From Clostridia bacterium (lineage in GTDB: Bacteria > Bacillota > Clostridia > Oscillospirales > Acutalibacteraceae), in the NCBI GenBank assembly GCA_017544665.1, contig JAFYDS010000035.1:1478-65477 (forward strand): a stretch of 64,000 nt of DNA. The letters are read 5' to 3'. Positions 1 to 64,000 of this stretch are shown here, one piece after another. The notes under the pieces are model-generated. The model did no database searches. It was not told the DNA's origin and saw nothing but the letters and a program-made list of their open reading frames with translations. The translations under genes were made by a program, and so were the position numbers. Within the stretch, counting starts at the first letter, position 1. Each line of letters starts with the position of its first letter.

Positions 1-1643
1 CGACGATCCGCGTGTATGAGAACGGAGAGTTGACGCTGGATAAGGAACTCAAGCAGATCAAGGGCCGCGGCAACTCCACCTGGACGGAGTGCCCGAAGAA
101 ACCGTTCAATATCAAGTTCGACAAAAAGACAGCCCTGCTCGGGATGCCGAAGGCGAAGAAGTGGAGCCTGCTTGCCAACTATAAGGACGACAGCGCGATC
201 AAGACGCCCGCCGGTCTGGAACTCGGACGCACGCTCGGTATTCCGTATACCAGCGAATGCCGCAACGCCGATCTATATCTGAACGGAGAATACTACGGCA
301 ACTTCTCGGTCTGCGAAAGCGTGGAGGTCGGCGAAAACCGCGTAGAGATCACGGATCTGGAAAAAGCTAACGAAACCGCGAATCCCGGCGTGGAGATCGA
401 AGCGCTGCCGCGGGGCGGGACGGGCGCGAACGGATCGGTCCAGAACCACACCGTGAAGGGCAGCATGAAGTGGGTCAATATCCCGAACAACCCCGCGGAT
501 ATTTCCGGCGGCTATCTGTTGGAGCTGGACTTCGGCGTCCGCTATAACGAGGAAGTCAGCGGCTTTGTTTCCAACTACGGTCAGTGGGTCGTTGTCAAGT
601 CGCCAGAATACGCCAGCGAGGCAGAGGTGCGGTATATCGCCGCGCTTTATAACGAAGCGGAAGAGGCGTTGCTCAGCAGCAACGGCTACAACAGCCGCGG
701 CAAGTATTACACCGAATACTTCGATATGGAAACGCTGGCGAAGACCTATCTGTTCATCGAGCTGCAAAAGTCGCTCGACACCGCGATTTCGAGCTTCTAT
801 TTCTATAAGGACGCCGGGTCCGACCTGCTGGTCGCCGCGCCGGTCTGGGACTTTGACCGCGGCTTCTATACGCCGGAATGGCGCTGCGCGTCCGATATGA
901 GCAGCCCGAACGGCTGGCATTCGAGCTCGTTCTCCTACAGCGGCAGCAACGGCGATCCGTTCGATACGGAGACGTTTTTGTCCCTGTGCTTCCGCCACGA
1001 AGACTTCCGTGAGCTTGCTGCGAACACTTGGAAGAGCACTGTCCTCGGCACGGCACCGGCACAGGTCGACGCGCTCTTCTCCGGCCACTATGCGCAGAAC
1101 GCCGCGTCCCGCCAGATGAATCTGGTTCGTTGGAAGTATGCGAGCGCCGCGTCGCCGCTGACGTCCGCAACGTCCGGCGGAGACAGCTACTTTAGCAAGG
1201 TCAGCTCATTTGTGCATAACCGGCTTGCGGTTTTGGACGCTGCGTTCAACAGCGATCTTGCCATGCTGTACTATGACGCCAACGGCGGCAGCCGCCACAT
1301 CTTCAACCGGGAGATCGTCGCGGTGGGCGGCAAGGTGACCGTGCTGGGCACGCAGGTGCACGACTCCTACATTGCCGCGCCAGCGGGCAAGACGTTCCAA
1401 GGCTGGAACACGAAGGCGGACGGTACGGGAAAAACCTATCAGCCCGGCGACAAGATCCAGCTGAACGCCAAGACGACAAAGCTGTATGCGATGTGGGACG
1501 CGCCGCAGGGGAATCCGACAAATCCGACGAATCCGTCGCAATCGGACAACAACGACAACGACGATTTTGATTTTCTGCAATGGCTGCGGCATATTTTCAA
1601 AGTCATCGGCGACTTCTGGCGCCGCGTGTTCAAGATCAAATAA
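1..1643 (+). CDS. CotH-family protein, 5' end outside window; C-terminal Listeria-Bacteroides (Flg_new-type) repeat, PTNPTNPS linker and amphipathic tail
   Basis: ORF 12..1643 stays open in frame back to base 3, so the start is upstream. CotH-like motifs GRGNSTW, KKPFNIKFDKK, KKWSLLANYKDDS. C-terminal 'YDANGG...GWNTKADGTGKTYQPGDKI' repeat. Confidence 0.75.
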   Translation, partial: TIRVYENGELTLDKELKQIKGRGNSTWTECPKKPFNIKFDKKTALLGMPKAKKWSLLANYKDDSAIKTPAGLELGRTLGIPYTSECRNADLYLNGEYYGNFSVCESVEVGENRVEITDLEKANETANPGVEIEALPRGGTGANGSVQNHTVKGSMKWVNIPNNPADISGGYLLELDFGVRYNEEVSGFVSNYGQWVVVKSPEYASEAEVRYIAALYNEAEEALLSSNGYNSRGKYYTEYFDMETLAKTYLFIELQKSLDTAISSFYFYKDAGSDLLVAAPVWDFDRGFYTPEWRCASDMSSPNGWHSSSFSYSGSNGDPFDTETFLSLCFRHEDFRELAANTWKSTVLGTAPAQVDALFSGHYAQNAASRQMNLVRWKYASAASPLTSATSGGDSYFSKVSSFVHNRLAVLDAAFNSDLAMLYYDANGGSRHIFNREIVAVGGKVTVLGTQVHDSYIAAPAGKTFQGWNTKADGTGKTYQPGDKIQLNAKTTKLYAMWDAPQGNPTNPTNPSQSDNNDNDDFDFLQWLRHIFKVIGDFWRRVFKIK

Positions 1644-1728
1644 GCCAAAGAGGATAGAATCGCCGCTTTCTTTCGCTTCCTTTCTTTCTCGCGAAAGAAA
1701 GGAAGGCCCCGCGGCGAGCGATAGAAAA

Positions 1729-1773
1729 AACGCGAACGAGTTTGCACCGTTCGCGTTTTCTTTTTTCTTTTTT
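1729..1773. terminator. Bidirectional intrinsic terminator between convergent CotH gene and trpS
   Basis: Hairpin aacgcgaacg/cgttcgcgtt with A-run upstream and T-run downstream. Confidence 0.7.
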
Positions 1774-1839
1774 GCGCTCGCCGCGCGGGCGTTCCTTTTT
1801 CTTGAAAGAAAAAGGAACCAAAAAGAACTTTATGATTCC

Positions 1840-2850
1840 TTACGGCAAAACAAACCCGATCTTCTTCATCACCTTCTGCAAGGTCCGGTTCGCAACCCGG
1901 CTCGCTCGCTCGGCGCCCTGCGCCGCCACTTCCTTGAGATACGCCTTGTCGTTGCTGTAACGCTCGTAACGCTCCCGAATCGGACGCAGCTCTTCGATCA
2001 CCGCTTCGGCAACCGCCGCCTTGAAATCGCCGTAGCCCTTGCCTGCAAAGTCCGCTTCGATCTGCTCGTTCGTCAGGCCCGTGCAGCACGCGTAAATGGC
2101 CATCAGATTGTTGATGCCTTCCTTGCCGTCGGCAAAGCGCACGCTGCCCTCGCTGTCCGTGACAGCGCTCTTGATCTTCTTGCTGATCACGTCGGGCGCG
2201 TCGAACACAGAGATGTAGCTCTTCGGGTTCGGATCGCTCTTGCTCATCTTCTTGAGCGGATCCTGCAGCGACATCACCCGCGCGCCCTGCTTGCCGATAT
2301 ACGGCTCGGGTACCGTAAACGTCGGGGAATACAGCGTGTTGAACCGCTGCGCAATGTCCCGCGCGATCTCAAGGTGCTGCTTCTGGTCCGCGCCGACGGG
2401 CACAAGGTCCGCCTGGTAAAGCAGAATGTCCGCCGCCATCAGCACCGGATAGGCGAACAGCCCGACGTTGACGTTGTCGGCGTGCGACTGGGATTTATCC
2501 TTGAACTGCGTCATGCGCGACATCTCGCCGAACTGCGTGTAGCAGTTGAGGATCCACGCGAGCTGGCTGTGCGCCGGCACCTGGCTCTGGATGAACAGAA
2601 TGCTTTGGTCCGGGTCGAGCCCGATCGCGAGCAGCAGCGCCAACACATCATTGATCTGCTTGCGGAACTGCGCCGGCTCCTGACGGACCGTGATCGCGTG
2701 CAGATCGGCGACGGCGAACGCGCCGTCGAACTCGTCCGCCAGCGTTTTCCAGTTTTTGAGCGCGCCGAGATAGTTGCCCAGCGTCGGAATGCCGGACGGC
2801 TGAATACAGCTTAAAATGCGCTTTTTCGGCGCTGCGGTTGTTGCTTCCAT
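1840..2850 (-). CDS. trpS: Tryptophan--tRNA ligase
   Basis: Class I aaRS signatures (PSGIPTLGNYLG region, KMSKS as 'KKMSKSD'). Start moved to the internal ATG (MEATT...) preceded by GAGAGGGA; the ORF-track start at 2883 lies about at the predicted TSS. Confidence 0.9.
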   Translation of the reverse strand: MEATTAAPKKRILSCIQPSGIPTLGNYLGALKNWKTLADEFDGAFAVADLHAITVRQEPAQFRKQINDVLALLLAIGLDPDQSILFIQSQVPAHSQLAWILNCYTQFGEMSRMTQFKDKSQSHADNVNVGLFAYPVLMAADILLYQADLVPVGADQKQHLEIARDIAQRFNTLYSPTFTVPEPYIGKQGARVMSLQDPLKKMSKSDPNPKSYISVFDAPDVISKKIKSAVTDSEGSVRFADGKEGINNLMAIYACCTGLTNEQIEADFAGKGYGDFKAAVAEAVIEELRPIRERYERYSNDKAYLKEVAAQGAERASRVANRTLQKVMKKIGFVLP

Positions 2851-2894
2851 AAGGGGTCCCTCTCTTTTCAGGATCAGATTCAAACGACTTTGTT

Positions 2895-2923
2895 ATTATA
2901 GCATACCGCGAAAAAAGTATCAA
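2895..2923 (-). promoter_or_regulatory. Sigma70-type promoter of trpS
   Basis: Minus strand reads TTGATA-17 nt-TATAAT. The leader is short, leaving no room for a T-box. Confidence 0.6.
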
Positions 2924-3012
2924 GAGCGAATGCGTATTTTTCGGTTTTGCACAGGGCCGTTTTGGGCTTTTCAACAGGAAAAATGCCCCAATCAAGGGGC
3001 GGGTGAAAAAAC

Positions 3013-3067
3013 TTCTCCACATTTTCCACGTGGTTTTCCACGATTTTCAACGGGTCGATGTGCAAAA
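3013..3067. promoter_or_regulatory. Cluster of DnaA-box-like 9-mers
   Basis: Direct repeats TTCTCCACA (3013), TTTTCCACG (3022), TTTTCCACG (3034), TTTTCAACG (3044) and inverted TGTGCAAAA (3059), compared with consensus TTATCCACA. Confidence 0.35.
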
Positions 3068-3208
3068 CTATTTTCGAATTGCGCAAAATGAGCGCGTTTA
3101 TTTGGCGCTTTTACCGTTTCTTCCCATGATCCGGGCGGCGCTATTTCGGATAAAATCGACGGTGCTGCAAAAGCTAACACAGAAAGCAAAAGGAGGTCGT
3201 TGTGTGCT

Positions 3209-3472
3209 ATGATCAAAGGGGTCAACCGCCAGGTCGTGGAGGTGCAGGAAACGGACTGCGACTATTTTGAGCGGATCTTGTTTTTTGTCAAACCCGAATA
3301 CGCGAGCCTGAGCGAGGGAAAGATCCGCGAGCGCGCCAGTCAGATCGCGGGGAAGGCGGGCGCCGCCCCACCGACAAAACTGCGCCGCCGTCGTGTGGTG
3401 GATTGTTTGAAAATCGCCGGCGCTCTGGCGGCAGGCTGTCTGCTGACCGTGCTCGCGCTGTCGTTACGGTAG
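3209..3472 (+). CDS. Small hypothetical protein with C-terminal transmembrane anchor
   Basis: AGGAGG at 3191-3196 and ATG at 3209. C-terminal hydrophobic stretch 'IAGALAAGCLLTVLALSL'. Hairpins follow at 3473-3551. No family recognised. Confidence 0.5.
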   Translation: MIKGVNRQVVEVQETDCDYFERILFFVKPEYASLSEGKIRERASQIAGKAGAAPPTKLRRRRVVDCLKIAGALAAGCLLTVLALSLR

Positions 3473-3551
3473 GAAAAACGCGTGGCATTTTTCCTACCGC
3501 TAACTGCTAACTGCTGACAGCTAACAGCTTCAAAGCCCCGCCGGGGCTTTT

Positions 3552-4157
3552 TCAGTTGATCTTGAGGCGGGAGATGTGGAGCCGCGGGTCGTCGACGATA
3601 ATCAGCCGTTTGATCAGCGTGTAGGTCAGCGCCGTGAAGCGTTCGCGCGGCATGGCGTCCGGATCGTGCAGATAGCGGTTGAGGATCCCATAGAACCCGG
3701 CGGACAAAAACGCGTAGAAGTAGTCGTAGCCCTCGCGGTAGGTGGTCTTGTTGTAAGCGGAGAAATACTGGAAAAAGAAGTCGCAGAACATGGTGTTGAC
3801 CCGCGTCCGGAAGGGCTTGGAATAGGTGGAATCCAGCAGCATCATGGCGACGTCCTTGTGGCGGATGAACAGATCGGGCAAACGGCGCACCGTGGCGGTG
3901 ACGCACTCCGGAAAGCCGATCGTCTTGAACTCTTCGAGCAGCTCGGTGATCTCACCGATCAGCGTGTTTTCGATGTCCTCCACCAGCGCGTCGATGTCGG
4001 CGTAGTGGAAATAGAAGGCGTTGCGGCTCATCTGGGCCTCTTCACAGAGCGCCTTGACGGTGATCTTCGGCAAGGGGGTGGTTTTGGCGAGTGTCGCCAG
4101 CGCGGTCTCAAAGCTGCGCTTGGTGCGGCTCACGCAGCGGTAGGTCTTTTTTTCCAT
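3552..4157 (-). CDS. TetR/AcrR family transcriptional regulator
   Basis: N-terminal HTH 'ITVKALCEEAQMSRNAFYFHY'. Start set at MEKKTY. Divergent from the acyl-CoA ligase gene. Confidence 0.85.
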   Translation of the reverse strand: MEKKTYRCVSRTKRSFETALATLAKTTPLPKITVKALCEEAQMSRNAFYFHYADIDALVEDIENTLIGEITELLEEFKTIGFPECVTATVRRLPDLFIRHKDVAMMLLDSTYSKPFRTRVNTMFCDFFFQYFSAYNKTTYREGYDYFYAFLSAGFYGILNRYLHDPDAMPRERFTALTYTLIKRLIIVDDPRLHISRLKIN

Positions 4158-4238
4158 ACAGGGGCTCCTTTTTTTGTTTGTTTTGTGACAGGCGGCCAAG
4201 GCGTGTTTCAAATGGTGCAAATCAGATAAAACTGACCA

Positions 4239-4266
4239 TTGACAATTTATGACAGCCTGTTATAAT
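4239..4266 (+). promoter_or_regulatory. Sigma70-type promoter of the acyl-CoA ligase gene
   Basis: TTGACA-16 nt-TATAAT in the TetR/ligase divergent spacer. Confidence 0.55.
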
Positions 4267-4330
4267 AAGTACAGTGTATCATATTTCTTACACAATGTCA
4301 AACTGGTTTTTCGGAAAAGGAATGATTTTT

Positions 4331-6034
4331 ATGTACGCCGCATACGAAAACTATATTGAGCCGAGAGAGAAATACCTCCCAAAGCCGGAGGGACACGAAT
4401 CGCTGTATGAGTATTTCCTCGAATGCCATCGCCGGATCTCGAACGATATCGGCGACTACACGGCGTTTGTGACGCCGGTCCTCGACAGTTGGACCGAAAC
4501 GCCGATGTCCGTTTTGCTGCGGGATATCGAGCTTCTGGCGGCGTATCTGCGCGCGCAGGGCTTGCGGCAGGGCGACGTGGTGACGGCGTTTATGCCGACC
4601 TGCGCCCACGCGTTCCCGGTGCTGTTCGCCGCGAACAAGCTCGGCCTGATCGTCAACTTCGTCCATCCGCTGACTCCGCCGGACGCGTTGCTGGCGGCGA
4701 TGCGGCACACGAAGAGCAAGTTCCTGTTTATCCTCGACGCGATCAGCGGATACTTCGGCGCCGTGATGGCGCAGTATCCCTGCGTGGTCTGCCGCATCTC
4801 CGATTACTGCACAGGCAAGGCGCTCGCGTATGCGCAGTATAACGAAACGAACAACGTCAAGATTCCGGACGTGCCGTTCACGTTCTACCGCGACGCGCTG
4901 GCGCAGGATCTGCCGGCGGCGGAAACGGTGCGCAACTTCGGCAAAGAGGACGCGGTGTATTTGCAGGGCGGCGGCACGACCGGCAGAAGCAAGACGATTA
5001 TTCTGTCCTCCTTCGCGTTCAACGCGCTGACCTATAAATATTATCTGATGGATATGGCGCACGATTACAAGCGCGATTACGCGCTTTCGGCGCTGCCGTG
5101 CTTCCACGCGTTCGGACTGGGCGGCACGATGCTCTACGCGATCTGCAACGCCTACAAGCCGATCCTGATCTCAAAATTCGACGCCGTGCAGGTCAACGAA
5201 CTAATCCGGCAGCTGCGCGTGATCGAGATCCTCGGCGTGCCGAAGATGTTCCGGAAAATGATGGAGGCGCCGAACTTCGAAAACGAAGGGCTCAAAAACC
5301 TGAAGCTCCTGTTTTCCGGCGGCGATCTGATCAGCGACGCCTTTATCCGGCAGTTTGACGAAACCATTGCAAAGCACGGCTCCACGGCACGGCTGTGCCG
5401 CGGCTACGGTCTGACGGAGATGGCCGCCACGGTCACGTCCAGCTGCTGGCAGCACTTCAAAACGGAATCGACCGGCTATCCGCTGCCCGGCGTCGAGGTG
5501 CAGATCTGGGACGAAGACTGCAAAGAACTGCCGGCCGGCACGGTCGGCGAGATCGTCCTCGCAGGCGACAACATGATGAACGGGTATCTGTCGGACGAAA
5601 ACATACACGAGAGCGGTATTTATGTGGACGACGCGGGCAAAAAATGGGTCCGCAGCGGCGATATGGGCTATCTGGACGAGGACGGCTATCTGTTCTTCTC
5701 CGGCCGCAAAAAGCGCATTATCATCATCGCCGGCTACAATATCTATCCCGCCACGATCGAAGAGCAGGTCGCGAAACTGCCGTATATCAACGAGGTCTGC
5801 GCCGTGCAGGGCTATGACGAAACCGGCAAGCCGCTGGTGAAGCTGTGCGTGTCGCTCAAGGACACGGAAGCGGACAAAGCGGAAGTCATCGCCGCGCTGC
5901 GGGCGTACTGCGAATCGCATATCGAAGGCTACGCCTGTCCGCGCAAATACGAGGTGTTCGGTCTGCTGCCGCGCACGAAGATTGAGAAGATCGACTTCGT
6001 GAAGCTCTCCGACCCGGCGCCGGTCGATGCATAA
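4331..6034 (+). CDS. AMP-dependent synthetase/ligase (acyl-CoA ligase family)
   Basis: Motifs 'GGGTTGRSK', 'GYGLTE', 'SGDMGYLDEDGYLFFSGRKK'. Start ambiguous (4274, 4322 or 4331); 4331 has the best RBS spacing. Confidence 0.85.
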   Translation: MYAAYENYIEPREKYLPKPEGHESLYEYFLECHRRISNDIGDYTAFVTPVLDSWTETPMSVLLRDIELLAAYLRAQGLRQGDVVTAFMPTCAHAFPVLFAANKLGLIVNFVHPLTPPDALLAAMRHTKSKFLFILDAISGYFGAVMAQYPCVVCRISDYCTGKALAYAQYNETNNVKIPDVPFTFYRDALAQDLPAAETVRNFGKEDAVYLQGGGTTGRSKTIILSSFAFNALTYKYYLMDMAHDYKRDYALSALPCFHAFGLGGTMLYAICNAYKPILISKFDAVQVNELIRQLRVIEILGVPKMFRKMMEAPNFENEGLKNLKLLFSGGDLISDAFIRQFDETIAKHGSTARLCRGYGLTEMAATVTSSCWQHFKTESTGYPLPGVEVQIWDEDCKELPAGTVGEIVLAGDNMMNGYLSDENIHESGIYVDDAGKKWVRSGDMGYLDEDGYLFFSGRKKRIIIIAGYNIYPATIEEQVAKLPYINEVCAVQGYDETGKPLVKLCVSLKDTEADKAEVIAALRAYCESHIEGYACPRKYEVFGLLPRTKIEKIDFVKLSDPAPVDA

Positions 6035-6044
6035 ACAACAATAA

Positions 6045-6083
6045 CGGAGCGCATTCCGTAGGAAATGCGCTCCGATTCTTTTT
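6045..6083. terminator. Intrinsic terminator between convergent genes
   Basis: Perfect 11-bp stem cggagcgcatt/aatgcgctccg followed by attcttttt. Confidence 0.7.
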
Positions 6084-6090
6084 CGCAAGA

Positions 6091-8688
6091 TCAGACCAGC
6101 GGTCCGTATTTCGTCTGCAGCCGCGTCAGCTGCGTGAGGATCGTCGGCGAGAGGACCCACAAAAACAGCACCGTTGCCGCCGCGTGGATCAGATCCATCG
6201 GCAGACCGGTTGCGTAATAGCTGAGCAGAATGGCGCGGTTCAGCGCCTCGCCGCCCCAGAGCAGCGCCGCGGCTGGGTTCATGATTCCGCCGTAGAGGAA
6301 GACGGCGCAAAACGCGCCGAACAGGCACAGCGGCAGCCGTTTGCCGGTCAGCAGACCGCAGCGGGCCAGCACACCCGCAAGCGCCCCGGCGGCGCCCATC
6401 GCGAACATTTGGAACGGCGTCCACGGTCCCTGGGCGAACAGGAGATTTGACAGCAGCATGGTCACCGCGCCGACCAGAAAGCCGCTTTCCGCGCCGAGCG
6501 CCGCCCCGGCAAGGATGACGATCGCCAGCACCGGCTTGAACTGCGGGAGCATGAAGAACGCGGTACGTCCGGCGATCGCAAGCGCGCACAGCGCGGCCAG
6601 CACGGCGATCGCGCGGGCGGACGGTCGGCGCCGCTCAAAGCGGATGAAGAAGGGCAGCAGCCCCAGAACGAGCAAAATCAGCGACAGCAGATAATACTGC
6701 GTCACGCCGCAGAAGTGCAGCCCCGCAAGCAGCGCGGCGGGCAGCACGCCGAGCAGCCACACAGCCGAAAACACAGTCTGCCCGCGCGGCGCGGTTGTCG
6801 TGAGTTTGACGCTGAACGTGTCGGCGCTTCGAAGCAGCAGCACCGCGAGCAGCAGACAGGCGGCAAAACCGCCGCAGACCGCCCACTGTTTGGCGGAAAG
6901 AGAGATTCTTGCGCCGGTCTCGAAAAGCATCTGAAAACCGATCGTTTTCGCGGCGAAAAAGCAGCAGACCAGCGCGCCGCAAAGACTCAGAGTACCGAGC
7001 GCTTTGCGCAGCCGGCCGGGCTTTCGCGCGGGGGCAGGCGCAGGTGTTTCCGTTGCGGTCGGCTCGGGTTCCTCCGCCGCGGGGAGGGCAGGCTCTTCTG
7101 TTCCGAACGCGGCGCAAACATCGCGCACAGTGACGCAGCCGGGAAGCAGGCCGCGGGTGATCCGCGCCGTCGCCGTGGTGTACAGGCGGCTTTCCGTGAA
7201 AAAGACGCGTGGTGGCTGCGGCGGACAGACCGCGCCGTCGAACAGCAGCGCACAGCCGTCCGCATAGGCGGCGCAGAACGCAACGTCATGGCTGACGACC
7301 ACGACGCACATCCCGTCGCGGCAGCATTCCCGCAGCAGCGCGGCGAGCGACGCCTTCTGAACGGCGTCGAGCCCCTTTGTCGGCTCGTCGAGCAACAGAA
7401 TATCGGGCTGTGTCAGCAGCAGTTTCGCGAGCGCGAGCCGCTGCGCTTCGCCGCCGGACAGGGTCTCCGGATGGCGGTATTCGAAAGGCGAGAGCCGGAA
7501 CCGGCGCAGCGCCGTCTGATACGCGTCATCGTCCGCGGCGACGGAAAGCAGTTCTTCGCGCACGCTTTCATGCCAGAAGAGATCCTGCGGCTGCTGCGGG
7601 AGGAGGGCGACGCTGCCTTCCTTTTGCAGCGTGCCGTGCTGCGGGTCGCGGACGCCGGCAATCAGCTGCAGCAGCGTCGTTTTGCCGCTGCCGTTCGCGC
7701 CGAGCAGACAGAGCAGCTCACCCCGGTGCGCTGTCAGCGACAGATCGCGCAGCACGTCCGGCGCGTCCTTTTCGTAGCGGAACGATACTTCTTTCAATTC
7801 CAGCGCGGGGTCGCCCGCCGCGTCAGCTGTCGGCGGTTCCGCAGATGAGGGCGTATGAGACAATAAATAGTGTTCTAAAAACGCGCGACCTTCCGCAACG
7901 CTGCAGGGTGGGTCGCCCGTGCCGTTGAGTGCCGCCCAGAGACGGGACGCCGCCGGCATCGCGGCAAGAAACGGCGACTGACTTTCGTGCAGTTGCCGGA
8001 CCGTTTCGCGGGGCGTGCCCTGCGCAGTTAAGACGCCGTCTTCGAGGACGAAGACGCGGTCGCACAGCGGCAGGACGTCTTCGAGCTGGTGTTCGCTGAG
8101 CAGGATCGTGGTGCCGAAATCGCGCCGGATCGTCTGCAGCCACCCGAGGAAAACGGTCGCCGCGTGGGGATCGAGCTGCGACGCCGGCTCGTCGAGCAGC
8201 AGCAGAGAAGGACGGGTCAGCATGACCGACGCGAGCACAAGCAGCTGCTGTTCGCCGCCGGAAAGACTGTTCACGTCGCGGTGCAGCCAGTCGGTGATGC
8301 CGAAATAGGTGGCGGTCTCCGCCACGCGGCGGCGCAGTTCCTCCGGCGGCAGCCCGAGACTTTCTGCGCCGAACGCCAGCTCGTGCAGAACCTTGTCGGA
8401 GACCAGTTGTGTTTGCGGATCCTGCGCGACAAAGCCGATGTTTGCGCTCGCTTCGCGCGGGGAGAGGGCGTCGGGCGCTTTGCCGCCGATCAGCAGCGAA
8501 CCGCTCTGGTCGCCAAGGGGGCGCAGCTGCGGTTTACAAAGGCGCAGCAAGGTGGTTTTGCCGCTGCCGGAACTGCCGCACAAAACGGCGAAGTCGCCCT
8601 GTTCGAGGGTCAGCGAAACGCCGCGCAGCGCGAAAGCAGCCGCGTCGGGATATTGAAAGCTCAGGTTTTCGAGGGCAACGTACGCCAT
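6091..8688 (-). CDS. ECF transporter triple fusion: EcfA-EcfA' tandem ATPases plus C-terminal multi-TM S-component-like domain
   Basis: Walker A GSSGSGKTT and GANGSGKTT, signatures LSGGEQQ and LSGGEAQ, Walker B LLLLDEP and ILLLDEP. A Pro/Glu linker precedes a hydrophobic domain containing 'FAQGPWTPFQMFAMG'. Start at MAYVALE with GGAGGTG RBS. Confidence 0.85.
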   Translation of the reverse strand: MAYVALENLSFQYPDAAAFALRGVSLTLEQGDFAVLCGSSGSGKTTLLRLCKPQLRPLGDQSGSLLIGGKAPDALSPREASANIGFVAQDPQTQLVSDKVLHELAFGAESLGLPPEELRRRVAETATYFGITDWLHRDVNSLSGGEQQLLVLASVMLTRPSLLLLDEPASQLDPHAATVFLGWLQTIRRDFGTTILLSEHQLEDVLPLCDRVFVLEDGVLTAQGTPRETVRQLHESQSPFLAAMPAASRLWAALNGTGDPPCSVAEGRAFLEHYLLSHTPSSAEPPTADAAGDPALELKEVSFRYEKDAPDVLRDLSLTAHRGELLCLLGANGSGKTTLLQLIAGVRDPQHGTLQKEGSVALLPQQPQDLFWHESVREELLSVAADDDAYQTALRRFRLSPFEYRHPETLSGGEAQRLALAKLLLTQPDILLLDEPTKGLDAVQKASLAALLRECCRDGMCVVVVSHDVAFCAAYADGCALLFDGAVCPPQPPRVFFTESRLYTTATARITRGLLPGCVTVRDVCAAFGTEEPALPAAEEPEPTATETPAPAPARKPGRLRKALGTLSLCGALVCCFFAAKTIGFQMLFETGARISLSAKQWAVCGGFAACLLLAVLLLRSADTFSVKLTTTAPRGQTVFSAVWLLGVLPAALLAGLHFCGVTQYYLLSLILLVLGLLPFFIRFERRRPSARAIAVLAALCALAIAGRTAFFMLPQFKPVLAIVILAGAALGAESGFLVGAVTMLLSNLLFAQGPWTPFQMFAMGAAGALAGVLARCGLLTGKRLPLCLFGAFCAVFLYGGIMNPAAALLWGGEALNRAILLSYYATGLPMDLIHAAATVLFLWVLSPTILTQLTRLQTKYGPLV

Positions 8689-9551
8689 TTTGACACCTCC
8701 AGTCGCTGTAGGATCACGGGAAAGAAACAAAGCAAACTATAAAGCAGCGCGCAGAAGAGCGCGAGCGGGGTCGCGTCCGCGCTGTGCGGGGCGGGAAAGT
8801 ATTCGAACCGAAGCAGTCCCGCCGCGTATGCGCCGCAGACTGTGAGCGCTACGCAAAGGAGCACCGGCAGGCAGAGCTTGTCGCGTTCATGCAGCGCGAA
8901 GCGGCTGTAGACTGTGCGGCCCGGCAGCCCGTAGCCGCGGCTTCTCATCGCGTCGGAGACGGCGATCGCGTCTGTCAGCGCGGCGCGCAGCCGGGTCTGA
9001 AACGCCGTAAACGCGCGGCGCAGCGCTTCTCGTTTTGTCCTCGGCGGACCGAGGAGACAGATCTGCGCGTCGCGGGTGCGCTCCAGCGCGCGGCGAAACG
9101 CCGGCAGAAACCGCAGACACAGCCGCAGCAGCAGCGTCAGCGAGGGCGCGGCGCGCGAGAAGAGGTACAGCCCCTTTTCGCTCGTCATCACCGCCGTATA
9201 GCAGCGAAACCACAGCAGCACGGAAAGTAGCAGACACGCGCTCATCACGCCGTACAGCAGACTTTCGCCGGTACAGGGATTGCCCCAGGGGAAGTAGAAC
9301 AGGATATGGACGCCGCGGTGGTTGAACAAAGGGTTCAGCAGCGCGGCGAACGCGCAAAGCGGCAGCGCGCCGCGAAGCACGAACCGCAGCGCTTTGCCGG
9401 GGTACAGCACCGCGTGGCAGCAAAGCGCGCCGCAAAGAGAAATCAGCCGAAACAGCGGGTGGTCCAGCAGGAGCGTTCCGCCGACGGCGCACACAAAAAA
9501 GAGCAGGCTCACGCCCGGATGTAAGCGGTCCATTGCGCTTGTCCGTTCCAT
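8661..9551 (-). CDS. ecfT: ECF transporter transmembrane (T) component, EcfT/CbiQ family
   Basis: Polytopic membrane protein with coupling-helix-like 'DAMRSRGYG'. AAAGGAG RBS. Its 3' end overlaps the start of the ATPase fusion by 28 nt. Confidence 0.85.
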   Translation of the reverse strand: MERTSAMDRLHPGVSLLFFVCAVGGTLLLDHPLFRLISLCGALCCHAVLYPGKALRFVLRGALPLCAFAALLNPLFNHRGVHILFYFPWGNPCTGESLLYGVMSACLLLSVLLWFRCYTAVMTSEKGLYLFSRAAPSLTLLLRLCLRFLPAFRRALERTRDAQICLLGPPRTKREALRRAFTAFQTRLRAALTDAIAVSDAMRSRGYGLPGRTVYSRFALHERDKLCLPVLLCVALTVCGAYAAGLLRFEYFPAPHSADATPLALFCALLYSLLCFFPVILQRLEVSKWRTLPSKT

Positions 9552-9573
9552 GAGTCTGCTCCTTTCGGTGAGA

Positions 9574-10422
9574 TTAAGAATAGTTGTTGTGGCCGCCGAT
9601 GTCGCCGCCGAGATTGCAGGTGTAGCGCCACGCGATCACGTCGCCGTTTTGCAGCTTGTAGTCGGCGCATCCGTAGTTCGGGAACACGCCGTTGACGCTG
9701 TACATCCAGCCGGAGGCGGGGCCGCCGTCGAATTCATAGAGGTTGCCTATGCCCTCGATATAGGCGGTCTGATACAGCGGCGCGATGGAAAACTCCATCT
9801 GCAGCCCGTTTTGGCGGCAGGTGCGCTTGAGCACGTCGAAGACGCTTTCGCCCGCCGTGAACGTGACGCTGCGGGACGACAGCAGAACGCCGTTTTGCGG
9901 CACGAGCGCGCGCTTGCTTTCGTCGAGTTCGTCGAGATGATTCAGCAGCGTTTTGCAGTCGATCGCCAGCGTACAGGTCAGTGTCTGCGGCTGCGTCGTG
10001 GTTGGCGCGGTCGTGGCTTTCGTCGTCGGTGCGGCAGTCGTCGTCGCGGGATGCGTCGTGGCGCGGGCGGTGGTCGCCGCCGTGGTTGCCGCGGGGTGGG
10101 TCGTTGTGGGGGGCGCAGCCTTAGTTGTGGTTTGCTTTGTCGTTGCCGCCGTCGTTGTAGCTGGAGCGGCGGTCGTGGTCGTCTGCGCTGCCGTTGTCGT
10201 CGGTGCGGCAGTCGTTGTTGGGACCGTCGTCTCTGTGGTTGTCGGCGCAGTTGTCGTGATTTCCGCTGCCGCGGTCGAGGAAACGGCCTCCGTACCTGCG
10301 GCAGTTGTGGAAATCGTCGTTGCCGCTTCGGTCGTCGATACCGGCGGCGTTTCTGTCTGTCCGCAGGCGCAAAGCAGCAGGCAAAGTGCCGCGCAGAGCA
10401 GCAAAAACAGTTTACGCGGCAT
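9574..10422 (-). CDS. Lipoprotein with Thr/Ala-rich linker and C-terminal DUF4430-like (transcobalamin beta-domain-like) domain
   Basis: Lipobox 'LLLCACG'. C-terminus 'GIGNLYEFDGGPASGWMYSVNGVFPNYGCADYKLQNGDVIAWRY'. GGGAGGTG RBS. Overlaps the upstream stop codon. Confidence 0.8.
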   Translation of the reverse strand: MPRKLFLLLCAALCLLLCACGQTETPPVSTTEAATTISTTAAGTEAVSSTAAAEITTTAPTTTETTVPTTTAAPTTTAAQTTTTAAPATTTAATTKQTTTKAAPPTTTHPAATTAATTARATTHPATTTAAPTTKATTAPTTTQPQTLTCTLAIDCKTLLNHLDELDESKRALVPQNGVLLSSRSVTFTAGESVFDVLKRTCRQNGLQMEFSIAPLYQTAYIEGIGNLYEFDGGPASGWMYSVNGVFPNYGCADYKLQNGDVIAWRYTCNLGGDIGGHNNYS

Positions 10423-11737
10423 GGCGCACCTCCCGTTTTTTCAGCAGAGACAGCACAGCGCACGCCAGAAGCAGCGTCAGCGCGGCAGGCAGTACGAACG
10501 AGACTTCACCGGTGTGCGGCGTCGCTTCTTTCCGCGCGGCGGTCGTTGCGGGCGCGGCGGTGGTTGTCGGCTTCGCCGTGGTCGGTTCCGCCGCCGGTTT
10601 TGTCGTTGTTATTTCAGTGACTGCTTCGGTGGTCGTCGGCGTGGCCTTTGTCGTCACGGGAGCAGTCGGTGTTTCTGCTGCCGCTTCGGTCGGCACAGTC
10701 GGCTCCGTTGGCGGCTCCGTCGTCGGTTCTTCCATCGGTTCTTCCGCTGCGGGCGTGACGTCCGTGCAGTCGAACAGGAAGGGCTGCCCCTTCAACAGGC
10801 GGTCATAGGCAAGCAGGGCGTAGGTCGCCTGCTCGCTCGCCTGGACGCTCCATTTCTGGCTGTCCTGCGTGTGGACAAAGGCGCGCGCTTCGGGCTGCCA
10901 CGCGTTCAGCAGACAGTCGATCGGCGTGACGCCGTTCTTCTGCAGCCGCGCGTCCGCGGCGGGGTCGATACCCCAGGCGCAGCAGGCCAGCACGACCTGC
11001 GCCGCGCTTTCGGTGTTTTCCGCGCCGATGGTGGCAAAGTTGCCGTTCTCTTTTTGGGCGGCGGACAGCAGCGCAAAGCCGCGGTCACCGACGGCGGCGA
11101 CCGCCGGGTCGTCCCGGTAGGGCGCGAGCCCCTGCAGCACGATGGCGGTGATGTCCACGTCGCTGACGTCGCCCCAGATCGACCAGCCGCCGTCGTCAAA
11201 CTGCGACTGTACCAGATAATCGACGCACTGGGTGCGGATCGTGGGGTCGGCAGTCTCATAGCCGCCGCTGTTCAGCGCGAGCAGGGCGTAGGCGACGGCG
11301 TTGTAGCTTTGCTTCTTGATCCAGCTGAAATCCTCGTACGGGCGCAGCAAATCCCAGCCCCCGACGTCATGCGGATCTTTGCCGAGGGCAGTCAGCGCCA
11401 GTATGGTGCGCGCGTTGTCGGTCGATTTCAGGTCGTGCAGCGCGCCGTCCTGCCGGACGGTTTTCGCCGCGAGCTCCTGTACGGACGCCTCCACCCGCGT
11501 GTAATACGCCGCGACGGCGGGGGTGTTCGCGTTCCAACGGCCGCTGCGCGCGAGGGTGAACACGGTCCAGTCGCCGCCGATCGACGTCGGCTGCAGCGTT
11601 GTGTTCTCTTCGGCGAGCCGGTCCAAAGAAGCCTGCAGCACCGATTCATAAGCGAGCGGCGCCGCCGCCAGCGCCGCCGCGGGCAGAGAAAGCCCGCAAA
11701 GCAGCGTCAGCAGCAGCGCGAAGATGCGTCGTTTCAT
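10412..11737 (-). CDS. Secreted alpha/alpha-toroid (prenyltransferase/terpene-cyclase-repeat-like) protein with sortase-type C-terminal sorting signal
   Basis: Signal peptide. Repeats with 'DDGGWSIWG' and 'ENGNFAT'. Thr/Pro-rich stalk, then 'TPHTGE' plus a hydrophobic helix plus 'KKREVRHAA'. ATGA overlap with the upstream gene. Confidence 0.75.
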   Translation of the reverse strand: MKRRIFALLLTLLCGLSLPAAALAAAPLAYESVLQASLDRLAEENTTLQPTSIGGDWTVFTLARSGRWNANTPAVAAYYTRVEASVQELAAKTVRQDGALHDLKSTDNARTILALTALGKDPHDVGGWDLLRPYEDFSWIKKQSYNAVAYALLALNSGGYETADPTIRTQCVDYLVQSQFDDGGWSIWGDVSDVDITAIVLQGLAPYRDDPAVAAVGDRGFALLSAAQKENGNFATIGAENTESAAQVVLACCAWGIDPAADARLQKNGVTPIDCLLNAWQPEARAFVHTQDSQKWSVQASEQATYALLAYDRLLKGQPFLFDCTDVTPAAEEPMEEPTTEPPTEPTVPTEAAAETPTAPVTTKATPTTTEAVTEITTTKPAAEPTTAKPTTTAAPATTAARKEATPHTGEVSFVLPAALTLLLACAVLSLLKKREVRHAA

Positions 11738-12627
11738 CAGCCGATCTTGAACAGGTTCTTGAAGAAGGCGAGGATGCTGTTGAAGAACGCGACAATGCGA
11801 TCCCAGAAGGAGGCCGCGGTCTCTTCGGGCACGTTCAGCGCGGGGATCGTGGCGTCAACGTCCGCCTGCGTGGCGTCCAGCTTTTCGAGCACGGGCTTCG
11901 CCTGCTTCTTCGTGGCATTGTTGGTGCTTTCGGCATAGGCGATCATCGCCTTGTCCTTATTCGCGTGCGCATAGTACGGCGCGCTGCCGTCCCAGCCGGT
12001 GTAGCCGAGGATGCGGTTCATATCCAGACCCTTGACGTCGCCTTCATCGGGCGTACTGAGCGCAAATTGCATACGGATGACATAGGTGCTGCCGTAGCTG
12101 TTCTGGGTCGTGGCGCTTTTCAGGACGTTATCGCAAAGCGCGTCCCAGGGCATCTCGTCGTTGAGCGTGTACATCCAGCCGGCCCACGCCGCATAGTCGC
12201 CGCCGCCGAGGTCTTTGTCAGTGTTCTTGACGTAGTTGTCGTTCGACGGACCGCCGTTTGCGGTGACAACGGCCGGGAAGTTGACCTTGCCGTCGTCGAT
12301 GTTGCGAACGATGTTGATAGAACCGCCGTTCGTCCATGTACCGCCGTCATACAGCACGGCAGACAGACTGTTGTCATTGAGCATCGCGAGCACTGCCATA
12401 CCGGCGGTCAGCGTATCCTCGGTATAGGGACCGAAGCCGTCTTTCGCGATCAGGTCGTTGATCTGAGAGACCGTGTATTCGGTCGGTTCCACAAAGTAGC
12501 CCTTGCCGAGGGTGAAGCCTTCGAGCGAGACGACGACCTTCATGGCGTCGCCCGCGGCAAAGCCATGAAGCGGTACCGCCGTGCAAAGCAGCAGGCAGAC
12601 AAGCAGGATGGATACGAGTTTTTTCAT
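11737..12627 (-). CDS. Secreted DUF4430-like domain protein with C-terminal amphipathic tail
   Basis: Start at MKKLVSILL (GGGAGAG RBS) with a signal peptide. 'AAWAGWMYTLNDEMPW' core. First gene downstream of the cobalamin riboswitch. Confidence 0.75.
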   Translation of the reverse strand: MKKLVSILLVCLLLCTAVPLHGFAAGDAMKVVVSLEGFTLGKGYFVEPTEYTVSQINDLIAKDGFGPYTEDTLTAGMAVLAMLNDNSLSAVLYDGGTWTNGGSINIVRNIDDGKVNFPAVVTANGGPSNDNYVKNTDKDLGGGDYAAWAGWMYTLNDEMPWDALCDNVLKSATTQNSYGSTYVIRMQFALSTPDEGDVKGLDMNRILGYTGWDGSAPYYAHANKDKAMIAYAESTNNATKKQAKPVLEKLDATQADVDATIPALNVPEETAASFWDRIVAFFNSILAFFKNLFKIG

Positions 12628-12689
12628 TACAATCTCTCCCTTGAGAAAAGTATTAGCTAAAAAGCGCGCAGCCAAACGCAAACAATTTG

Positions 12690-12900
12690 CGTTTCGGTTG
12701 CACGCTTCACGCCCAATCATGAACCCCAAAAAGACCACGGCAGGTGCCTGACTGATGAACAAACGTATAGAAACGCCATTGCGGGTGTTTGTTCAAACAC
12801 AGGAATGGCGGTTGCTCCGGATTTGAACCGGATTCCCTCAGCGGCTTTCTGCCGCTCCTTACTCAGCTCACAACTTTTCAAACCGTGTCTTTGCTATTCG
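12690..12900 (-). promoter_or_regulatory. Cobalamin (B12) riboswitch
   Basis: Minus strand reads 'GAGGGAATCCGGTTCAAATCCGGAGCAACCGCC' (core, 12805..12837). It also has the B12-box-like 'AGTCAGGCACCTGCC' (12739..12754), one nt shorter than consensus. Located in the 5' leader of the operon. Confidence 0.8.
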
Positions 12901-12909
12901 GTTGTGTAT

Positions 12910-12938
12910 AGCTTACCACAAACAGGGAAAAAAGTCAA
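12910..12938 (-). promoter_or_regulatory. Sigma70-type promoter driving the riboswitch and operon
   Basis: Minus strand TTGACT-17 nt-TAAGCT immediately upstream of the riboswitch. Confidence 0.5.
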
Positions 12939-13023
12939 GGGGAGGGAAGGGGGAATAAGGGGTTGAGGGACAAGGGACTATGGACTATGGGCCAGGGAAT
13001 GGAAAGGGAGATCTCTGACCACT

Positions 13024-13057
13024 AAAAAAGACTCCCGCGCCGCGGGAGTCTTTTTTT
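13024..13057. terminator. Bidirectional intrinsic terminator downstream of jag
   Basis: aaaaaa-gactcccgcg/cgcgggagtc-ttttttt. Confidence 0.8.
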
Positions 13058-14043
13058 CAGTTCAGTTTGCCGTAGAGCGAGACACCTTCGGCACCGGCGT
13101 CGGTCTTCGGCGCGCGGGTCGGCGCGCTGACTGTCTGGCTGCCGCCGCGGTTGCCGCCGCGACCGCCTCTGCCGCCGCGACCGCTGTTTCTGCCGCGGTT
13201 GCCGCCGTTTCTGCCGCCGCCCGGATGGGTCGGTTTGACGCCTTCGGCGAGGGTGATCACCACGCGGCGGTCGTCGTCGTTGCCGACGGAGTGCGAGGTG
13301 ACGCCTTCGATTTCCTGGATCGTCGTGTGGATGATCCGGCGCTCATAGGGGTTCATCGGCTCGAACGTAAAGTTGCGGCCGTATTTGAGCACGCGGTCGG
13401 CGTTCTTCTTCGCGAGTGAGGCGAGCGTGCTCTTTCTCTTTTCGCGGTAGTTGCCGACATTGATCGAGATGCGGGAATACTCTCCCTCGGTCTTTTGCTT
13501 GTTGGCGACCAGTCTGGTCAGATACTGGATCGCGTCCAGCGTTTCGCCGCGGCGGCCGATCACGATCCCGTAATCTTCCCCGCAGTCCAGTTCGAGCAGC
13601 ACTTCGTTGTCCGCGTGGACAAACGCCTTCAGCGAAGGCTCCCGGACGCCCATCAGCTTCACCATTTCCAGCAGATAGGCTGCGCCGGCTTTCACGCCGG
13701 GCTTCGCGTCGATCGCGATCTCGGTCTTCGGAGCGGCTTCCTCCTGCTGCGGCGCGGGCTGCTGCTTCTTTGCAGCTTTCGGCTGCTGCGGCTGCTGTGC
13801 CGCCTTCTGCGGCGCGGGCTGCTGCTTTTGCGGCTTCGGCTGCTGCTTCTTCACCGGCGCGTCCGGCGTTTCGTAATAAGCGCGGGCTTCGGCTTTCTTC
13901 TTGAACAGGCCGAGCAGACCCTTCGACGGATGGGAGATCAACTCCGCGTGCACGTCGGCGTCCGCCGGGGCGTTCAACGCTTCTCTGGCGTTTTTCAGCG
14001 CCTCTTCGATCGTCGCGCCCTGCGCTTTTGCTTCATGAATCAT
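13057..14043 (-). CDS. khpB: Jag/KhpB RNA-binding protein (Jag_N, KH, R3H) with Gln/Pro-rich insert and RGG-rich tail
   Basis: 'MNPYERRIIHTTIQEIEGVTSHSVG' (R3H) and its position downstream of yidC. Insert 'KKQQPKPQKQQPAPQKAAQQPQQPKAAKKQQPAPQQ'. Tail 'GGGRNGGNRGRNSGRGGRGGRGGNRGG'. Confidence 0.85.
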   Translation of the reverse strand: MIHEAKAQGATIEEALKNAREALNAPADADVHAELISHPSKGLLGLFKKKAEARAYYETPDAPVKKQQPKPQKQQPAPQKAAQQPQQPKAAKKQQPAPQQEEAAPKTEIAIDAKPGVKAGAAYLLEMVKLMGVREPSLKAFVHADNEVLLELDCGEDYGIVIGRRGETLDAIQYLTRLVANKQKTEGEYSRISINVGNYREKRKSTLASLAKKNADRVLKYGRNFTFEPMNPYERRIIHTTIQEIEGVTSHSVGNDDDRRVVITLAEGVKPTHPGGGRNGGNRGRNSGRGGRGGRGGNRGGSQTVSAPTRAPKTDAGAEGVSLYGKLN

Positions 14044-14081
14044 TTGATATCACCACCGTATCATACGTTTGTTGTCTGTTG

Positions 14082-15074
14082 TTATGTCGGATCACCTTGC
14101 GCCGCGTCGGCAGAGAGTTGTTTCTTCGTCTGCTCGTAGGAGCGGCGGTAGATCGTCTCGTCGACCATCATGCGGGCAATGGTCTTTCTCGGCGCGTAGA
14201 TGTGGCCGAGGAGCAGGGTCTGGAAGAACGCGAAGATATTGGAGAGGATCCAGTACATACCCATTGCGGCGGGGAACTGGAACGTGAACCAGAGAGACAT
14301 AAGCGGCATGGTGAGCATCATGCAGCCCATCATCTGGGCGTTTTCCATATTGGGGTTGTTTTTCTTCTGGCGCATCTGGGTCAGAACGCTCGTCATCATG
14401 CTCGTCAGGAAAGACAAAAGAGGTATGAGAAGTAAAATCTTTGCCTGCGTCGTCGAGGAGGAGAGGTTCTTCAGCGTAGCGATGTCGGGGACTGCGCCGA
14501 GGTCGATCCCGAAGACGGTGAAATCGAAATCACGGATCTTCTGGATCTCCGCCGGAAATTTCGCGGCGGTTTCCGGAATCTTGACCACGAGCTTGTCGAT
14601 GTTGGAGATCAGCGACGTTTCGATATAGGCGAGACCGCGCGACGAGAGATTGAGACTCGTTTTGGCGACGTTCGTCAGCGCCGTGAGCAGCTCGTCCGGA
14701 ATCTGCAGCACATATTTGAGCGGCTCGCGCACCACGCCGTACAGACCCCAGAGGATGGGGAGCTGGAACAGCAGCGGCATGCAGGAGCCGGCCATGGCGC
14801 TGTAGCCTTCGCGCTGATAGAGTTCGTTGGTCTCTTCCTGGATCTTCTGGTTGCGTTCCTGCGGCGCGTAATCCTGATACTTTTCACGGATCCGCTTGAT
14901 TTTGGGCTGCATCCGCACCTGTGTGGCGGAGCTCTTTTGCTGCTTGATATTGGTCGGCATGATAATCAGCCGGAAGAACAGGGTGAAGATCAGCAGCGCA
15001 AGCCCGTAGTTGTTGATAAAGGAATACAGAATACGGAACAGGAACCCGAAGATCGAGTAAAAAAATGCGAACAT
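14082..15074 (-). CDS. yidC: Membrane protein insertase YidC/SpoIIIJ
   Basis: YidC/Oxa1-like polytopic sequence. GGAGGT RBS. Conserved context rnpA-yidD-yidC-jag. Confidence 0.9.
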   Translation of the reverse strand: MFAFFYSIFGFLFRILYSFINNYGLALLIFTLFFRLIIMPTNIKQQKSSATQVRMQPKIKRIREKYQDYAPQERNQKIQEETNELYQREGYSAMAGSCMPLLFQLPILWGLYGVVREPLKYVLQIPDELLTALTNVAKTSLNLSSRGLAYIETSLISNIDKLVVKIPETAAKFPAEIQKIRDFDFTVFGIDLGAVPDIATLKNLSSSTTQAKILLLIPLLSFLTSMMTSVLTQMRQKKNNPNMENAQMMGCMMLTMPLMSLWFTFQFPAAMGMYWILSNIFAFFQTLLLGHIYAPRKTIARMMVDETIYRRSYEQTKKQLSADAAQGDPT

Positions 15075-15139
15075 GCGTTACCTCCGTAAAGAATTGGCGG
15101 TTGAATGTTGAATGCCGCGTGCCGGAATAAGGGACGGGT

Positions 15140-15367
15140 TCATCGCTTTTCTCTCTTCGGCGGAACGGGATCATACCCGCCCGGAGAAAGCGGATTGCAC
15201 CGAAGCAATCGCCAGATCGCCAGAAGACCGCCGCGCAGGGCGCCGTGCGTCTCAATGGCTTCGATCGCGTAGCGCGAACAGGTCGGATAGTAGCGGCACA
15301 AAGGCGGCAGATGGTGCGAGATGTGTTCGCGGTAAAAGTGAAGCAAAGAGAGCATCACCCGTTTCAT
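15140..15367 (-). CDS. yidD: Membrane protein insertion efficiency factor YidD
   Basis: '[19 protein letters not shown]' motif; 75 aa. Confidence 0.9.
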
Positions 15368-15702
15368 GCGATCACCCCCAGCGTCTGCAGCGCGTCTTCC
15401 ATCGCGGCGCGTACGACCGGCTCTTTGACACGAGTCGTCTTTGTCCGGGCGACAAAAACGAGGTCCCAGCCGGCAAGATCATGCGCGCACAGCGTGTTTT
15501 GCAGCGCGGCGCGGATCACCCGGCGGGCGCGGTTCCGTTGGACGGCGCCGCCGATCTTTTTGCCGGTCGTGATGCCGACGCGGCAAAGCCCGAGACGGTT
15601 CTTCATGCAATAGACGACCAGCGTGGGTTTCGCGCAGGACTTGCCCTTGTGATACAGCCGCAGAAAATCCTTGTTCAGATTCAGCGAAACAAAAGACGGC
15701 AT
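15364..15702 (-). CDS. rnpA: Ribonuclease P protein component
   Basis: '[16 protein letters not shown]' RNase P motif. ATG at 15702 preferred over the upstream TTG at 15717. Overlaps the yidD start. Confidence 0.9.
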
Positions 15703-15741
15703 AGCATCAACCCTCAACGCAAAATGATATGCAGCGGCGGA

Positions 15742-15876
15742 TCAATAGGTCAGTCTTTTTCTGCCCTTCGCGCGTCTGCGGGAAAGAACCTTGCGGCCGT
15801 TTCTCGTTGCCATTCTTTTGCGGAAGCCGTGTTCCATTTTTCTGTGACGTTTTTTCGGTTGATACGTTCTTTTCAT
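15742..15876 (-). CDS. rpmH: 50S ribosomal protein L34 (not in the supplied ORF track)
   Basis: My translation: [55 protein letters not shown]. The 83-aa track ORF here is in the wrong frame. Confidence 0.95.
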
Positions 15877-15988
15877 TGCGATATACCTCCTTTGTTGTAT
15901 ATTGGTCTTGAACGAAACCGCGCCGAAGACTGCGGTTTGTTGTCTTGTTTGAAGGCATAACTTCTCAGTTTACACCTTGCATTTTGAC

Positions 15989-16018
15989 ATTATATCGCAA
16001 AAGAGCGGGTTCTGTCAA
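15989..16018 (-). promoter_or_regulatory. Strong sigma70-type promoter of rpmH-rnpA-yidD-yidC-jag
   Basis: Minus strand TTGACA-18 nt-TATAAT. Confidence 0.65.
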
Positions 16019-16079
16019 CCGATTTGAGAGATTTTATTACTATAATAAGGAGAATAAGTGAAGAAAACAGGCTTCTTTC

Positions 16080-16108
16080 TTGACTTGTACGCTGTAGCGT
16101 GCTAAAAT
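16080..16108 (+). promoter_or_regulatory. Sigma70-type promoter of the GPH transporter gene
   Basis: TTGACT-17 nt-TAAAAT, 33 nt upstream of the ATG. Confidence 0.6.
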
Positions 16109-16140
16109 GAAAGCCGGAATGACCGGAAAGGAGCGAGTCT

Positions 16141-17832
16141 ATGGGAGAGAAGATCAAAAAAGCCATCGGCGTCAAGGGCGATTTCAAAACCGCCATCGTG
16201 CCGATGATCAACTACAGCTACGCCAATATGTTCATGGGCGGCGCGGGCTACATCATCAGCATGTATTTCACCATCTTTTTGACCGACGTGGTCAACCTGC
16301 CGCTCAAGAGCGCCAGCCTGGTGGTCATGTTCGCCACGCTCTGGGACGCCGTGACCGACCCCGCGATGGGCATCATCACCGACCGCACGCGCAGCAAGTC
16401 CGGTAAGCACCGGCGCTATCTGCTGTGGGGCATTCCGGTACTGATGGTCGCCTACGGGCTGCTGTGGAACAGCTACGGGCTGAACGGGTCCGTGTCGCCG
16501 GCGCGGACCATGCTGTATTACACCCTGGTCTATATGCTTTACAAGACGGCTTACACCATCATTGCCGTGCCGCACACGGCGATGCTGCCGGAGCTTGCGC
16601 CCGCTTACGATCTGCGCACGCAGTACAACTCCATGGGCTATCTCTTCAACTCCGCCGGCATGGTGCCGTCGTTCCTGTTTGCCGTGGCGATCTTGATGCT
16701 CTTCGGCTCCAACAACAACATCACCAGCGCGTCGCGACCGCCGTTCCTGGTCATCGGTCTGGTACTCTCGGTCTTCTACGGCGTCGCGGTCTTCCTGACA
16801 TGGTACAAGACGTGGGAGCCGTCCTCGCTCGACAACAAGCTGGAGCCCTTCGACCTGCACTATGTGCTGCATGAATACGCGCTCGTGTTCAAGAACAAGG
16901 CGTTCCGCCAGTACTTCTTCATGAGCCTCGCCTATATGTTCGCCACCGGCTTTTACGGGACCTCCAAGGTCTATTACATCAAGTATCTCGCGAACCAGTA
17001 CAGCTCCTACGCGCTGTTCAACGCGGTGGCGGGCGTGGCGGAGGCGAGCGCCTTTCCGCTCAACTACGCGCTGACGATGAAGTACGGCAAAAAGCGCTGC
17101 GGCGACATCGTGACGCCGCTGATGGTGGCGGGCCTCGCCATCGGTCTGTTCATGCAGACAAGCCGCAGCGGCGACGGGCTGCGCTTCCTCTGGCTGGCGC
17201 TGATGATGGTGAGCATGATCCTCTACCCCTTCGGCATGAGCGGTCTCGGTTTTGTTTCGACCAATATCTTCCCGGATCTCACCGACGTGGACGAAGTGAT
17301 CACCGGCCGCCGCCGCGAAGGCGTGATCGCGACGTTCAGCACGCTGATCAAAAAGAGCATCAGCGGCGTGATGGCGGCGCTCGTCGGCTTTATCCTGCAG
17401 GGCTTCGGTCTTGTGACCGGCGACACGGTCGCGCAGTATGAAAAAGAGACCGGCAGTCTCTTTGCCCAGTCCGCCAACGCTGTTTGGGGCATCCGCCTTT
17501 GCGTGGCGATCATACCGATCGTCGCCGCGCTGATCTCGCTGTTCCTGCTGCGCCGCTTCCGCATGACGAAGGCGGACCACACGATGATCCGCGCCGCGAT
17601 CGCGACGAAGCATAAATACGGCAGCGTCACGCTGACGGACGAAGAAATAGAGAGCATCGAAGCGATCAGCGGACAGAAGTTCGAAAACACCTGGCTCGGC
17701 AAAGACAACGACACAGGCGAAGCGCATCCGCTGACGCAGAACGAAGAGGGAGACTACGAAATACTGCTTGAAAAAGAGCGCGAAAAAGAACGGCTGCACG
17801 AACAGGCGATGGAGGAGGAAACGAACGCATGA
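16141..17832 (+). CDS. MFS transporter, glycoside-pentoside-hexuronide (GPH):cation symporter family, with roughly 100-aa charged C-terminal extension
   Basis: 12-TM-type sequence with 'DAVTDPAMGIITDRTRSKSGKHR' (GPH loop motif). GGAAAGGAG RBS. Confidence 0.85.
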   Translation: MGEKIKKAIGVKGDFKTAIVPMINYSYANMFMGGAGYIISMYFTIFLTDVVNLPLKSASLVVMFATLWDAVTDPAMGIITDRTRSKSGKHRRYLLWGIPVLMVAYGLLWNSYGLNGSVSPARTMLYYTLVYMLYKTAYTIIAVPHTAMLPELAPAYDLRTQYNSMGYLFNSAGMVPSFLFAVAILMLFGSNNNITSASRPPFLVIGLVLSVFYGVAVFLTWYKTWEPSSLDNKLEPFDLHYVLHEYALVFKNKAFRQYFFMSLAYMFATGFYGTSKVYYIKYLANQYSSYALFNAVAGVAEASAFPLNYALTMKYGKKRCGDIVTPLMVAGLAIGLFMQTSRSGDGLRFLWLALMMVSMILYPFGMSGLGFVSTNIFPDLTDVDEVITGRRREGVIATFSTLIKKSISGVMAALVGFILQGFGLVTGDTVAQYEKETGSLFAQSANAVWGIRLCVAIIPIVAALISLFLLRRFRMTKADHTMIRAAIATKHKYGSVTLTDEEIESIEAISGQKFENTWLGKDNDTGEAHPLTQNEEGDYEILLEKEREKERLHEQAMEEETNA

Positions 17833-18323
17833 CGATCGATATCAACAAAAAAGCCCCGGACAAGCCGGAGAAAAACTTCAAGAACGATTTCAAAAAATTC
17901 TGCTTTTATTTCGTCCAGTGGACGTGGGGACTGCCGGTCAATCTGGTCGGCGGAATCGTCTTTCTGATCTGCACGAAGATCCTTCACCGCCGCTATCAGC
18001 GGTTCGGCTACGCGTTTATCACCTATCTGCCGTGGAACCAGGGAGGACTGTCGCTGGGCCTGTTCATCTTTATGCGCGACCAGCACCCGAACAAGAAGTG
18101 GACCTATAACACCCGGATCCACGAATACGGCCATACCTGGCAGTGCCTGGTGCTCGGGCCGCTGTATTACCTCGTCGTTGCGATTCCGTCCGCATTCTGG
18201 TGCAACGTGATGGGCGGCTGGCGGAAGAAGCACAACGTCTCCTACTATAAGCTCTATTGCGAAGCGTGGGCGAACGCCTGGGGACAGAGATTCACAGGTA
18301 TGGAAATGGTTCAGGAAAAGTAA
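17829..18323 (+). CDS. Small membrane protein with HExxH (HEYGH) motif, putative zincin-like
   Basis: ATGA overlap with the transporter stop. Hydrophobic segments flank 'RIHEYGHTWQ'. No family assigned. Confidence 0.6.
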   Translation: MTIDINKKAPDKPEKNFKNDFKKFCFYFVQWTWGLPVNLVGGIVFLICTKILHRRYQRFGYAFITYLPWNQGGLSLGLFIFMRDQHPNKKWTYNTRIHEYGHTWQCLVLGPLYYLVVAIPSAFWCNVMGGWRKKHNVSYYKLYCEAWANAWGQRFTGMEMVQEK

Positions 18324-18352
18324 TCACTGGCAAAAAAGGAAATAAAGAACCC

Positions 18353-18388
18353 CGCAGGACACGCAGAATCGTGTCCTGCGTTTCTTTT
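18353..18388 (+). terminator. Intrinsic terminator
   Basis: cgcaggacacg-cagaat-cgtgtcctgcg followed by tttctttt. Confidence 0.75.
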
Positions 18389-18447
18389 CCAAAGGGTAAC
18401 CGAACTGTAAACTTTTTGTGCCCGAACTGGACTTTCATGCGGGGAAA

Positions 18448-18456
18448 TGGTATAAT
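18448..18456 (+). promoter_or_regulatory. Extended -10 element (TGgTATAAT) upstream of glmS
   Basis: TGGTATAAT lies 70 nt upstream of the glmS ATG. No convincing -35. Confidence 0.45.
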
Positions 18457-18526
18457 CGCGGCGTACGGCATCCTATACTGAAACAGCCCCGGACGCCGCT
18501 CCGGAACTTTGCAAAGGAGAACGCTT

Positions 18527-20359
18527 ATGTGTGGAATCGTCGGATACGCCGGTAAAAACCGCGCGGTCCCGTATTTGCTGGAAGGACTGGAAAAACTCGA
18601 ATACCGCGGCTATGACTCCGCGGGCGTCGCCGTCGCGGAGGGCAACACCCTGCGCGTGACCAAGACGAGAGGGCGCATCAGCAATCTCGCCTCTCTGATC
18701 GCCGCGGAGCACCAGAGCCCCGCCACGGTCGGCATCGGCCACACCCGCTGGGCGACCCACGGCAAGCCGAACGACGTCAACGCCCACCCGCATCAGAGCC
18801 AGAGCGGGCGCTTCTGCGTCGTGCATAACGGCATCATCGAAAACTATCTGCAGCTCAAAGCACAGCTGCAAAGCGAGGGCTATGTCTTTGTGTCGGAGAC
18901 CGACACCGAGGTGATCGCCCATCTGCTCGACAAGACCTGGGACGGCGACTTCGTGTCCACCGTCCGCAAGACCGCGGCTCTGCTCGAGGGCGCCTACGCG
19001 ATCTGCGTGCTGTGCAGCGACTGCCCCGATCAGATCGTCTGCACCCGCTGGGGCAGCCCGCTCGTGCTCGGTGTCTGCGGCGAGGGGACGTTCATCGGCT
19101 CAGATGTGACGGCGATTTTGCGCCACACGAACGAGATCTATTACCTCGACGGCCACGAAACGGCGCTCGTCGACGCCAAGGGCGCAATCTTCTTCGATAA
19201 AGACGGCGCCGCAATCGAAAAACAGCCGAAGACCATCGAATGGAACCTTTCTGCCGCGCAGAAGGGCGGCTACGAGCACTTCATGCTCAAGGAGATCATG
19301 GAACAGCCGCGCGCGATCGCCGATACGGTCTCGCCGCGGATCACCGCCGATAAAACGATCGCGTTCGAGGATTTCCACCTGTCGGACGACGAGATCCGGC
19401 GGCTGCGCCGCGTGACGATCGTCGCCTGCGGCTCGGCGTATCACGCCGGCGCCGTCGGCAAATACGTGATCGAAAAGCTTGCGCGTCTGCCGGTCGAAAT
19501 CGATATTGCGTCGGAATTCCGCTACCGCGCCCCGGTGCTGGACCCCGACACGCTCGTGATTGTCATCAGCCAGAGCGGGGAGACCGCCGACACGCTGGCG
19601 GCGCTGCGGCTCGCGAACGAACAGGGCTGCAAAACGCTCTGTATCGTCAACGTCGTCTCCTCCTCGATCGCCAATGAGGGCGGCAGCGTGATCTATACCC
19701 ACGCCGGACCGGAGATCGCCGTCGCGACGACGAAGGCGTACGCGGCGCAGGTGGCGGTGCTGTATCTGCTCGCGGGCTATCTCGCCGACAAGCGGGGGCT
19801 GCTAAATAAAGCGCAGCTCGCATCCTACACGGACGATCTGCTGGCGCTGCCGGATCTGATCCAAAAGACGCTCGACGACTGCAACGCGCAGATCAAAGCG
19901 TTCGCGCAGATGTTCATCCCGCTCGAGCACGCCTATTTCATCGGGCGCAACCTCGACTACGCCTGCGCGATGGAAGCCTCGCTGAAGCTCAAGGAGATCA
20001 GCTATATCCACTCCGAGGCCTACGCTGCCGGCGAACTCAAGCACGGCACGATCTCCCTGATCGAAAAGGGGACGCTCGTCGTGGCGCTCGCCGCCTACAG
20101 CGACGTGTTCCAAAAGACGATGAGCAACATCAAGGAAGTCAAGGCGCGCGGCGCGCGGGTGCTCGCCGTTTCGACCGAGCGCCACATGGACGCGATGGGA
20201 GAGGTGGATTACAAGGTTTTGATCCCCGACGCGAACCCGCTGTTTTCCGTCTCGCTCGAGGTGGTGCCGATGCAGCTGCTCGGCTACTACACCGCCCGCG
20301 CCCGCGGCTGCGATATCGACAAGCCGCGCAATCTCGCAAAATCGGTGACCGTGGAGTGA
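18527..20359 (+). CDS. glmS: Glutamine--fructose-6-phosphate aminotransferase
   Basis: N-terminal 'MCGIVGY' nucleophile, two SIS-type regions, C-terminal 'KPRNLAKSVTVE'. Start moved to the MCGIV ATG. Confidence 0.95.
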   Translation: MCGIVGYAGKNRAVPYLLEGLEKLEYRGYDSAGVAVAEGNTLRVTKTRGRISNLASLIAAEHQSPATVGIGHTRWATHGKPNDVNAHPHQSQSGRFCVVHNGIIENYLQLKAQLQSEGYVFVSETDTEVIAHLLDKTWDGDFVSTVRKTAALLEGAYAICVLCSDCPDQIVCTRWGSPLVLGVCGEGTFIGSDVTAILRHTNEIYYLDGHETALVDAKGAIFFDKDGAAIEKQPKTIEWNLSAAQKGGYEHFMLKEIMEQPRAIADTVSPRITADKTIAFEDFHLSDDEIRRLRRVTIVACGSAYHAGAVGKYVIEKLARLPVEIDIASEFRYRAPVLDPDTLVIVISQSGETADTLAALRLANEQGCKTLCIVNVVSSSIANEGGSVIYTHAGPEIAVATTKAYAAQVAVLYLLAGYLADKRGLLNKAQLASYTDDLLALPDLIQKTLDDCNAQIKAFAQMFIPLEHAYFIGRNLDYACAMEASLKLKEISYIHSEAYAAGELKHGTISLIEKGTLVVALAAYSDVFQKTMSNIKEVKARGARVLAVSTERHMDAMGEVDYKVLIPDANPLFSVSLEVVPMQLLGYYTARARGCDIDKPRNLAKSVTVE

Positions 20360-20431
20360 GTGCACCGTGCACAGTGCACAGAAGCGGGGGCCTCTGTGCG
20401 GCCGCCGTATTTCCGCGCGAACAGGTTAAAG

Positions 20432-20462
20432 AAAAAAGCAGACCGCACAGGTCTGCTTTTTT
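20432..20462. terminator. Bidirectional intrinsic terminator
   Basis: aaaaaa-gcagacc-gcaca-ggtctgc-tttttt between convergent glmS and the EEP gene. Confidence 0.8.
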
Positions 20463-20475
20463 GCTGTCGAGATTG

Positions 20476-21375
20476 TTACGAGCCGAGCAAAAGATCGGCG
20501 CACACTCCGTAATGATCGGAAAGATACATCCCCGACACGGTGTTGTCGATGATCTTGTAGCGCAAAACGGGCGTGCCCTTCGTCACGAAGATGAAATCGA
20601 TCGGCTTTTCTTTCGCGATCAGGCGGCCGTAGTTGTGGAAGGTCTTGCCGCTGTCGGTTTCGGCGGCGGTCATCTTTGTGTCGTCCAGCGCGGCGGCCAC
20701 GACCTTGTATGCCTTCGCTCCCTCCTCGGTGTTGAAGTCGCCGGTGCAGACGACGGGACCGAACGCTTCGAGCGCTTCAATCTGCCGCACCAGTACTTCC
20801 GCCTGCTTTTCGCGGGTATATTCCAGTAAATGGTCAAGGTGCGTGTTGAGATGGGTATAGACTTTACCCGTTTCGTTGCTCTGCAGAGTCGCCCAGGTGC
20901 AGATGCGCGGATAGGAGGAGTAAAAGCTCTTGCTGCCGGGCTTGTCGGGCGTTTCGCTCAGCCAGAGCGTGCCGGAATCGAGCAGGGTATAGGCGGTCTT
21001 GTCGTAATAGACGGCGCTGTATTCGGTATTGCGCGCGTCGTTTCTCGGCTCGCCGACGCTGGCGTAGCGGTCGCCGAGCGCGGCGTCGAGCAGGTCGAGC
21101 CACTGCTTTGTCGCCTCCTGTACGCCGAAGGAATCGGGCGCGTAGGCTTTGATCGCTTCCGAGACGAACGCGGCGCGGTTTTTGACGGTACCGTAGATGT
21201 CGTCCTTGCAGCGCACGTTGAACGAGATCACGCGCACCGTGTTTTCGGCGCGCGGCGGGACGTCGGTCACCTCGATCGCTTCCGGTGTGAACAGAGACAG
21301 GCTCATCAAAACGGCGAGCACCAGCGCGGTCAGGTGCGCGAGCCGTTCTTTGTAAAACATACGGATCTGTTCCAT
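20476..21375 (-). CDS. Endonuclease/exonuclease/phosphatase (EEP) family protein, membrane-anchored or secreted
   Basis: N-terminal hydrophobic helix. 'FNVRCK', 'GVQEATKQW', C-terminal 'LSDHYGVCADL'. Start at MEQIRM with AAGGGGG RBS. Confidence 0.8.
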   Translation of the reverse strand: MEQIRMFYKERLAHLTALVLAVLMSLSLFTPEAIEVTDVPPRAENTVRVISFNVRCKDDIYGTVKNRAAFVSEAIKAYAPDSFGVQEATKQWLDLLDAALGDRYASVGEPRNDARNTEYSAVYYDKTAYTLLDSGTLWLSETPDKPGSKSFYSSYPRICTWATLQSNETGKVYTHLNTHLDHLLEYTREKQAEVLVRQIEALEAFGPVVCTGDFNTEEGAKAYKVVAAALDDTKMTAAETDSGKTFHNYGRLIAKEKPIDFIFVTKGTPVLRYKIIDNTVSGMYLSDHYGVCADLLLGS

Positions 21376-21442
21376 TTTGAAGCCCCCTTTGCGTTCCAGT
21401 TTACGCGTTTTTCGCCGGAAAGTCAAGATTTATCCTTTTTCA

Positions 21443-21471
21443 TTGACTTTCCCGTCGGAATGGGCTACAAT
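21443..21471 (+). promoter_or_regulatory. Sigma70-type promoter of uxaC
   Basis: TTGACT-17 nt-TACAAT. Confidence 0.55.
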
Positions 21472-21501
21472 ACAAACAGTTTAAGAAAGCAGGTGACCCC
21501 T

Positions 21502-22899
21502 ATGCAAACCTTCATGAACAACGACTTTTTGCTGACGACCGAAACGGCGAAACGGCTGTTCCATGAGATCGCGGAACAACAGCCGATCTTCGACTGGCAC
21601 TGCCATCTCAGCGCAAAGGAAATCTTTGAAAACAAACCCGCCAACGATCTCTACGAACTCTGGCTGACAGGCGACCACTACAAGTGGCGCGCGATGCGCT
21701 GCGCCGGGGTGCCCGAAAATCTGATCACCGGCGACAGCGACCCGTTCGACAAGTTCTGTGCCTTCGCCATGACGCTCTCGCTCGCGATCGGCAACCCGCT
21801 GGTCCACTGGAGCCACCTCGAGCTGCAGCGCTATTTCGGGATCACGACGCCGCTTTCTCCCGCCACGGCGAAGGAGATCTGGGACGAGACAAAGCGCGTG
21901 ATTGCGGAGGGCGACTTCCACCCGCAGTCGCTGATCCGGCGCTCGAACGTCTTTGCGCTCTGCACGACCGACGACCCGGCGGACTCGCTCGAATGGCATC
22001 AGAAGATCAAGGACAGCGACTTCGAGATCCCCGTGCTGCCCGCGTTCCGCCCGGATAAGGCGATCGCGATCGAAAACCCGGGCTTCGCGGCGTGGATTGC
22101 CGCGCTGTCAAAGGCGGCGGATATGCCCGTCGCGTCTCTCGCCGACCTCAAGGAGGCGCTGCGCGCCCGGCTCGACTTCTTCCTGTCGATGGGCTGCGTC
22201 GCGTCCGACCAGTCGGTCGCGGCGGTGGTCTACGCTCCCGCGGACGACGATTGCATCGACGCGATCTTCCAAAAGGCGCTGCGCGGAGAGACCTTGACGC
22301 AGGGCGAGATCGACGCCTACCACTTCGCGCTGCTTGTCTTCCTCGGCAAGCTCTACGCCGAAAAGAAGCTCGCGATGGAGCTGCACCTCGGCGCCATGCG
22401 CAACAACAACGCGAGGATGTTCCGCGCGCTCGGCCCCGATACGGGCTTCGATTCGATCGACGACCCGCGGCAGGCGCAGGGGCTTTCCCGTCTGCTCGAT
22501 ACGCTCGACAAAGACGGCGGTCTGCCGAAAACGATCCTCTTCAACCTCAACCCGCAGGACAACGCCGTCCTCGGCAGCATGTGCGGCAACTTCCAGTCGG
22601 ACGAAGCGCAGGGAAAGGTCCAGTTCGGTTCGGCGTGGTGGTTCAACGACCACATCGACGGGATGCGCGCCCAGCTGCGCGCCCTCGGCAACCTCGGCGT
22701 GCTCGGTTGCTTCGTCGGGATGGTGACCGATTCGCGGTCGTTCCTGTCCTATCCGCGGCACGAATACTTCCGCCGGATCCTATGCGGTCTGGTCGGCAAA
22801 TGGGTGGAGCAGGGGCTCTTCCCCGCGGACGACGCGGCGCTCGAAACGATCATCAAGGGCGTTTCGTTTGAAAACGCGAAACGGTATTTTCTCGGATGA
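21502..22899 (+). CDS. uxaC: Glucuronate isomerase
   Basis: 'MQTFMNNDFLL...PIFDWHCHL...GDHYKWRAMR'. The 689-aa track ORF is an antisense-derived N-terminal over-extension. Confidence 0.9.
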   Translation: MQTFMNNDFLLTTETAKRLFHEIAEQQPIFDWHCHLSAKEIFENKPANDLYELWLTGDHYKWRAMRCAGVPENLITGDSDPFDKFCAFAMTLSLAIGNPLVHWSHLELQRYFGITTPLSPATAKEIWDETKRVIAEGDFHPQSLIRRSNVFALCTTDDPADSLEWHQKIKDSDFEIPVLPAFRPDKAIAIENPGFAAWIAALSKAADMPVASLADLKEALRARLDFFLSMGCVASDQSVAAVVYAPADDDCIDAIFQKALRGETLTQGEIDAYHFALLVFLGKLYAEKKLAMELHLGAMRNNNARMFRALGPDTGFDSIDDPRQAQGLSRLLDTLDKDGGLPKTILFNLNPQDNAVLGSMCGNFQSDEAQGKVQFGSAWWFNDHIDGMRAQLRALGNLGVLGCFVGMVTDSRSFLSYPRHEYFRRILCGLVGKWVEQGLFPADDAALETIIKGVSFENAKRYFLG

Positions 22900-23738
22900 A
22901 AACGGATATCTATACAGTAGAACAGATCGCGCCCGATACCTGGCGGATCGATGAATGCGGGCGCGACAACTGCTATCTTCTGTGCGGCAGCGAACGCGCG
23001 CTGCTGATCGACTGCTCAATCGGGACGGGCGACCTCGCGTCGCTGGTGCGCAGCCTGACAAATCTGCCGCTGACTGTCGCGGTGACCCATGCGCACGGCG
23101 ACCACGCCGGCGGCGGACACCAGTTCGGCGAGATCCTTGTGCCGGCGGCGGAAACCGGACGCCTTTGGCGCGGGCAGAATCTGCGCGTCTTCCGGCGCAA
23201 ACTGCTGTCGAACCGAATGAAGAAACAGGGAATCCGGAAACGGAATGTCCGCGGCGATATCCGCGAAACGATATGGACGCCGTTCGAAGAAGGCGCGACG
23301 TTCGACCTCGGCGGCCGGACGGTACGGACCGTTCCGGTGCCGGCGCATACGGTCGGCAGCACGGTCTTTTTCGACGACGAAAACAAGCTGGCCTTTTTGG
23401 GAGATAGCGTGTGTCCGGTGCTGCCGATGCACACCTTCTGCGCGCTGCCGCTCGCGGCGTTTCCGCCGATCGGCGACCGGCTTTATGAGATGACTGCGGG
23501 CTATACGCTCTGGTGCGGCCACGGCGACGGCCGCCTGGACCGCGACCTGATATGCCGCCAGACGGCATGGGTGCGGGAAATCCTCGAAAAGAACCCCGCA
23601 AACGCCGAACGGCAAACGGCGGCGTATTATCCTGCGTTCGACAAAACCGGCTGCGTGGGCTACAACCCGGGGAATCTTTACGAGACAGAAGAACCGTTCG
23701 ACTGGCGGTGGGAAGCGCGGCGCTTTCTGCGCGGCTGA
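22896..23738 (+). CDS. MBL-fold metallo-hydrolase
   Basis: 'THAHGDHAGG' motif. ATGA overlap with uxaC. Confidence 0.8.
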   Translation: MKTDIYTVEQIAPDTWRIDECGRDNCYLLCGSERALLIDCSIGTGDLASLVRSLTNLPLTVAVTHAHGDHAGGGHQFGEILVPAAETGRLWRGQNLRVFRRKLLSNRMKKQGIRKRNVRGDIRETIWTPFEEGATFDLGGRTVRTVPVPAHTVGSTVFFDDENKLAFLGDSVCPVLPMHTFCALPLAAFPPIGDRLYEMTAGYTLWCGHGDGRLDRDLICRQTAWVREILEKNPANAERQTAAYYPAFDKTGCVGYNPGNLYETEEPFDWRWEARRFLRG

Positions 23739-23836
23739 ACCGTTCCTTTATAAATAAGCGACAGCCCCGCTGGAAAACCGACGGGCTGCGTGAGGCTTGA
23801 CCCGATAAATCTATATGAGACAAACAGACGGAAAGG

Positions 23837-25285
23837 ATGGTTGCAGGAAACATGGAATTCAATCCGGAACGACTGATGAAAAAAGAGCAGGTGCTCGAAA
23901 ACATGCACCGCATGAACGGCTTCGGCCCGCGTCTGACGGGCAGCGGCGGCCAGCGCGATTTTGTTTCGTTTTTGAAACAGCAGTCGCAGGACATGGGCTA
24001 TCAGGTTTACAGCGACCTGTATTCCTTTGACCGCTGGAAGGAGCTGCGCAGCTCTATCACGATCCACCATATCAACAGCGATGAAACTGTCGAGGTTTCC
24101 AGCGCGTGGCCGTATTCCGGCGAGACGGGCCCGCTCGGCGTGACGGGAGAAGTGGTCGAGGTGGTCGGCAAGCACGTCAATTACCTCCACGCCCGCGGCA
24201 AGATCGCCCTCGTGACGGTCAGCGACCTCGGCAAGATCCCCAGCGGCATCGCGTTCAACCAGCGGAACGCCTACCCCGGCGGAACGAACATCCCCGCGTT
24301 CTATAAAGGCCCCGTGGCGACGTCGTTCGTCAACGTCCCGTTTTTGCAGGTGGCAAAGGCGGCGGGCGTCAAAGCCGTGATCTGCATCTGGAAGGGCATG
24401 AGCCGCGGCATGGTCAAGGGCCAGTACCTCCCGTTTATTCAGGAATATCAGGGGATACCGGCGCTTTGGGTCTGCGAAGAAGAGGGAGAAAAGCTGCGCG
24501 AAGCGGCGCGCAACAAGGATAAGGTCACCCTCGTGCTCGAAGCAAAAAAAGAAAAGAACGCTGCCTCGGAATCGTTCTACTGTGTCAAGCGAGGGAATAA
24601 TCCGACCGAGGCGATTATCGTCAATACCCACACCGACGGGGTCAACTGCGTCGAGGAAAACGGACCGATCGCCCTGCTCGCGATGATGGATTACCTCAAG
24701 GACGTTGAGCTCGAGCGCAGCGTGATCTTCGTCTTCGTGACGGGTCACTTCCGGCTGCCGGCGTTCAAACAGAACGACATTCAGGCGACGAGCAAATGGC
24801 TCAAGAACCACCGCGATATGTGGGACGGCAGGGGCGGCCATATCAAGGCGGTCGCCGGCGTGGCGGTGGAGCATCTCGGCTGCCGCGAATGGAAGGACGT
24901 CGAAAAGACATACTGCGAGACGAACCCAATCGACATCGAGATCGTCTATACCGGCAACCGCACGCTGGACGAGATCTACTACAAGGCGCTCGAAGGCCGC
25001 ACGCTGGTGCGCACGGTGACGCTGCGCGGCCACAACATTCTCCATTTCGGCGAAGGCCAGCCGCTGATGAACGTCGGCATTCCGCAGATCGCGCTGGTCA
25101 CCGCACCGGACTACCTGACCGCCGTTGCGGACGACCACCAGATGGACAAATTCAGCATCGACCTGATGTACGAGCAGATACAGACCTTTGTCAAGATCGT
25201 TTTGCTGCTTGACGAGACCGACACCAAGACTCTCGGCAAGCCCGATCCGTACACCTTTGTGCTCGGCTCGGTCGGCAAGCATTGA
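23837..25285 (+). CDS. Hypothetical protein, M28-like peptidase/PA-domain-like
   Basis: Normal amino-acid composition, unlike the antisense ORF. 'NTHTDG...EENGPIALL' resembles M28/M20 metal-ligand spacing. Start uncertain (23837 or 23852). Confidence 0.45.
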   Translation: MVAGNMEFNPERLMKKEQVLENMHRMNGFGPRLTGSGGQRDFVSFLKQQSQDMGYQVYSDLYSFDRWKELRSSITIHHINSDETVEVSSAWPYSGETGPLGVTGEVVEVVGKHVNYLHARGKIALVTVSDLGKIPSGIAFNQRNAYPGGTNIPAFYKGPVATSFVNVPFLQVAKAAGVKAVICIWKGMSRGMVKGQYLPFIQEYQGIPALWVCEEEGEKLREAARNKDKVTLVLEAKKEKNAASESFYCVKRGNNPTEAIIVNTHTDGVNCVEENGPIALLAMMDYLKDVELERSVIFVFVTGHFRLPAFKQNDIQATSKWLKNHRDMWDGRGGHIKAVAGVAVEHLGCREWKDVEKTYCETNPIDIEIVYTGNRTLDEIYYKALEGRTLVRTVTLRGHNILHFGEGQPLMNVGIPQIALVTAPDYLTAVADDHQMDKFSIDLMYEQIQTFVKIVLLLDETDTKTLGKPDPYTFVLGSVGKH

Positions 25286-25430
25286 CGGTCGAAACGGCGA
25301 AGTCCCCGCCGATCGCGCCGTGCAGGACCCGGCTGTTTCCGCGCCCTATATACGAACCAAAAGCCGTCCTTCCGGGCGGCTTTGCTGTTTGACAAGTGAC
25401 GACTTTTCTCTTTACAGAATGGAAAGAATA

Positions 25431-25439
25431 TGGTATAAT
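25431..25439 (+). promoter_or_regulatory. Extended -10 element (TGgTATAAT)
   Basis: TGGTATAAT lies 74 nt upstream of the ATG at 25513, preceded by a terminator-like hairpin at about 25360-25390. Confidence 0.45.
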
Positions 25440-25512
25440 ACTAAGTTAGAAAACCATCGTCCGCTCCGGCGGATGATACGGCGCAAATACCACGGCAAAA
25501 GGAGAATCTGCG

Positions 25513-26832
25513 ATGGGTAAAAAAATAGTGGTTGCCGGCGCGGGACACGGCGGTCTGATCGCCGCGGCGAAGCTGGCGCAGGCGGGCTACGACGTAACGG
25601 TATATGAACGCAAGATCAAAAGCGACCTCGGCTACGACTGGGAGGACGCGATCAATCTGCATATCTTTGCGGAATGCGGACTGGAGACGCCGGATCCCGA
25701 AAAGATCGATTTCAACGGCGACATGAAATACTATAACCCGAACCTCAAGGCGCCTTTGGTGGTGCCGTCCAACGGCAAGGGCTCCGCGATGTTTGAGCGC
25801 AAGAAGCTCTATGAGATCCTCTTGGACAACGCCGAAAAGAGCGGCGTGCGGATCATCTATTCCACCGAGATCCTGGGTCCCGTGATGGACGGTCTGCGCG
25901 TGACCGGCATCCGCACCTCCGACGGCGTGGTGGACGCCGACCTCGTGATCGACGCGGCGGGCATCAACACGCCGCTCCGGTCCCGGCTGCCCGTATGCTG
26001 CAACGTGGACCGCGACTACGGCTACGGCGATTGCTTCTACGCCTACCGTGCCTATTTTGACAAAATCCCAGGGCATGACCCGGACGTGTCGTATGAGATC
26101 TTCCTGATGCATCAGGGCGAGCGGGGCATCTCCTGGGTCGTGACCAAGGACAGCTACGTTGACGTGCTGATCGGCCGCATGGCGCCCATGAGTAAAGAAA
26201 AGCTGCAAAAAACGCTCGACGAGATGCGCGCGTTCAGCCCGCAGATCGGCGAAACCCTGCTGCGCGGCGGCACGCAGGAGCAGATCCCCGTGCGCCGTCC
26301 GCTGTCGGTGATGGTGTGCGACGGCTACGCGGCCGTCGGCGATTCCGCCTACATGACCGAGCCGATGAGCGGCTCCGGCATCTGCGCGTCGATGCGCGCC
26401 GGACTGATCCTTGCAGAGACCGTGATCGAAGACACAGAAGAGCTTTATTCCAAAGAGACCCTTTGGCCCTATAACCGCAAATATATGCTGCACTTCGGCA
26501 AGAACTTTGCTTCGATCGACATCCTCAAAAACGTGCTGCTCTGCACCGCGGTGGAGGGCGTCAACTTCCTGTTCGACAAAGGTATCATCACCGAGAGCGA
26601 CATGTCGTTCGGCCGCGGCAAGAGCGACAAGGGCATGGCGTTCACCGACCTGGTGGCCCGCGCCACCCGCGGCATCGGGAACCTCCCCGTGCTGCTGCGC
26701 ACCGCCGGCGCGCTCAGTAAGGGCGACAACGTCAAAAAAGTCTATGAAGCGATCCCGCAGACCTATCAGGAGGACGCGGTGCTCAAATGGAAGGCGGACG
26801 TGCTGGAGGCCACCACGCTGATGCAGCGCTGA
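25513..26832 (+). CDS. NAD(P)/FAD-dependent oxidoreductase, geranylgeranyl-reductase-like family
   Basis: N-terminal Rossmann 'IVVAGAGHGGLIAAAKLAQAGYDVTVYER' and later 'GDSAYMTEPMSGSG'. AAAAGGAG RBS. Confidence 0.7.
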   Translation: MGKKIVVAGAGHGGLIAAAKLAQAGYDVTVYERKIKSDLGYDWEDAINLHIFAECGLETPDPEKIDFNGDMKYYNPNLKAPLVVPSNGKGSAMFERKKLYEILLDNAEKSGVRIIYSTEILGPVMDGLRVTGIRTSDGVVDADLVIDAAGINTPLRSRLPVCCNVDRDYGYGDCFYAYRAYFDKIPGHDPDVSYEIFLMHQGERGISWVVTKDSYVDVLIGRMAPMSKEKLQKTLDEMRAFSPQIGETLLRGGTQEQIPVRRPLSVMVCDGYAAVGDSAYMTEPMSGSGICASMRAGLILAETVIEDTEELYSKETLWPYNRKYMLHFGKNFASIDILKNVLLCTAVEGVNFLFDKGIITESDMSFGRGKSDKGMAFTDLVARATRGIGNLPVLLRTAGALSKGDNVKKVYEAIPQTYQEDAVLKWKADVLEATTLMQR

Positions 26833-26882
26833 CAGACGGCGCGCCATGACGACAACGAGTAGAGAAAGCAGAGGATTGAAGC

Positions 26883-28382
26883 ATGGGTAAAAAATACGTG
26901 AAGGAACAGACGATCCTGTATCTGTTCAAGTTCGCCATTTCGCTGCTGTTTTCCGGCGCGATGTACTGGCTCTGGGTCGAAAAGTTCAACCCCGCGGCGC
27001 CCACGCCGTTCTATCGCTGGGGTAACTATTTCCTGTTCGTGCTGATGCTGCTGACCTACACGACCTTCGTCAAGGTCTACGGCGGCTTCATGGTCGGCAC
27101 GTCCACCGTCATCGACCTGATCTTCTCGCAGGTGATTGCCATCGGCTTTTTGCAGGGCGTCGCCTACCTGATCTTTTCGCTGATCAGCTACCGGCTGGTG
27201 TCGATCTGGCCGTTTATGCTGATGTTCCTGGCCATGTCCGTGTTCGCGGCGGTCTGGGTCGTCGTGATCGACGCGATCTATTTCAAACTGCACGCGCCGA
27301 AAAAGACGATCGTGGTGTTCAACAACGTGGACGCCTATCTGTCGCTCAAGGGTATCCGCAGCATGGACAAGCGCTTCCGCGTCGTGCGGACGGTGAACTC
27401 CGAAAAGACGAGCCTGGAGGAGCTGTTCTCCTATCTCAAAAAGCTGGACGCCGTCTTCCTTTGCGGCGTGCCGGCGGACTACCGCAACGAGGTGGTCAAA
27501 TACTGTATCGCCCATTCCAAGGTGGCGTATATCAAGCCGAAGATCTCCGACACGATCATCCGCGGCGGCAAGACGATCCAGCTGATGGACGTTCCGGTTT
27601 ACCGCTGCAAGCGCAGCAACTCGAGCCTGATCTATAAGGTGATGAAACGCGGGATGGACATCGTCCTCTCCGCAATCGCCATCGTGATCTCTTCGCCTGT
27701 GATGCTGCTGACGGCGATCGCGATCAAGCTCGACGACCACGGTCCCGTGTTCTATAAGCAAAGACGTCTGACGCTCAACGGGAAAGAATTCGATATCATC
27801 AAGTTCCGCTCCATGCGCTGCGACGCCGAAAAAGACGGCGTGGCACGGCTGGCGGGAGACAACGACGACCGCATCACCCATGTCGGCGCGTTCATCCGCA
27901 AATGCCGGATCGACGAGCTGCCCCAGATCTTCAACATCTTCCTTGGGCAGATGTCGATGGTCGGTCCGCGCCCGGAGCGTCCCGAGATCGCGAAGGAGTA
28001 CGAGGACGTGATGCCGGAGTTCGCGCTGCGGCTGCAGGTGAAGGCGGGTCTGACCGGCTACGCGCAGGTCTACGGCAAATATAACACAACGCCCTATGAC
28101 AAGGTCCAGATGGATCTGATCTATGTGGCGCGGCAGTCGTTTATGGAAGATATCCGTCTGATGCTGATGACGTTCAAGATCCTCTTTGTGCCCTCGAGCA
28201 CGGAGGGCGTCGGCGCCGACCAGAGAACGGCCCAGCGCAAAGACGCGGACAAGGACGCGCCGGCGGATGAACCGGCAGAGGAACCGGCAGATGAACCGGT
28301 AGAGGAACCAAAAGAAGAGATTACCGCTTCACCCGCAGGAGAGCCGGGCGAAGCGACCGAGGAAGAACCGAACGAAGCGTAA
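26883..28382 (+). CDS. Polyprenyl-phosphate glycosyl-1-phosphate transferase (bacterial sugar transferase, WbaP/EpsE-like)
   Basis: N-terminal TM segments. 'KRGMDIVLS...PVFYKQRRLTLNGKEFDIIKFRSM...RIDELPQIFNIFLGQMSMVGPRPERPE'. Confidence 0.85.
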   Translation: MGKKYVKEQTILYLFKFAISLLFSGAMYWLWVEKFNPAAPTPFYRWGNYFLFVLMLLTYTTFVKVYGGFMVGTSTVIDLIFSQVIAIGFLQGVAYLIFSLISYRLVSIWPFMLMFLAMSVFAAVWVVVIDAIYFKLHAPKKTIVVFNNVDAYLSLKGIRSMDKRFRVVRTVNSEKTSLEELFSYLKKLDAVFLCGVPADYRNEVVKYCIAHSKVAYIKPKISDTIIRGGKTIQLMDVPVYRCKRSNSSLIYKVMKRGMDIVLSAIAIVISSPVMLLTAIAIKLDDHGPVFYKQRRLTLNGKEFDIIKFRSMRCDAEKDGVARLAGDNDDRITHVGAFIRKCRIDELPQIFNIFLGQMSMVGPRPERPEIAKEYEDVMPEFALRLQVKAGLTGYAQVYGKYNTTPYDKVQMDLIYVARQSFMEDIRLMLMTFKILFVPSSTEGVGADQRTAQRKDADKDAPADEPAEEPADEPVEEPKEEITASPAGEPGEATEEEPNEA

Positions 28383-28395
28383 AGAGGGGAACGAA

Positions 28396-29178
28396 ATGAA
28401 GATCGCAGTCGTGACCGGCGCGTCGAGCGGGATCGGTCTGGAAACGGCAAAGCTGCTGAGCGAAAACGGCTACCATGTTTACGGGCTGAGCCGCCGCGTA
28501 GGAGAAGACGTTGAAACGCTGCGCCACCTCTCGTGCGACGTGACGGACGAAGCGCAGGTACAGGCGGCGTTTCAGACCGTGTTTGAACGTGAAGGACGGC
28601 TGGACCTTCTGGTGAACAACGCCGGCTTCGGGATCTCCGGCGCCGTGGAGGACACGGCGCTCGACAGCGCAAAAAAACAGCTCGACGTTAACTTCTTCGG
28701 CTGCTTCCTTTGCTGTAAGGCGGCGGTGCCCTATCTGCGGCAAAGCGGCGGCCGGATCATCAACATCAGCTCGATGGCGGCGGTCCTGTCGATTCCGTTC
28801 CAAAGTTTTTATTCCGCCTCCAAAAGCGCGATCAACGCGCTGACGCTCGCCCTCGCGAACGAGGTGCGTCCGTTTAATATCACCGTCTGCGCGCTCATGC
28901 CGGGCGACGTGAAGACCGGTTTTACCGCCGCGCGCGAAAAGAGCGAAAGCTCCGGCGCTTATGAAGCCGTCGTCCAAAAGAGCGTCGCGACGATGGAGCA
29001 CGACGAACAGAACGGTATGACACCGCGCCAGCTTGCCGAAGCCGTTTTTCATCTCGCGACAAAGAAACATCCGAAGCCCCTTTCGACCTGCGGCACGCAG
29101 TACAAAGTGTTCGCCGTTCTGCAAAAGGCGCTGCCGCAGCGGCTGGTCAACGCCATTGTGGGCAAGATCTATACCTGA
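28396..29178 (+). CDS. SDR family oxidoreductase
   Basis: 'TGASSGIG', 'NNAG', 'YSASK'. Confidence 0.9.
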   Translation: MKIAVVTGASSGIGLETAKLLSENGYHVYGLSRRVGEDVETLRHLSCDVTDEAQVQAAFQTVFEREGRLDLLVNNAGFGISGAVEDTALDSAKKQLDVNFFGCFLCCKAAVPYLRQSGGRIINISSMAAVLSIPFQSFYSASKSAINALTLALANEVRPFNITVCALMPGDVKTGFTAAREKSESSGAYEAVVQKSVATMEHDEQNGMTPRQLAEAVFHLATKKHPKPLSTCGTQYKVFAVLQKALPQRLVNAIVGKIYT

Positions 29179-29188
29179 GGTGACAACC

Positions 29189-30163
29189 ATGGAGCCTTAT
29201 CAACCGCCGTTTGACGTGTTTGCCGCCAAACGGGAAAAACGCGAGATTCGCCTGCTCGGCACGCTGTCGGGCGGCGCGATTTTGCTTTATATTCTGCTGC
29301 AGAACGTATTGGTGACCGGACTGGCACTGCTCGGACTGTACCAGGCGTACACCACACAGCCGCTGATGCAGGCGGGCGTGGATATCCTTCTGGTGATCGT
29401 GTGCCTGCTGCTGCCGTTTCTCGCGGCGGGCAAGGGAATGGCGCGCGTGACCGGGATCCGGGATCCGCTCATGCTCGGCGCGCCGCAATCGGGCGGCAGT
29501 CTGCTGCTCGCGATCCCCGCCGGCGTCGGCTTCTGTGTCCTCGCCAACACGGTCTCCGGCTATCTGATCGCGTTTCTGGAATCGTTCGGGCTGGAACTGT
29601 CTTCCCCCGATCTGCCGCTGCCGGACGGCCCGCTCGGCATCCTTGTCTCGTTCTTCCGCGTCGTGGTCGTCGCCGCGATGGTGGAGGAGCTGTGTTTCCG
29701 CGGCGTGGTGATGGGTCATCTGCGCCGCTACGGCGACGGCTTTGCCATTGTGATGGCGTCGCTCGTGTTCGCAATGATGCACTGCAACCTCATTCAGGCG
29801 CCGTTCGCGCTGATCGTCGGTTTTGCGCTGGGCTACCTGAGCATCCGCACCGGCACGCTCTGGACGGGGATCGTGATCCACGCGGTGAACAACACCGTGT
29901 CGCTCGTGTTTACCTATCTGATGGAGCGGATGGACGAAAACGTGGTCGGATTGCTGTACAGCGTTGTGACCTATGCGCTGCTTTTTGTCGGGGCGATCTG
30001 CTTTCTCGTTCTGCTGCTGCGCCGTCCGCGCCGCGCTGCGGCTGTCCGGACAGAGAACACCTTCGGCGCAAAAACGCTCGCGTTTTTCCTGAACCCGACG
30101 ATGCTGCCGGCGCTGGCGCTGATCGTCTGGTTCACGGCGAAATTTGTGGATACGGCGGGGTGA
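29189..30163 (+). CDS. CPBP family intramembrane glutamic endopeptidase
   Basis: 'EELCFRG', 'FAMMH', 'HAVNN'. Start at MEPYQPP. Confidence 0.8.
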   Translation: MEPYQPPFDVFAAKREKREIRLLGTLSGGAILLYILLQNVLVTGLALLGLYQAYTTQPLMQAGVDILLVIVCLLLPFLAAGKGMARVTGIRDPLMLGAPQSGGSLLLAIPAGVGFCVLANTVSGYLIAFLESFGLELSSPDLPLPDGPLGILVSFFRVVVVAAMVEELCFRGVVMGHLRRYGDGFAIVMASLVFAMMHCNLIQAPFALIVGFALGYLSIRTGTLWTGIVIHAVNNTVSLVFTYLMERMDENVVGLLYSVVTYALLFVGAICFLVLLLRRPRRAAAVRTENTFGAKTLAFFLNPTMLPALALIVWFTAKFVDTAG

Positions 30164-30167
30164 CGGG

Positions 30168-30650
30168 ATGCAGCAGTTTGTGGAAGAAGCCCTGCGCCTC
30201 GCGCGGGAAGCCGCGGCGGCGGGCGAAGTCCCCGTCGGCGCCGTCATAACGGAAAACGGCGTGATGATCGGTCGCGGCCGCAACCGCCGCGAAGAAGAAA
30301 ACGACGTTGCGGCGCACGCGGAAATCGAAGCGATTCGCGACGCGGCAAAAAGAAAAGGCGACTGGCGGCTGAACGGCTGTACGCTCTATGTGACGCTCGA
30401 ACCCTGCGCGATGTGCTGCGGCGCGATTATGCACGCGCGGCTTTCCCGTGTGGTCTTCGGCGCGTATGACGAAGCGGCCGGCGCTGTGGTGAGCCGGGCG
30501 TCTTTGCTCGACGGCGCGCTTGCGCCCGCGCCGCAGGTGATCGGCGGCCTGCGCGCGGAAGAGAGCGAACGGCTGCTGCGCGATTTCTTCGCCGAACGCA
30601 GAAGAAACGAGCCGCAGCGACTTGACAAAGCGGACGAAAACGGGGTATAA
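30168..30650 (+). CDS. tadA: tRNA adenosine(34) deaminase
   Basis: 'HAEIEAI' and 'PCAMCCGA' zinc motifs. Start at MQQFVEE. Confidence 0.9.
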   Translation: MQQFVEEALRLAREAAAAGEVPVGAVITENGVMIGRGRNRREEENDVAAHAEIEAIRDAAKRKGDWRLNGCTLYVTLEPCAMCCGAIMHARLSRVVFGAYDEAAGAVVSRASLLDGALAPAPQVIGGLRAEESERLLRDFFAERRRNEPQRLDKADENGV

Positions 30651-30709
30651 TCGCTGTAATGCGAGAACTACCGTTTCGCAATATAAAAACCTGAAAGGGG
30701 ATATCATCT

Positions 30710-31567
30710 ATGAAAAAAGCAGTATCCATTCTTCTTGTGCTGGCTGTGCTGACTGCAAGCCTGTTCGCGCTGGCTGCCTGCGGCGGCAAGGAAACGCTGA
30801 CGATCGCCGTGCCGAACGACACGACCAACGAAGCGCGCGCCCTGATTCTGCTCCAGGAAAACGGCATCATCAAGCTGAAGGACGGCGCCGGTATCACCGC
30901 TACGATCAACGACATCGTGGAAAACCCGCTGAACATTTCCTTTAAGGAAGTCGAAGCCGCGCAGATCCCGAGCATCCTACCCGACGTGGACTACGCTATC
31001 ATCAACTCGAACTACGCAATCGCCGCGGGCATGAAGCCGGCAGAAGAGAGTCTGCTCATTGAAGGCGCCTACAGCGCGTACTCCAACATCGTTGCCGTCA
31101 AGAACGGGGACGAGACGAAGGACAGCATCAAGGCGCTCGTCGCCGCGCTGGAGAGCAAGGACGTCGCCGATTACATCGCCGCCAGCTATGACGGCGCCGT
31201 GATCTCCGTGGTCGAGAACCCGGGCGACGGCTATGCCGCCGACGTCGATTACGACGCGCTCAAGGGCACCGAGATCAGCGTTGCCGCATCTCCCGCCCCG
31301 CACGCGGAGATCCTCGAAGTGGCGAAGGAGATCCTTGCGAAGAAGGACGTCACCCTCAAGATCGTGGAATTCACCGACTATGTCCAGCCGAACAAAGTGG
31401 TTGACAGCGGTGAGATGGACGCGAACTACTTCCAGCACTTCCCGTATCTCGACGACTTCAACAAAGAGCAGGGCACCGACCTTGTGAACGCGGCAGACAT
31501 CCATGTGGAGCCGATGGGCCTTTACGGCGGCCGTCAGACCACGCTGGACGCGCTGAACGTGGGATAA
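30710..31567 (+). CDS. metQ: MetQ/NlpA family lipoprotein (methionine-type ABC substrate-binding protein), no cognate permease or ATPase in window
   Basis: Lipobox 'LAACGG'. NlpA-like sequence throughout. Confidence 0.8.
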   Translation: MKKAVSILLVLAVLTASLFALAACGGKETLTIAVPNDTTNEARALILLQENGIIKLKDGAGITATINDIVENPLNISFKEVEAAQIPSILPDVDYAIINSNYAIAAGMKPAEESLLIEGAYSAYSNIVAVKNGDETKDSIKALVAALESKDVADYIAASYDGAVISVVENPGDGYAADVDYDALKGTEISVAASPAPHAEILEVAKEILAKKDVTLKIVEFTDYVQPNKVVDSGEMDANYFQHFPYLDDFNKEQGTDLVNAADIHVEPMGLYGGRQTTLDALNVG

Positions 31568-31587
31568 GTTTTTTCAAATCAACACAG

Positions 31588-31618
31588 AAAACGCCGCCCG
31601 ACCGGGCGGCGTTTTTTT
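31588..31618. terminator. Bidirectional intrinsic terminator
   Basis: aaaacgccgccc-gacc-gggcggcgttttttt between convergent metQ and GH130. Confidence 0.8.
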
Positions 31619-31645
31619 GTGCTTTTATTCGGCTCTTTTGCAGAC

Positions 31646-32596
31646 TCATTTGATCAGATCGTGCGCTTTGATATAATCGACCACCTCGTCAACGGTGGTG
31701 AACGCAAGCGCGACGGTGGTGTCCGCGGCGCCGTAATAAATTGCGATCCGTCCGGTTGCGGCGTCGGTCAGCGCGGCGCACGGGAACACGACGTTCGGCA
31801 CGTCGCCGACGGTTTCATAGAGCTCGTGCGGCGCAAGCAGGAAGCTGTCTGCGCGGTGCAGCACCTTCCACGGCTCGTCCTTGTCCAAAATGGCGGCGCC
31901 CATGCTGTAGGTAAAACCGTTGCAACTGGTCAGTACGCCGTGGTAGAACAGCAGCCAGCCCTCGTCCGTTTCGATTGGCGTCGGTCCGGCGCCGATCTTG
32001 GTCATCTCCCAGTTTTGGACGGGTTCCATCACAAACCGGTAGTTGCCCCAGTAGTTCAGATCTTTACTGCGCTGGATGAAGATGTCGCCGTAGGGCGTGT
32101 GGCCTCTGTCGCAGGGACGCACGAGCAGCACATATTCGCCGCCGATCTTCTTCGGGAACAAAACGCCGTTGCGCGTGACGGGGTAGGTGGCGTCCTCCAG
32201 CTGAGTCCACGCCTTGAAGTCCTCCGTGACCGCGACGCCGATCGTCGTGCCGTGGGGTGTGAGATTCACCCACGTGAGATAGTACTTTCCCTCGATCTCG
32301 CACAGCCGCGGGTCGTAGCCGTTGAAGATCACCTTGTCGTCCAGATCCCAGTGGATGGCGTCCTTGCTGTAGCCGACGACGAGGGTGTGGTACCGCGTTC
32401 TGTCGTCCACCCGGAACACGCCCGCAAACCCGTCGCCGTACGGCACGACCGCGGAATTGAAGATGCTGTTCGCAAAGAACAGATTGTCCCTTGTGATGAT
32501 CGGGTTTTCGGTGTACCGCCAGACGGGATAGGGGTAGCCTGCGGGTTTCTCCTGCCAGGGAATGTTTTTGATTGCCGGACCAAGAATCTTTGCCAT
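31646..32596 (-). CDS. Glycoside hydrolase family 130 (beta-mannoside phosphorylase-type)
   Basis: 'NSAVVPYGDGFAGVFRVDD', 'GVLFPKKIGGEY', 'GWLLFYHGV', 'IYYGAADT'. AGGAGG RBS. Confidence 0.85.
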   Translation of the reverse strand: MAKILGPAIKNIPWQEKPAGYPYPVWRYTENPIITRDNLFFANSIFNSAVVPYGDGFAGVFRVDDRTRYHTLVVGYSKDAIHWDLDDKVIFNGYDPRLCEIEGKYYLTWVNLTPHGTTIGVAVTEDFKAWTQLEDATYPVTRNGVLFPKKIGGEYVLLVRPCDRGHTPYGDIFIQRSKDLNYWGNYRFVMEPVQNWEMTKIGAGPTPIETDEGWLLFYHGVLTSCNGFTYSMGAAILDKDEPWKVLHRADSFLLAPHELYETVGDVPNVVFPCAALTDAATGRIAIYYGAADTTVALAFTTVDEVVDYIKAHDLIK

Positions 32597-32608
32597 GTGG
32601 TTCGCCTC

Positions 32609-34078
32609 CTATTTTGTGATTTGAATCGTGATGTTGTTTTTGCCTGCGTCGGTTTTGACGCCGATGAGGCTTGCGCCGTTTTCATACAGCTCGATGATGC
32701 TGTAATCCAGTTCATCGGGTATGACGAACGGTTTGTGTACATAAATGAGACTTTCGCCCGCTTCGCCGGCGTTGAAGCTGAGCTGGAACACATCGGTTTC
32801 TCTGTCGTAGCCGTAGCGGATGATCTCGCCCGCGACTGCTACCGGATGCGTGCGGGAAAGCATCGTCATCAGCGGCGCGTCCATATCGTCGCCGTGGTAA
32901 TCCCAGTAGAGCTGGCCCCATTGCATTTCGTCGAAGAAATCGAGCAGTTCGAACGCGTGGGGGAACCACGACGTGTCGGTATTGTCGCTGCAGCCGCCCC
33001 ATTCGCCGACGACCACGGGCACGTTCAGCCGCAGCTGCGTGCGACGCATCTCGCCGAAAAAGGCCTTCACGCGGGACGCGTTCGCGTACTGATACAGCGG
33101 CGTGTCGACCGAAAAGTCGTAGGCGTGCGGGCCGAAGCACTGGTTTTTCTCGCGGACGCCGTTCACGGTGATCGGCGGTGCGGACTGCTTAATCCCGGTG
33201 TTGCAGATATAGCTTTGTTCCATCATCACGATCCCGTTGTCCGTGACTTCCCGGATCGCGGCGGTGGTCTTGTTCAGGAACGGAGAATACTTTTCCAGAT
33301 CGAATTTTGCCTCAAGGGGATCGATCTTTCGGACGGCGTCGCGGATCACGTCGCCGCCGATACAGTCGAGGATCGTCCGGGTGTCCCGTTTCAGCGCGGC
33401 TTTGAAGAGCTTGCCGCGGGGCACCTTTTTGTTGAAAGCGACGGTTTTTGCAACGCCGCTCACGAGCCGGATAAACATCCGGTTGCTGCAGGAACCCGGG
33501 AACGGCTCGTTCATCAGGTCGTAGCCGAAGAGCGCGGGACTGTTCCCGTAGCGCCGGGCGAGCATCTGCCAGAGATCGCAGTAGCGGTCCTGCAGCCCCT
33601 TGCCCAGAACGGGGGTGTTGTTCCAGAAATGGTCGAACTCCTTTCGCACCCATCTGCCAAGAAAATAGCCGTCCGCCCAGACGAACAGCGGCATCCTCGG
33701 CTTTGCACCGTCGGTGACCGCAGCCCAGTTCGGCGCGCCGTCGCCGACGCACTTGCCGTCGTTTTGCGAATACAGATCCTGATGCAGATCGAGCAAAATG
33801 TAAACGCCGTATTGTTCAGCAAGCGCAAAGATTTCATCCAAAGACTGCAGATAGCTTTCGTTATACTGTTCAGGCTTGGGCTCCAGATTCTGCCAGGTGA
33901 CCGCCAAGCGGATAAGGTCGAAGCCGTTTGCCCGGTACTTTTTGAAAAACGCCTCGTCCAGCGGATAGCGGAACGCTGTGCAGTCAACGAGCTTATCGTC
34001 GATATTCATCCCGTTGAAAATCCTTGTTCTGCCCTGCTCGTCCACAAACCGCAGGGCGCTTGTTTGAATCTTCTGCAA
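32609..34078 (-). CDS. Glycoside hydrolase family 5
   Basis: 'IRLAVTWQNLEP', 'ILLDLHQD', 'YDLMNEPF'. I prefer the TTG start at 34078 (AAAGGAGG 7 nt upstream) over the ATG at 34144. Confidence 0.8.
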   Translation of the reverse strand: MQKIQTSALRFVDEQGRTRIFNGMNIDDKLVDCTAFRYPLDEAFFKKYRANGFDLIRLAVTWQNLEPKPEQYNESYLQSLDEIFALAEQYGVYILLDLHQDLYSQNDGKCVGDGAPNWAAVTDGAKPRMPLFVWADGYFLGRWVRKEFDHFWNNTPVLGKGLQDRYCDLWQMLARRYGNSPALFGYDLMNEPFPGSCSNRMFIRLVSGVAKTVAFNKKVPRGKLFKAALKRDTRTILDCIGGDVIRDAVRKIDPLEAKFDLEKYSPFLNKTTAAIREVTDNGIVMMEQSYICNTGIKQSAPPITVNGVREKNQCFGPHAYDFSVDTPLYQYANASRVKAFFGEMRRTQLRLNVPVVVGEWGGCSDNTDTSWFPHAFELLDFFDEMQWGQLYWDYHGDDMDAPLMTMLSRTHPVAVAGEIIRYGYDRETDVFQLSFNAGEAGESLIYVHKPFVIPDELDYSIIELYENGASLIGVKTDAGKNNITIQITK

Positions 34079-34171
34079 AGCCGCAACCTCCTTTGGAAAT
34101 TTTAATATAATCTCAGTATAGCATATTTTACCCTTGCAGTTCAAGAGGATAAAAATGAAGATTTATGTGAC

Positions 34172-34219
34172 AAAGAAAGAGCCGGCAACGCACCACGAAA
34201 GGGCTTGCCGGCTTTTCTT
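34172..34219 (-). terminator. Intrinsic terminator after tRNA-Arg
   Basis: gccggcaa...ttgccggc stem flanked by pyrimidine and T runs on the minus strand. Confidence 0.6.
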
Positions 34220-34236
34220 GGTATCTGAAATCCAGA

Positions 34237-34311
34237 TTGGCACCCCCTGGGGGAATCGAACCCTCAACTGACCCTTAGGAGGGGTCTGTTATATCCATTT
34301 AACTAAGGAGG
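34237..34311 (-). tRNA. tRNA-Arg (anticodon CCT), CCA encoded
   Basis: Hand-folded cloverleaf, 75 nt. Acceptor GCCTCCT/AGGGGGT (2 G-U pairs), D-arm GTTA/TAAC, anticodon stem GACCC/GGGTC, loop CTCCTAA, T-loop TTCGATT. Confidence 0.9.
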
Positions 34312-34331
34312 CATGTATTGCAAATAGTAAT

Positions 34332-34372
34332 CGGACGCATTTGATTGTAGCACCAAATGCGTCCGTTGTCAA
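34332..34372 (-). promoter_or_regulatory. tRNA-Arg promoter embedded in a perfect 12-bp inverted repeat
   Basis: Minus strand TTGACA (34367-72)-17 nt-TACAAT (34344-49). The arms cggacgcatttg (34332-43) and caaatgcgtccg (34354-65) bracket the -10. Confidence 0.6.
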
Positions 34373-34391
34373 TGGTTCTCGTTTTCTTTGC

Positions 34392-35357
34392 TCAATAGGT
34401 GAACGTCCAGTTCTGGGTGCTGTAGCCTTCAAAGCTCGCCGTGCCGGAAAGGAAGCCCATCTTTGCGCTGCCGTTGCCGTCCATCGGCAGGTGCAGCTGC
34501 AGCTGCCGGACGCGGTTCTGGCTGTCCACGGTCACAGTCACGGTGGAGCCCGGGTAGTGCATGTTGGCGTCGGTGATGGTTGCGCCGGGGACCTCCATGT
34601 CGGTCATCTTCAAATAGCCGATCGCCTGTGAGTTGTAGGTCGGGACCGGGTTGGCGATGGTGGAGGACTCTTCTTTCAGCTTGAGCGTGTAGGTCGTGAA
34701 AGCGCCGTCCTTTTTGGCGGACGCGGACGCAACGCCCGCTTCCGGCAGGGTGAACGCCGCGTCGGTGGGCGGGATCACCTGATTGGGCGCCACTTCGCCC
34801 TCGTCCTTGATCTCCTTGCCTTCGGCGTCGTGCCCGATCGCTTTGCCGTTCGTGAAGACATAGGTCACGGTCTTGTCGCCGATCTTCTTGCTGATCACGC
34901 TGTTCAGGATGCTGATGGCGGATTTTGCAGAGCAGTCCACGATCTGGATGGAGATCGTCTCCTGATTGCGCGCCGTCATGTTTTTGGTTCCCTTGAGCGT
35001 GTTGATCGCTTCAGTTGCGCGCTGTAAGATCTGCCGTTTGGAAAGAGAAGAGACGTCCTGTTCAGTGGCGGCGGTGCTCGGCGCCGTCGTCTGGTTGGCG
35101 GCGGTCAGCTCGCTGTCCGGATAGGTCGTGATCTCCGCGATCGCGTTGCCGATGCCCGTGATCGGCGTTTCGACTGTGGTCGGCGTATCGTCCGCCGCGG
35201 GGGCGGTCGTGTCAAGCGGCTGCGTTTGGGTGTTCACCTGTGCCGCCTGTTCCTTCTGGATCTCCTGCTTTTCATGGTAGGAGCCGAGCTCGAAGCCCAT
35301 CATAAACAGCCAGACCGCCAGAATGAGGGCAATGATCGCTTTGAATTCTTTTCGCAT
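34392..35357 (-). CDS. Hypothetical membrane-anchored extracytoplasmic protein
   Basis: Start at MRKEFK with GGAAAGGAAA RBS. One N-terminal TM helix, a Thr/Pro/Ala linker and a beta-rich C-terminal domain. No family recognised. Confidence 0.6.
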   Translation of the reverse strand: MRKEFKAIIALILAVWLFMMGFELGSYHEKQEIQKEQAAQVNTQTQPLDTTAPAADDTPTTVETPITGIGNAIAEITTYPDSELTAANQTTAPSTAATEQDVSSLSKRQILQRATEAINTLKGTKNMTARNQETISIQIVDCSAKSAISILNSVISKKIGDKTVTYVFTNGKAIGHDAEGKEIKDEGEVAPNQVIPPTDAAFTLPEAGVASASAKKDGAFTTYTLKLKEESSTIANPVPTYNSQAIGYLKMTDMEVPGATITDANMHYPGSTVTVTVDSQNRVRQLQLHLPMDGNGSAKMGFLSGTASFEGYSTQNWTFTY

Positions 35358-35477
35358 GGTTGGTTTCCTTTCCCGTCTGTGGATCGAAACAAATTGGATA
35401 TACACCTATAACATACTGAAAAACGACGGGTTTGTCAAGAGCAACCGCACAAAAAGATACGTCCTTTTTCTGCCGGA

Positions 35478-36572
35478 TCAGCCGCCTTTTGACAGTTCCT
35501 CCCCGAACAGCCGGTCCAACAGGCGGTCTGTGGCGCGGTTCAGCGCGTCGAAGTCGATCGCTTTCGTGTAGCAGCGCTCGAGCAGGTCGTGCGTTTCCTT
35601 CGCCTGCCGGAGCTGGCGGACGCTTTCGTCGATGAGCGACTGCGCGGTCTTTTGCTGGAACTGCAACCGCTGCCGGTGCCGCCGCACGGCGTCCGGCTGC
35701 AAAAAGCGGTTCGCGTGGAGTGTGCGCGCCGCGGGGAGGGCGGCGGTCTGCGCCGTCTTGCGCAAGAGCGCCAGCCGCTGCTGCGGGATCAGCAGCCCCA
35801 GCGGGTCGCCGTGCGGGTCCAGCGGATCGAGCAAGACCGTGTGGTCGTAGCCGTGCGCCGATGCGCGCGCCGCCATGCGCTGCAGCAGCATCCCTGCCGC
35901 CGGGGAGAACGGGTCGTCAAGCAGCGTGATCTCGGTCGCTGCGGCGCGGACCGTTTCGGGGTAGAAAACGACGCCCTGCGGCGTGATCCCGCTTAGAAAG
36001 CGACGCGTCGCCTTCCCGGGACGGCTCTTTTTGTTCGGCAGCAGCCGCATACACCAGCGCAGGGCGTAGCCGTTGAGCTTTTCTTCGAGAACGAGCGGCT
36101 GCAATAGCTGCAGCGACGCCTGCCGCAAGGCGCCTGCCGCCGCGAGATAGCGTGTGCTGCGGCGGTGACAGAGCGCCGTTTCAAGCGTGTGCTGCCGGAT
36201 GCGGTCCGCCTGCGCGCGCAGCGCCTGCGCGTCCCAGAACGCGCCGAGGTTGATGATGTTTTCGCACGCGCCCGGAAAGCGAGGTTCAACGACGTGCGGC
36301 GCGGTCCCGTCGCAGACGAACAGCCGCAGCGCCGGTACGAGGACGGCGTCGAGACTGTCGGGGTCGCTGCTGCAGTGGACGCATTCGGCGTCAAGCCCGT
36401 GCGCTCTGGCCCGTTCGGCGATCCGCTTCATCAGCGTGGATTTGCCGCAGCCGGGGCCGCCTTTGATGATGTGTACGTTATGGTCGCGGTAGGGGTCGTA
36501 CAGCTCGCCGAACAGAGAGACGAAGCCGTTTGGCGTGTTCGCGCCGAGAAAGCTGTGCGTTTCAGTTGCCAT
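35478..36572 (-). CDS. Uncharacterised P-loop ATPase conserved in Firmicutes
   Basis: 'HIIKGGPGCGKSTLMKRI' Walker A, 'VHCSSDPDSLDAV', 'DGTAPHVVEP'. Start at MATETH with GGAGG RBS. Confidence 0.7.
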   Translation of the reverse strand: MATETHSFLGANTPNGFVSLFGELYDPYRDHNVHIIKGGPGCGKSTLMKRIAERARAHGLDAECVHCSSDPDSLDAVLVPALRLFVCDGTAPHVVEPRFPGACENIINLGAFWDAQALRAQADRIRQHTLETALCHRRSTRYLAAAGALRQASLQLLQPLVLEEKLNGYALRWCMRLLPNKKSRPGKATRRFLSGITPQGVVFYPETVRAAATEITLLDDPFSPAAGMLLQRMAARASAHGYDHTVLLDPLDPHGDPLGLLIPQQRLALLRKTAQTAALPAARTLHANRFLQPDAVRRHRQRLQFQQKTAQSLIDESVRQLRQAKETHDLLERCYTKAIDFDALNRATDRLLDRLFGEELSKGG

Positions 36573-36754
36573 AGAAAGCCTCCAGTCGGGGGCGGCCTTC
36601 GCGCGGCGTTTTGCCGCGGACCGCACCTTGTTTTGCTTTATCCTATTCGCTTTGACAATAGATTGTCACAAATATTTTACAGAAAGTTCGCCCGGCGGGG
36701 CTACCAATCTGCCGCCGGGTGTTGTATAATATTCCCATACTGGAGGGATGTACC

Positions 36755-38242
36755 ATGATCGACCTGCAAATCAAACAACTGGTCGCCTATGCGGTCAAAA
36801 GCGAACTGATCGACGCGCTGGACGCCCGCTGGGCGGTCAACCGGCTGCTGGAGGTCCTTTCGCTCGACGCGATCGAAGACGGCCCGCTGCCCGAAACGGT
36901 CCCGTCGCTCGAAGAGATCCTCGCTCCGCTGCTGGACGACGCCGTCAAGCGCGGGCTGATTGCGGACAGCACCACGAGCCGCGATTTGTTCGACACGAAG
37001 CTGATGGGCGCGCTGACGCCGCCGCCGTCCGCCGTGATCAAAAAGTTCTATGATCTTTACAAAGAGTCGCCCGAAGCGGCAACAGACTTCTTCTACCGCT
37101 TCAGCCGCGACACGGACTATATCCGCCGCTATCGCGTGAAGAAGGACCTCAAGTGGAAGACCGAAACGCCCTACGGCGAGCTCGATATCACGGTCAACCT
37201 TTCCAAACCGGAAAAGAGCCCCGAGGAGATCGCCGCGGCGAAGAAGGCGAAGCAGGGCGGTTATCCGAAATGTCTGCTCTGTCCCGAGAACGAGGGCTAC
37301 GCCGGCCGGGTGAATCACCCCGCACGGCAAAACCACCGTGTGATCCCGATCACCGTGGACGGCTGCGACTGGGGCTTCCAGTATTCGCCCTACGTCTATT
37401 ACAACGAGCACTGCATCGTGTTCAACACGCAGCACATCCCGATGAAGATCGACCGCGGCGCGTTCAACAAGCTCCTTGATTTCATCGAACTGTTCCCGCA
37501 CTACTTCGTCGGCTCCAACGCCGATCTGCCGATCGTCGGCGGCTCGATTTTGACCCATGAGCATTTTCAGGGCGGCCGCTACGAGTTCGCGATGGCGAAG
37601 GCGCCGGTCGAAACGCCGTTCACCGTTCCGGGCTTCGACGCCGTTGATTGCGGCGTCGTGCGCTGGCCGATGTCCGTCATCCGGCTGACGTCCGCCGATC
37701 GCGCGCAGCTCGTCGATCTCGCCGACCGGATCCTCGGCAAGTGGAGAAGCTACACCGACGAAGCGGCGTTCGTCTTCAGCGAGACCGACGGCGAACCGCA
37801 CAACACGATCACGCCGATCGCCCGGATGCGGAACGGCAAGTATGAGCTGGATCTCGTTTTGCGCAACAACATCACGACCGAAGAACACCCGCTCGGCGTC
37901 TTCCATCCGCACGCGGAACTGCACCACATCAAGAAGGAGAACATCGGTCTGATCGAGGTCATGGGCCTCGCCGTTCTGCCCGCCCGGCTCAAGACGGAGC
38001 TGGCGGCGCTGGGTGAAGCGATCCTCGCCGGCGCGGATATCACCGCCGATCCCGTTCTCGCCAAGCACGCGGACTGGGTCGCGTCCTTCCGCGGCAATTA
38101 CAAGATCACGCCGGACAATGTGGATGAGATCTTGAAAAAAGAAGTCGGAAAGGTATTTGCCGAAGTGCTCGAGCACGCCGGCGTATTCAAACGAGATGCG
38201 GGCGGCAAAGCCGCTTTTGCAAGATTCATTGCAACCATTTGA
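36755..38242 (+). CDS. galT: UDP-glucose--hexose-1-phosphate uridylyltransferase (type 2, Firmicutes-type)
   Basis: About 495 aa with 'GGSILTHEHFQGG'. GGAGGG RBS, start at MIDLQIK. Confidence 0.9.
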   Translation: MIDLQIKQLVAYAVKSELIDALDARWAVNRLLEVLSLDAIEDGPLPETVPSLEEILAPLLDDAVKRGLIADSTTSRDLFDTKLMGALTPPPSAVIKKFYDLYKESPEAATDFFYRFSRDTDYIRRYRVKKDLKWKTETPYGELDITVNLSKPEKSPEEIAAAKKAKQGGYPKCLLCPENEGYAGRVNHPARQNHRVIPITVDGCDWGFQYSPYVYYNEHCIVFNTQHIPMKIDRGAFNKLLDFIELFPHYFVGSNADLPIVGGSILTHEHFQGGRYEFAMAKAPVETPFTVPGFDAVDCGVVRWPMSVIRLTSADRAQLVDLADRILGKWRSYTDEAAFVFSETDGEPHNTITPIARMRNGKYELDLVLRNNITTEEHPLGVFHPHAELHHIKKENIGLIEVMGLAVLPARLKTELAALGEAILAGADITADPVLAKHADWVASFRGNYKITPDNVDEILKKEVGKVFAEVLEHAGVFKRDAGGKAAFARFIATI

Positions 38243-38258
38243 GAAAGGAGCTTTTTCC

Positions 38259-40334
38259 ATGAAAACCAAAATGACGACACGCCTGCTTGCCGTTCTGATG
38301 GCGATGATGATGCTTTGCTCCGCGGCGCCTGCCGCGATGCTGACCTTCGCGGCCTCCACGCAGACGACTGCGAGCGCAACGTCCGCCAAGAAGCTTTCCA
38401 AGGCGAAGATCACCTACACCAAAACGCTGACCTATACCGGCAAAGCGAGAAAGCCGAAGGTCACCGTCAAATACGGCAAAAAGACGCTGAAAAAGGGCAC
38501 GGACTACACCGTGACCTATAAAAACAACACAGAAGTCGGTATCGCGAAGATCACGATCAAGGCGAAGAAGGGTTCCGCCTTCACCGGCAGCAAGACCGTG
38601 AAGTTCAAGATCCTTCCGGGCAACATCAAGGGCGTGACTGCCGCGAAGGTGAAGACGACCGCCGTCAAGCTGACCTGGAACGCCGTCAAGGGCGCTACGG
38701 GTTATATCGTCTATTTCTACAACGCCAAGACCGGCGCCTATGAAAAGATCAAGGCGACGAAGAAGCTTTCGCTGGCCGTGAGAGGGCTGACCGCGGATAC
38801 GCTGTACCGCTTCAGTCTGCGCGCCTACACGAAAGCCGACAAGAAGTATTACAGCAACTATACCAAGGCGCTGAAAGTGCGGACGGCTGCCGCGGCGGTA
38901 CCGGTCGATCCGACGGAACCGACCACCGCGCCGGTGACCCCGACCAACCCGACAAACCCGACGAGTCCGACCAATCCGACGGATCCCACGAATCCGACGG
39001 ATCCCACGAATCCGACAAATCCGACGAATCCAACCAACCCGACAGATCCGACCAATCCAACCAACCCAACGGATCCGACAAATCCGACGAATCCCACGAA
39101 CCCGACGAACCCGACGAATCCGACCAATCCCACGAACCCGACCAATCCGACGACGCCCGCTGTGACGGTCGCGAAGGTGACCGGGCTGCAGGCGAAGGCG
39201 GACGGCACAGACGTCTCCTTCACCTGGACCGCCGTGACGGGTGCGACCGGCTATGAGCTGGTGCAGTACGACGAAACGACGAAAGATTATATCATGGTCG
39301 CCCGTACCACCGAAGCCAAAGTGGCGCGGAAGGGTCTGGAAGAGGGTAAGACCTACCGCTTCGCCGTGCGCGCCTATGTAAAGGACGCCGACGGCAAGGA
39401 GATCTTCGGCGACTACTCCGACCAGAAGTCGGTGACGATCGAAGCGGCGCCGCCGGTGGAAGACATCACGCTGACGAAAGTGACCGGCGTAACGGCTTCG
39501 AAGACCGACGCCGTCGTTACCTTGAGCTGGACCGCCGTGGCGAACGCGACGGGCTACGAGGTCGCGACGCTGAGCGGCACGACCTACAACAAGGTGGCGG
39601 ACGCCACAAGCACGAGCGTGCAGCTGAAAACGCTGGAACGCCATAAGGAACTGAAGCTGGTCGTGCGCGCTATTGCGAAAGCCGGCACGAAAACCTTCTC
39701 CGGCGATTATTCCGATCCGGTCAGCGTGATCGTATATAACGCCGATTACTACGGCGCGGCGTTCAAATCCGGCACGTTCCGCATGACGACATATATGGAT
39801 ATGGACGATGGCGCCGGGGAACAGCCGGTCAATATGGCGTTCAAAAACGGAAACAGCGATATGTCTGCAACGATAGCGATGAGCGAATCAACGAAGCTCC
39901 CCGTGGAAATCCGTGTTTTGCATAACGGGAAAAAGATCTATTTGAAACTCGGCAGCGGATTAGCCTCCGCTTGGTTTGATGCGTCAGAAATGATGGAGGA
40001 AGGCGGAGAACTCGCCGATATGGGAAGCATGATGGATATGGAATCCACATTCGGAGGGCTCGATTTCGGCAACGGAACCAACGTCGTGATGTCCACGGAA
40101 ACCGTTGATGGCAAGACCTATGAGGTGGAGACCGTACAGACCGGCAGCAGAACGCATAAGATCTACACGATCAACAATGATCTGAAAATGATCAAGACAA
40201 CGGATTCCTACGGTACGCAGGTCATCAAGATCAGCAACTTCTCTACCAACGTGAGCGACGATCTGTTTACGGAACCGACGAATGCAGGCAATCTGAAAGA
40301 TCTGATGGATATGCTGAAGCTGCTTGGCGGCTAA
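38259..40334 (+). CDS. Secreted multi-domain surface protein: Ig-like repeat, fibronectin type III domains, PT(N/D) linker, unknown C-terminal domain
   Basis: Signal peptide MKTKMTTRLLAVLMAMMMLCSAAPA. 'YTGKARKPKVTVKYGKKTLKKGTDYTVTYKNN' Ig-like unit. Several 'W..V.GATGY.V' FN3-like units. Confidence 0.8.
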   Translation: MKTKMTTRLLAVLMAMMMLCSAAPAAMLTFAASTQTTASATSAKKLSKAKITYTKTLTYTGKARKPKVTVKYGKKTLKKGTDYTVTYKNNTEVGIAKITIKAKKGSAFTGSKTVKFKILPGNIKGVTAAKVKTTAVKLTWNAVKGATGYIVYFYNAKTGAYEKIKATKKLSLAVRGLTADTLYRFSLRAYTKADKKYYSNYTKALKVRTAAAAVPVDPTEPTTAPVTPTNPTNPTSPTNPTDPTNPTDPTNPTNPTNPTNPTDPTNPTNPTDPTNPTNPTNPTNPTNPTNPTNPTNPTTPAVTVAKVTGLQAKADGTDVSFTWTAVTGATGYELVQYDETTKDYIMVARTTEAKVARKGLEEGKTYRFAVRAYVKDADGKEIFGDYSDQKSVTIEAAPPVEDITLTKVTGVTASKTDAVVTLSWTAVANATGYEVATLSGTTYNKVADATSTSVQLKTLERHKELKLVVRAIAKAGTKTFSGDYSDPVSVIVYNADYYGAAFKSGTFRMTTYMDMDDGAGEQPVNMAFKNGNSDMSATIAMSESTKLPVEIRVLHNGKKIYLKLGSGLASAWFDASEMMEEGGELADMGSMMDMESTFGGLDFGNGTNVVMSTETVDGKTYEVETVQTGSRTHKIYTINNDLKMIKTTDSYGTQVIKISNFSTNVSDDLFTEPTNAGNLKDLMDMLKLLGG
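38938..39150 (+). repeat. In-frame 9-bp tandem repeats (ccgacNaaYcc) encoding (PTN/PTD)n linker
   Basis: Encodes PTNPTNPTSPTNPTDPTNPTDPTNPTNPTNPTNPTDPTNPTNPTDPTNPTNPTNPTNPTNPTNPTNPTNPTTP. Confidence 0.9.
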
Positions 40335-40351
40335 AACGAAACACAACATAA

Positions 40352-40389
40352 AACGGCTTCGAACCACAGCGGTTCGAAGCCGTTCTTTT
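40352..40389. terminator. Bidirectional intrinsic terminator
   Basis: aacggcttcgaacc-acagc-ggttcgaagccgtt followed by ctttt. Confidence 0.8.
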
Positions 40390-40400
40390 ATGCTTTTCGT

Positions 40401-40943
40401 TCAGTCCTGTTCACAGCGGACCGTGACTTCACCCGCGAAGTCCGCTTTGGCTCCCTGCGCCTCCACCGTCTTTTCCTCTCCGGCGAACAGCGAAAAACCG
40501 TTTTCCGAAAACGTGCAGCCATCGCAGGAGAGCACGACGCGCGGTGCAAAACGGGCGGCGCGGACCGTGACGCAGACACGTCCGGCGCGCAGGAACACCG
40601 CCGTTTCCAGCTGCGGGTCATGCAGATGACGCCGCCGGAGCTTTTCGCTTTTCCAATAGGCGCGGTGCAGCTCCGTGCCCGCGTCGTCATACAGAAACAG
40701 CCGCAGCAGTTCCTTCTTTTCGCGGAGCTCGCGCCGGTCGAAGAAGATCAGCTGCGTTTCGCTGTGCGGCGGAGAAAAGACGCGGTCGGTCGTTTCGCCG
40801 CGGCGTACGCCGTCGGGCTGCTCGATCAGATAGCGCGCTGTGCCGGAAAAAGGCGCGTCCGTGTCGTTATGGAGAAAGACCGTAATCAGCCGGTCGTCTT
40901 CCCGCGCGGACAGGCGGACAGGGGACAAGGTTTCGGGGTGCAT
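40401..40943 (-). CDS. Stand-alone protein resembling the C-terminal Ig-fold domains of GH2 beta-mannosidases
   Basis: 'FSENGFSLFAGEEKTV' resembles the 'SDNFFDLLPGE' end motif of beta-mannosidases. Own RBS (GAGAGGA), 10 nt after the GH63-like stop. Confidence 0.5.
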   Translation of the reverse strand: MHPETLSPVRLSAREDDRLITVFLHNDTDAPFSGTARYLIEQPDGVRRGETTDRVFSPPHSETQLIFFDRRELREKKELLRLFLYDDAGTELHRAYWKSEKLRRRHLHDPQLETAVFLRAGRVCVTVRAARFAPRVVLSCDGCTFSENGFSLFAGEEKTVEAQGAKADFAGEVTVRCEQD

Positions 40944-40953
40944 GGCGGTCCTC

Positions 40954-42612
40954 TCAGCCGTCCTGCAGCATCAAAAGCGTGAAGCAGGCCGACCAGTTGA
41001 AATCGGTGATGGCGTGCATGCGGATCCGGTAATCCGGCACCTCCGGCTGCGGTCCCTTGCGGTTGAGACGCCACGGGGCGGTCTGATCCTCCGCGTCATA
41101 GAACTCGAAGACGTTGCCGGTCTCTTCGAACCAGCGGTTGACGCTCTTGAGCGTCCGGTCGAGGAGGGCCTGCGCTTCGTCGTCAAAACCGTAGCGCCGC
41201 AGACCGAGGATCGTGAAATAGTTGAAGTTGAGCCACACGCAGCCGCGCCACATATCCGCGCCGTAATCGGCGTGATCGCGCGAGATCGACGGCACCGGCA
41301 GGGGCGTCGCAAACGTTTTTTCGTCGTGCAGCAGAGAAACGAGCTTTGCCGCGCGCGCTTCGGTACAGACCCCGGCGAACAGGGGCAGGAACGAGCAGCA
41401 GCTCAAAACGCCGGTCAGCTGATCGCTGTGCGTCCGGTCGCAGTACGCGCCGATCGCGTCGTCCCACAGCAGTTCGTTGATCTTTTCCGCCATGTCGTCG
41501 GCGATGGTTTCGAACCGCGCGGCTTCTGTTTCCTTGCCGAGGATGCGGTAGATCTCCGCGAGGCACCGGCAGTCATGGACCATGAAGCACGAAGCGTCGA
41601 TCGCGTCGAGCGTTTCGGTGGTGTCGAAGCGGGGCGAGTTGTCCATCCCGCTTTCGTCGCAGCGGCAGCGGACGTTGGAAAAATCGGTCTTCCATTCGAG
41701 CAGACCGTTGTCGTTGAGGTCGCGGTTCCGGAGGAACCACAGCTCGAACGCGGCGATTTTTTCGGCGCAAAGGGCGAGAAAGTCTTTGTCGTTCGTTTTG
41801 CGATAGACCTCCAGCGCCGCCCATGCGAGCACCTGCGGCTGCGTGATATCGGAAACGTCGGTCGTGGTGCGCATCCGGTGGGGAATAAAGCCGTCCGCCG
41901 TCTGACACTGCAGCACGGCAAGCAGAGACTCCTTCGCCATCTGCGGGTCATACTGCGCGAAGGTGATCGCGTGGAACGCGGAGTCCCACAGCCACATATC
42001 CTTGTGCGGCAGGCGGTCGGGCGTCGTGAACCGGCAGTTGAAGCCGTCCTGCGGGCTGTAGACGTTGACACGGTTGACCGAAAGACACTTGTAATAGAGC
42101 GGTTCATACTGCGGTTTGCGGCAAAGCGGCTTCGCTTCGTAATACGCCAGCCGCTGCGCAAAGAGCACGTCGATATCGAGGGCGATCTTCTCTTCCGCCG
42201 CGGCGAGTGCGAGCGGCGCCGTCTTTTCGCGGCAAAACGCGAAGCGGTCGCCCCGGACCAGCAGCGCGTAGCAAAAGCCGTTCGCCTGTAATAGCTGGGC
42301 GCTGCGGCGCGTCTGGATCGCGCAGCGCACGGCGGTCGAGACCTGCACGCGGCAGGTCGTTTTGCCGATCACGGTCGTTTTATCCGCGAAGACGAGGAGC
42401 AGCTCGTCGCTTTGCAGCGCGTCCGAGAGCACCGTCTGCATATCGGCGCTTTTGACATCGACCGAGAGGGTGACGGGGTTTTTGGCGTCGAACCGCACTG
42501 AAACCGGCTGATGCATCAGCATGCCAACGAAGTCGTCTTTGTGGAGGTTCTCGCCGTCGATGCCGCTGTACGCGAACAGCGAGCCGTAATTATAATGATT
42601 GGGGAGTCTCAT
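40954..42612 (-). CDS. GH63-like / MGH1-like (alpha/alpha)6-barrel glycoside hydrolase
   Basis: 'DMWLWDSAFHAI', 'DGFIPH', 'QPQVLAWAALEVY', 'LLEWK', 'ESGMDNSPRFD'. ATGA overlap with the transporter gene. Confidence 0.75.
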   Translation of the reverse strand: MRLPNHYNYGSLFAYSGIDGENLHKDDFVGMLMHQPVSVRFDAKNPVTLSVDVKSADMQTVLSDALQSDELLLVFADKTTVIGKTTCRVQVSTAVRCAIQTRRSAQLLQANGFCYALLVRGDRFAFCREKTAPLALAAAEEKIALDIDVLFAQRLAYYEAKPLCRKPQYEPLYYKCLSVNRVNVYSPQDGFNCRFTTPDRLPHKDMWLWDSAFHAITFAQYDPQMAKESLLAVLQCQTADGFIPHRMRTTTDVSDITQPQVLAWAALEVYRKTNDKDFLALCAEKIAAFELWFLRNRDLNDNGLLEWKTDFSNVRCRCDESGMDNSPRFDTTETLDAIDASCFMVHDCRCLAEIYRILGKETEAARFETIADDMAEKINELLWDDAIGAYCDRTHSDQLTGVLSCCSFLPLFAGVCTEARAAKLVSLLHDEKTFATPLPVPSISRDHADYGADMWRGCVWLNFNYFTILGLRRYGFDDEAQALLDRTLKSVNRWFEETGNVFEFYDAEDQTAPWRLNRKGPQPEVPDYRIRMHAITDFNWSACFTLLMLQDG

Positions 42613-44117
42613 GCAAGTTCACCTGCCGTTTCCGCCGTTTCTGCGGCGGCTCTCTTTTCTCTCATCTCGTTGAGTTCGACCATGATGCCGTCTCTTCTCT
42701 TGCCGGTGAAGCGGTCAAGCGAATACATGACCGCGGGCAGGAAGTTGCCGATCGCGCCGCAGAGGGCGACCACGAAGTAGATGCCCTTCAGCGTGGAGTT
42801 CGACTGGACGACCTTGATCGTGTTGCCGGCGGCGTCCTTCTTGCCGCTTTGGTAGCCGATGGCAAGGAGAGAGAGGTTCTTGACGTTGACGCGGATCAGC
42901 GTGTTCAGCCGGCCGACGATGCTTTGGACCGCGACGAGCATACCGTCGGAACGGATCGCTTCGCCGAGATACTTTTCGCTGTACCACTCCATGTAGTCCG
43001 TCGAGTCCGCGACGATGATCTTGCGCGAGGCCTCCATACCGGAGTTCGGCATACCGGAAAGACCGATCAGCACGCCGACGAGATAGCGCCATTTGCGCAC
43101 GCGGTTCAGATCGAACTTCGAACCGAACAGGGCGATCGCGGAATAGAACGCGGCGGAATAGAGGTGGCTGCCGACGAGCATCGACCGCGCGGATACGTGC
43201 GCGCCGACGATCGGGACGAGGAACAGACCGACATAGGAAAGCGAACCGCTGATCATGTCAATGATCGCCTTCATGCCGTAGTTGTCAAAGGTCTCGCGGT
43301 ACAGGTCGGGCAGCAGGTCGTAGGTGACCTTGCGGATCGTTTCGAACATCGAAGCGACCATCGCAATCATGAACGGCTTGTTGTGGAGAATCGCGGAGAT
43401 CTTCTTGCGGTTCCACGTGACCTTGGTCTCGCCATCCTTGGGCGAGACGTTGACTTTTTCGTTCAGGGTGTAATACGGCGCGTGCATGACGGAAACGCCG
43501 AGCAGACAGAAGAACAGCGCAACGAAGAAGTGGGCCCATTTCTGCTGTGTGATGTCGGAAAAGCGTTCCACCACGATCGGCAGCAGCCATCCGGGCAGCA
43601 TGGAACCCAACGTCGCCGCGAGGGAGGACAGGGTATAGAAATTCTTTCTGTCCTTTGGGTTCGTCGTCATGCGAAGCGAGATGGTCGTCATTGCCATATC
43701 GAAGAAGGCGTCAACCGATTCAAACAGAATGGTGAAGATGAACGCCCAGATCAGGTTGATCAGCGGGCTGCCCGACGGTACAACGAACAAAAGCAGGCTC
43801 GTCAGTGCAAACGGAATGGGCGCGATCCGCAAAATGGTCTTCGCGGTACTTTGCTTGCCGGGCGGGGTCGGTTTGTCGAGGATCGGACCGGCGATCGGCG
43901 GAATCAGGAAGGAGAAGATGGCCGACACGTTTTCCAGCAGGTTCAGCCGTCCCGCGTCGATCATCTGAAAGTCGCGGTTGAACTTGCTGGAATAGGTATA
44001 GACGCAGTCCTGACCCATGGTGTTGCCGAAGATGCCGCCGGAATACCCGAGCTGTTCCTTCACCGTGAAGGAAGGGTTGTTCTTGATCGCGAGGATGGTG
44101 TCTTTGATTTTAGACAT
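42609..44117 (-). CDS. MFS/GPH family glycoside:cation symporter
   Basis: 12-TM-type sequence. AAGGAGG RBS. Overlaps the upstream stop. Confidence 0.85.
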   Translation of the reverse strand: MSKIKDTILAIKNNPSFTVKEQLGYSGGIFGNTMGQDCVYTYSSKFNRDFQMIDAGRLNLLENVSAIFSFLIPPIAGPILDKPTPPGKQSTAKTILRIAPIPFALTSLLLFVVPSGSPLINLIWAFIFTILFESVDAFFDMAMTTISLRMTTNPKDRKNFYTLSSLAATLGSMLPGWLLPIVVERFSDITQQKWAHFFVALFFCLLGVSVMHAPYYTLNEKVNVSPKDGETKVTWNRKKISAILHNKPFMIAMVASMFETIRKVTYDLLPDLYRETFDNYGMKAIIDMISGSLSYVGLFLVPIVGAHVSARSMLVGSHLYSAAFYSAIALFGSKFDLNRVRKWRYLVGVLIGLSGMPNSGMEASRKIIVADSTDYMEWYSEKYLGEAIRSDGMLVAVQSIVGRLNTLIRVNVKNLSLLAIGYQSGKKDAAGNTIKVVQSNSTLKGIYFVVALCGAIGNFLPAVMYSLDRFTGKRRDGIMVELNEMREKRAAAETAETAGELA

Positions 44118-45354
44118 CAGATGGAACCTCCTTTGTGATGGGTGTGCTTGCCATGCCGTAGGCGTTTTCCGCCCGGACCGTCACGGCGCGCGTGTTCTGC
44201 CGCTTCGGCAGGTCGATGGTATAAAAAGGTTTCTCGTGGGTGAACCAGTATTCGTGCAGGGTATAGGCGTTTTCGAGAACCTTGCCGGACGCGTCAAGCG
44301 CTTCGGCGCGGTAGAGAAACACGGGGAAGCCGTCGCCGCTCTCTGCGGAGGGGCAGGTGACGCGGTACGCGTCGGCGTTGTCTTCCAGCTGCAGCGCCGC
44401 GTCCGCGGGGAACTCCGGCGGGGCGGAGCGCGCCTTTTGCCGCGCGGGCGTAAAGGGGAAGGCGGTTTTATCCGCGGGGAAACGCAGCACATAGCTGCAA
44501 AGAGAATCGCCCGACAAAAAGTCGTAGCCGCGCAGCACGACGGTGTTCTCCTTGTCGACTTCGATAATCCAGCCCTGCGAGATCGTTTCGCACTGCGGCG
44601 GGTGAACGGTGCGGTCACCACCGACCGTGAACTCCGCGTAGCTCAGCGCGCCGGTGCCGATCGCGGTGAAATCTCCCTGAAAGATCGAGCGCGGGTCGTT
44701 GAGCGGATAATGGGAATGCCCGGAAAAATGCACGACGTTCGGATACTTTGCAAGGATCTTCGTAAAGTGCGTCAGCCCCCAGCCGTCGAAGCTGGTGGAG
44801 CCGTAAACGGTGTTCCGGACATGCTCGTGCTGCATCACGAAGACCGGCGCGGCGGGGTTGTCCTTCGCCGCCTCTTTCAGCGCTTTTTTCAGCCAGCGCT
44901 TTTGCTTTCTGTCGTAGTAGCAGTCCTTTTCGCTCGTGGAAACGGCGATGAAATGCAGCCCGCCGAGCGTCAGGTGCGTGTCGGTCGAAAGCCCGGTGAT
45001 CTCCCGGAAATGGCGCAGGCCGGTTTTTTCGCCGCCCTTGCCGAACTCCCAGTTGTCGTGGTAGCGCGGGACGCAGGCGAGCACCTTCGTTTCCGGCTGC
45101 AGCGCGCTTTGCACCGTGTCCCAGAACGCGTGGAACTGCGCCGGCGTTCCGGTGTTGGTCAGGTCGCCGGCAAACAGAAACGCGTCCACGTTTTTGTAGG
45201 CCGGATGCGCCTGCGCGAGGGCGTAGGTCGTTTCCATCAGCTGCCGCAGCCGCTGCGTGTGGTCGTCGCCGGCTTCTTTGATGTGCAGGTCGGAGCAGAT
45301 ACAGAACCGCAAAAACGGACAGAACGAAGCGGGAACGGGTTCGAGATCGGACAT
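44110..45354 (-). CDS. Metallophosphoesterase (calcineurin-like) with C-terminal beta-domain
   Basis: 'CSDLH', 'FAGDLTNTG', 'GHSHYP'. GGGAGGTG RBS. Confidence 0.8.
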   Translation of the reverse strand: MSDLEPVPASFCPFLRFCICSDLHIKEAGDDHTQRLRQLMETTYALAQAHPAYKNVDAFLFAGDLTNTGTPAQFHAFWDTVQSALQPETKVLACVPRYHDNWEFGKGGEKTGLRHFREITGLSTDTHLTLGGLHFIAVSTSEKDCYYDRKQKRWLKKALKEAAKDNPAAPVFVMQHEHVRNTVYGSTSFDGWGLTHFTKILAKYPNVVHFSGHSHYPLNDPRSIFQGDFTAIGTGALSYAEFTVGGDRTVHPPQCETISQGWIIEVDKENTVVLRGYDFLSGDSLCSYVLRFPADKTAFPFTPARQKARSAPPEFPADAALQLEDNADAYRVTCPSAESGDGFPVFLYRAEALDASGKVLENAYTLHEYWFTHEKPFYTIDLPKRQNTRAVTVRAENAYGMASTPITKEVPSDV

Positions 45355-45524
45355 GTTGTCACCTCCCGGCAGGGTATATCTATTCTTATTATAGTAGGAA
45401 ACAAGGGAAAGTCAATGAAGAAAATATAAAATATTCAAAATTCGGTTGCAATTTCGCAATACTGCTGTATAATGAAAGGCAAGAAACCATCCATCCACAC
45501 CCACCAAAGAAAGGAAGGATCTTT

Positions 45525-46634
45525 ATGTCAAAGAAGAAGAAAATCATCCTTTGCTGTCTGGCGGCGCTCGTTGTCATCGCGGCCGTCGCGGCTGTCATCG
45601 TGTACAGCAAGCTCCCGCACGCTTTGAACTACCCGATCGACAAGATCGAGCCCTGTGAGCACCAGACCGTTAGCGTTGTGTCGCAGGATACGGACACCGT
45701 CACGCTGCAAAAGAACGACGACGGCGCGTTCCGGATCCTGATGTTCACCGATCAGCATCTCAACGGCGACAACAAGACCGGCTATAAGACCGTGGACCGC
45801 ATGGTGGAAGCCATTCAGCGCGAACAGCCCGATCTGGTGCTGGTCGGCGGCGACAATATCACCAGCGGCATGAACCGCAAGCGCAGCGCCCAGTTCGCGG
45901 AGATCTTTGAACAGCTCGGCGTCTATTGGGGCGGCGTCCTCGGCAACCACGAGGGCGACAACAAGTATTCCATCACCCGCACGGAGATGGTGGGCATCTT
46001 CTCGTCCCACGCACACTGCGTGATGCTGCCCGGGCCTGCGGATATCGACGGCGACTGCAACTATGTGATCCGCCTGCTCGACAAGGACGGCAACCTCGTG
46101 AAGACCATCTTCTGCCTCGATACGTTCGACGAAATCAGCGACGAGACCGCCGCTTCGCTGACGCTCTATGACAAGAGAACGCCCTACGACGGCGCGCACG
46201 AAAACCAGGTGCAGTGGTACCGCGAAAAGGCCGAAGCCCTCAAAGAGACCGACGGCGACTACGATTCCATTTTGCTGATGCACATCCCCCTGCACGCCTA
46301 TGACGAAGCGCTTGAAACCGAAAAAATGCTTTACGGCGATCAGCGCGAGGATATTTGCTCCACCGTCTATGACAACGGCCTGTTCACCGCGATTCAGGAC
46401 GTCGGCGTCACGCAGATCGTCTTCTGCGGCCACGACCACCTCAACAACTTCGGCGTCCAGTACAAAAACGTGCTGCTCAGCTATATCGAGCCGTCGGGCT
46501 ACGGTGCCTACGGGATGGACCGCCGTGACGCGCCGCCGTCAGACTGGCTGCAGGGCTACACCAAACTGGACCTCCTGTCGGACGGCACCGTCGCGCAGGA
46601 TCAGATCCGCTACGCAGAGGTGTACGGCGACTGA
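45525..46634 (+). CDS. Membrane-anchored metallophosphoesterase
   Basis: N-terminal TM. 'FTDQHL', 'GGDN', 'GNHEGD', 'CGHDH'. Confidence 0.8.
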   Translation: MSKKKKIILCCLAALVVIAAVAAVIVYSKLPHALNYPIDKIEPCEHQTVSVVSQDTDTVTLQKNDDGAFRILMFTDQHLNGDNKTGYKTVDRMVEAIQREQPDLVLVGGDNITSGMNRKRSAQFAEIFEQLGVYWGGVLGNHEGDNKYSITRTEMVGIFSSHAHCVMLPGPADIDGDCNYVIRLLDKDGNLVKTIFCLDTFDEISDETAASLTLYDKRTPYDGAHENQVQWYREKAEALKETDGDYDSILLMHIPLHAYDEALETEKMLYGDQREDICSTVYDNGLFTAIQDVGVTQIVFCGHDHLNNFGVQYKNVLLSYIEPSGYGAYGMDRRDAPPSDWLQGYTKLDLLSDGTVAQDQIRYAEVYGD

Positions 46635-48337
46635 TGGACAGATTTGAACGATTCGAGCCTTTGGAAAACGCGCGGCTGGTGCACCACTATATCACCAATA
46701 TGGTGGACAAGGCGGAGGACAATCTGCCTTACTGGCTGCTGCTGCCGAACAAAAAGCCCGCCGAGGCGGCGCACTGCCGCGTAGATGACGCGGAACTGGT
46801 CGGCTCGTGGTACGAGGGGCTTTGCTGCGCGATGGAGATGCTCGGCACCAACGACGGCGACGACGTCAAACAGTCGCTGCGGCGTCACCTGATGAAATCG
46901 TGGGGAGAACACGGGCTGCGCTTCTGCGAGCCCTATCCGTGGACGCATACGGTCCACGCCTCGTTCCACGAGATGGGATACATCCTTCCCGCGCTGAACA
47001 AAATCGTCGAAGAATACCCCGACGATAAAGAAGCTGAAAAACGCACAAGCGAGCTGATCCGCGGGATGCGCTCGCTCGTGATCGAGCGCAAGGTGCGCAC
47101 GTTCTGGTCGGGCGATTTTCCGGAACCGGAACCGCTCTATGAATTCCCGAACGACGTCTATCTCAAAGACGGCGGCTTCGATCTCACGCGGCACACCGGC
47201 CGCTGCGAGCAGTCGATCCGCAACGCGCTGATGCTGCACGCCCTTGCGCGCCGGTATGAACTGAAGCACGATGAAACTGCGCTCGATCTCGCGATCGGTA
47301 TCGCGAACGATGTGCTCGGTCCATCGCGGTATTTCAACTATAAGATGGAGTTCTTCGGCCATGTCCATTCCGCCGCGTGGTTCGCCTGCGGACTTGTCTA
47401 TCTCGGCCGGCTGATCCATAACGATACCTATATTGAAAAAGGCAAGGCGATCTACGACTATATCCGTTCGCTGTCGTCGTCCTTCGGCTGGGTGCCGGAG
47501 TACGCGCAGTGGCATCCGCCCGAAGAGGAACACTGCGAGACCTGCTGCGTGCGCGACATGATCCTTTGCGCGCGGGAGCTGACAAAGTGCGGTTACGACT
47601 GCTACTGGGACGACTTCAACTGCTTCGCCCGCAACCAGCTCGTCGAAAACCAGATCCGCTACACGGGCTACGTCACGGTCGATAACACGAAGCCCGACGC
47701 CGACGGTATCACCTACCGCGACATCGACAAGCGGATGGTCGGCGGCTTCACAGGCGGCAGCGAGCCGAACTCCATTTCGCTGCAGCGCTTTCGCTCGATC
47801 GCGGGCTGCTGCGTCGGCACGGCGCCGACCGCGCTCAAGGAAGTGTGGGACAACGCGATCACAGAAGAAAACGGTGTGTTCGTCGTGAACGTGCCGATGG
47901 ATAAAGAGATCGACGCACTGATCCTGTCGTCCGCGCTGCCGAACGAAGGAAAGCTATCCCTGACGGCAAAGAAGGCCTGCCGCGCGGGCTTCCGGCTCTA
48001 CGGCTGGATGGGAGACGATCTCGCCTTTACAATCAACGGCAAGCCGGCCGAGGTGACCCGCGACGGCAAAACCGCGACCGCGGATCTGAATCCGGGCGAT
48101 ACGCTGGTTTTGGCATTCAACGTGGAAACGCGCGAAGAAAAAGAGACTGTCGCCGGACGGACCTTCACCGTGCTGTGGCGCGGCTGCGACGTTGTCGATC
48201 TGCTGCCGCGCGGCGAACACGTCCGTCTCTATCAGCGCGACAACGACGCGCCGAAGTATTACCCGACGCCGGACGACGTGGTCTATACCGGCGCGGTCAA
48301 CTACGGCCCGACACAGCAAAAGGGAGGCGCAAAATGA
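46634..48337 (+). CDS. Hypothetical protein, GH127/DUF1680-like candidate (Glu-x-Cys ... Cys-Cys motif)
   Basis: 'HCETCC' (about 47527-47548) and 'AGCCVG' (about 47804-47812). Motif order resembles the E-x-C ... C-C zinc/nucleophile site of GH127 beta-L-arabinofuranosidases, and the spacing looks comparable by rough count from memory. TGATG overlap with the upstream gene. Confidence 0.45.
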   Translation: MDRFERFEPLENARLVHHYITNMVDKAEDNLPYWLLLPNKKPAEAAHCRVDDAELVGSWYEGLCCAMEMLGTNDGDDVKQSLRRHLMKSWGEHGLRFCEPYPWTHTVHASFHEMGYILPALNKIVEEYPDDKEAEKRTSELIRGMRSLVIERKVRTFWSGDFPEPEPLYEFPNDVYLKDGGFDLTRHTGRCEQSIRNALMLHALARRYELKHDETALDLAIGIANDVLGPSRYFNYKMEFFGHVHSAAWFACGLVYLGRLIHNDTYIEKGKAIYDYIRSLSSSFGWVPEYAQWHPPEEEHCETCCVRDMILCARELTKCGYDCYWDDFNCFARNQLVENQIRYTGYVTVDNTKPDADGITYRDIDKRMVGGFTGGSEPNSISLQRFRSIAGCCVGTAPTALKEVWDNAITEENGVFVVNVPMDKEIDALILSSALPNEGKLSLTAKKACRAGFRLYGWMGDDLAFTINGKPAEVTRDGKTATADLNPGDTLVLAFNVETREEKETVAGRTFTVLWRGCDVVDLLPRGEHVRLYQRDNDAPKYYPTPDDVVYTGAVNYGPTQQKGGAK

Positions 48338-49077
48338 ACGTACTGAGTTTCAACGTTCTTTGCCGCGACTGGGCGCCGCGCGTGCCGCTGGTGACCGATG
48401 TGATCTGCGCCGAGGCGCCGGACGTGTTCGGGCTGCAGGAGGCGCACGCCGACTGGATGGACGCGGTCTGCGCCGCCTTCCCGGACTACGATTATGTCGG
48501 CATCGGCAGAAATGACGGTAAGCGGGACGGCGAGTTTTCGGCGGTGTTCTATCAAAAAGACCGGTTCACGCTCCTCGACAGCGGCCATTTCTGGCTCAGC
48601 GAGACGCCCGACGTCCCCGGTAAGGGCTGGGACGCGGCGTGCATCCGCATCTGTTCATGGGCGCTCCTTGAGGACAAGACGAACGGCAAACGCTTCGCCG
48701 TGATGAATACCCATCTCGACCACAGAGGCGCTGTCGCCGCGGAGCAGGGGATGGCGCTGATTCTGGAACGCGCGGCGCAGTTCGGCGATCTGCCGGTGTT
48801 GCTGATGGGCGACTTCAACTCTTTCCCCGAATCCGCGCCCTGCCGCCGCGCGATGGACGCCGGCTTCGCGGACGCGCGTGCGGTCGCGCCGGTTCGTGAC
48901 GATCTCTACACGTTCCACAACTTCGGCGACCCGAACGACAACGCGTTTCAAAAGATCATCGACTATATCTTTGTCAAAAACTGTAAAAGCGTGGAATCGT
49001 TCCGCGTTGTGACTGACCGTCCGGATGGCTTTCTCCCGTCGGACCACTACCCCGTTTTTGCGGCGGTGAACATATAA
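48334..49077 (+). CDS. Endonuclease/exonuclease/phosphatase (EEP) family protein
   Basis: 'MNVLSFNVL', 'GLQEAH', 'NTHLDH', 'LPSDHYPV'. ATGA overlap. GGGAGG RBS. Confidence 0.8.
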   Translation: MNVLSFNVLCRDWAPRVPLVTDVICAEAPDVFGLQEAHADWMDAVCAAFPDYDYVGIGRNDGKRDGEFSAVFYQKDRFTLLDSGHFWLSETPDVPGKGWDAACIRICSWALLEDKTNGKRFAVMNTHLDHRGAVAAEQGMALILERAAQFGDLPVLLMGDFNSFPESAPCRRAMDAGFADARAVAPVRDDLYTFHNFGDPNDNAFQKIIDYIFVKNCKSVESFRVVTDRPDGFLPSDHYPVFAAVNI

Positions 49078-49087
49078 GGAGGACACT

Positions 49088-49879
49088 ATGAGATACGGTG
49101 TGAGTTTCAGTCTGGATCTGCCGCAGCAGGTGCGGATGACAAAGGAAGCAGGCTTCGATTATGCGGAATGCGGCTTCGGCTCGCTTTCGCGGGCGGACGA
49201 CAAGGCGTTTGCGGCGTACCGCGACGCGCTTCGGGAAAACGACATCCCCTGCGAAGCGGCGAACTGCTTTATCCCGGGCGATCTGCCGATCATCGGCACA
49301 GACTATGCCCGCAAGGAGATGCGCGACTATATTGAGAACGGGATGCGCCGCGGCGCGCAGCTCGGTCTGCGGACGGTCGCGTTCGGCTCAGGTGGGGCGC
49401 GTTCTCTGCCGAAGGGCGTCACCTTTTCCGACGGCTTCCGTCAGCTCGGCGCGTTTTTGCGCGACGTGGTGTCTCCGATCGCCGCGGCGTACGGCGTTAC
49501 GGTCGCGATCGAGCCGCTGCGCAAAAAGGAGTGCAACATGATCCATACGCTCGATGAGGGCGTGATGCTCGCTGCACTCGCCGACCGCGAGAACATTTCG
49601 TGCCTCGCTGACGTCTATCACATGTGGGGCGCGGGCGACAGCTTCGACGATCTGCGCAAGCTGCGCGGCTGTATCGCCCACGGGCACATCTCCAACCCCG
49701 AAACGCCGGACAAAAAGGCGAAGCGAACCTTCCCATTAGAGAAGAAAGAGTTCGATTACAAGGGCTTCGTCATGGCGCTGCGCGACGCGGGCTGCGAACG
49801 CTGCTCGATCGAGGCGAAGGTCTACGACTTCCCGACGGAGATCAAGAAATCGGGCGCGATTCTGAAAAACCTGTTATAA
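49088..49879 (+). CDS. Sugar phosphate isomerase/epimerase (xylose-isomerase-like TIM barrel)
   Basis: AP_endonuc_2-like sequence ('VAIEPL', 'DVYHMW'). AAGGAGG RBS. Confidence 0.8.
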   Translation: MRYGVSFSLDLPQQVRMTKEAGFDYAECGFGSLSRADDKAFAAYRDALRENDIPCEAANCFIPGDLPIIGTDYARKEMRDYIENGMRRGAQLGLRTVAFGSGGARSLPKGVTFSDGFRQLGAFLRDVVSPIAAAYGVTVAIEPLRKKECNMIHTLDEGVMLAALADRENISCLADVYHMWGAGDSFDDLRKLRGCIAHGHISNPETPDKKAKRTFPLEKKEFDYKGFVMALRDAGCERCSIEAKVYDFPTEIKKSGAILKNLL

Positions 49880-49895
49880 TATATAGAAAAATGAG

Positions 49896-49930
49896 ACCGC
49901 ACGGCGTTTTGCCGTGCGGTTTTTGCTTTT
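49896..49930 (+). terminator. Intrinsic terminator
   Basis: accgcacggc-gtttt-gccgtgcggt followed by ttttgctttt. Confidence 0.8.
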
Positions 49931-49969
49931 ATTAAGCACCTCTTAATCGATCCTTAATGCATTGCCAAA

Positions 49970-49998
49970 TTGAATCTTAAGCAGGGCGCGAATATAAT
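49970..49998 (+). promoter_or_regulatory. Sigma70-type promoter with about 125-nt leader upstream of the first small secreted protein gene
   Basis: TTGAAT-17 nt-TATAAT. Confidence 0.5.
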
Positions 49999-50129
49999 GG
50001 TCTCAACAAAACGAAAGCGGACGCCGCTGCCGATCGCCGGCAGGAAAACGCTTCCTACAAAAACCGGAACCGTCTGTTGTAGAATGTGCTTGCAACAAAA
50101 CAAACGGAGAAAAAAAGGAGATCATACCC

Positions 50130-50636
50130 ATGAAAAACATTAAGAGAACCATCGCCCTCATCTGCGCAATCATTACGCTTCTTGTCTGCTTCAGCAACTT
50201 CGCGAGCGCGGCAACCGTCAGCAAGGACAAACAAAGCGTCACCGGCATCCGCGGCGGCCAGACCGTCTATATCAAGACGAACACCGCGTGGAACACTAAT
50301 TTCTGCGGCGGCCTTTACAGAACGAACGTCCGCATCTTCATCCCGATCGGCTACCGCGACCAGTATCAGAAGAGCGCCGCGTCCTCCGGCAAGCAGATCA
50401 AGATCACGACCTTCCAGCGCGCCGGGAGCAGCTGGGTCAGACAAAAGAACCTTTCCGGCAGCTTCTTCTGCAACGGCTATTCCGGTCTGCTGAACTGCGA
50501 TTTGCGGCTCCCCGGCAAAGGCGTTCTGTATAAGATCGTCATCACGCCGGAAAAGCAGGGCACGGTCCGTACGCCGTCCGATATGACCGGCATCAAGCTG
50601 GATATCAACTACGGCACGATCGTCGGCGTGAGCTGA
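50130..50636 (+). CDS. Small secreted protein of unknown function, paralog 1
   Basis: Signal peptide ending 'FASA/ATV'. AAAAGGAG RBS. Shares conserved blocks with the next gene. Confidence 0.7.
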   Translation: MKNIKRTIALICAIITLLVCFSNFASAATVSKDKQSVTGIRGGQTVYIKTNTAWNTNFCGGLYRTNVRIFIPIGYRDQYQKSAASSGKQIKITTFQRAGSSWVRQKNLSGSFFCNGYSGLLNCDLRLPGKGVLYKIVITPEKQGTVRTPSDMTGIKLDINYGTIVGVS

Positions 50637-50746
50637 GAGGAACGCAACAAAACCTGTCATCAACAGTAAGACAGCCTGATCAACTGTAAGCTGTTTATGA
50701 AAAAATACAAAACTGATATCAAAAACAGAAAAGGAGTCAACCAACA

Positions 50747-51283
50747 ATGAAAAAAGCCAAAAGAATCATCGCCATGCTCTGCATCGTAGCAACCATTATC
50801 ACCTGCATCGGATTAACTGCCGGCGCAGCGAGCATCAGCGGAAACAGACACACAGCAACCGGGGTCAATGCCGCACAGTCGGTCTATATTACCTCCAACA
50901 ACGGCTGGAACACGGAATTGTTCGGCAACACCTATCGGACGAAGATTCAAATCAAACTCGGTGCATCGTATTATGAGTATTTTCAGTATAACCTTTCCAC
51001 CGGCAGCGTCGCCAAGATGAAGGTTATGATCTATAAAAAATCAGGCAATGCCTGGTCGCTCTACAGCCAGGGCACCTATAACTGCAACAACCGCGGATAT
51101 ATCAGTTCCGGCTCAAGCGCAAAAACGTTCGTGCTGCCGGGGAAAAACGTGAAATATAAGGTGTCCTTTGCTCCGGTCGTGGGCGAACCGGTTGCGTCAT
51201 TTATCGGCTACTCCAGACCGGCAAATCTGAACAACATGACCGTTGCAATTACTTCGTACGGCACAATCACCTCTGTGTCTTAA
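50747..51283 (+). CDS. Small secreted protein of unknown function, paralog 2
   Basis: Signal peptide ending 'TAGA/ASI'. AAAAGGAG RBS. Shared blocks: 'TG(I/V)..(G/A)Q(T/S)VYI', 'WNT', 'YRT', 'LPGK.V.YK', C-terminal 'YGTI..VS'. Confidence 0.7.
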   Translation: MKKAKRIIAMLCIVATIITCIGLTAGAASISGNRHTATGVNAAQSVYITSNNGWNTELFGNTYRTKIQIKLGASYYEYFQYNLSTGSVAKMKVMIYKKSGNAWSLYSQGTYNCNNRGYISSGSSAKTFVLPGKNVKYKVSFAPVVGEPVASFIGYSRPANLNNMTVAITSYGTITSVS

Positions 51284-51304
51284 AACGGAGCGTTCCATAA
51301 AAGA

Positions 51305-51345
51305 CTGCTGCACCCTTGGAAGGATGGTGCAGCAGCCTTTTTTAT
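51305..51345. terminator. Bidirectional intrinsic terminator
   Basis: ctgctgcacc...ggtgcagcag followed by cctttttt. Confidence 0.75.
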
Positions 51346-51350
51346 GAAGT

Positions 51351-53123
51351 TTATTTGTCGGCGGTCTCTTCTATATACGCTTTGTGCTCGCGATGGAAGA
51401 ACTTTTCCTCCGGCTTGAGATCGAGACCGATCGTGCCGCCGGGGTTCATCAGATAATCCGGGTCGAAATAGTTTTTCAGCGTGCGGATCACGCCGTATTC
51501 TTTTTCGCCGAGATAGCCCTCGAGCCACGGTGCGAACATCTTGCCGATGCCGTGGTGGTGGCTGATCGCCGCGCCGCTCTTCTGGATCGCGTCGAGGATC
51601 GTTGCGTGGTAGCGGCGAAACTCCTCCTCGTCCTGCATCTTCGTCATAAAGATGAAGTAGAGGTTCGCGCCCTGCGGGTAGCAGTGGGACATGTGGGTCG
51701 TTACGATCGTGTTCGGCAGCGCGTGGCAGACTTCGCGGACCTCGCGGTGGACGCGGCCCATGTTGGACCAGTTGACGGTGCACTCCAGTGTGTCGATCAT
51801 GAAGCCGAAATCCATCAGCGTGTCGCGCAGGTAGGGGTCGTTGAAGCGGCCCTTCTCCCATCCCTTGCAGACGAGGCCCGTCATCGGGATCGCGCCGTGC
51901 TTGCGGGCGATACGGGAGATGTTCTTCGCAACGTTCTTCGAAAAGCCTTTTTCACCGTCGGTGAAGCCGAGGAAGAGACAGCGCTCGAAATCCTTGTAGC
52001 CGAGCTTTTCGAGGATCGGCCCCAGCGGCGTTTCGTCCACGTTATACAGATGGAGCATCAGCGACGTTTCTTCGGGGTCCGACAGGCGGAAGACCGAAGA
52101 ATAGCCGCTTTCGCACTGCATCATCTCGCGCGCGGCCTCCATCGCAATCTCCCAGTTCTTGAACATATAGGAAAAGCGCTTGCGGTTTTCGGGCATCCAG
52201 CGGAAGACTTTGAGCGTCACTTCGGTCAAAACGCCGAAGGTGCCCTCGCTGCCCATCATGATCTGGTTGAGATTCGGACCGGTCGCTTCGCGCGGATAGT
52301 GGCTCGTTTCGATCTTGCCGATCGGCGTCGCGTATTTTTGCGAGAGCACGATGTCGGCGATCGTGCCGTAGTAGGTGCTGTTCTGGCCCGCGCCACGCGT
52401 GACCGTCCAGCCGCCGACCGAAGAGTACTCGAACGACTGCGGGAAGTGTCCGCAGGTGTAGGCGCGCTTCGCGCCGAAGAGGGTCGGTGCGTTCTGCAGC
52501 GTCTCTTCCAGCTTCGGGCCGGACATGCCCGACTGCACGGTGATGGTCTGGTCGGTCTCGTTGAAGGCGATCACCTTGTTGAAGTTGCGGCGCATATCGA
52601 GCGAGACGCCGCCCTTGATCGGCTCCACGCCGCGCGTGACGGAGGAACCGCCGCCGTAAACGTACAGCGGAAGCTTGTGCTCGGTCACGTAAGAGACGAT
52701 CGCTTCGATCTGCTCGCTCGTTTCAGGGAAGACGACCAGATCCGGCAGCGAATCAAAGCGGTGGTGCCGCATCCGCAGCAGGTCGTACATTGTCTGCCCG
52801 TAGGCGACGGCGAGCCGGTCGTAGTCGCTTTGTGAGACGTTCTGTTCGCCGACGATCGCGGCGATGGCGGCGACGTGCGCGGGGTCGATCTGCGGTGCGT
52901 GTTCCGGTCCGAGCTCCACCGGCTCCATGCCGATTTCGTCGTTATACTGCTTGAAGTCGTCGTCAGAAAGGTTGCACCGGGTCTTCACATAGTTGTAAAG
53001 GCTCTCTTTGGGATACTTGAAGAAATCCGGATCGCCCCAGCGGAAGATGGAACGGTAGCTGTTTTCGGGCGCGCGGTCCAACACCCAGTTCGGCTCAAAG
53101 CCGCGGTACGGTTTCGTGCTCAT
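51351..53123 (-). CDS. FAD-linked oxidase, alkyl-DHAP-synthase (AGPS)-like / GlcD-like
   Basis: 590 aa. FAD_binding_4-type region ('LYVYGGGSSVTRG') and AGPS-like N- and C-terminal regions. AGGAGGA RBS. Overlaps the kinase stop. Confidence 0.8.
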   Translation of the reverse strand: MSTKPYRGFEPNWVLDRAPENSYRSIFRWGDPDFFKYPKESLYNYVKTRCNLSDDDFKQYNDEIGMEPVELGPEHAPQIDPAHVAAIAAIVGEQNVSQSDYDRLAVAYGQTMYDLLRMRHHRFDSLPDLVVFPETSEQIEAIVSYVTEHKLPLYVYGGGSSVTRGVEPIKGGVSLDMRRNFNKVIAFNETDQTITVQSGMSGPKLEETLQNAPTLFGAKRAYTCGHFPQSFEYSSVGGWTVTRGAGQNSTYYGTIADIVLSQKYATPIGKIETSHYPREATGPNLNQIMMGSEGTFGVLTEVTLKVFRWMPENRKRFSYMFKNWEIAMEAAREMMQCESGYSSVFRLSDPEETSLMLHLYNVDETPLGPILEKLGYKDFERCLFLGFTDGEKGFSKNVAKNISRIARKHGAIPMTGLVCKGWEKGRFNDPYLRDTLMDFGFMIDTLECTVNWSNMGRVHREVREVCHALPNTIVTTHMSHCYPQGANLYFIFMTKMQDEEEFRRYHATILDAIQKSGAAISHHHGIGKMFAPWLEGYLGEKEYGVIRTLKNYFDPDYLMNPGGTIGLDLKPEEKFFHREHKAYIEETADK

Positions 53124-54679
53124 TGCGTATTCCTCCTGTTCGTTTCTGCAATCGCTTTTTCGATCGGTTTCAGCCGCGGCGGCAGTTTGCTGTAAACGGC
53201 TTCATAATAGTCGCGATAGACGCTGTGCGCCTCCTGGCTGGGGGCGAAGGTGTCTTTTTGCTGTACCATGTGGGCGATCGCATCGTCATAATCCGCGAAG
53301 ACGCCTTCTGCGACAAAGGCGACCATCGCCGCGCCGATCGCGCTCGCCTCGTGGGTCTGGATCCGGCTGACCGGCAGACCGAACACGTCGGCGGCAATCT
53401 GACAGACGACGTCGCTGCGCGCGCCGCCGCCGCCCGCGTACAGCGCGAGCACGGTCTGCTTCGACCGCTTCTCCATCGTGGAAAGCCCGTGATAGAGTTC
53501 CAGACAGATGCCCTCGATGATGGCGCGGTAGAGGTGGTGACGCGTGTGGTAATCGGCAAAGCCGACGATCGCGCCGCGGGCGTTCGGGTTCGTGATGCCC
53601 GGCGTCCAGAACGGCTGCAGCAGCAGGCCGCCGCTGCCCGGTTCAATGGCTTTGATTTGTTCGTCGAGGTACTGCTCGGTCGAGATGCCGCGCTTTTCGG
53701 CTTCACGCCTGTCGGCGGCGCCGAACTGCTCGATGAACCACGAGATCATCCAGAAGCCGCGGAAGACCTCGAACTCGGGATTGTACAGATCGTTCGGCAC
53801 GGCGGGGTAGGCGGGCATGAACGGCTGCGGCTCAAAGTAGTCCTTTACCGCCATCTGCAGCGTGGCGGTCGTTCCGAAGGAGACCGCGGCGCGGTCGGGA
53901 TGCACGACGGAAAGCCCCAGCGTTTCGCAGCCCTTGTCGGACCCGGCGGCGATCAGCGGCAGCCCGGCGGGAATCCCGGTTGCGGCGCTCGCTTCCTGGG
54001 TGATCGGACCGATTGTCTCGCCCGAGGGCACAAGGTCGCAAAGCTTTTCCTGCGGCACGTCGCACACGCAGCGCGAGAGCTCCTTGTCGCCCATCCAGCG
54101 GCGGTTTTTGTAGTCGAACGGCACATGACCGATCATGTTCGCCACGGAATCGACCAGCACGCCCGTCAGCTTATAGTGGAGATAGGCGGGGAGCATCACA
54201 TACTTCGCGGTCTGTGCCCAAAGCTCCGGCTCGTTTTGCATCAGCCAGTTGGCGGCGGTCGCGCGGTAGAGGATCCTCACCGATTCGCCCATCCCGACAA
54301 GGGAGAACAGCGCCGATTTAAACGGCGGGATCTTGCCCTTGTCGTCCGCCTGCCGTTCGTCGAGCCAGAGAATGATGTCGCGCAGCGGGCGGTTCTCAGC
54401 GTCGAGACACAACACCGTGTCGCGGATACAGGTCAGCGATACCGCGATGACGCGGTCAATCTTGTCCTTGTTGCGCGCCAGCAGCTGTTTCGACAGCGCC
54501 GCGATCGCGTCGAAGTAGAAGTCGGGCGACTGCTCCGCCCAGCCGGGCTGCTTCGAAAAATAGGGCGTTTCATATTTCTTTTGGATCAGATCCTCGAAAC
54601 CGCCGGTTTCGTTGACCAGCAGACACCGCGCACTCTGCGTGCCGATGTCAAAGGTCAGAACAAGGGGATGCTCCATCAT
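53120..54679 (-). CDS. FGGY-family carbohydrate kinase (not a canonical GlpK by eye)
   Basis: 'LTFDIGTQSARCLL' N-terminal actin-fold motif and 'GGGARS' C-terminal motif. AAAGGAGA RBS. Confidence 0.85.
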   Translation of the reverse strand: MMEHPLVLTFDIGTQSARCLLVNETGGFEDLIQKKYETPYFSKQPGWAEQSPDFYFDAIAALSKQLLARNKDKIDRVIAVSLTCIRDTVLCLDAENRPLRDIILWLDERQADDKGKIPPFKSALFSLVGMGESVRILYRATAANWLMQNEPELWAQTAKYVMLPAYLHYKLTGVLVDSVANMIGHVPFDYKNRRWMGDKELSRCVCDVPQEKLCDLVPSGETIGPITQEASAATGIPAGLPLIAAGSDKGCETLGLSVVHPDRAAVSFGTTATLQMAVKDYFEPQPFMPAYPAVPNDLYNPEFEVFRGFWMISWFIEQFGAADRREAEKRGISTEQYLDEQIKAIEPGSGGLLLQPFWTPGITNPNARGAIVGFADYHTRHHLYRAIIEGICLELYHGLSTMEKRSKQTVLALYAGGGGARSDVVCQIAADVFGLPVSRIQTHEASAIGAAMVAFVAEGVFADYDDAIAHMVQQKDTFAPSQEAHSVYRDYYEAVYSKLPPRLKPIEKAIAETNRRNTQ

Positions 54680-55056
54680 GACGTTCTCCTTTCGCTTTCC
54701 GTTTCTTTTAAGATATTGCTCGTCGCGATGACGTCCGCCTCGAGACCGAGCACGTTTTCCAATACGATATCGCCGCGGCCGAGCCGTGTGTTGACCGTTG
54801 TGCGGTTGATCTCCGCCATCACGTCGAAGATGCGGTCCTTCGGAATCTCTTTTGAGACCCGGACGGGCAGCACCGGCACGTCGGGAAAGGCGGTGCGCAC
54901 CGTGGTGCAGATCGTACGGCGCGGGTCGCGTATTTCGCTTTCAGCGAAGGCGGCGCCGCGTTTACAACCGTTGCCGGTGATCTGCAAGCTGCCGTTCTCT
55001 TCGGTGATCTGCATCCGGCAGCCGCGCGGGCAGACGATACAAACCAGTTCTTTCAT
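54676..55056 (-). CDS. DUF1667 domain protein
   Basis: 'CIVCPRGCRMQITEENGSLQITGNGCKRG' Cys pattern; 126 aa. Overlaps both neighbours. Confidence 0.85.
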   Translation of the reverse strand: MKELVCIVCPRGCRMQITEENGSLQITGNGCKRGAAFAESEIRDPRRTICTTVRTAFPDVPVLPVRVSKEIPKDRIFDVMAEINRTTVNTRLGRGDIVLENVLGLEADVIATSNILKETESERRTS

Positions 55057-56327
55057 GTTTGCGCCTCCTGTTCCTGCCGCTTGAGGGAGAAGCGGACCAC
55101 GCTGTTTTCGGCAAGGCCCCAGTTGCGCGGCTGCAGCGTCAGCTGCTCCATCTCCGGCGGGCGTAAAAATGCGTAGCGCTTCGTGAAGACGGGGGTATCG
55201 TCCACTGTAATTTCGAGCGTACAGCCGTTTTCCTCGCTGCGGGAGCGGAAATAGACCGTGAGGTCGCCGTCGAGGTCGCCGAGGTCGAGCTTCTGCGGCA
55301 CCAGATAGAGCAGGTCGTCCGACGGCTGCAGATCGATCAGCCGCCGTTCATGCGGCTGATACAGCGCGGCGGCTTTGCCCGCCTGCTCGGCGTTTGCCGA
55401 GACATAGTCCACAAGGTCGTTGACGTGCAGCGCGTTGCCGCAGCAGAAGACGCCGTCAACGCTCGTCATGCACCGTTCGTCGCAGACAGGACCTTTCGTG
55501 CGCGGATCGAGCCGGACGCCGAGAGACTCCGCCAGTTCGTTTTCGGGGATCAGCCCGACCGAGAGAATCAGCGCGTCGCAGTCAAGGCGGCGCTGTGTAC
55601 CGGGAATCGGCGTCATGCGGTCGTCCACCTCGGCGATCTCCACGCCCTCGAGCCGGTCCGCGCCGAAGACGCGCGTCACGGTATGCGATAAATACAGGGG
55701 AATGTTATAGTCATACAGGCACTGATGCAGGTTGCGCGTCAGGCCGGAGGGCGTCGGCTTCGCTTCATAGACGCCGAGCACTTCTGCGCCCTCGAGGGTC
55801 AGGCGTCGCGCCATGATCAGCCCGATATCGCCCGAGCCGAGGATCACGCAGCGCTTCGCCGGCTGCAGCCCGAGCAGATTGGTGAAATGCTGCGCCGTGC
55901 CGGCGGTGAACACGCCGGCGGGGCGGGTGCCGTGGATAAACACCTGCTTTGCCGTCCGTTCGCGGCAGCCTGTGGCGAGGACGAGCGCCTTTGCCGTTTC
56001 GACCGTGACGCCGCCGCGACTGACCGTGTGAACGCGAAAGCCGTCGCCGGTGTTGTCGATTTTGGTGACGAAGGTCAGCGTTTTGACGTCGATTGCTCTT
56101 TGCCGCAGCTCGTCGATGAACCGTTCGGCATATTCGGGACCACTGAGCTTTTCGCCGAAGCGCAGCAGACCGAAGCCGTCGTGGATGCACTGTTTGAGAA
56201 TGCCGCCCAGTCTTGCTTCGCGCTCAATTAAGAGGACGTTCGCGCCGTTGTCGCTGGCGCTGATCGCCGCCGCGAGCCCTGCGGGGCCGCCGCCGATCAC
56301 GATCACATCATGGAAGGATGCATTCAT
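55053..56327 (-). CDS. NAD(P)/FAD-dependent pyridine nucleotide-disulfide-type oxidoreductase
   Basis: 'VIVIGGGPAGLAAA' and 'CVILGSGDIGLIMA' dinucleotide folds. Confidence 0.85.
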   Translation of the reverse strand: MNASFHDVIVIGGGPAGLAAAISASDNGANVLLIEREARLGGILKQCIHDGFGLLRFGEKLSGPEYAERFIDELRQRAIDVKTLTFVTKIDNTGDGFRVHTVSRGGVTVETAKALVLATGCRERTAKQVFIHGTRPAGVFTAGTAQHFTNLLGLQPAKRCVILGSGDIGLIMARRLTLEGAEVLGVYEAKPTPSGLTRNLHQCLYDYNIPLYLSHTVTRVFGADRLEGVEIAEVDDRMTPIPGTQRRLDCDALILSVGLIPENELAESLGVRLDPRTKGPVCDERCMTSVDGVFCCGNALHVNDLVDYVSANAEQAGKAAALYQPHERRLIDLQPSDDLLYLVPQKLDLGDLDGDLTVYFRSRSEENGCTLEITVDDTPVFTKRYAFLRPPEMEQLTLQPRNWGLAENSVVRFSLKRQEQEAQT

Positions 56328-58054
56328 GGCGCGTCACCTCCTTCGCCGTCTTTCGTCTGACCGTAGGTGATTACAGATGCGTTCGACGATTTGCGGACGT
56401 CGGACAGCGCCGTGCCGCAAAACTCCGCGATGATCTTCGTCACAAGCGGCGAACAGAAGCCGCCCTGACAGCGCCCCATCCCGGGACGCACACGCTTTTT
56501 GATTCCGTCGATCGTCGGCACGCAGATCGGGGACCGCAGCGCGTCGAGGATCTCGCCCTTGCTGATCTCTTCGCAGCGGCAGACGATCTCGCCGTAGTCA
56601 GGGTTCTCGCGGATCAGCGCGTCGCGGCTTTCGTCGTCCATCTCGCGCAGGACAGGCACGCCCTTGCGGACGGGATTGAAGTCCGGGTTTTCTGCGACGG
56701 TCTGCGTCTTTTGCAGCAGTTCGACCGCCATCTTCGCCACGTCGATCGCGACGGCGGGCGCGGTCGTCAGTCCCGGCGACTGGATCCCGGCGCAGTGGAT
56801 CAGATTCTCGGTCCGGCGTCCCGGTTCGATCACATAGTCCTCTTCGAACGTCGGAGCGCGCACGCCGGTAAAATAGGTAATAATGTCGCGCTCCGAGAGC
56901 GGCGGCAGCGTGATCTTTTGCTTATCGAACACCGTGCGGATGCTTTCCGGCCGCGTTTCGGTGTTTTCTTTTTCGTTTGTCTCGACAGCGTCCGGTCCGG
57001 CGAGGAGATTGCCATGCGCCGTGCGCATGACGCCGCCGCCCTTGGAGTGGTTCTTGCCGTGGAGATGCAGATCCTTGACCGAGGCGATTGAATGCATATA
57101 GGCGCCGGTCTTTTTGTCGAGGATCGAGTTGGTACCGCGGCGCGGGTGGATCGAATAAAAGCGGTCGTGCGCCATCTTCGCGATCTCTTCGGCGAACACG
57201 CCGGCGGCGTTGATGACGAGCTTCGGGTGCAGCGTTCCGCGGTTGGTCCGGACGGCGGTGATACGCCCGTCCTCGACCGTCATATCCAGTACGGCGGTGT
57301 TCAGCGCGACTCTGGCGCCGTTCGTAACGGCGTTTTCCGCGAACGCGATCGTCAGCCCGTAGGGGCAGACGACGCCCGCGCTGGGGTTATAGATTACGAA
57401 CTTTGTGTCTTTTGTCATCTGCGGTTCGCGCCGCAGCAGTTCTTTGCCCGACAACAGGACGGTGTCCTCGATTCCGTCGTGGTGCTTGCGCCAGAAGGCG
57501 TACAGCGCGATCAACGGGAACAGCGCCCACGATTGGAACAGGACATACTGCCCGATGCGGGAAAACGGGACGTCCAGCTGCCGGCAGACGTCTTCGTACA
57601 TCCGGTTCGCCCGGCGGATATATTTGTGCTTGAGCGAGCCCTTGCCGAGGTCGATCCCGGGGTGGACTTCGCCGTCGTTGCGGCCCGACGCCTGCAGCGC
57701 CAGATCGGCTTCCTTTTCCACGAGCAGCACGTCGAGCTTCCACTTCGTCAGTTCCCGCGCGATCGAGGCGCCGGAAATGCCTCCGCCGATCACGAGTACG
57801 TCGGGGGCGTCGCCCTCGAGCGAAAGATCGCTGTCTTCCGGCAATCGCATCGGACGGTCGGGGGCGCCGGTATAGACAATATCGTTCAGCACATGGCGGG
57901 TGCTGTTCTTTTCCGCCGCGCACTGACAGGCGGCGATCACGTCCGCCCAGTCGGCGAGTTCGCCTTTCAGCACGACGCAGCCGTTTTCTTCCGCCGCTAA
58001 GACACGGCCGCCGAACTGCTTTTCTAAACGCCGGTTCAATGTCGAAAGTTTCAT
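56324..58054 (-). CDS. FAD-dependent oxidoreductase, glycerol-3-phosphate-dehydrogenase/LhgO-like, with BFD-like [2Fe-2S] domain
   Basis: 'VLVIGGGISGASIAREL' and C-terminal 'CRCEEISKGEI...GMGRCQGGFC'. Start at MKLSTL with GGAGG RBS. Confidence 0.85.
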   Translation of the reverse strand: MKLSTLNRRLEKQFGGRVLAAEENGCVVLKGELADWADVIAACQCAAEKNSTRHVLNDIVYTGAPDRPMRLPEDSDLSLEGDAPDVLVIGGGISGASIARELTKWKLDVLLVEKEADLALQASGRNDGEVHPGIDLGKGSLKHKYIRRANRMYEDVCRQLDVPFSRIGQYVLFQSWALFPLIALYAFWRKHHDGIEDTVLLSGKELLRREPQMTKDTKFVIYNPSAGVVCPYGLTIAFAENAVTNGARVALNTAVLDMTVEDGRITAVRTNRGTLHPKLVINAAGVFAEEIAKMAHDRFYSIHPRRGTNSILDKKTGAYMHSIASVKDLHLHGKNHSKGGGVMRTAHGNLLAGPDAVETNEKENTETRPESIRTVFDKQKITLPPLSERDIITYFTGVRAPTFEEDYVIEPGRRTENLIHCAGIQSPGLTTAPAVAIDVAKMAVELLQKTQTVAENPDFNPVRKGVPVLREMDDESRDALIRENPDYGEIVCRCEEISKGEILDALRSPICVPTIDGIKKRVRPGMGRCQGGFCSPLVTKIIAEFCGTALSDVRKSSNASVITYGQTKDGEGGDAP

Positions 58055-58139
58055 GCTTCGCCTCCGATCCTGTTTTCTCACGTCTATCATACACCGCGCG
58101 CGCCGGTTTGTCAATCAGCGCCGCAGTAAGACTTTTTTA

Positions 58140-58169
58140 TTGACAGCACGGCGCGTTTTATATTATAAT
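58140..58169 (+). promoter_or_regulatory. Sigma70-type promoter of the GH51 gene
   Basis: TTGACA-18 nt-TATAAT. Confidence 0.55.
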
Positions 58170-58199
58170 TGAAGCAGAAAACCAACGGGAGGGAATACC

Positions 58200-60929
58200 A
58201 TGAAATACACGATTCTCGCAAAGCTGCGCCAGTGGTTCGCCGCGATCGCCGCGCTGCTTGCCGCGCTCTGCGCCGGCAAGACGCCGCCCGCGCCGGAGCC
58301 GGTGCGCCCCGCCGCCAACACGGTGAGCGCCTACAGCGCCGAAAGCGCGGACTACCGGCTGGATATCGACGCGGACGCTGCGGAAGGGGAGATCAGCGAT
58401 TTGCTGTTCGGGATTTTCTTTGAGGACATCAACTTCGCTGCAGACGGCGGTCTCTACGCGGAAAAGGTCGTCAACCGCTCGTTCGAGTTTACGACGTTCG
58501 CCCGCGGCGACCAGCTGTACGGCTGGAGCGCGGTCGGCGGCGCAGATGTTCGCGTCGAAACCGAAAAGCCGGCAGAGGCGCTGAACGAAAACAACCCGAA
58601 TTTTGCTGTTGTGACGAACAGCGGCGACACGCCCGCGGGCCTTGCGAACCGCGGCTTTCTGGACGGGCTGAGCATTGACAAAGACGCGGCATATAAGCTG
58701 TCGTTCTACGCGAAAAGCGCGGACTACACCGGTCCCGTCACCGCACAGCTCTGTGTCGGCGAAACGGTCGCCGCCGAAGGCACAGTCGATGCGATCGGCG
58801 CGGAGTGGACGAAGTACACGCTGACCCTTACAGCGACCGAAACGGCGCACGAAAACGTGACGCTGCGCCTGCTTTGCGGCAAGGGCACGGTCTGTTTCGA
58901 TATGATCTCGTTATTCCCGGCCGATACCTTCAAGGGGCGCGAAAACGGGATGCGCAAGGACCTCGGCGAAATACTCGAGGCGATGCATCCGCGCTTTCTG
59001 CGGTTCCCGGGCGGCTGCGTGATCGAGGGCTACGATAAGGCGACTGCCTACAGCTGGAAAGATTCGATCGGCGTCGGCAGCGACGGTCTGCCGCTCGATT
59101 TCAACGGGACCTACGGCGATGTGGCGGCGCGCAGGCAGGGAATCAACATCTGGACGGACGTCGCCGCGACGGACGATCCGTGGCCGAGCTTTATGAGCTA
59201 CGGGCTCGGGTTCTATGAATACTTCCAGCTTGCTGAAGACCTCGGCGCTGCGCCGGTGCCGGTGCTCAACTGCGGTCTGTTCTGCCAGATGCGCGGCAGG
59301 GGACCCGTCGCGATGGACGACCCCGCCTTCGCGCAGTATGTGCAGGATATGCTCGACCTTGTGGAGTTTGCCCGCGGCGACGCGGATTCGACCTGGGGCA
59401 AGGTGCGCGCGGCGCTCGGACACCCGGAGCCGTTCGACCTCCCGTTTATCGCGATCGGCAACGAAAACGAGGGCAGCGACTACTATGAGCGCTTTACCGC
59501 GTTCCGCAAGGCGTTCGACGACGCAAAGGCGGAGAACCCTGCACTGTATGACGGCATCGAACTGATCTATTCCGCGGGCGCGTCCGACGCGACCCACGGC
59601 GCAAACTATATCAAGTCCTATGAATACGCCGAACAGTGGCTGAACGCCAACCCGGGCAAAACGGCGCTCGACTTTGCCGGCGCGACAGACCAGCACTACT
59701 ATAACGACCCGGAGTGGTTCCTGCAGAATGCGGATTACTATGACCGCGGTGTTTACGGCAGGACCGACGACGCCATCACCGCCACGCGCTACGGCGGCGC
59801 GATCCCGGTCTTTTTGGGCGAATATGCCGCGCGGTCGAACCGCCTGCGCGCCGCGCTTGCCGAAGCCGCGTATATGACCGGTCTCGAGCGCAACGGCGAC
59901 ATCGTCCGGATGGCGGCGTACGCGCCCCTCTTCGGCAACCTCACCGCGACGCACTGGTCGCCGAACCTGATCTGGTACAACAACCACCAGGTCACCGGCT
60001 CCATCAACTACTATGTCCAGAAGCTGTTCATGCTGAACCAGGGCACGACGCTGCTGCACGCCACGCTCGACGGCGCTGCGGTCCCGCAGGCGGACATCGT
60101 CGGCAAGATCGGCGTCGGCACGTGGTACACGTCGGCGGCGTTCGACAACGTCAAAATCACCGATAACAAGACCGGACGCGTCCTCGACCGCGACCGCTTC
60201 ACCGTGCCGGGCTATTTCGTCAACTGGAAGACCCCGACCGACGGCAAATGGCGCACGAAGAACGGCAGACTGGTACAGCTCGAAACGTCGATGAACTACT
60301 CCAACACCGGTTCGGTCGCCTACTTCGGCGACGAGACCTGGTCGAACTACACCTATGAGCTCGACGCGGAAAAGCTGGACGGCGAAGAGGGTTTCATGAT
60401 CTCCTTCGGCGTCAAGGACACCGACAACAACATCATTTGGAACATCGGCGGCTGGCAGAACACGGTTTCCTGTCTGCAGATCATTGAAAACGGCGAGAAG
60501 ACCGGGCAGATCCCCGGTACGGTGAAACCCTTCACCGCCGAGGAGGGGAAGACCTATCACCTGAAGATCGTCGTGGACGGCAGACGTATCCAATGCTATA
60601 TCGACGATGCGCTGTATGTCGATTTCAAGACCGGCTCCGACAGCGAAGCCGAAGCCTATCAGGTCGTTTCGACCGACGAGAGCGGCGACGTGATCGTCAA
60701 GCTCGTCAACGTCACCGACAGCGACCGCACCTTCGCCATTCAGCTCGACCAGGCGGTCGCCGCCACAGCGCGGGTGTCGCAGCTCAAGGGCGACAGCCTC
60801 GACAACGACAATATCCTCGGTCAGCCGGAAGACTGCAAGATCGAGGACTTCACACTTGACGGCGTCTCCGATCAGTTCAACTACACCGTTCCGCAGTATT
60901 CCGTGACGGTGCTGCGGCTGTCGAGATAA
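58200..60929 (+). CDS. Alpha-L-arabinofuranosidase (GH51) with N-terminal CBM-like and C-terminal lectin/LamG-like extensions
   Basis: Signal/anchor sequence. 'LRFPGGCVIEGY', 'IAIGNENEG', 'VFLGEYAA', 'MAAYAPLF'. 909 aa. Confidence 0.85.
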   Translation: MKYTILAKLRQWFAAIAALLAALCAGKTPPAPEPVRPAANTVSAYSAESADYRLDIDADAAEGEISDLLFGIFFEDINFAADGGLYAEKVVNRSFEFTTFARGDQLYGWSAVGGADVRVETEKPAEALNENNPNFAVVTNSGDTPAGLANRGFLDGLSIDKDAAYKLSFYAKSADYTGPVTAQLCVGETVAAEGTVDAIGAEWTKYTLTLTATETAHENVTLRLLCGKGTVCFDMISLFPADTFKGRENGMRKDLGEILEAMHPRFLRFPGGCVIEGYDKATAYSWKDSIGVGSDGLPLDFNGTYGDVAARRQGINIWTDVAATDDPWPSFMSYGLGFYEYFQLAEDLGAAPVPVLNCGLFCQMRGRGPVAMDDPAFAQYVQDMLDLVEFARGDADSTWGKVRAALGHPEPFDLPFIAIGNENEGSDYYERFTAFRKAFDDAKAENPALYDGIELIYSAGASDATHGANYIKSYEYAEQWLNANPGKTALDFAGATDQHYYNDPEWFLQNADYYDRGVYGRTDDAITATRYGGAIPVFLGEYAARSNRLRAALAEAAYMTGLERNGDIVRMAAYAPLFGNLTATHWSPNLIWYNNHQVTGSINYYVQKLFMLNQGTTLLHATLDGAAVPQADIVGKIGVGTWYTSAAFDNVKITDNKTGRVLDRDRFTVPGYFVNWKTPTDGKWRTKNGRLVQLETSMNYSNTGSVAYFGDETWSNYTYELDAEKLDGEEGFMISFGVKDTDNNIIWNIGGWQNTVSCLQIIENGEKTGQIPGTVKPFTAEEGKTYHLKIVVDGRRIQCYIDDALYVDFKTGSDSEAEAYQVVSTDESGDVIVKLVNVTDSDRTFAIQLDQAVAATARVSQLKGDSLDNDNILGQPEDCKIEDFTLDGVSDQFNYTVPQYSVTVLRLSR

Positions 60930-61100
60930 CAGAAAGATGCATGAAAAACACCGCCTGCGGATTTTGTCGCGGGCGATGTTTTTTGTGCAAGGTGATCGAT
61001 TATTTTCCATGCCAGTCTTGCTTTTTGGGAAAAATATCAGTATAATGAAGATGAACCGCAGATTCCAACAAGGATCGTGATCCAAGGGAGGTCTATCTTT

Positions 61101-64000
61101 ATGAAAACAGGAAAACAGATGCTTTCGGTCTTGCTTTCCGTGCTTTTACTGCTCGGCACGGTGGCGTTCGCGCTGCCCGCGGCGGCGGAAGAAACGCCGG
61201 CTTATGACGTCGGCGACGTGATCGAATACGGCACCTATCCGCAAAGTCTCGTGACGGATGCGGCGCTGCTGGCAGTTTTACCGACGCTGCCCGGTACGTG
61301 GAACATCTACGAATACGAGGGCACCGCCACCAACAGCGAGGGTTATACTTATCCGGTGGCGTTTGCGGGGATGCAGTATATCGACGTCGTTTACCGGAAC
61401 GTCAAATACAGGGGCGTCAAAATCGACGACTACAGACCGTTCACGGTCCCGCAGGGGCAAAGTGAAGGCAGCACGCAGGAACAGAACGGCTACACCGCCG
61501 GCACCTACTGGTTCCGCTATGACCCGCTGCGCTGGCGCGTCCTTGATCCGGAAACAGGTCTCGTCATGAGCGACACGGTCATTGACAGCCAGCCGTTCAC
61601 CCAGTATATGGATCCCAACGCGGCCTACTATTACAGCTCCATGGGAGAATACGGGCTGCATTACGGCTATCTGCAGAACGGTTCTGTCTCCGGCGTTTTC
61701 GCGAGCATCACCGACTGGCTGAACGAAGACTTTTTGAGCGTCGCTTTCAGCCCGGCGCAGCAGGAGAATATCCTTTCAGATACGCAGGTGAACGATTACT
61801 GGCTTATCGGCAACGGAACCGTCAGCCAGGACGGCAACGGGTATCACAAATATGACGCGACCGCGACCGAAGGCAAGATCTTCCTGCCTGCATGGGACGA
61901 GGTTTCCGACGCCGCGGCCGGGTTCAACGCGGACGGCAACGCCGCGGACGCCGCGCGAACGCTCGGCGGCAGCGACTACGCAAAGGCGCAGGGGCTGGAA
62001 GTCTTCGGCGACGGAGAGACCGCCCGCTGGCTGTTGCGTACGATGAGCAGATATTTCAACGCCAGATGCGCAAGCCAGATCGATGAAACCGGCATGGGGA
62101 TCGCGCATCCCCGCACGGACGACAGATACAGCCGCTACGGGATCTGCCCGATGATGCGGATGGAAGTGATCGTCAGCGAAGGCACCGGGGAATCGCTGCT
62201 GCACACGGGTGACAACTTCTATTTCGGCGCCTATCCGCAAAGCAGAGTCACCGACGCCGACACGATCGCCGCGCTCAACGCGCGTCTGCCGTACGCGCAG
62301 CAGCACCCGCTGACAATGTACACCTATTCCTGGAACTACGTCGCGGACAAGTATATCGACTATGCGGATATGATCGTCGGCACGCAGAAATACAGAGCAA
62401 AAATCCGCTATATGGATATCGTGACTCCGCCGACCGGGAACGCGACGGTGGATGAATACACCGACTACGACTATCACTATACCGACGGCGACCGGGAAAA
62501 GTACGTCTCCTATTACCTCTTTGAACCGCTGCTGTGGCGGCTTCTTGACCCTGAGACCGGTCTTTCCATGTGCGAAGGCATCGTGGAATCGCTGGTGTAT
62601 CAGAACGTCCATATCCGGATCCCCGATCCGAGTGATCCCGATGAGCAATACTGGTACTGGGACGCCTGGGGCAACGAGGAAGAAACCCGCTATGCGACCG
62701 ATTATACGATCAGCAATATCCGCCCGTTCCTGAACAACGACTTCTATAACACGGCGTTCACCCCTGCGCAGCAGGAGAAGATCGTCACCACAGACCTTGA
62801 CAACACGAGCATGATGACCCTTGCGGGCACGACGGGTTACGAACAGTACGACTGGGATAGCTGCAGCGACAAGGTGTTCCTGCTCTCCTCCGCAGAGGTC
62901 ATGAACCCCGATTACGGGTTCTCACCCGACGCCATGGAAAAAGACGACGCCCGCGTTCTTCTGGGCAACGATTATGCCGGATATACCAATCCCAAATCGT
63001 ACAATAATCTGTGGATCTTGCGCAATGCCGCCGACATGTACCCAAGCAGACGTCCGAATTCCTGTTCGTACTACGGACAGGTCAGCAACACGGGAAGCTG
63101 GGCCAATGAGCTCCAACCGATCTGCCCGGCAATCTGTCTGACCGAGGTTGACAACGACCTTTCCGCCGCAACGGTGGAGTGTACCGACCATGAACCGACC
63201 GTCGTAACCACGACCCCCGCCACCTGCACACAGCCGGGCGTCGGACAGGAGGTCTGTGCGCTTTGCGGCGCGGTGCTGAACGAAGCCGTTACGATTCCCG
63301 CCCTCGGGCATGATCTGGTGCAGCACGAAGGGCAGGCTGCCACCTGCGGCGCAGGCGGATGGGCGGCGTATGAGACTTGCTCGCGCTGCGACTACACGAC
63401 CTATCGGGCGATCGGACCGACCGGCGCGCACAACTGGACGTGGATCGTCGATACCCCCGCCACCTGCGGCACGGCAGGCGAGAAGCACGAGGCCTGCGAC
63501 GGCTGCGGTGCGACGCGCAGCGAAGGCACGACGATTCCGGCGACCGGCGAACACAGCTGGAGCTGGACCATCGACACCGAGCCGACCTGCGGTACGGCAG
63601 GCGAGAAGCATGAGGTATGCGACGGCTGCGGTGCAACGCGCAGCGAAGGCACGACGATTCCGGCGACCGGTACGCACAACTGGAAGTGGGTCGTCGATAC
63701 TGAGGCAACCTGCGGCACGGCGGGCGTCAAGCATGAAGAATGCAGCGGCTGCCATACGAAGCGGAACGAAAACACCACGATCGATCCCACCGGCGTCCAC
63801 GTCTATTCCGCCGCGACAATCAAAGACGCGGCGCTGAAATCGGCCGCCGCCTGCGCGCGGAACGCGGTGTACTACTATTCCTGCAAGGATTGCGGTGCCG
63901 TGGAAAAGAACGACAGCCACACCTTTGAAGCAGAGGGCACCGCGCTGCGGCACGTGAATTCCGACTGGATCATTGACAGCAACGCGACCTGCAAGGTCGA
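61101..64000 (+). CDS. Large secreted protein (3' end outside window; absent from ORF track): two DUF6273-like modules plus at least 7 four-Cys repeats of about 41 aa
   Basis: My translation from the ATG at 61101 (GGGAGG RBS) has no stop through 64000. Signal peptide MKTGKQMLSVLLSVLLLLGTVAFALPAAA. Modules 'YGTYPQS...LRWRVLD...WLNEDF...ARWLLRT' and 'FGAYPQS...LLWRLLD...FLNNDF...NLWILRN'. Repeats 'H.W.W..DT.ATCGTAGEKHE.C.GCGATRSEGTTIPATG'. Confidence 0.75.
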   Translation, partial: MKTGKQMLSVLLSVLLLLGTVAFALPAAAEETPAYDVGDVIEYGTYPQSLVTDAALLAVLPTLPGTWNIYEYEGTATNSEGYTYPVAFAGMQYIDVVYRNVKYRGVKIDDYRPFTVPQGQSEGSTQEQNGYTAGTYWFRYDPLRWRVLDPETGLVMSDTVIDSQPFTQYMDPNAAYYYSSMGEYGLHYGYLQNGSVSGVFASITDWLNEDFLSVAFSPAQQENILSDTQVNDYWLIGNGTVSQDGNGYHKYDATATEGKIFLPAWDEVSDAAAGFNADGNAADAARTLGGSDYAKAQGLEVFGDGETARWLLRTMSRYFNARCASQIDETGMGIAHPRTDDRYSRYGICPMMRMEVIVSEGTGESLLHTGDNFYFGAYPQSRVTDADTIAALNARLPYAQQHPLTMYTYSWNYVADKYIDYADMIVGTQKYRAKIRYMDIVTPPTGNATVDEYTDYDYHYTDGDREKYVSYYLFEPLLWRLLDPETGLSMCEGIVESLVYQNVHIRIPDPSDPDEQYWYWDAWGNEEETRYATDYTISNIRPFLNNDFYNTAFTPAQQEKIVTTDLDNTSMMTLAGTTGYEQYDWDSCSDKVFLLSSAEVMNPDYGFSPDAMEKDDARVLLGNDYAGYTNPKSYNNLWILRNAADMYPSRRPNSCSYYGQVSNTGSWANELQPICPAICLTEVDNDLSAATVECTDHEPTVVTTTPATCTQPGVGQEVCALCGAVLNEAVTIPALGHDLVQHEGQAATCGAGGWAAYETCSRCDYTTYRAIGPTGAHNWTWIVDTPATCGTAGEKHEACDGCGATRSEGTTIPATGEHSWSWTIDTEPTCGTAGEKHEVCDGCGATRSEGTTIPATGTHNWKWVVDTEATCGTAGVKHEECSGCHTKRNENTTIDPTGVHVYSAATIKDAALKSAAACARNAVYYYSCKDCGAVEKNDSHTFEAEGTALRHVNSDWIIDSNATCKV
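63426..63794 (+). repeat. Three tandem, in-frame 123-bp repeats (units start 63426, 63549, 63672)
   Basis: The first two units are near-identical at DNA level. Flanked by more diverged copies of the same 4-Cys module. Confidence 0.85.

Follow-up and report, generated by a model that had tools for sequence, protein, structure and literature searches.

A rumen Clostridia genome carries, within the window (the whole 64-kb stretch of DNA that was analysed), five tightly packed genes, all on the minus strand, behind one cobalamin riboswitch (Table 1). Neighbouring genes overlap or lie no more than 22 nt apart, with one promoter and one terminator for the whole set, and the ORF coordinates agree with the overlaps and short gaps given in a preliminary description of this DNA. 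The terminator is common to the operon and to a convergent acyl-CoA-ligase-like gene located at 4274-6034.

Table 1. Features of the operon, listed from the promoter to the terminator.
Feature	Positions	Strand	Description
Putative sigma-70 promoter	12910..12938	-	-35 TTGACT 12938-12933, 17-nt spacer, extended -10 TGgTAAGCT 12918-12910; read by eye
Cobalamin riboswitch aptamer, RF00174	12722..12902	-	Full-model match; short peripheral (P6-region) extension
Expression platform (predicted)	12659..12708	-	G+C-rich hairpin ~12708-12664, then TTTTT 12663-12659
P1	11737..12627	-	296 aa; signal peptide; divergent DUF4430 (transcobalamin beta-domain type) core
P2	10412..11737	-	441 aa; signal peptide, alpha/alpha toroid, stalk, cell-wall sorting signal
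P3	9574..10422	-	282-aa lipoprotein, LLCAC lipobox; canonical DUF4430 domain, C-terminal
P4 (EcfT, transmembrane T component)	8661..9551	-	CbiQ/EcfT match and position in relatives
P5	6091..8688	-	EcfA-EcfA′-S fusion, 865 aa
Operon terminator	6045..6074	.	13-bp-stem hairpin, strong, bidirectional; terminator scan

When the whole 64-kb window was searched with all 4227 Rfam families, the cobalamin riboswitch that had been proposed on the minus strand was found as a significant RF00174 match, scoring 36.5 bits (E=1.2e-5), only 5 bits over the gathering score of 31.5. Both the B12 box (AGUCAGGCACCUGCCG) and the GGGAAUCCGGUUCAAAUCCGGAGC core were found in the aptamer, and comparison with relatives showed that the aptamer core is common to the riboswitches of related loci. 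The TTGACT/TAAGCT promoter of the preliminary description stops ~8 nt short of the aptamer and can be read with its 17-nt spacer. A consensus promoter scan of the window did not list it, because its -10 hexamer has only 3 of the 6 consensus bases; a promoter with an extended -10 and the correct distance to the aptamer is plausible, though not statistically supported. In the leader (z = -3.27), the hairpin was present in both the MFE and the centroid structures, with its inner stem placed at 12680-12665 by the terminator scan, and a ribosome-binding site (GGGAGAG) and the ATG at 12627 follow ~30 nt downstream of the hairpin and T-run. The leader is predicted to be an OFF switch of the intrinsic-terminator type.

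Two of the three extracytoplasmic proteins are related to DUF4430. P3 matched PF14478 (DUF4430) with 78.9 bits (E=3.9e-22) which, together with the LLCAC lipobox, confirmed it as a DUF4430-like lipoprotein. Its linker of 144 residues is Thr-rich (Thr/Ala/Pro), long enough to span the cell wall, and a P3 gene occurs at the equivalent position in most related loci. P1 had no match in Pfam or NCBIfam. Nevertheless, profile-profile comparison aligned it with canonical DUF4430 domains (hhalign 96.6%, E=6e-10), and the five best fold matches of its AlphaFold2 model (pLDDT 82.7), although weak, comprised only structures of intrinsic factor, of transcobalamin and of a bacterial DUF4430 protein (3u7z). 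The P1 core carries an insert of ~30 residues; P1 also has a helical extension and ends in a strictly conserved amphipathic helix. In relatives, the P1-type domain is mostly the N-terminal part of the toroid protein. Hence, of the earlier view of P1 as a secreted DUF4430-like protein, the fold assignment stood on hhalign and the weak fold matches, whereas free secretion was not supported.

The AlphaFold2 model of P2 is a confident alpha/alpha toroid, with pLDDT >95 over most of approximately residues 60-330. A stalk of 76 residues (Thr/Ala/Pro/Glu) leads to the sorting signal, so that P2 does look like the wall-sorted toroid described previously, except that the motif is a variant (TPHTG, followed by hydrophobic and basic segments). 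The sortase motif TLxTC was found in none of the window ORFs of at least 150 aa. The best Foldseek matches of P2 were class II terpene cyclases and transcobalamin (2v3n, E=1.8e-4; 2bb6 and 2bb5, E=1e-3), the transcobalamin structures being matched with probability 1.00, and a resemblance to transcobalamin was therefore recovered for the P2 model and, weakly, for P1. This resemblance holds at the level of the fold but not in sequence. Prenyltransferase/squalene-cyclase repeat families were matched by 41 of 44 toroid relatives, while the same 44 gave 0 matches at E<=0.1 to other alpha-toroid families, including the eukaryotic cobalamin-binder family; the toroid is nearer in sequence to squalene-hopene cyclase/prenyltransferase repeats than to the eukaryotic cobalamin binders. 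P2 itself scored 24.1 bits against SQHop_cyclase_C, slightly below the cut-off of 26.1. It retains a cyclase-like DVDITA motif, whose Asp is invariant within DxDxTA, and therefore an enzymatic or other ligand role of the toroid is possible.

P4 contains hydrophobic segments and matched CbiQ with 19.3 bits, below the threshold, but it resembles EcfT genes located at the equivalent position in 54 related loci, which upheld its assignment as EcfT. The probable ATG of P5 (8688) overlaps the end of P4, although the ORF reaches 8730. The EcfA-EcfA′-S fusion was likewise corroborated: residues 1 to ~530 comprise two ABC_tran domains (ECF_ATPase_1, 272 bits; ECF_ATPase_2, 264 bits), followed by a Pro/Glu linker, ~4 extra transmembrane helices (567-684) and the S component (694-865). 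As with P2 and P4, the Pfam matches of the S domain were all under the curated thresholds. A search of all PDB sequences gave CbrT (6fnp_A, E=1.2e-10) as its sole match, CbrT being experimentally shown as an S component for cobalamin and cobinamide (PMC5997447). Judging from this homology to a B12 S component, the S domain of P5 is CbrT-like.

For comparison we used 80 loci, one per GTDB species (matches were seen in 253 species overall), in which riboswitches were sought with a custom model (R1) plus Rfam. Results showed that ECF genes adjoin the toroid and DUF4430 genes in 55 of the 80 loci, with T, A and S all present in 49, an A-S fusion like that of P5 in 33 and a DUF4430-toroid fusion in 41. 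Upstream on the same strand, model R1 detected a cobalamin-riboswitch-like element in 51/80, so that the co-occurrence suggested by the preliminary description was borne out; among riboswitch matches with E<1e-3, 55 of 56 lay on the strand of the toroid gene. The gene order toroid, DUF4430, T, A, S (TOR-D-T-A-S) is near-constant among relatives, and the set recurs across 80 species and two phyla, with Rfam riboswitch scores of up to 79 bits elsewhere. Rfam matches exceeded the gathering score in L009, L011 (twice), L016, L068 and L001 and were sub-threshold in Ruminococcus bromii (27 bits) and Ruminococcoides (27.3 bits); in the close relatives L006, L007 and L013 the riboswitch was seen by the custom model only, with no Rfam match at E<=0.05. 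No riboswitch was found in ~29 of the 80 loci, ~8 of which are cut off upstream, and these riboswitch-less loci include a coherent group ordered TOR-D-T-A-S. Conversely, 12 riboswitch-bearing loci have no nearby ECF genes. Toroid relatives are anchored by a dockerin, an SLH domain or a sortase signal, and in L050, L051 and L056 they are giant multidomain surface proteins (1,400-2,500 aa) without adjacent ECF genes. Among Gram-positive gut bacteria, this gene set has a wide distribution.

Distant versions of the system lie behind strong RF00174 or RF01482 matches. P0057, immediately downstream of a 63.3-bit riboswitch, joins DUF4430 to a toroid and has a sortase-type anchor; a DUF4430 gene comes next, and the neighbourhood is free of ECF genes. 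Locus L087 (73% G+C) comprises a 65.7-bit riboswitch, a secreted DUF4430-like protein, a DUF4430 lipoprotein, EcfT, EcfAA′ and an S-toroid fusion; the S component fused to the toroid is CbrT-like, and several JGI proteins also fuse toroid and S. In R. bromii ATCC 27255 (L062), a sub-threshold RF00174 element precedes genes for a DUF4430-toroid protein whose C-terminus is a dockerin, for a second DUF4430 protein, for EcfT and an EcfAA′-S fusion; according to a passage in PMC6231298, citing Ze et al. 2015, R. bromii is unable to make B12. In the Lactobacillales-type loci L085 and L086, an AdoCbl riboswitch (~100 bits) is followed by a small DUF4430 gene with a cbrT homologue behind it, and a gene for a PduO-type cobalamin adenosyltransferase (Cob_adeno_trans) adjoins such DUF4430-cbrT pairs. 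This arrangement is, by gene content, the minimal form of a DUF4430-CbrT partnership.

We consider it likely that the five genes form an operon for the scavenging of corrinoids (the vitamin B12 family) that is off in the presence of corrinoid. When cobalamin is plentiful, the 5′ riboswitch would bind it and the leader terminator would form, and under corrinoid starvation all five genes would be transcribed; we infer this response from the predicted aptamer and terminator. EcfT and the single EcfA/EcfA′/CbrT-type S polypeptide would make up a dedicated (group I) ECF transporter, importing cobalamin or cobinamide, the substrates we infer, by the toppling mechanism shown for ECF-CbrT. Outside the membrane, the corrinoid would be clamped between the stalked, wall-anchored toroid and one or both DUF4430 beta-grasp proteins and then presented to the S component. 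In transcobalamin, intrinsic factor and haptocorrin, B12 is clamped between an alpha and a beta domain. The fold similarity, the beta-alpha, alpha-beta and S-alpha fusions in relatives and the shared riboswitch control suggest such a capture step, and they are consistent with the supported view that the toroid and DUF4430 proteins may act like the two domains of transcobalamin; a relay chain at three depths, as previously envisaged, is a conjecture. If true, the operon would let the cell bind scarce corrinoids at its surface with very high affinity and keep them there, amid the competition of a gut or rumen community, and would be a Gram-positive counterpart of the Bacteroides surface binders BtuG, which has a beta-propeller fold, and BtuH. 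ECF S components bind with high affinity alone, and we know of none that requires extracytoplasmic partners; this stand-alone affinity counts against accessory capture proteins being needed.

Within the corrinoid reading of the preliminary description, the CbrT-like S component, the recurrence, the riboswitches and the fusions all gained support, whereas a sequence-level kinship with transcobalamin and the claim of novelty did not. The statement that no experimental description was known is contradicted by the lsa1836-1840 operon of Lactobacillus sakei, which encodes ECF S, AA′ and T proteins, the beta-like Lsa1839 and the alpha-like Lsa1840, was first auto-annotated as cobalamin transport, and in 2019 was deleted, complemented and interpreted as heme uptake by transcobalamin-like alpha/beta proteins and an ECF transporter (bioRxiv 10.1101/864751). 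The gene content is the same, including a beta-like protein with a signal peptide, the two operons being equated by the description in that paper and not by sequences. The L. sakei operon differs in having one beta-like protein instead of two and a separate S gene instead of a fusion, and sortase, dockerin or lipoprotein anchors are not reported for it; its claimed substrate is heme, and a riboswitch was not considered. The study reportedly appeared later in Appl Environ Microbiol in 2020. Since the gene set was already known from L. sakei, the novelty of the capture module is only partly right.

The L. sakei data could be taken to indicate that the operon described here also imports heme or another non-corrin tetrapyrrole, its transcobalamin-like proteins scavenging heme. 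Deletion of lsa1836-1840 led to less cellular heme and complementation or overexpression to more, in silico docking could place heme between models of the alpha and beta proteins, and the S component is, according to the authors, devoid of cobalamin-binding residues (bioRxiv 10.1101/864751). However, B12 was not assayed in that study, the word 'riboswitch' occurs 0 times in it and its evidence for binding is docking only. Control by a cobalamin riboswitch makes no sense for a heme importer, yet it is seen in 51/80 loci and in L001, L085, L086 and L087; the sole structural relative of the S domain is a B12 component, and the DUF4430-cbrT pairs adjoin a cobalamin adenosyltransferase gene. We regard heme import as quite improbable here. 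Still less credible, and effectively refuted by the comparative data, is a non-functional association in which a marginal riboswitch and unrelated wall proteins sit by chance upstream of an ECF transporter, whatever its substrate: the window riboswitch does score merely 36.5 bits against 31.5, and the Pfam matches of P2, P4 and the S domain are sub-threshold, but order and content recur in 80 species of two phyla with Rfam riboswitches of up to 79 bits and multiple gene fusions, and the genes, overlapping or at most 22 nt apart, share one promoter and one terminator.

It is also conceivable, albeit unlikely, that the ECF-CbrT part imports corrinoids while capturing free corrinoid and passing it on is not the task of the surface proteins. 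These might take B12 from host or dietary carrier proteins, store it at the surface or keep it from competitors, or the toroid could have enzymatic activity on a corrinoid or envelope substrate. The invariant Asp in the class II cyclase-like DxDxTA motif and the matches to cyclase/prenyltransferase models fit an enzyme, although the fourth Asp of DxDD is gone (DVDI), there is a single toroid domain only and prenyl diphosphate substrates are absent outside the cytoplasm, where the toroid lies. The giant surface relatives (L050, L051 and L056, 1,400-2,500 aa) without adjacent ECF genes, the 12 riboswitch-bearing loci lacking them nearby and the dockerin, SLH or sortase anchoring, which equally suits display, also fit this alternative; against it, the toroid-S fusions (L087 and several JGI proteins) and the near-constant TOR-D-T-A-S order argue for physical coupling to the transporter. 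Corrinoid uptake by the operon as the probable function is well supported by the comparison across loci.

The transporter can be compared with ECF-CbrT of Lactobacillus delbrueckii (6FNP; Santos et al. 2018, PMC5997447), which has a homologous S component, EcfT, two EcfA and B12-linked control. The ECF module in the window is dedicated (group I) and operon-encoded whereas that of ECF-CbrT is shared, A, A′ and S are joined in a polypeptide of 865 aa with ~4 extra transmembrane helices, and three extracytoplasmic proteins are co-transcribed while ECF-CbrT was shown to work without any (PMC5997447). In the Lactobacillales cluster nrdJ-cbrS-cbrT-pduO (PMC5997447), cbrS appears to be the DUF4430 gene because of its position beside cbrT, as in L085 and L086, where the small DUF4430 gene directly precedes the cbrT homologue behind the AdoCbl riboswitch; unlike the window, this pair has no toroid and no dedicated ECF module. 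We found no functional characterisation of cbrS in the searchable literature. Mammalian transcobalamin, intrinsic factor and haptocorrin share the two-part plan of an alpha6/alpha6 toroid and a DUF4430 beta domain, but in the window the two parts are separate anchored proteins, fused relatives are mostly in beta-alpha order, the Pfam family of eukaryotic cobalamin binders is absent from the matches of the 44 toroid relatives, and the proposed delivery target is an ECF transporter instead of an endocytic receptor. BtuG and BtuH are surface B12-binding lipoproteins (PMC6143338), likewise surface-exposed, corrinoid-regulated accessory binders feeding a transporter in gut B12 competition, a role that is proposed here; their folds are unrelated and they work in a Gram-negative envelope with the TonB-dependent BtuB, so the likeness is analogy and not homology. 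Finally, the dockerin-bearing toroid protein of R. bromii is annotated as a 'putative terpene cyclase' and was listed only as amylosome-associated, with its role unassigned (Ze et al. 2015, PMC4611034); the R. bromii locus L062 combines cohesin-dockerin anchoring with a fused beta/alpha protein, whereas the window has a sortase signal and separate proteins.

Scanning the whole window against Rfam identified a cobalamin riboswitch (RF00174, clan CL00101) in the 5′ leader of the five-gene operon P1-P5, on the same strand, with the aptamer ending 95 nt before the ATG of P1. The match extended over model positions 1-189 and scored 36.5 bits (E = 1.2e-5), a small margin over the gathering score of 31.5; tRNA and RF00174 were the only families above gathering score in the whole window. 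The riboswitch that the preliminary description had recognised from the sequence alone was in this way recovered by an independent model. The same description had proposed a TTGACT/TAAGCT promoter. Both elements can be read at the right place and a promoter at this position is plausible, although a consensus scan did not list it, the -10 hexamer being too weak. In the case of the hairpin that follows the aptamer, the MFE and centroid structures agreed, and the whole leader was more stable than 200 of 200 shuffled sequences (z = -3.27). As modelled, this layout is the one typically seen in OFF switches that act by terminating transcription. The five genes overlap or are separated by gaps of at most 22 nt, in line with the tight packing initially noted. 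The G+C content of the window is 59.6%. Directly upstream of the operon, inspection of the translations by eye revealed a YidC-like gene and a Jag/KhpB-like gene with their own terminator at the end, the latter apparently encoding an RNA-binding protein of R3H type whose tail is rich in Gly and Arg. YidC and Jag/KhpB pairs usually lie near the chromosomal replication origin.

Coordinates of the operon genes, regulatory elements and neighbouring features in the window
Feature	Position	Strand	Description
YidC-like and Jag/KhpB-like genes	13057-15074	minus	directly upstream of the operon
Putative promoter	12938-12910	minus	TTGACT, 17-nt spacer, TGgTAAGCT; directly upstream of the aptamer
Cobalamin riboswitch RF00174	12722-12902	minus	full-length aptamer model match
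Leader hairpin	~12708-12659	minus	long, G+C-rich, then TTTTT; 3′ of the aptamer, ahead of the first start codon
P1	11737-12627	minus	predicted divergent DUF4430 protein
P2	10412-11737	minus	predicted alpha/alpha-toroid protein
P3	9574-10422	minus	predicted DUF4430 lipoprotein
P4	8661-9551	minus	predicted EcfT
P5	6091-8688	minus	predicted EcfA-EcfA'-S fusion
Operon terminator	6045-6074		13-bp stem; closes the P1-P5 unit
tRNA gene	34241-34312	minus	55.2 bits; unrelated to the B12 operon

The last two genes of the operon encode the transporter. P5 contains two ABC_tran domains of ECF type, matching ECF_ATPase_1 with 272 bits and ECF_ATPase_2 with 264 bits, scores that lie below the NCBIfam equivalog cut-offs (315 and 330). 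The ATPases are followed by a Pro/Glu linker, then by some four additional hydrophobic helices and finally by a six-helix domain at the C-terminus. When this S domain was compared with 177,635 distinct PDB sequences, the sole match was 6FNP chain A (E = 1.2e-10, 168 of 182 residues), which is CbrT, the S component specific for vitamin B12 in L. delbrueckii. CbrT has been found experimentally to support the uptake of cobalamin and cobinamide (PMC5997447). P4 matched CbiQ with 19.3 bits, under the Pfam threshold, and occupies a position that is kept in 54 related loci; a match to ECF_trnsprt (19.6 bits) was also below the Pfam threshold. The assignment to group I is supported by the CbrT match and by the conserved synteny. 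By these sequence criteria, EcfT, two EcfA-type ATPases and the S component are encoded together as a dedicated group I ECF module, so that the known ECF-CbrT is seen here in a new architecture (group I, A-A'-S fusion).

P2 was modelled by AlphaFold2 as an alpha/alpha toroid, the pLDDT being 84 for the whole model and exceeding 95 in most of the toroid. In Foldseek searches, the monomer model matched transcobalamin structures with a probability of 1.00 (2v3n, E = 1.8e-4; 2bb6 and 2bb5, E = 1e-3); class II terpene cyclases matched the model equally well. The model thus points to an alpha6/alpha6 toroid fold. In the precursor, a signal peptide precedes the toroid, which is followed by a 76-residue Thr/Ala/Pro/Glu stalk and by a putative TPHTG-hydrophobic-basic sorting signal (TPHTGE, FVLPAALTLLLACAVLSLL and KKREVRH at the C-terminus). 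The equivalent motif of the homologues is VPKTGD, GPKTGD or TPHTGD. P2 reached only 17.7 bits with the NCBIfam LPXTG model, and no TLxTC sortase motif was present in window ORFs of at least 150 aa.

The two remaining proteins carry DUF4430 domains that differ greatly in how easily they are detected. P3 matched DUF4430 (PF14478) with 78.9 bits against a cut-off of 23.8 (E = 3.9e-22). Its signal peptide ends in LLLCAC-G, which fits the PROSITE-style lipobox pattern, so that P3 is predicted to be a bacterial lipoprotein, with a linker of 144 residues of which 41% are Thr. P1, on the other hand, had no Pfam or NCBIfam match, gave only noise against PDB sequences (3nng, E = 0.05) and, among 5.8 billion protein clusters, had no more than 15 close relatives. 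Intrinsic factor (twice), transcobalamin and the two chains of 3U7Z, a bacterial DUF4430 structure, headed the fold matches of the P1 model as its best five, none of them significant (best E = 0.09). Since all these searches were null or non-significant, the assignment of P1 to DUF4430 relies on hhalign and on converging iterated local profiles: the P1-family profile aligned with the canonical DUF4430 profile with a probability of 96.6% (E = 6e-10), the alignment taking in the signature strands GWMY..VN and Y.I.W.F and bypassing an insert of 30 residues. Hence, the domain calls of the preliminary description stood for all five proteins, that of P1 only by means of profile methods. A narrow DUF4430 profile (A5) retrieved no PDB relative, transcobalamin included, and was uninformative. 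A C-terminal membrane anchor in P1 was ruled out, given that the hydrophobic run is about 12 residues long and is broken by charged residues. An amphipathic C-terminal helix is strictly conserved in free P1 proteins (alignment A1) and missing in the forms fused to the toroid; we infer that it may replace the covalent beta-alpha link, beta being the DUF4430 domain and alpha the toroid.

To place the operon in a wider context, genomes were scanned with the toroid alignment A3, which found relatives in at least 253 GTDB species; the best 80 loci were examined and annotated with profiles built from the window's own proteins. The recurring order of the cluster was DUF4430 domain, toroid, DUF4430 lipoprotein, EcfT, EcfAA' and CbrT-like S. 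ECF genes were adjacent in 55 of the 80 loci, with T, A and S all present in 49 and an A-S fusion as in the window in 33, while two or more DUF4430-bearing genes occurred in 43. The P3-type lipoprotein was found even where the P1-type domain is lacking (for example, L010, L013, L017 and L018), for which reason we regard P3 as the more constant beta partner. In 41 loci, the first DUF4430 domain and the toroid form one polypeptide. Also, when 1.84 billion representative proteins were searched exhaustively by profile, 948 with a P1-type domain were retrieved. Among the best 150 of these, the domain was mostly N-terminal in proteins of 600-2,500 residues, and only a handful were free-standing and matched through the C-terminal helix of P1. 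Relative to the beta-alpha fusion, the split P1/P2 arrangement of the window is thus the rare variant.

Transcobalamin, intrinsic factor and haptocorrin combine an alpha6/alpha6 toroid with a DUF4430-type beta domain, and the same two domains are, judging from the models and profiles, present in the window operon. The arrangement differs: transcobalamin is a single chain in alpha-beta order, whereas the window has separate genes and the fusions of its relatives are mostly beta-alpha. The toroid-then-DUF4430 order of transcobalamin was rare, being found in L054 and P0063. A different fusion was encountered in an operon from JGI metagenome 3300050239 (L087, 1086-7911), in which a CbrT-like S component, 35% identical to the S domain of the window, is fused to a toroid. 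This operon encodes a secreted DUF4430-like protein, a DUF4430 lipoprotein, EcfT, EcfAA' and the S-toroid fusion, that is, the parts list of the window, and is preceded by an RF00174 riboswitch (65.7 bits). From its G+C content of 73%, we take it to be an actinobacterial version.

Riboswitch elements were also common in these loci. RF00174 was detected at the gathering threshold before the cluster in four of them (L009, L011, L016 and L068), and with 63.3 bits in L001, before an ECF-less pair composed of DUF4430-toroid and DUF4430 genes. The R. bromii (27 bits) and Ruminococcoides (27.3 bits) matches to RF00174 were sub-threshold; they keep the core and the B12 box and have no peripheral extension. 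We then used R1, a covariance model built from seven Rfam-verified elements that includes only 12 base pairs and is therefore mostly a sequence profile. R1 found homologous elements in 51 of the 80 loci, at the same position as in the window; 55 of its 56 matches with E < 1e-3 had the orientation of the toroid gene, and almost all of them stood immediately ahead of the first gene. Three elements found by R1 and close to that of the window (L006, L007 and L013) went unseen by Rfam at E <= 0.05, and were accepted because their invariant aptamer core, GGGAAUCCGGUUCGAAUCCGGAGCAACCGCCAUUCCUGU...CAUCAGUCAGGCACCUGCCG, is common to the Rfam-verified members. About 29 of the 80 loci showed no riboswitch element, around eight of them being cut off upstream. 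One coherent group (L032-L046) seems, by R1 and Rfam, to be genuinely without a riboswitch.

The accessory toroid and DUF4430 module has been seen before, in L. sakei and R. bromii, and part of it accompanies CbrT homologues. A CbrT-seeded protein search brought up CbrT homologues in Lactobacillales-type contigs with a gene for a DUF4430 protein of 123-136 residues immediately upstream. For two of the three, the pair lies behind an AdoCbl riboswitch (about 100 bits), next to a cobalamin adenosyltransferase gene. In the Loigolactobacillus backii locus (L084, 7649-8531), the DUF4430 gene overlaps the start of the cbrT homologue by 20 nt and no riboswitch reached gathering score, unlike in the otherwise similar L085 and L086. 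An nrdJ-cbrS-cbrT-pduO cluster has been published in which cbrS is uncharacterised (PMC5997447); from its position, the small DUF4430 gene is evidently cbrS. No entry named L. sakei was among the matches of the CbrT-seeded search, and the L. sakei operon lsa1836-1840 is equated here with that of the window through its published domain descriptions, in which Lsa1839 and Lsa1840 are explicitly called transcobalamin beta-like and alpha-like (bioRxiv 10.1101/864751). In Ruminococcus bromii ATCC 27255 (L062, NZ_NNSR01000026.1, 7104-13499), we found the full cluster, with a DUF4430-toroid fusion ending in a type I dockerin (E = 7.9e-11). This protein, previously listed as a dockerin-bearing 'putative terpene cyclase' (PMC4611034), would presumably be displayed via the amylosome cohesins. 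R. bromii, a keystone starch degrader, is reported to be unable to make B12 (PMC6231298), and offers a ready experimental system in a cultured keystone gut species.

The RNA element, the operon organisation, the relationship of the transporter to ECF-CbrT, the folds, the gene fusions and the shared regulation in several lineages are what was observed. We consider it a serious possibility, falling somewhat short of probable, that Clostridia, Lactobacillales and a lineage of 73% G+C possess a bipartite, transcobalamin-like extracellular corrinoid binder, composed of an alpha toroid and DUF4430 beta modules, that docks on the ECF S component and hands its substrate to it. In the mechanism that we consider likely, the riboswitch would terminate transcription when corrinoid is sufficient and the ECF module would import corrinoids. 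The toroid and a DUF4430 domain would hold a corrinoid clamped in the way that transcobalamin does with its alpha and beta domains, and the complex would sit on, or shuttle to, the S component. P3, with its long flexible linker, might be the shuttle from the wall-level toroid to the membrane. The gene fusions give direct support to the pairing of P1-type beta domains with the alpha toroid and to the proximity of the toroid and S, the S-toroid fusion being the most telling of them. The three depths proposed initially (secreted, wall-linked and lipid-anchored) are compatible with these data and are not established by them.

This proposal has to be weighed against the possibilities that the substrate is heme or that the toroid does something other than deliver a ligand. 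Heme uptake was proposed for the L. sakei operon from the cellular heme content of deletion and complemented strains, together with docking; in that study, corrinoids were untried and riboswitches were not considered (bioRxiv 10.1101/864751). Because cobalamin-riboswitch control occurs in two phyla and the S domain is related to CbrT, we find corrinoids far more likely, and the heme substrate given in the only experimental paper on this system is probably a misassignment. In the case of the toroid, an enzymatic or non-delivery role may be suggested by its sequence family. At E <= 0.1, 44 toroid relatives matched 23 Pfam families, with SQHop_cyclase_C in 41 and Prenyltrans in 34 of the relatives, and the eukaryotic cobalamin-binding family (PF01122) was absent. 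By sequence, the family groups with squalene-cyclase and prenyltransferase repeats, as its initial description as a prenyltransferase-repeat-like toroid had implied, and the window toroid falls outside the family of the transcobalamin alpha domain. Residues 193-198 of P2, DVDITA, of which D193, D195 and T197 vary little or not at all within the family, mirror the catalytic DxDDTA of squalene-hopene cyclase, except that a hydrophobic residue stands in place of the last Asp. The conserved Asp residues would again fit an enzyme, but the fourth Asp of DxDD is Ile, Leu or Met across the family. Moreover, the signal peptide and putative C-terminal sorting signal indicate an extracytoplasmic protein, and there is a single toroid. 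On these three grounds, we rejected the idea that P2 is a terpene cyclase.

Competition for corrinoids shapes gut and rumen communities, and the ECF class is defined by the absence of extracytoplasmic binding proteins. To our knowledge, only BtuFCD-type importers and ECF-CbrT have been characterised for B12 in Gram-positive bacteria, and we know of no Gram-positive surface capture proteins matching BtuG and BtuH of Bacteroides. In the searchable literature, we found no paper on corrinoid binding by bacterial DUF4430 or toroid proteins, no recognition of the toroid/DUF4430 module as part of a B12-riboswitch regulon, and no account of its breadth, of the fusions linking alpha, beta and S or of its two-beta design. 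The interest of the locus comes from its concrete claim against the ECF definition and its bearing on where the human B12 carriers come from. Should the toroid and DUF4430 proteins bind corrinoids, this would overturn the textbook view of ECF transporters as working without extracytoplasmic binding proteins, explain how auxotrophs such as R. bromii compete for B12 and place the two-domain human carriers in an evolutionary context. If they also dock on the S component and hand over the substrate, they would be the first extracytoplasmic substrate-capture partner of the ECF class. They would then be the counterpart in prokaryotes, perhaps even the evolutionary origin, of the alpha plus beta design of human transcobalamin, intrinsic factor and haptocorrin, and B12 would be the true substrate of the L. 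sakei 'heme' system. The annotation 'terpene cyclase / prenyltransferase' would be misleading on hundreds of genomes.

Several of the related loci showed peculiarities of their own. The rumen MAG Clostridiaceae bacterium Tb.RUG.438 (L004, JAEEUW010000062.1) is 100% identical to the window over the matched gene. The same MAG harbours a second pair of P1-type and toroid genes (L006, JAEEUW010000008.1, 6749-9101), with a toroid 72% identical and its own riboswitch-like leader (R1, 76 bits); the contig breaks off within the toroid gene or directly behind it. Of the non-identical relatives whose upstream region is complete, the two closest (L007, 4157-6958; L009, 3692-6544) encode a protein of about 940 aa, absent from the window, between the riboswitch and the P1-type gene; it has a weak match to aBig_2 ('atrophied bacterial Ig') and would be an additional member of the B12-controlled operon. 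L011 contains a group II intron (RF02004, 167 bits; RF00029) just upstream of the riboswitch (5118-6206), and a second cobalamin riboswitch (59 bits) 3′ of the ECF genes, ahead of another DUF4430 gene (15602-16924). A coherent subgroup (L032, L034-L037, L039, L040 and L046), in which neither R1 nor Rfam recognised a riboswitch, shows the order toroid, DUF4430, T, A and separate S; one further ABC ATPase gene lies some 3 kb upstream. Finally, nine loci (L042, L050, L051, L056, L058, L074, L079, L080 and L082), several of them with no adjacent ECF genes and no riboswitch, encode giant surface proteins of 1,400-2,500 aa in which DUF4430 and toroid occur among other modules; these may be corrinoid-binding adhesin-like proteins or may have another role.
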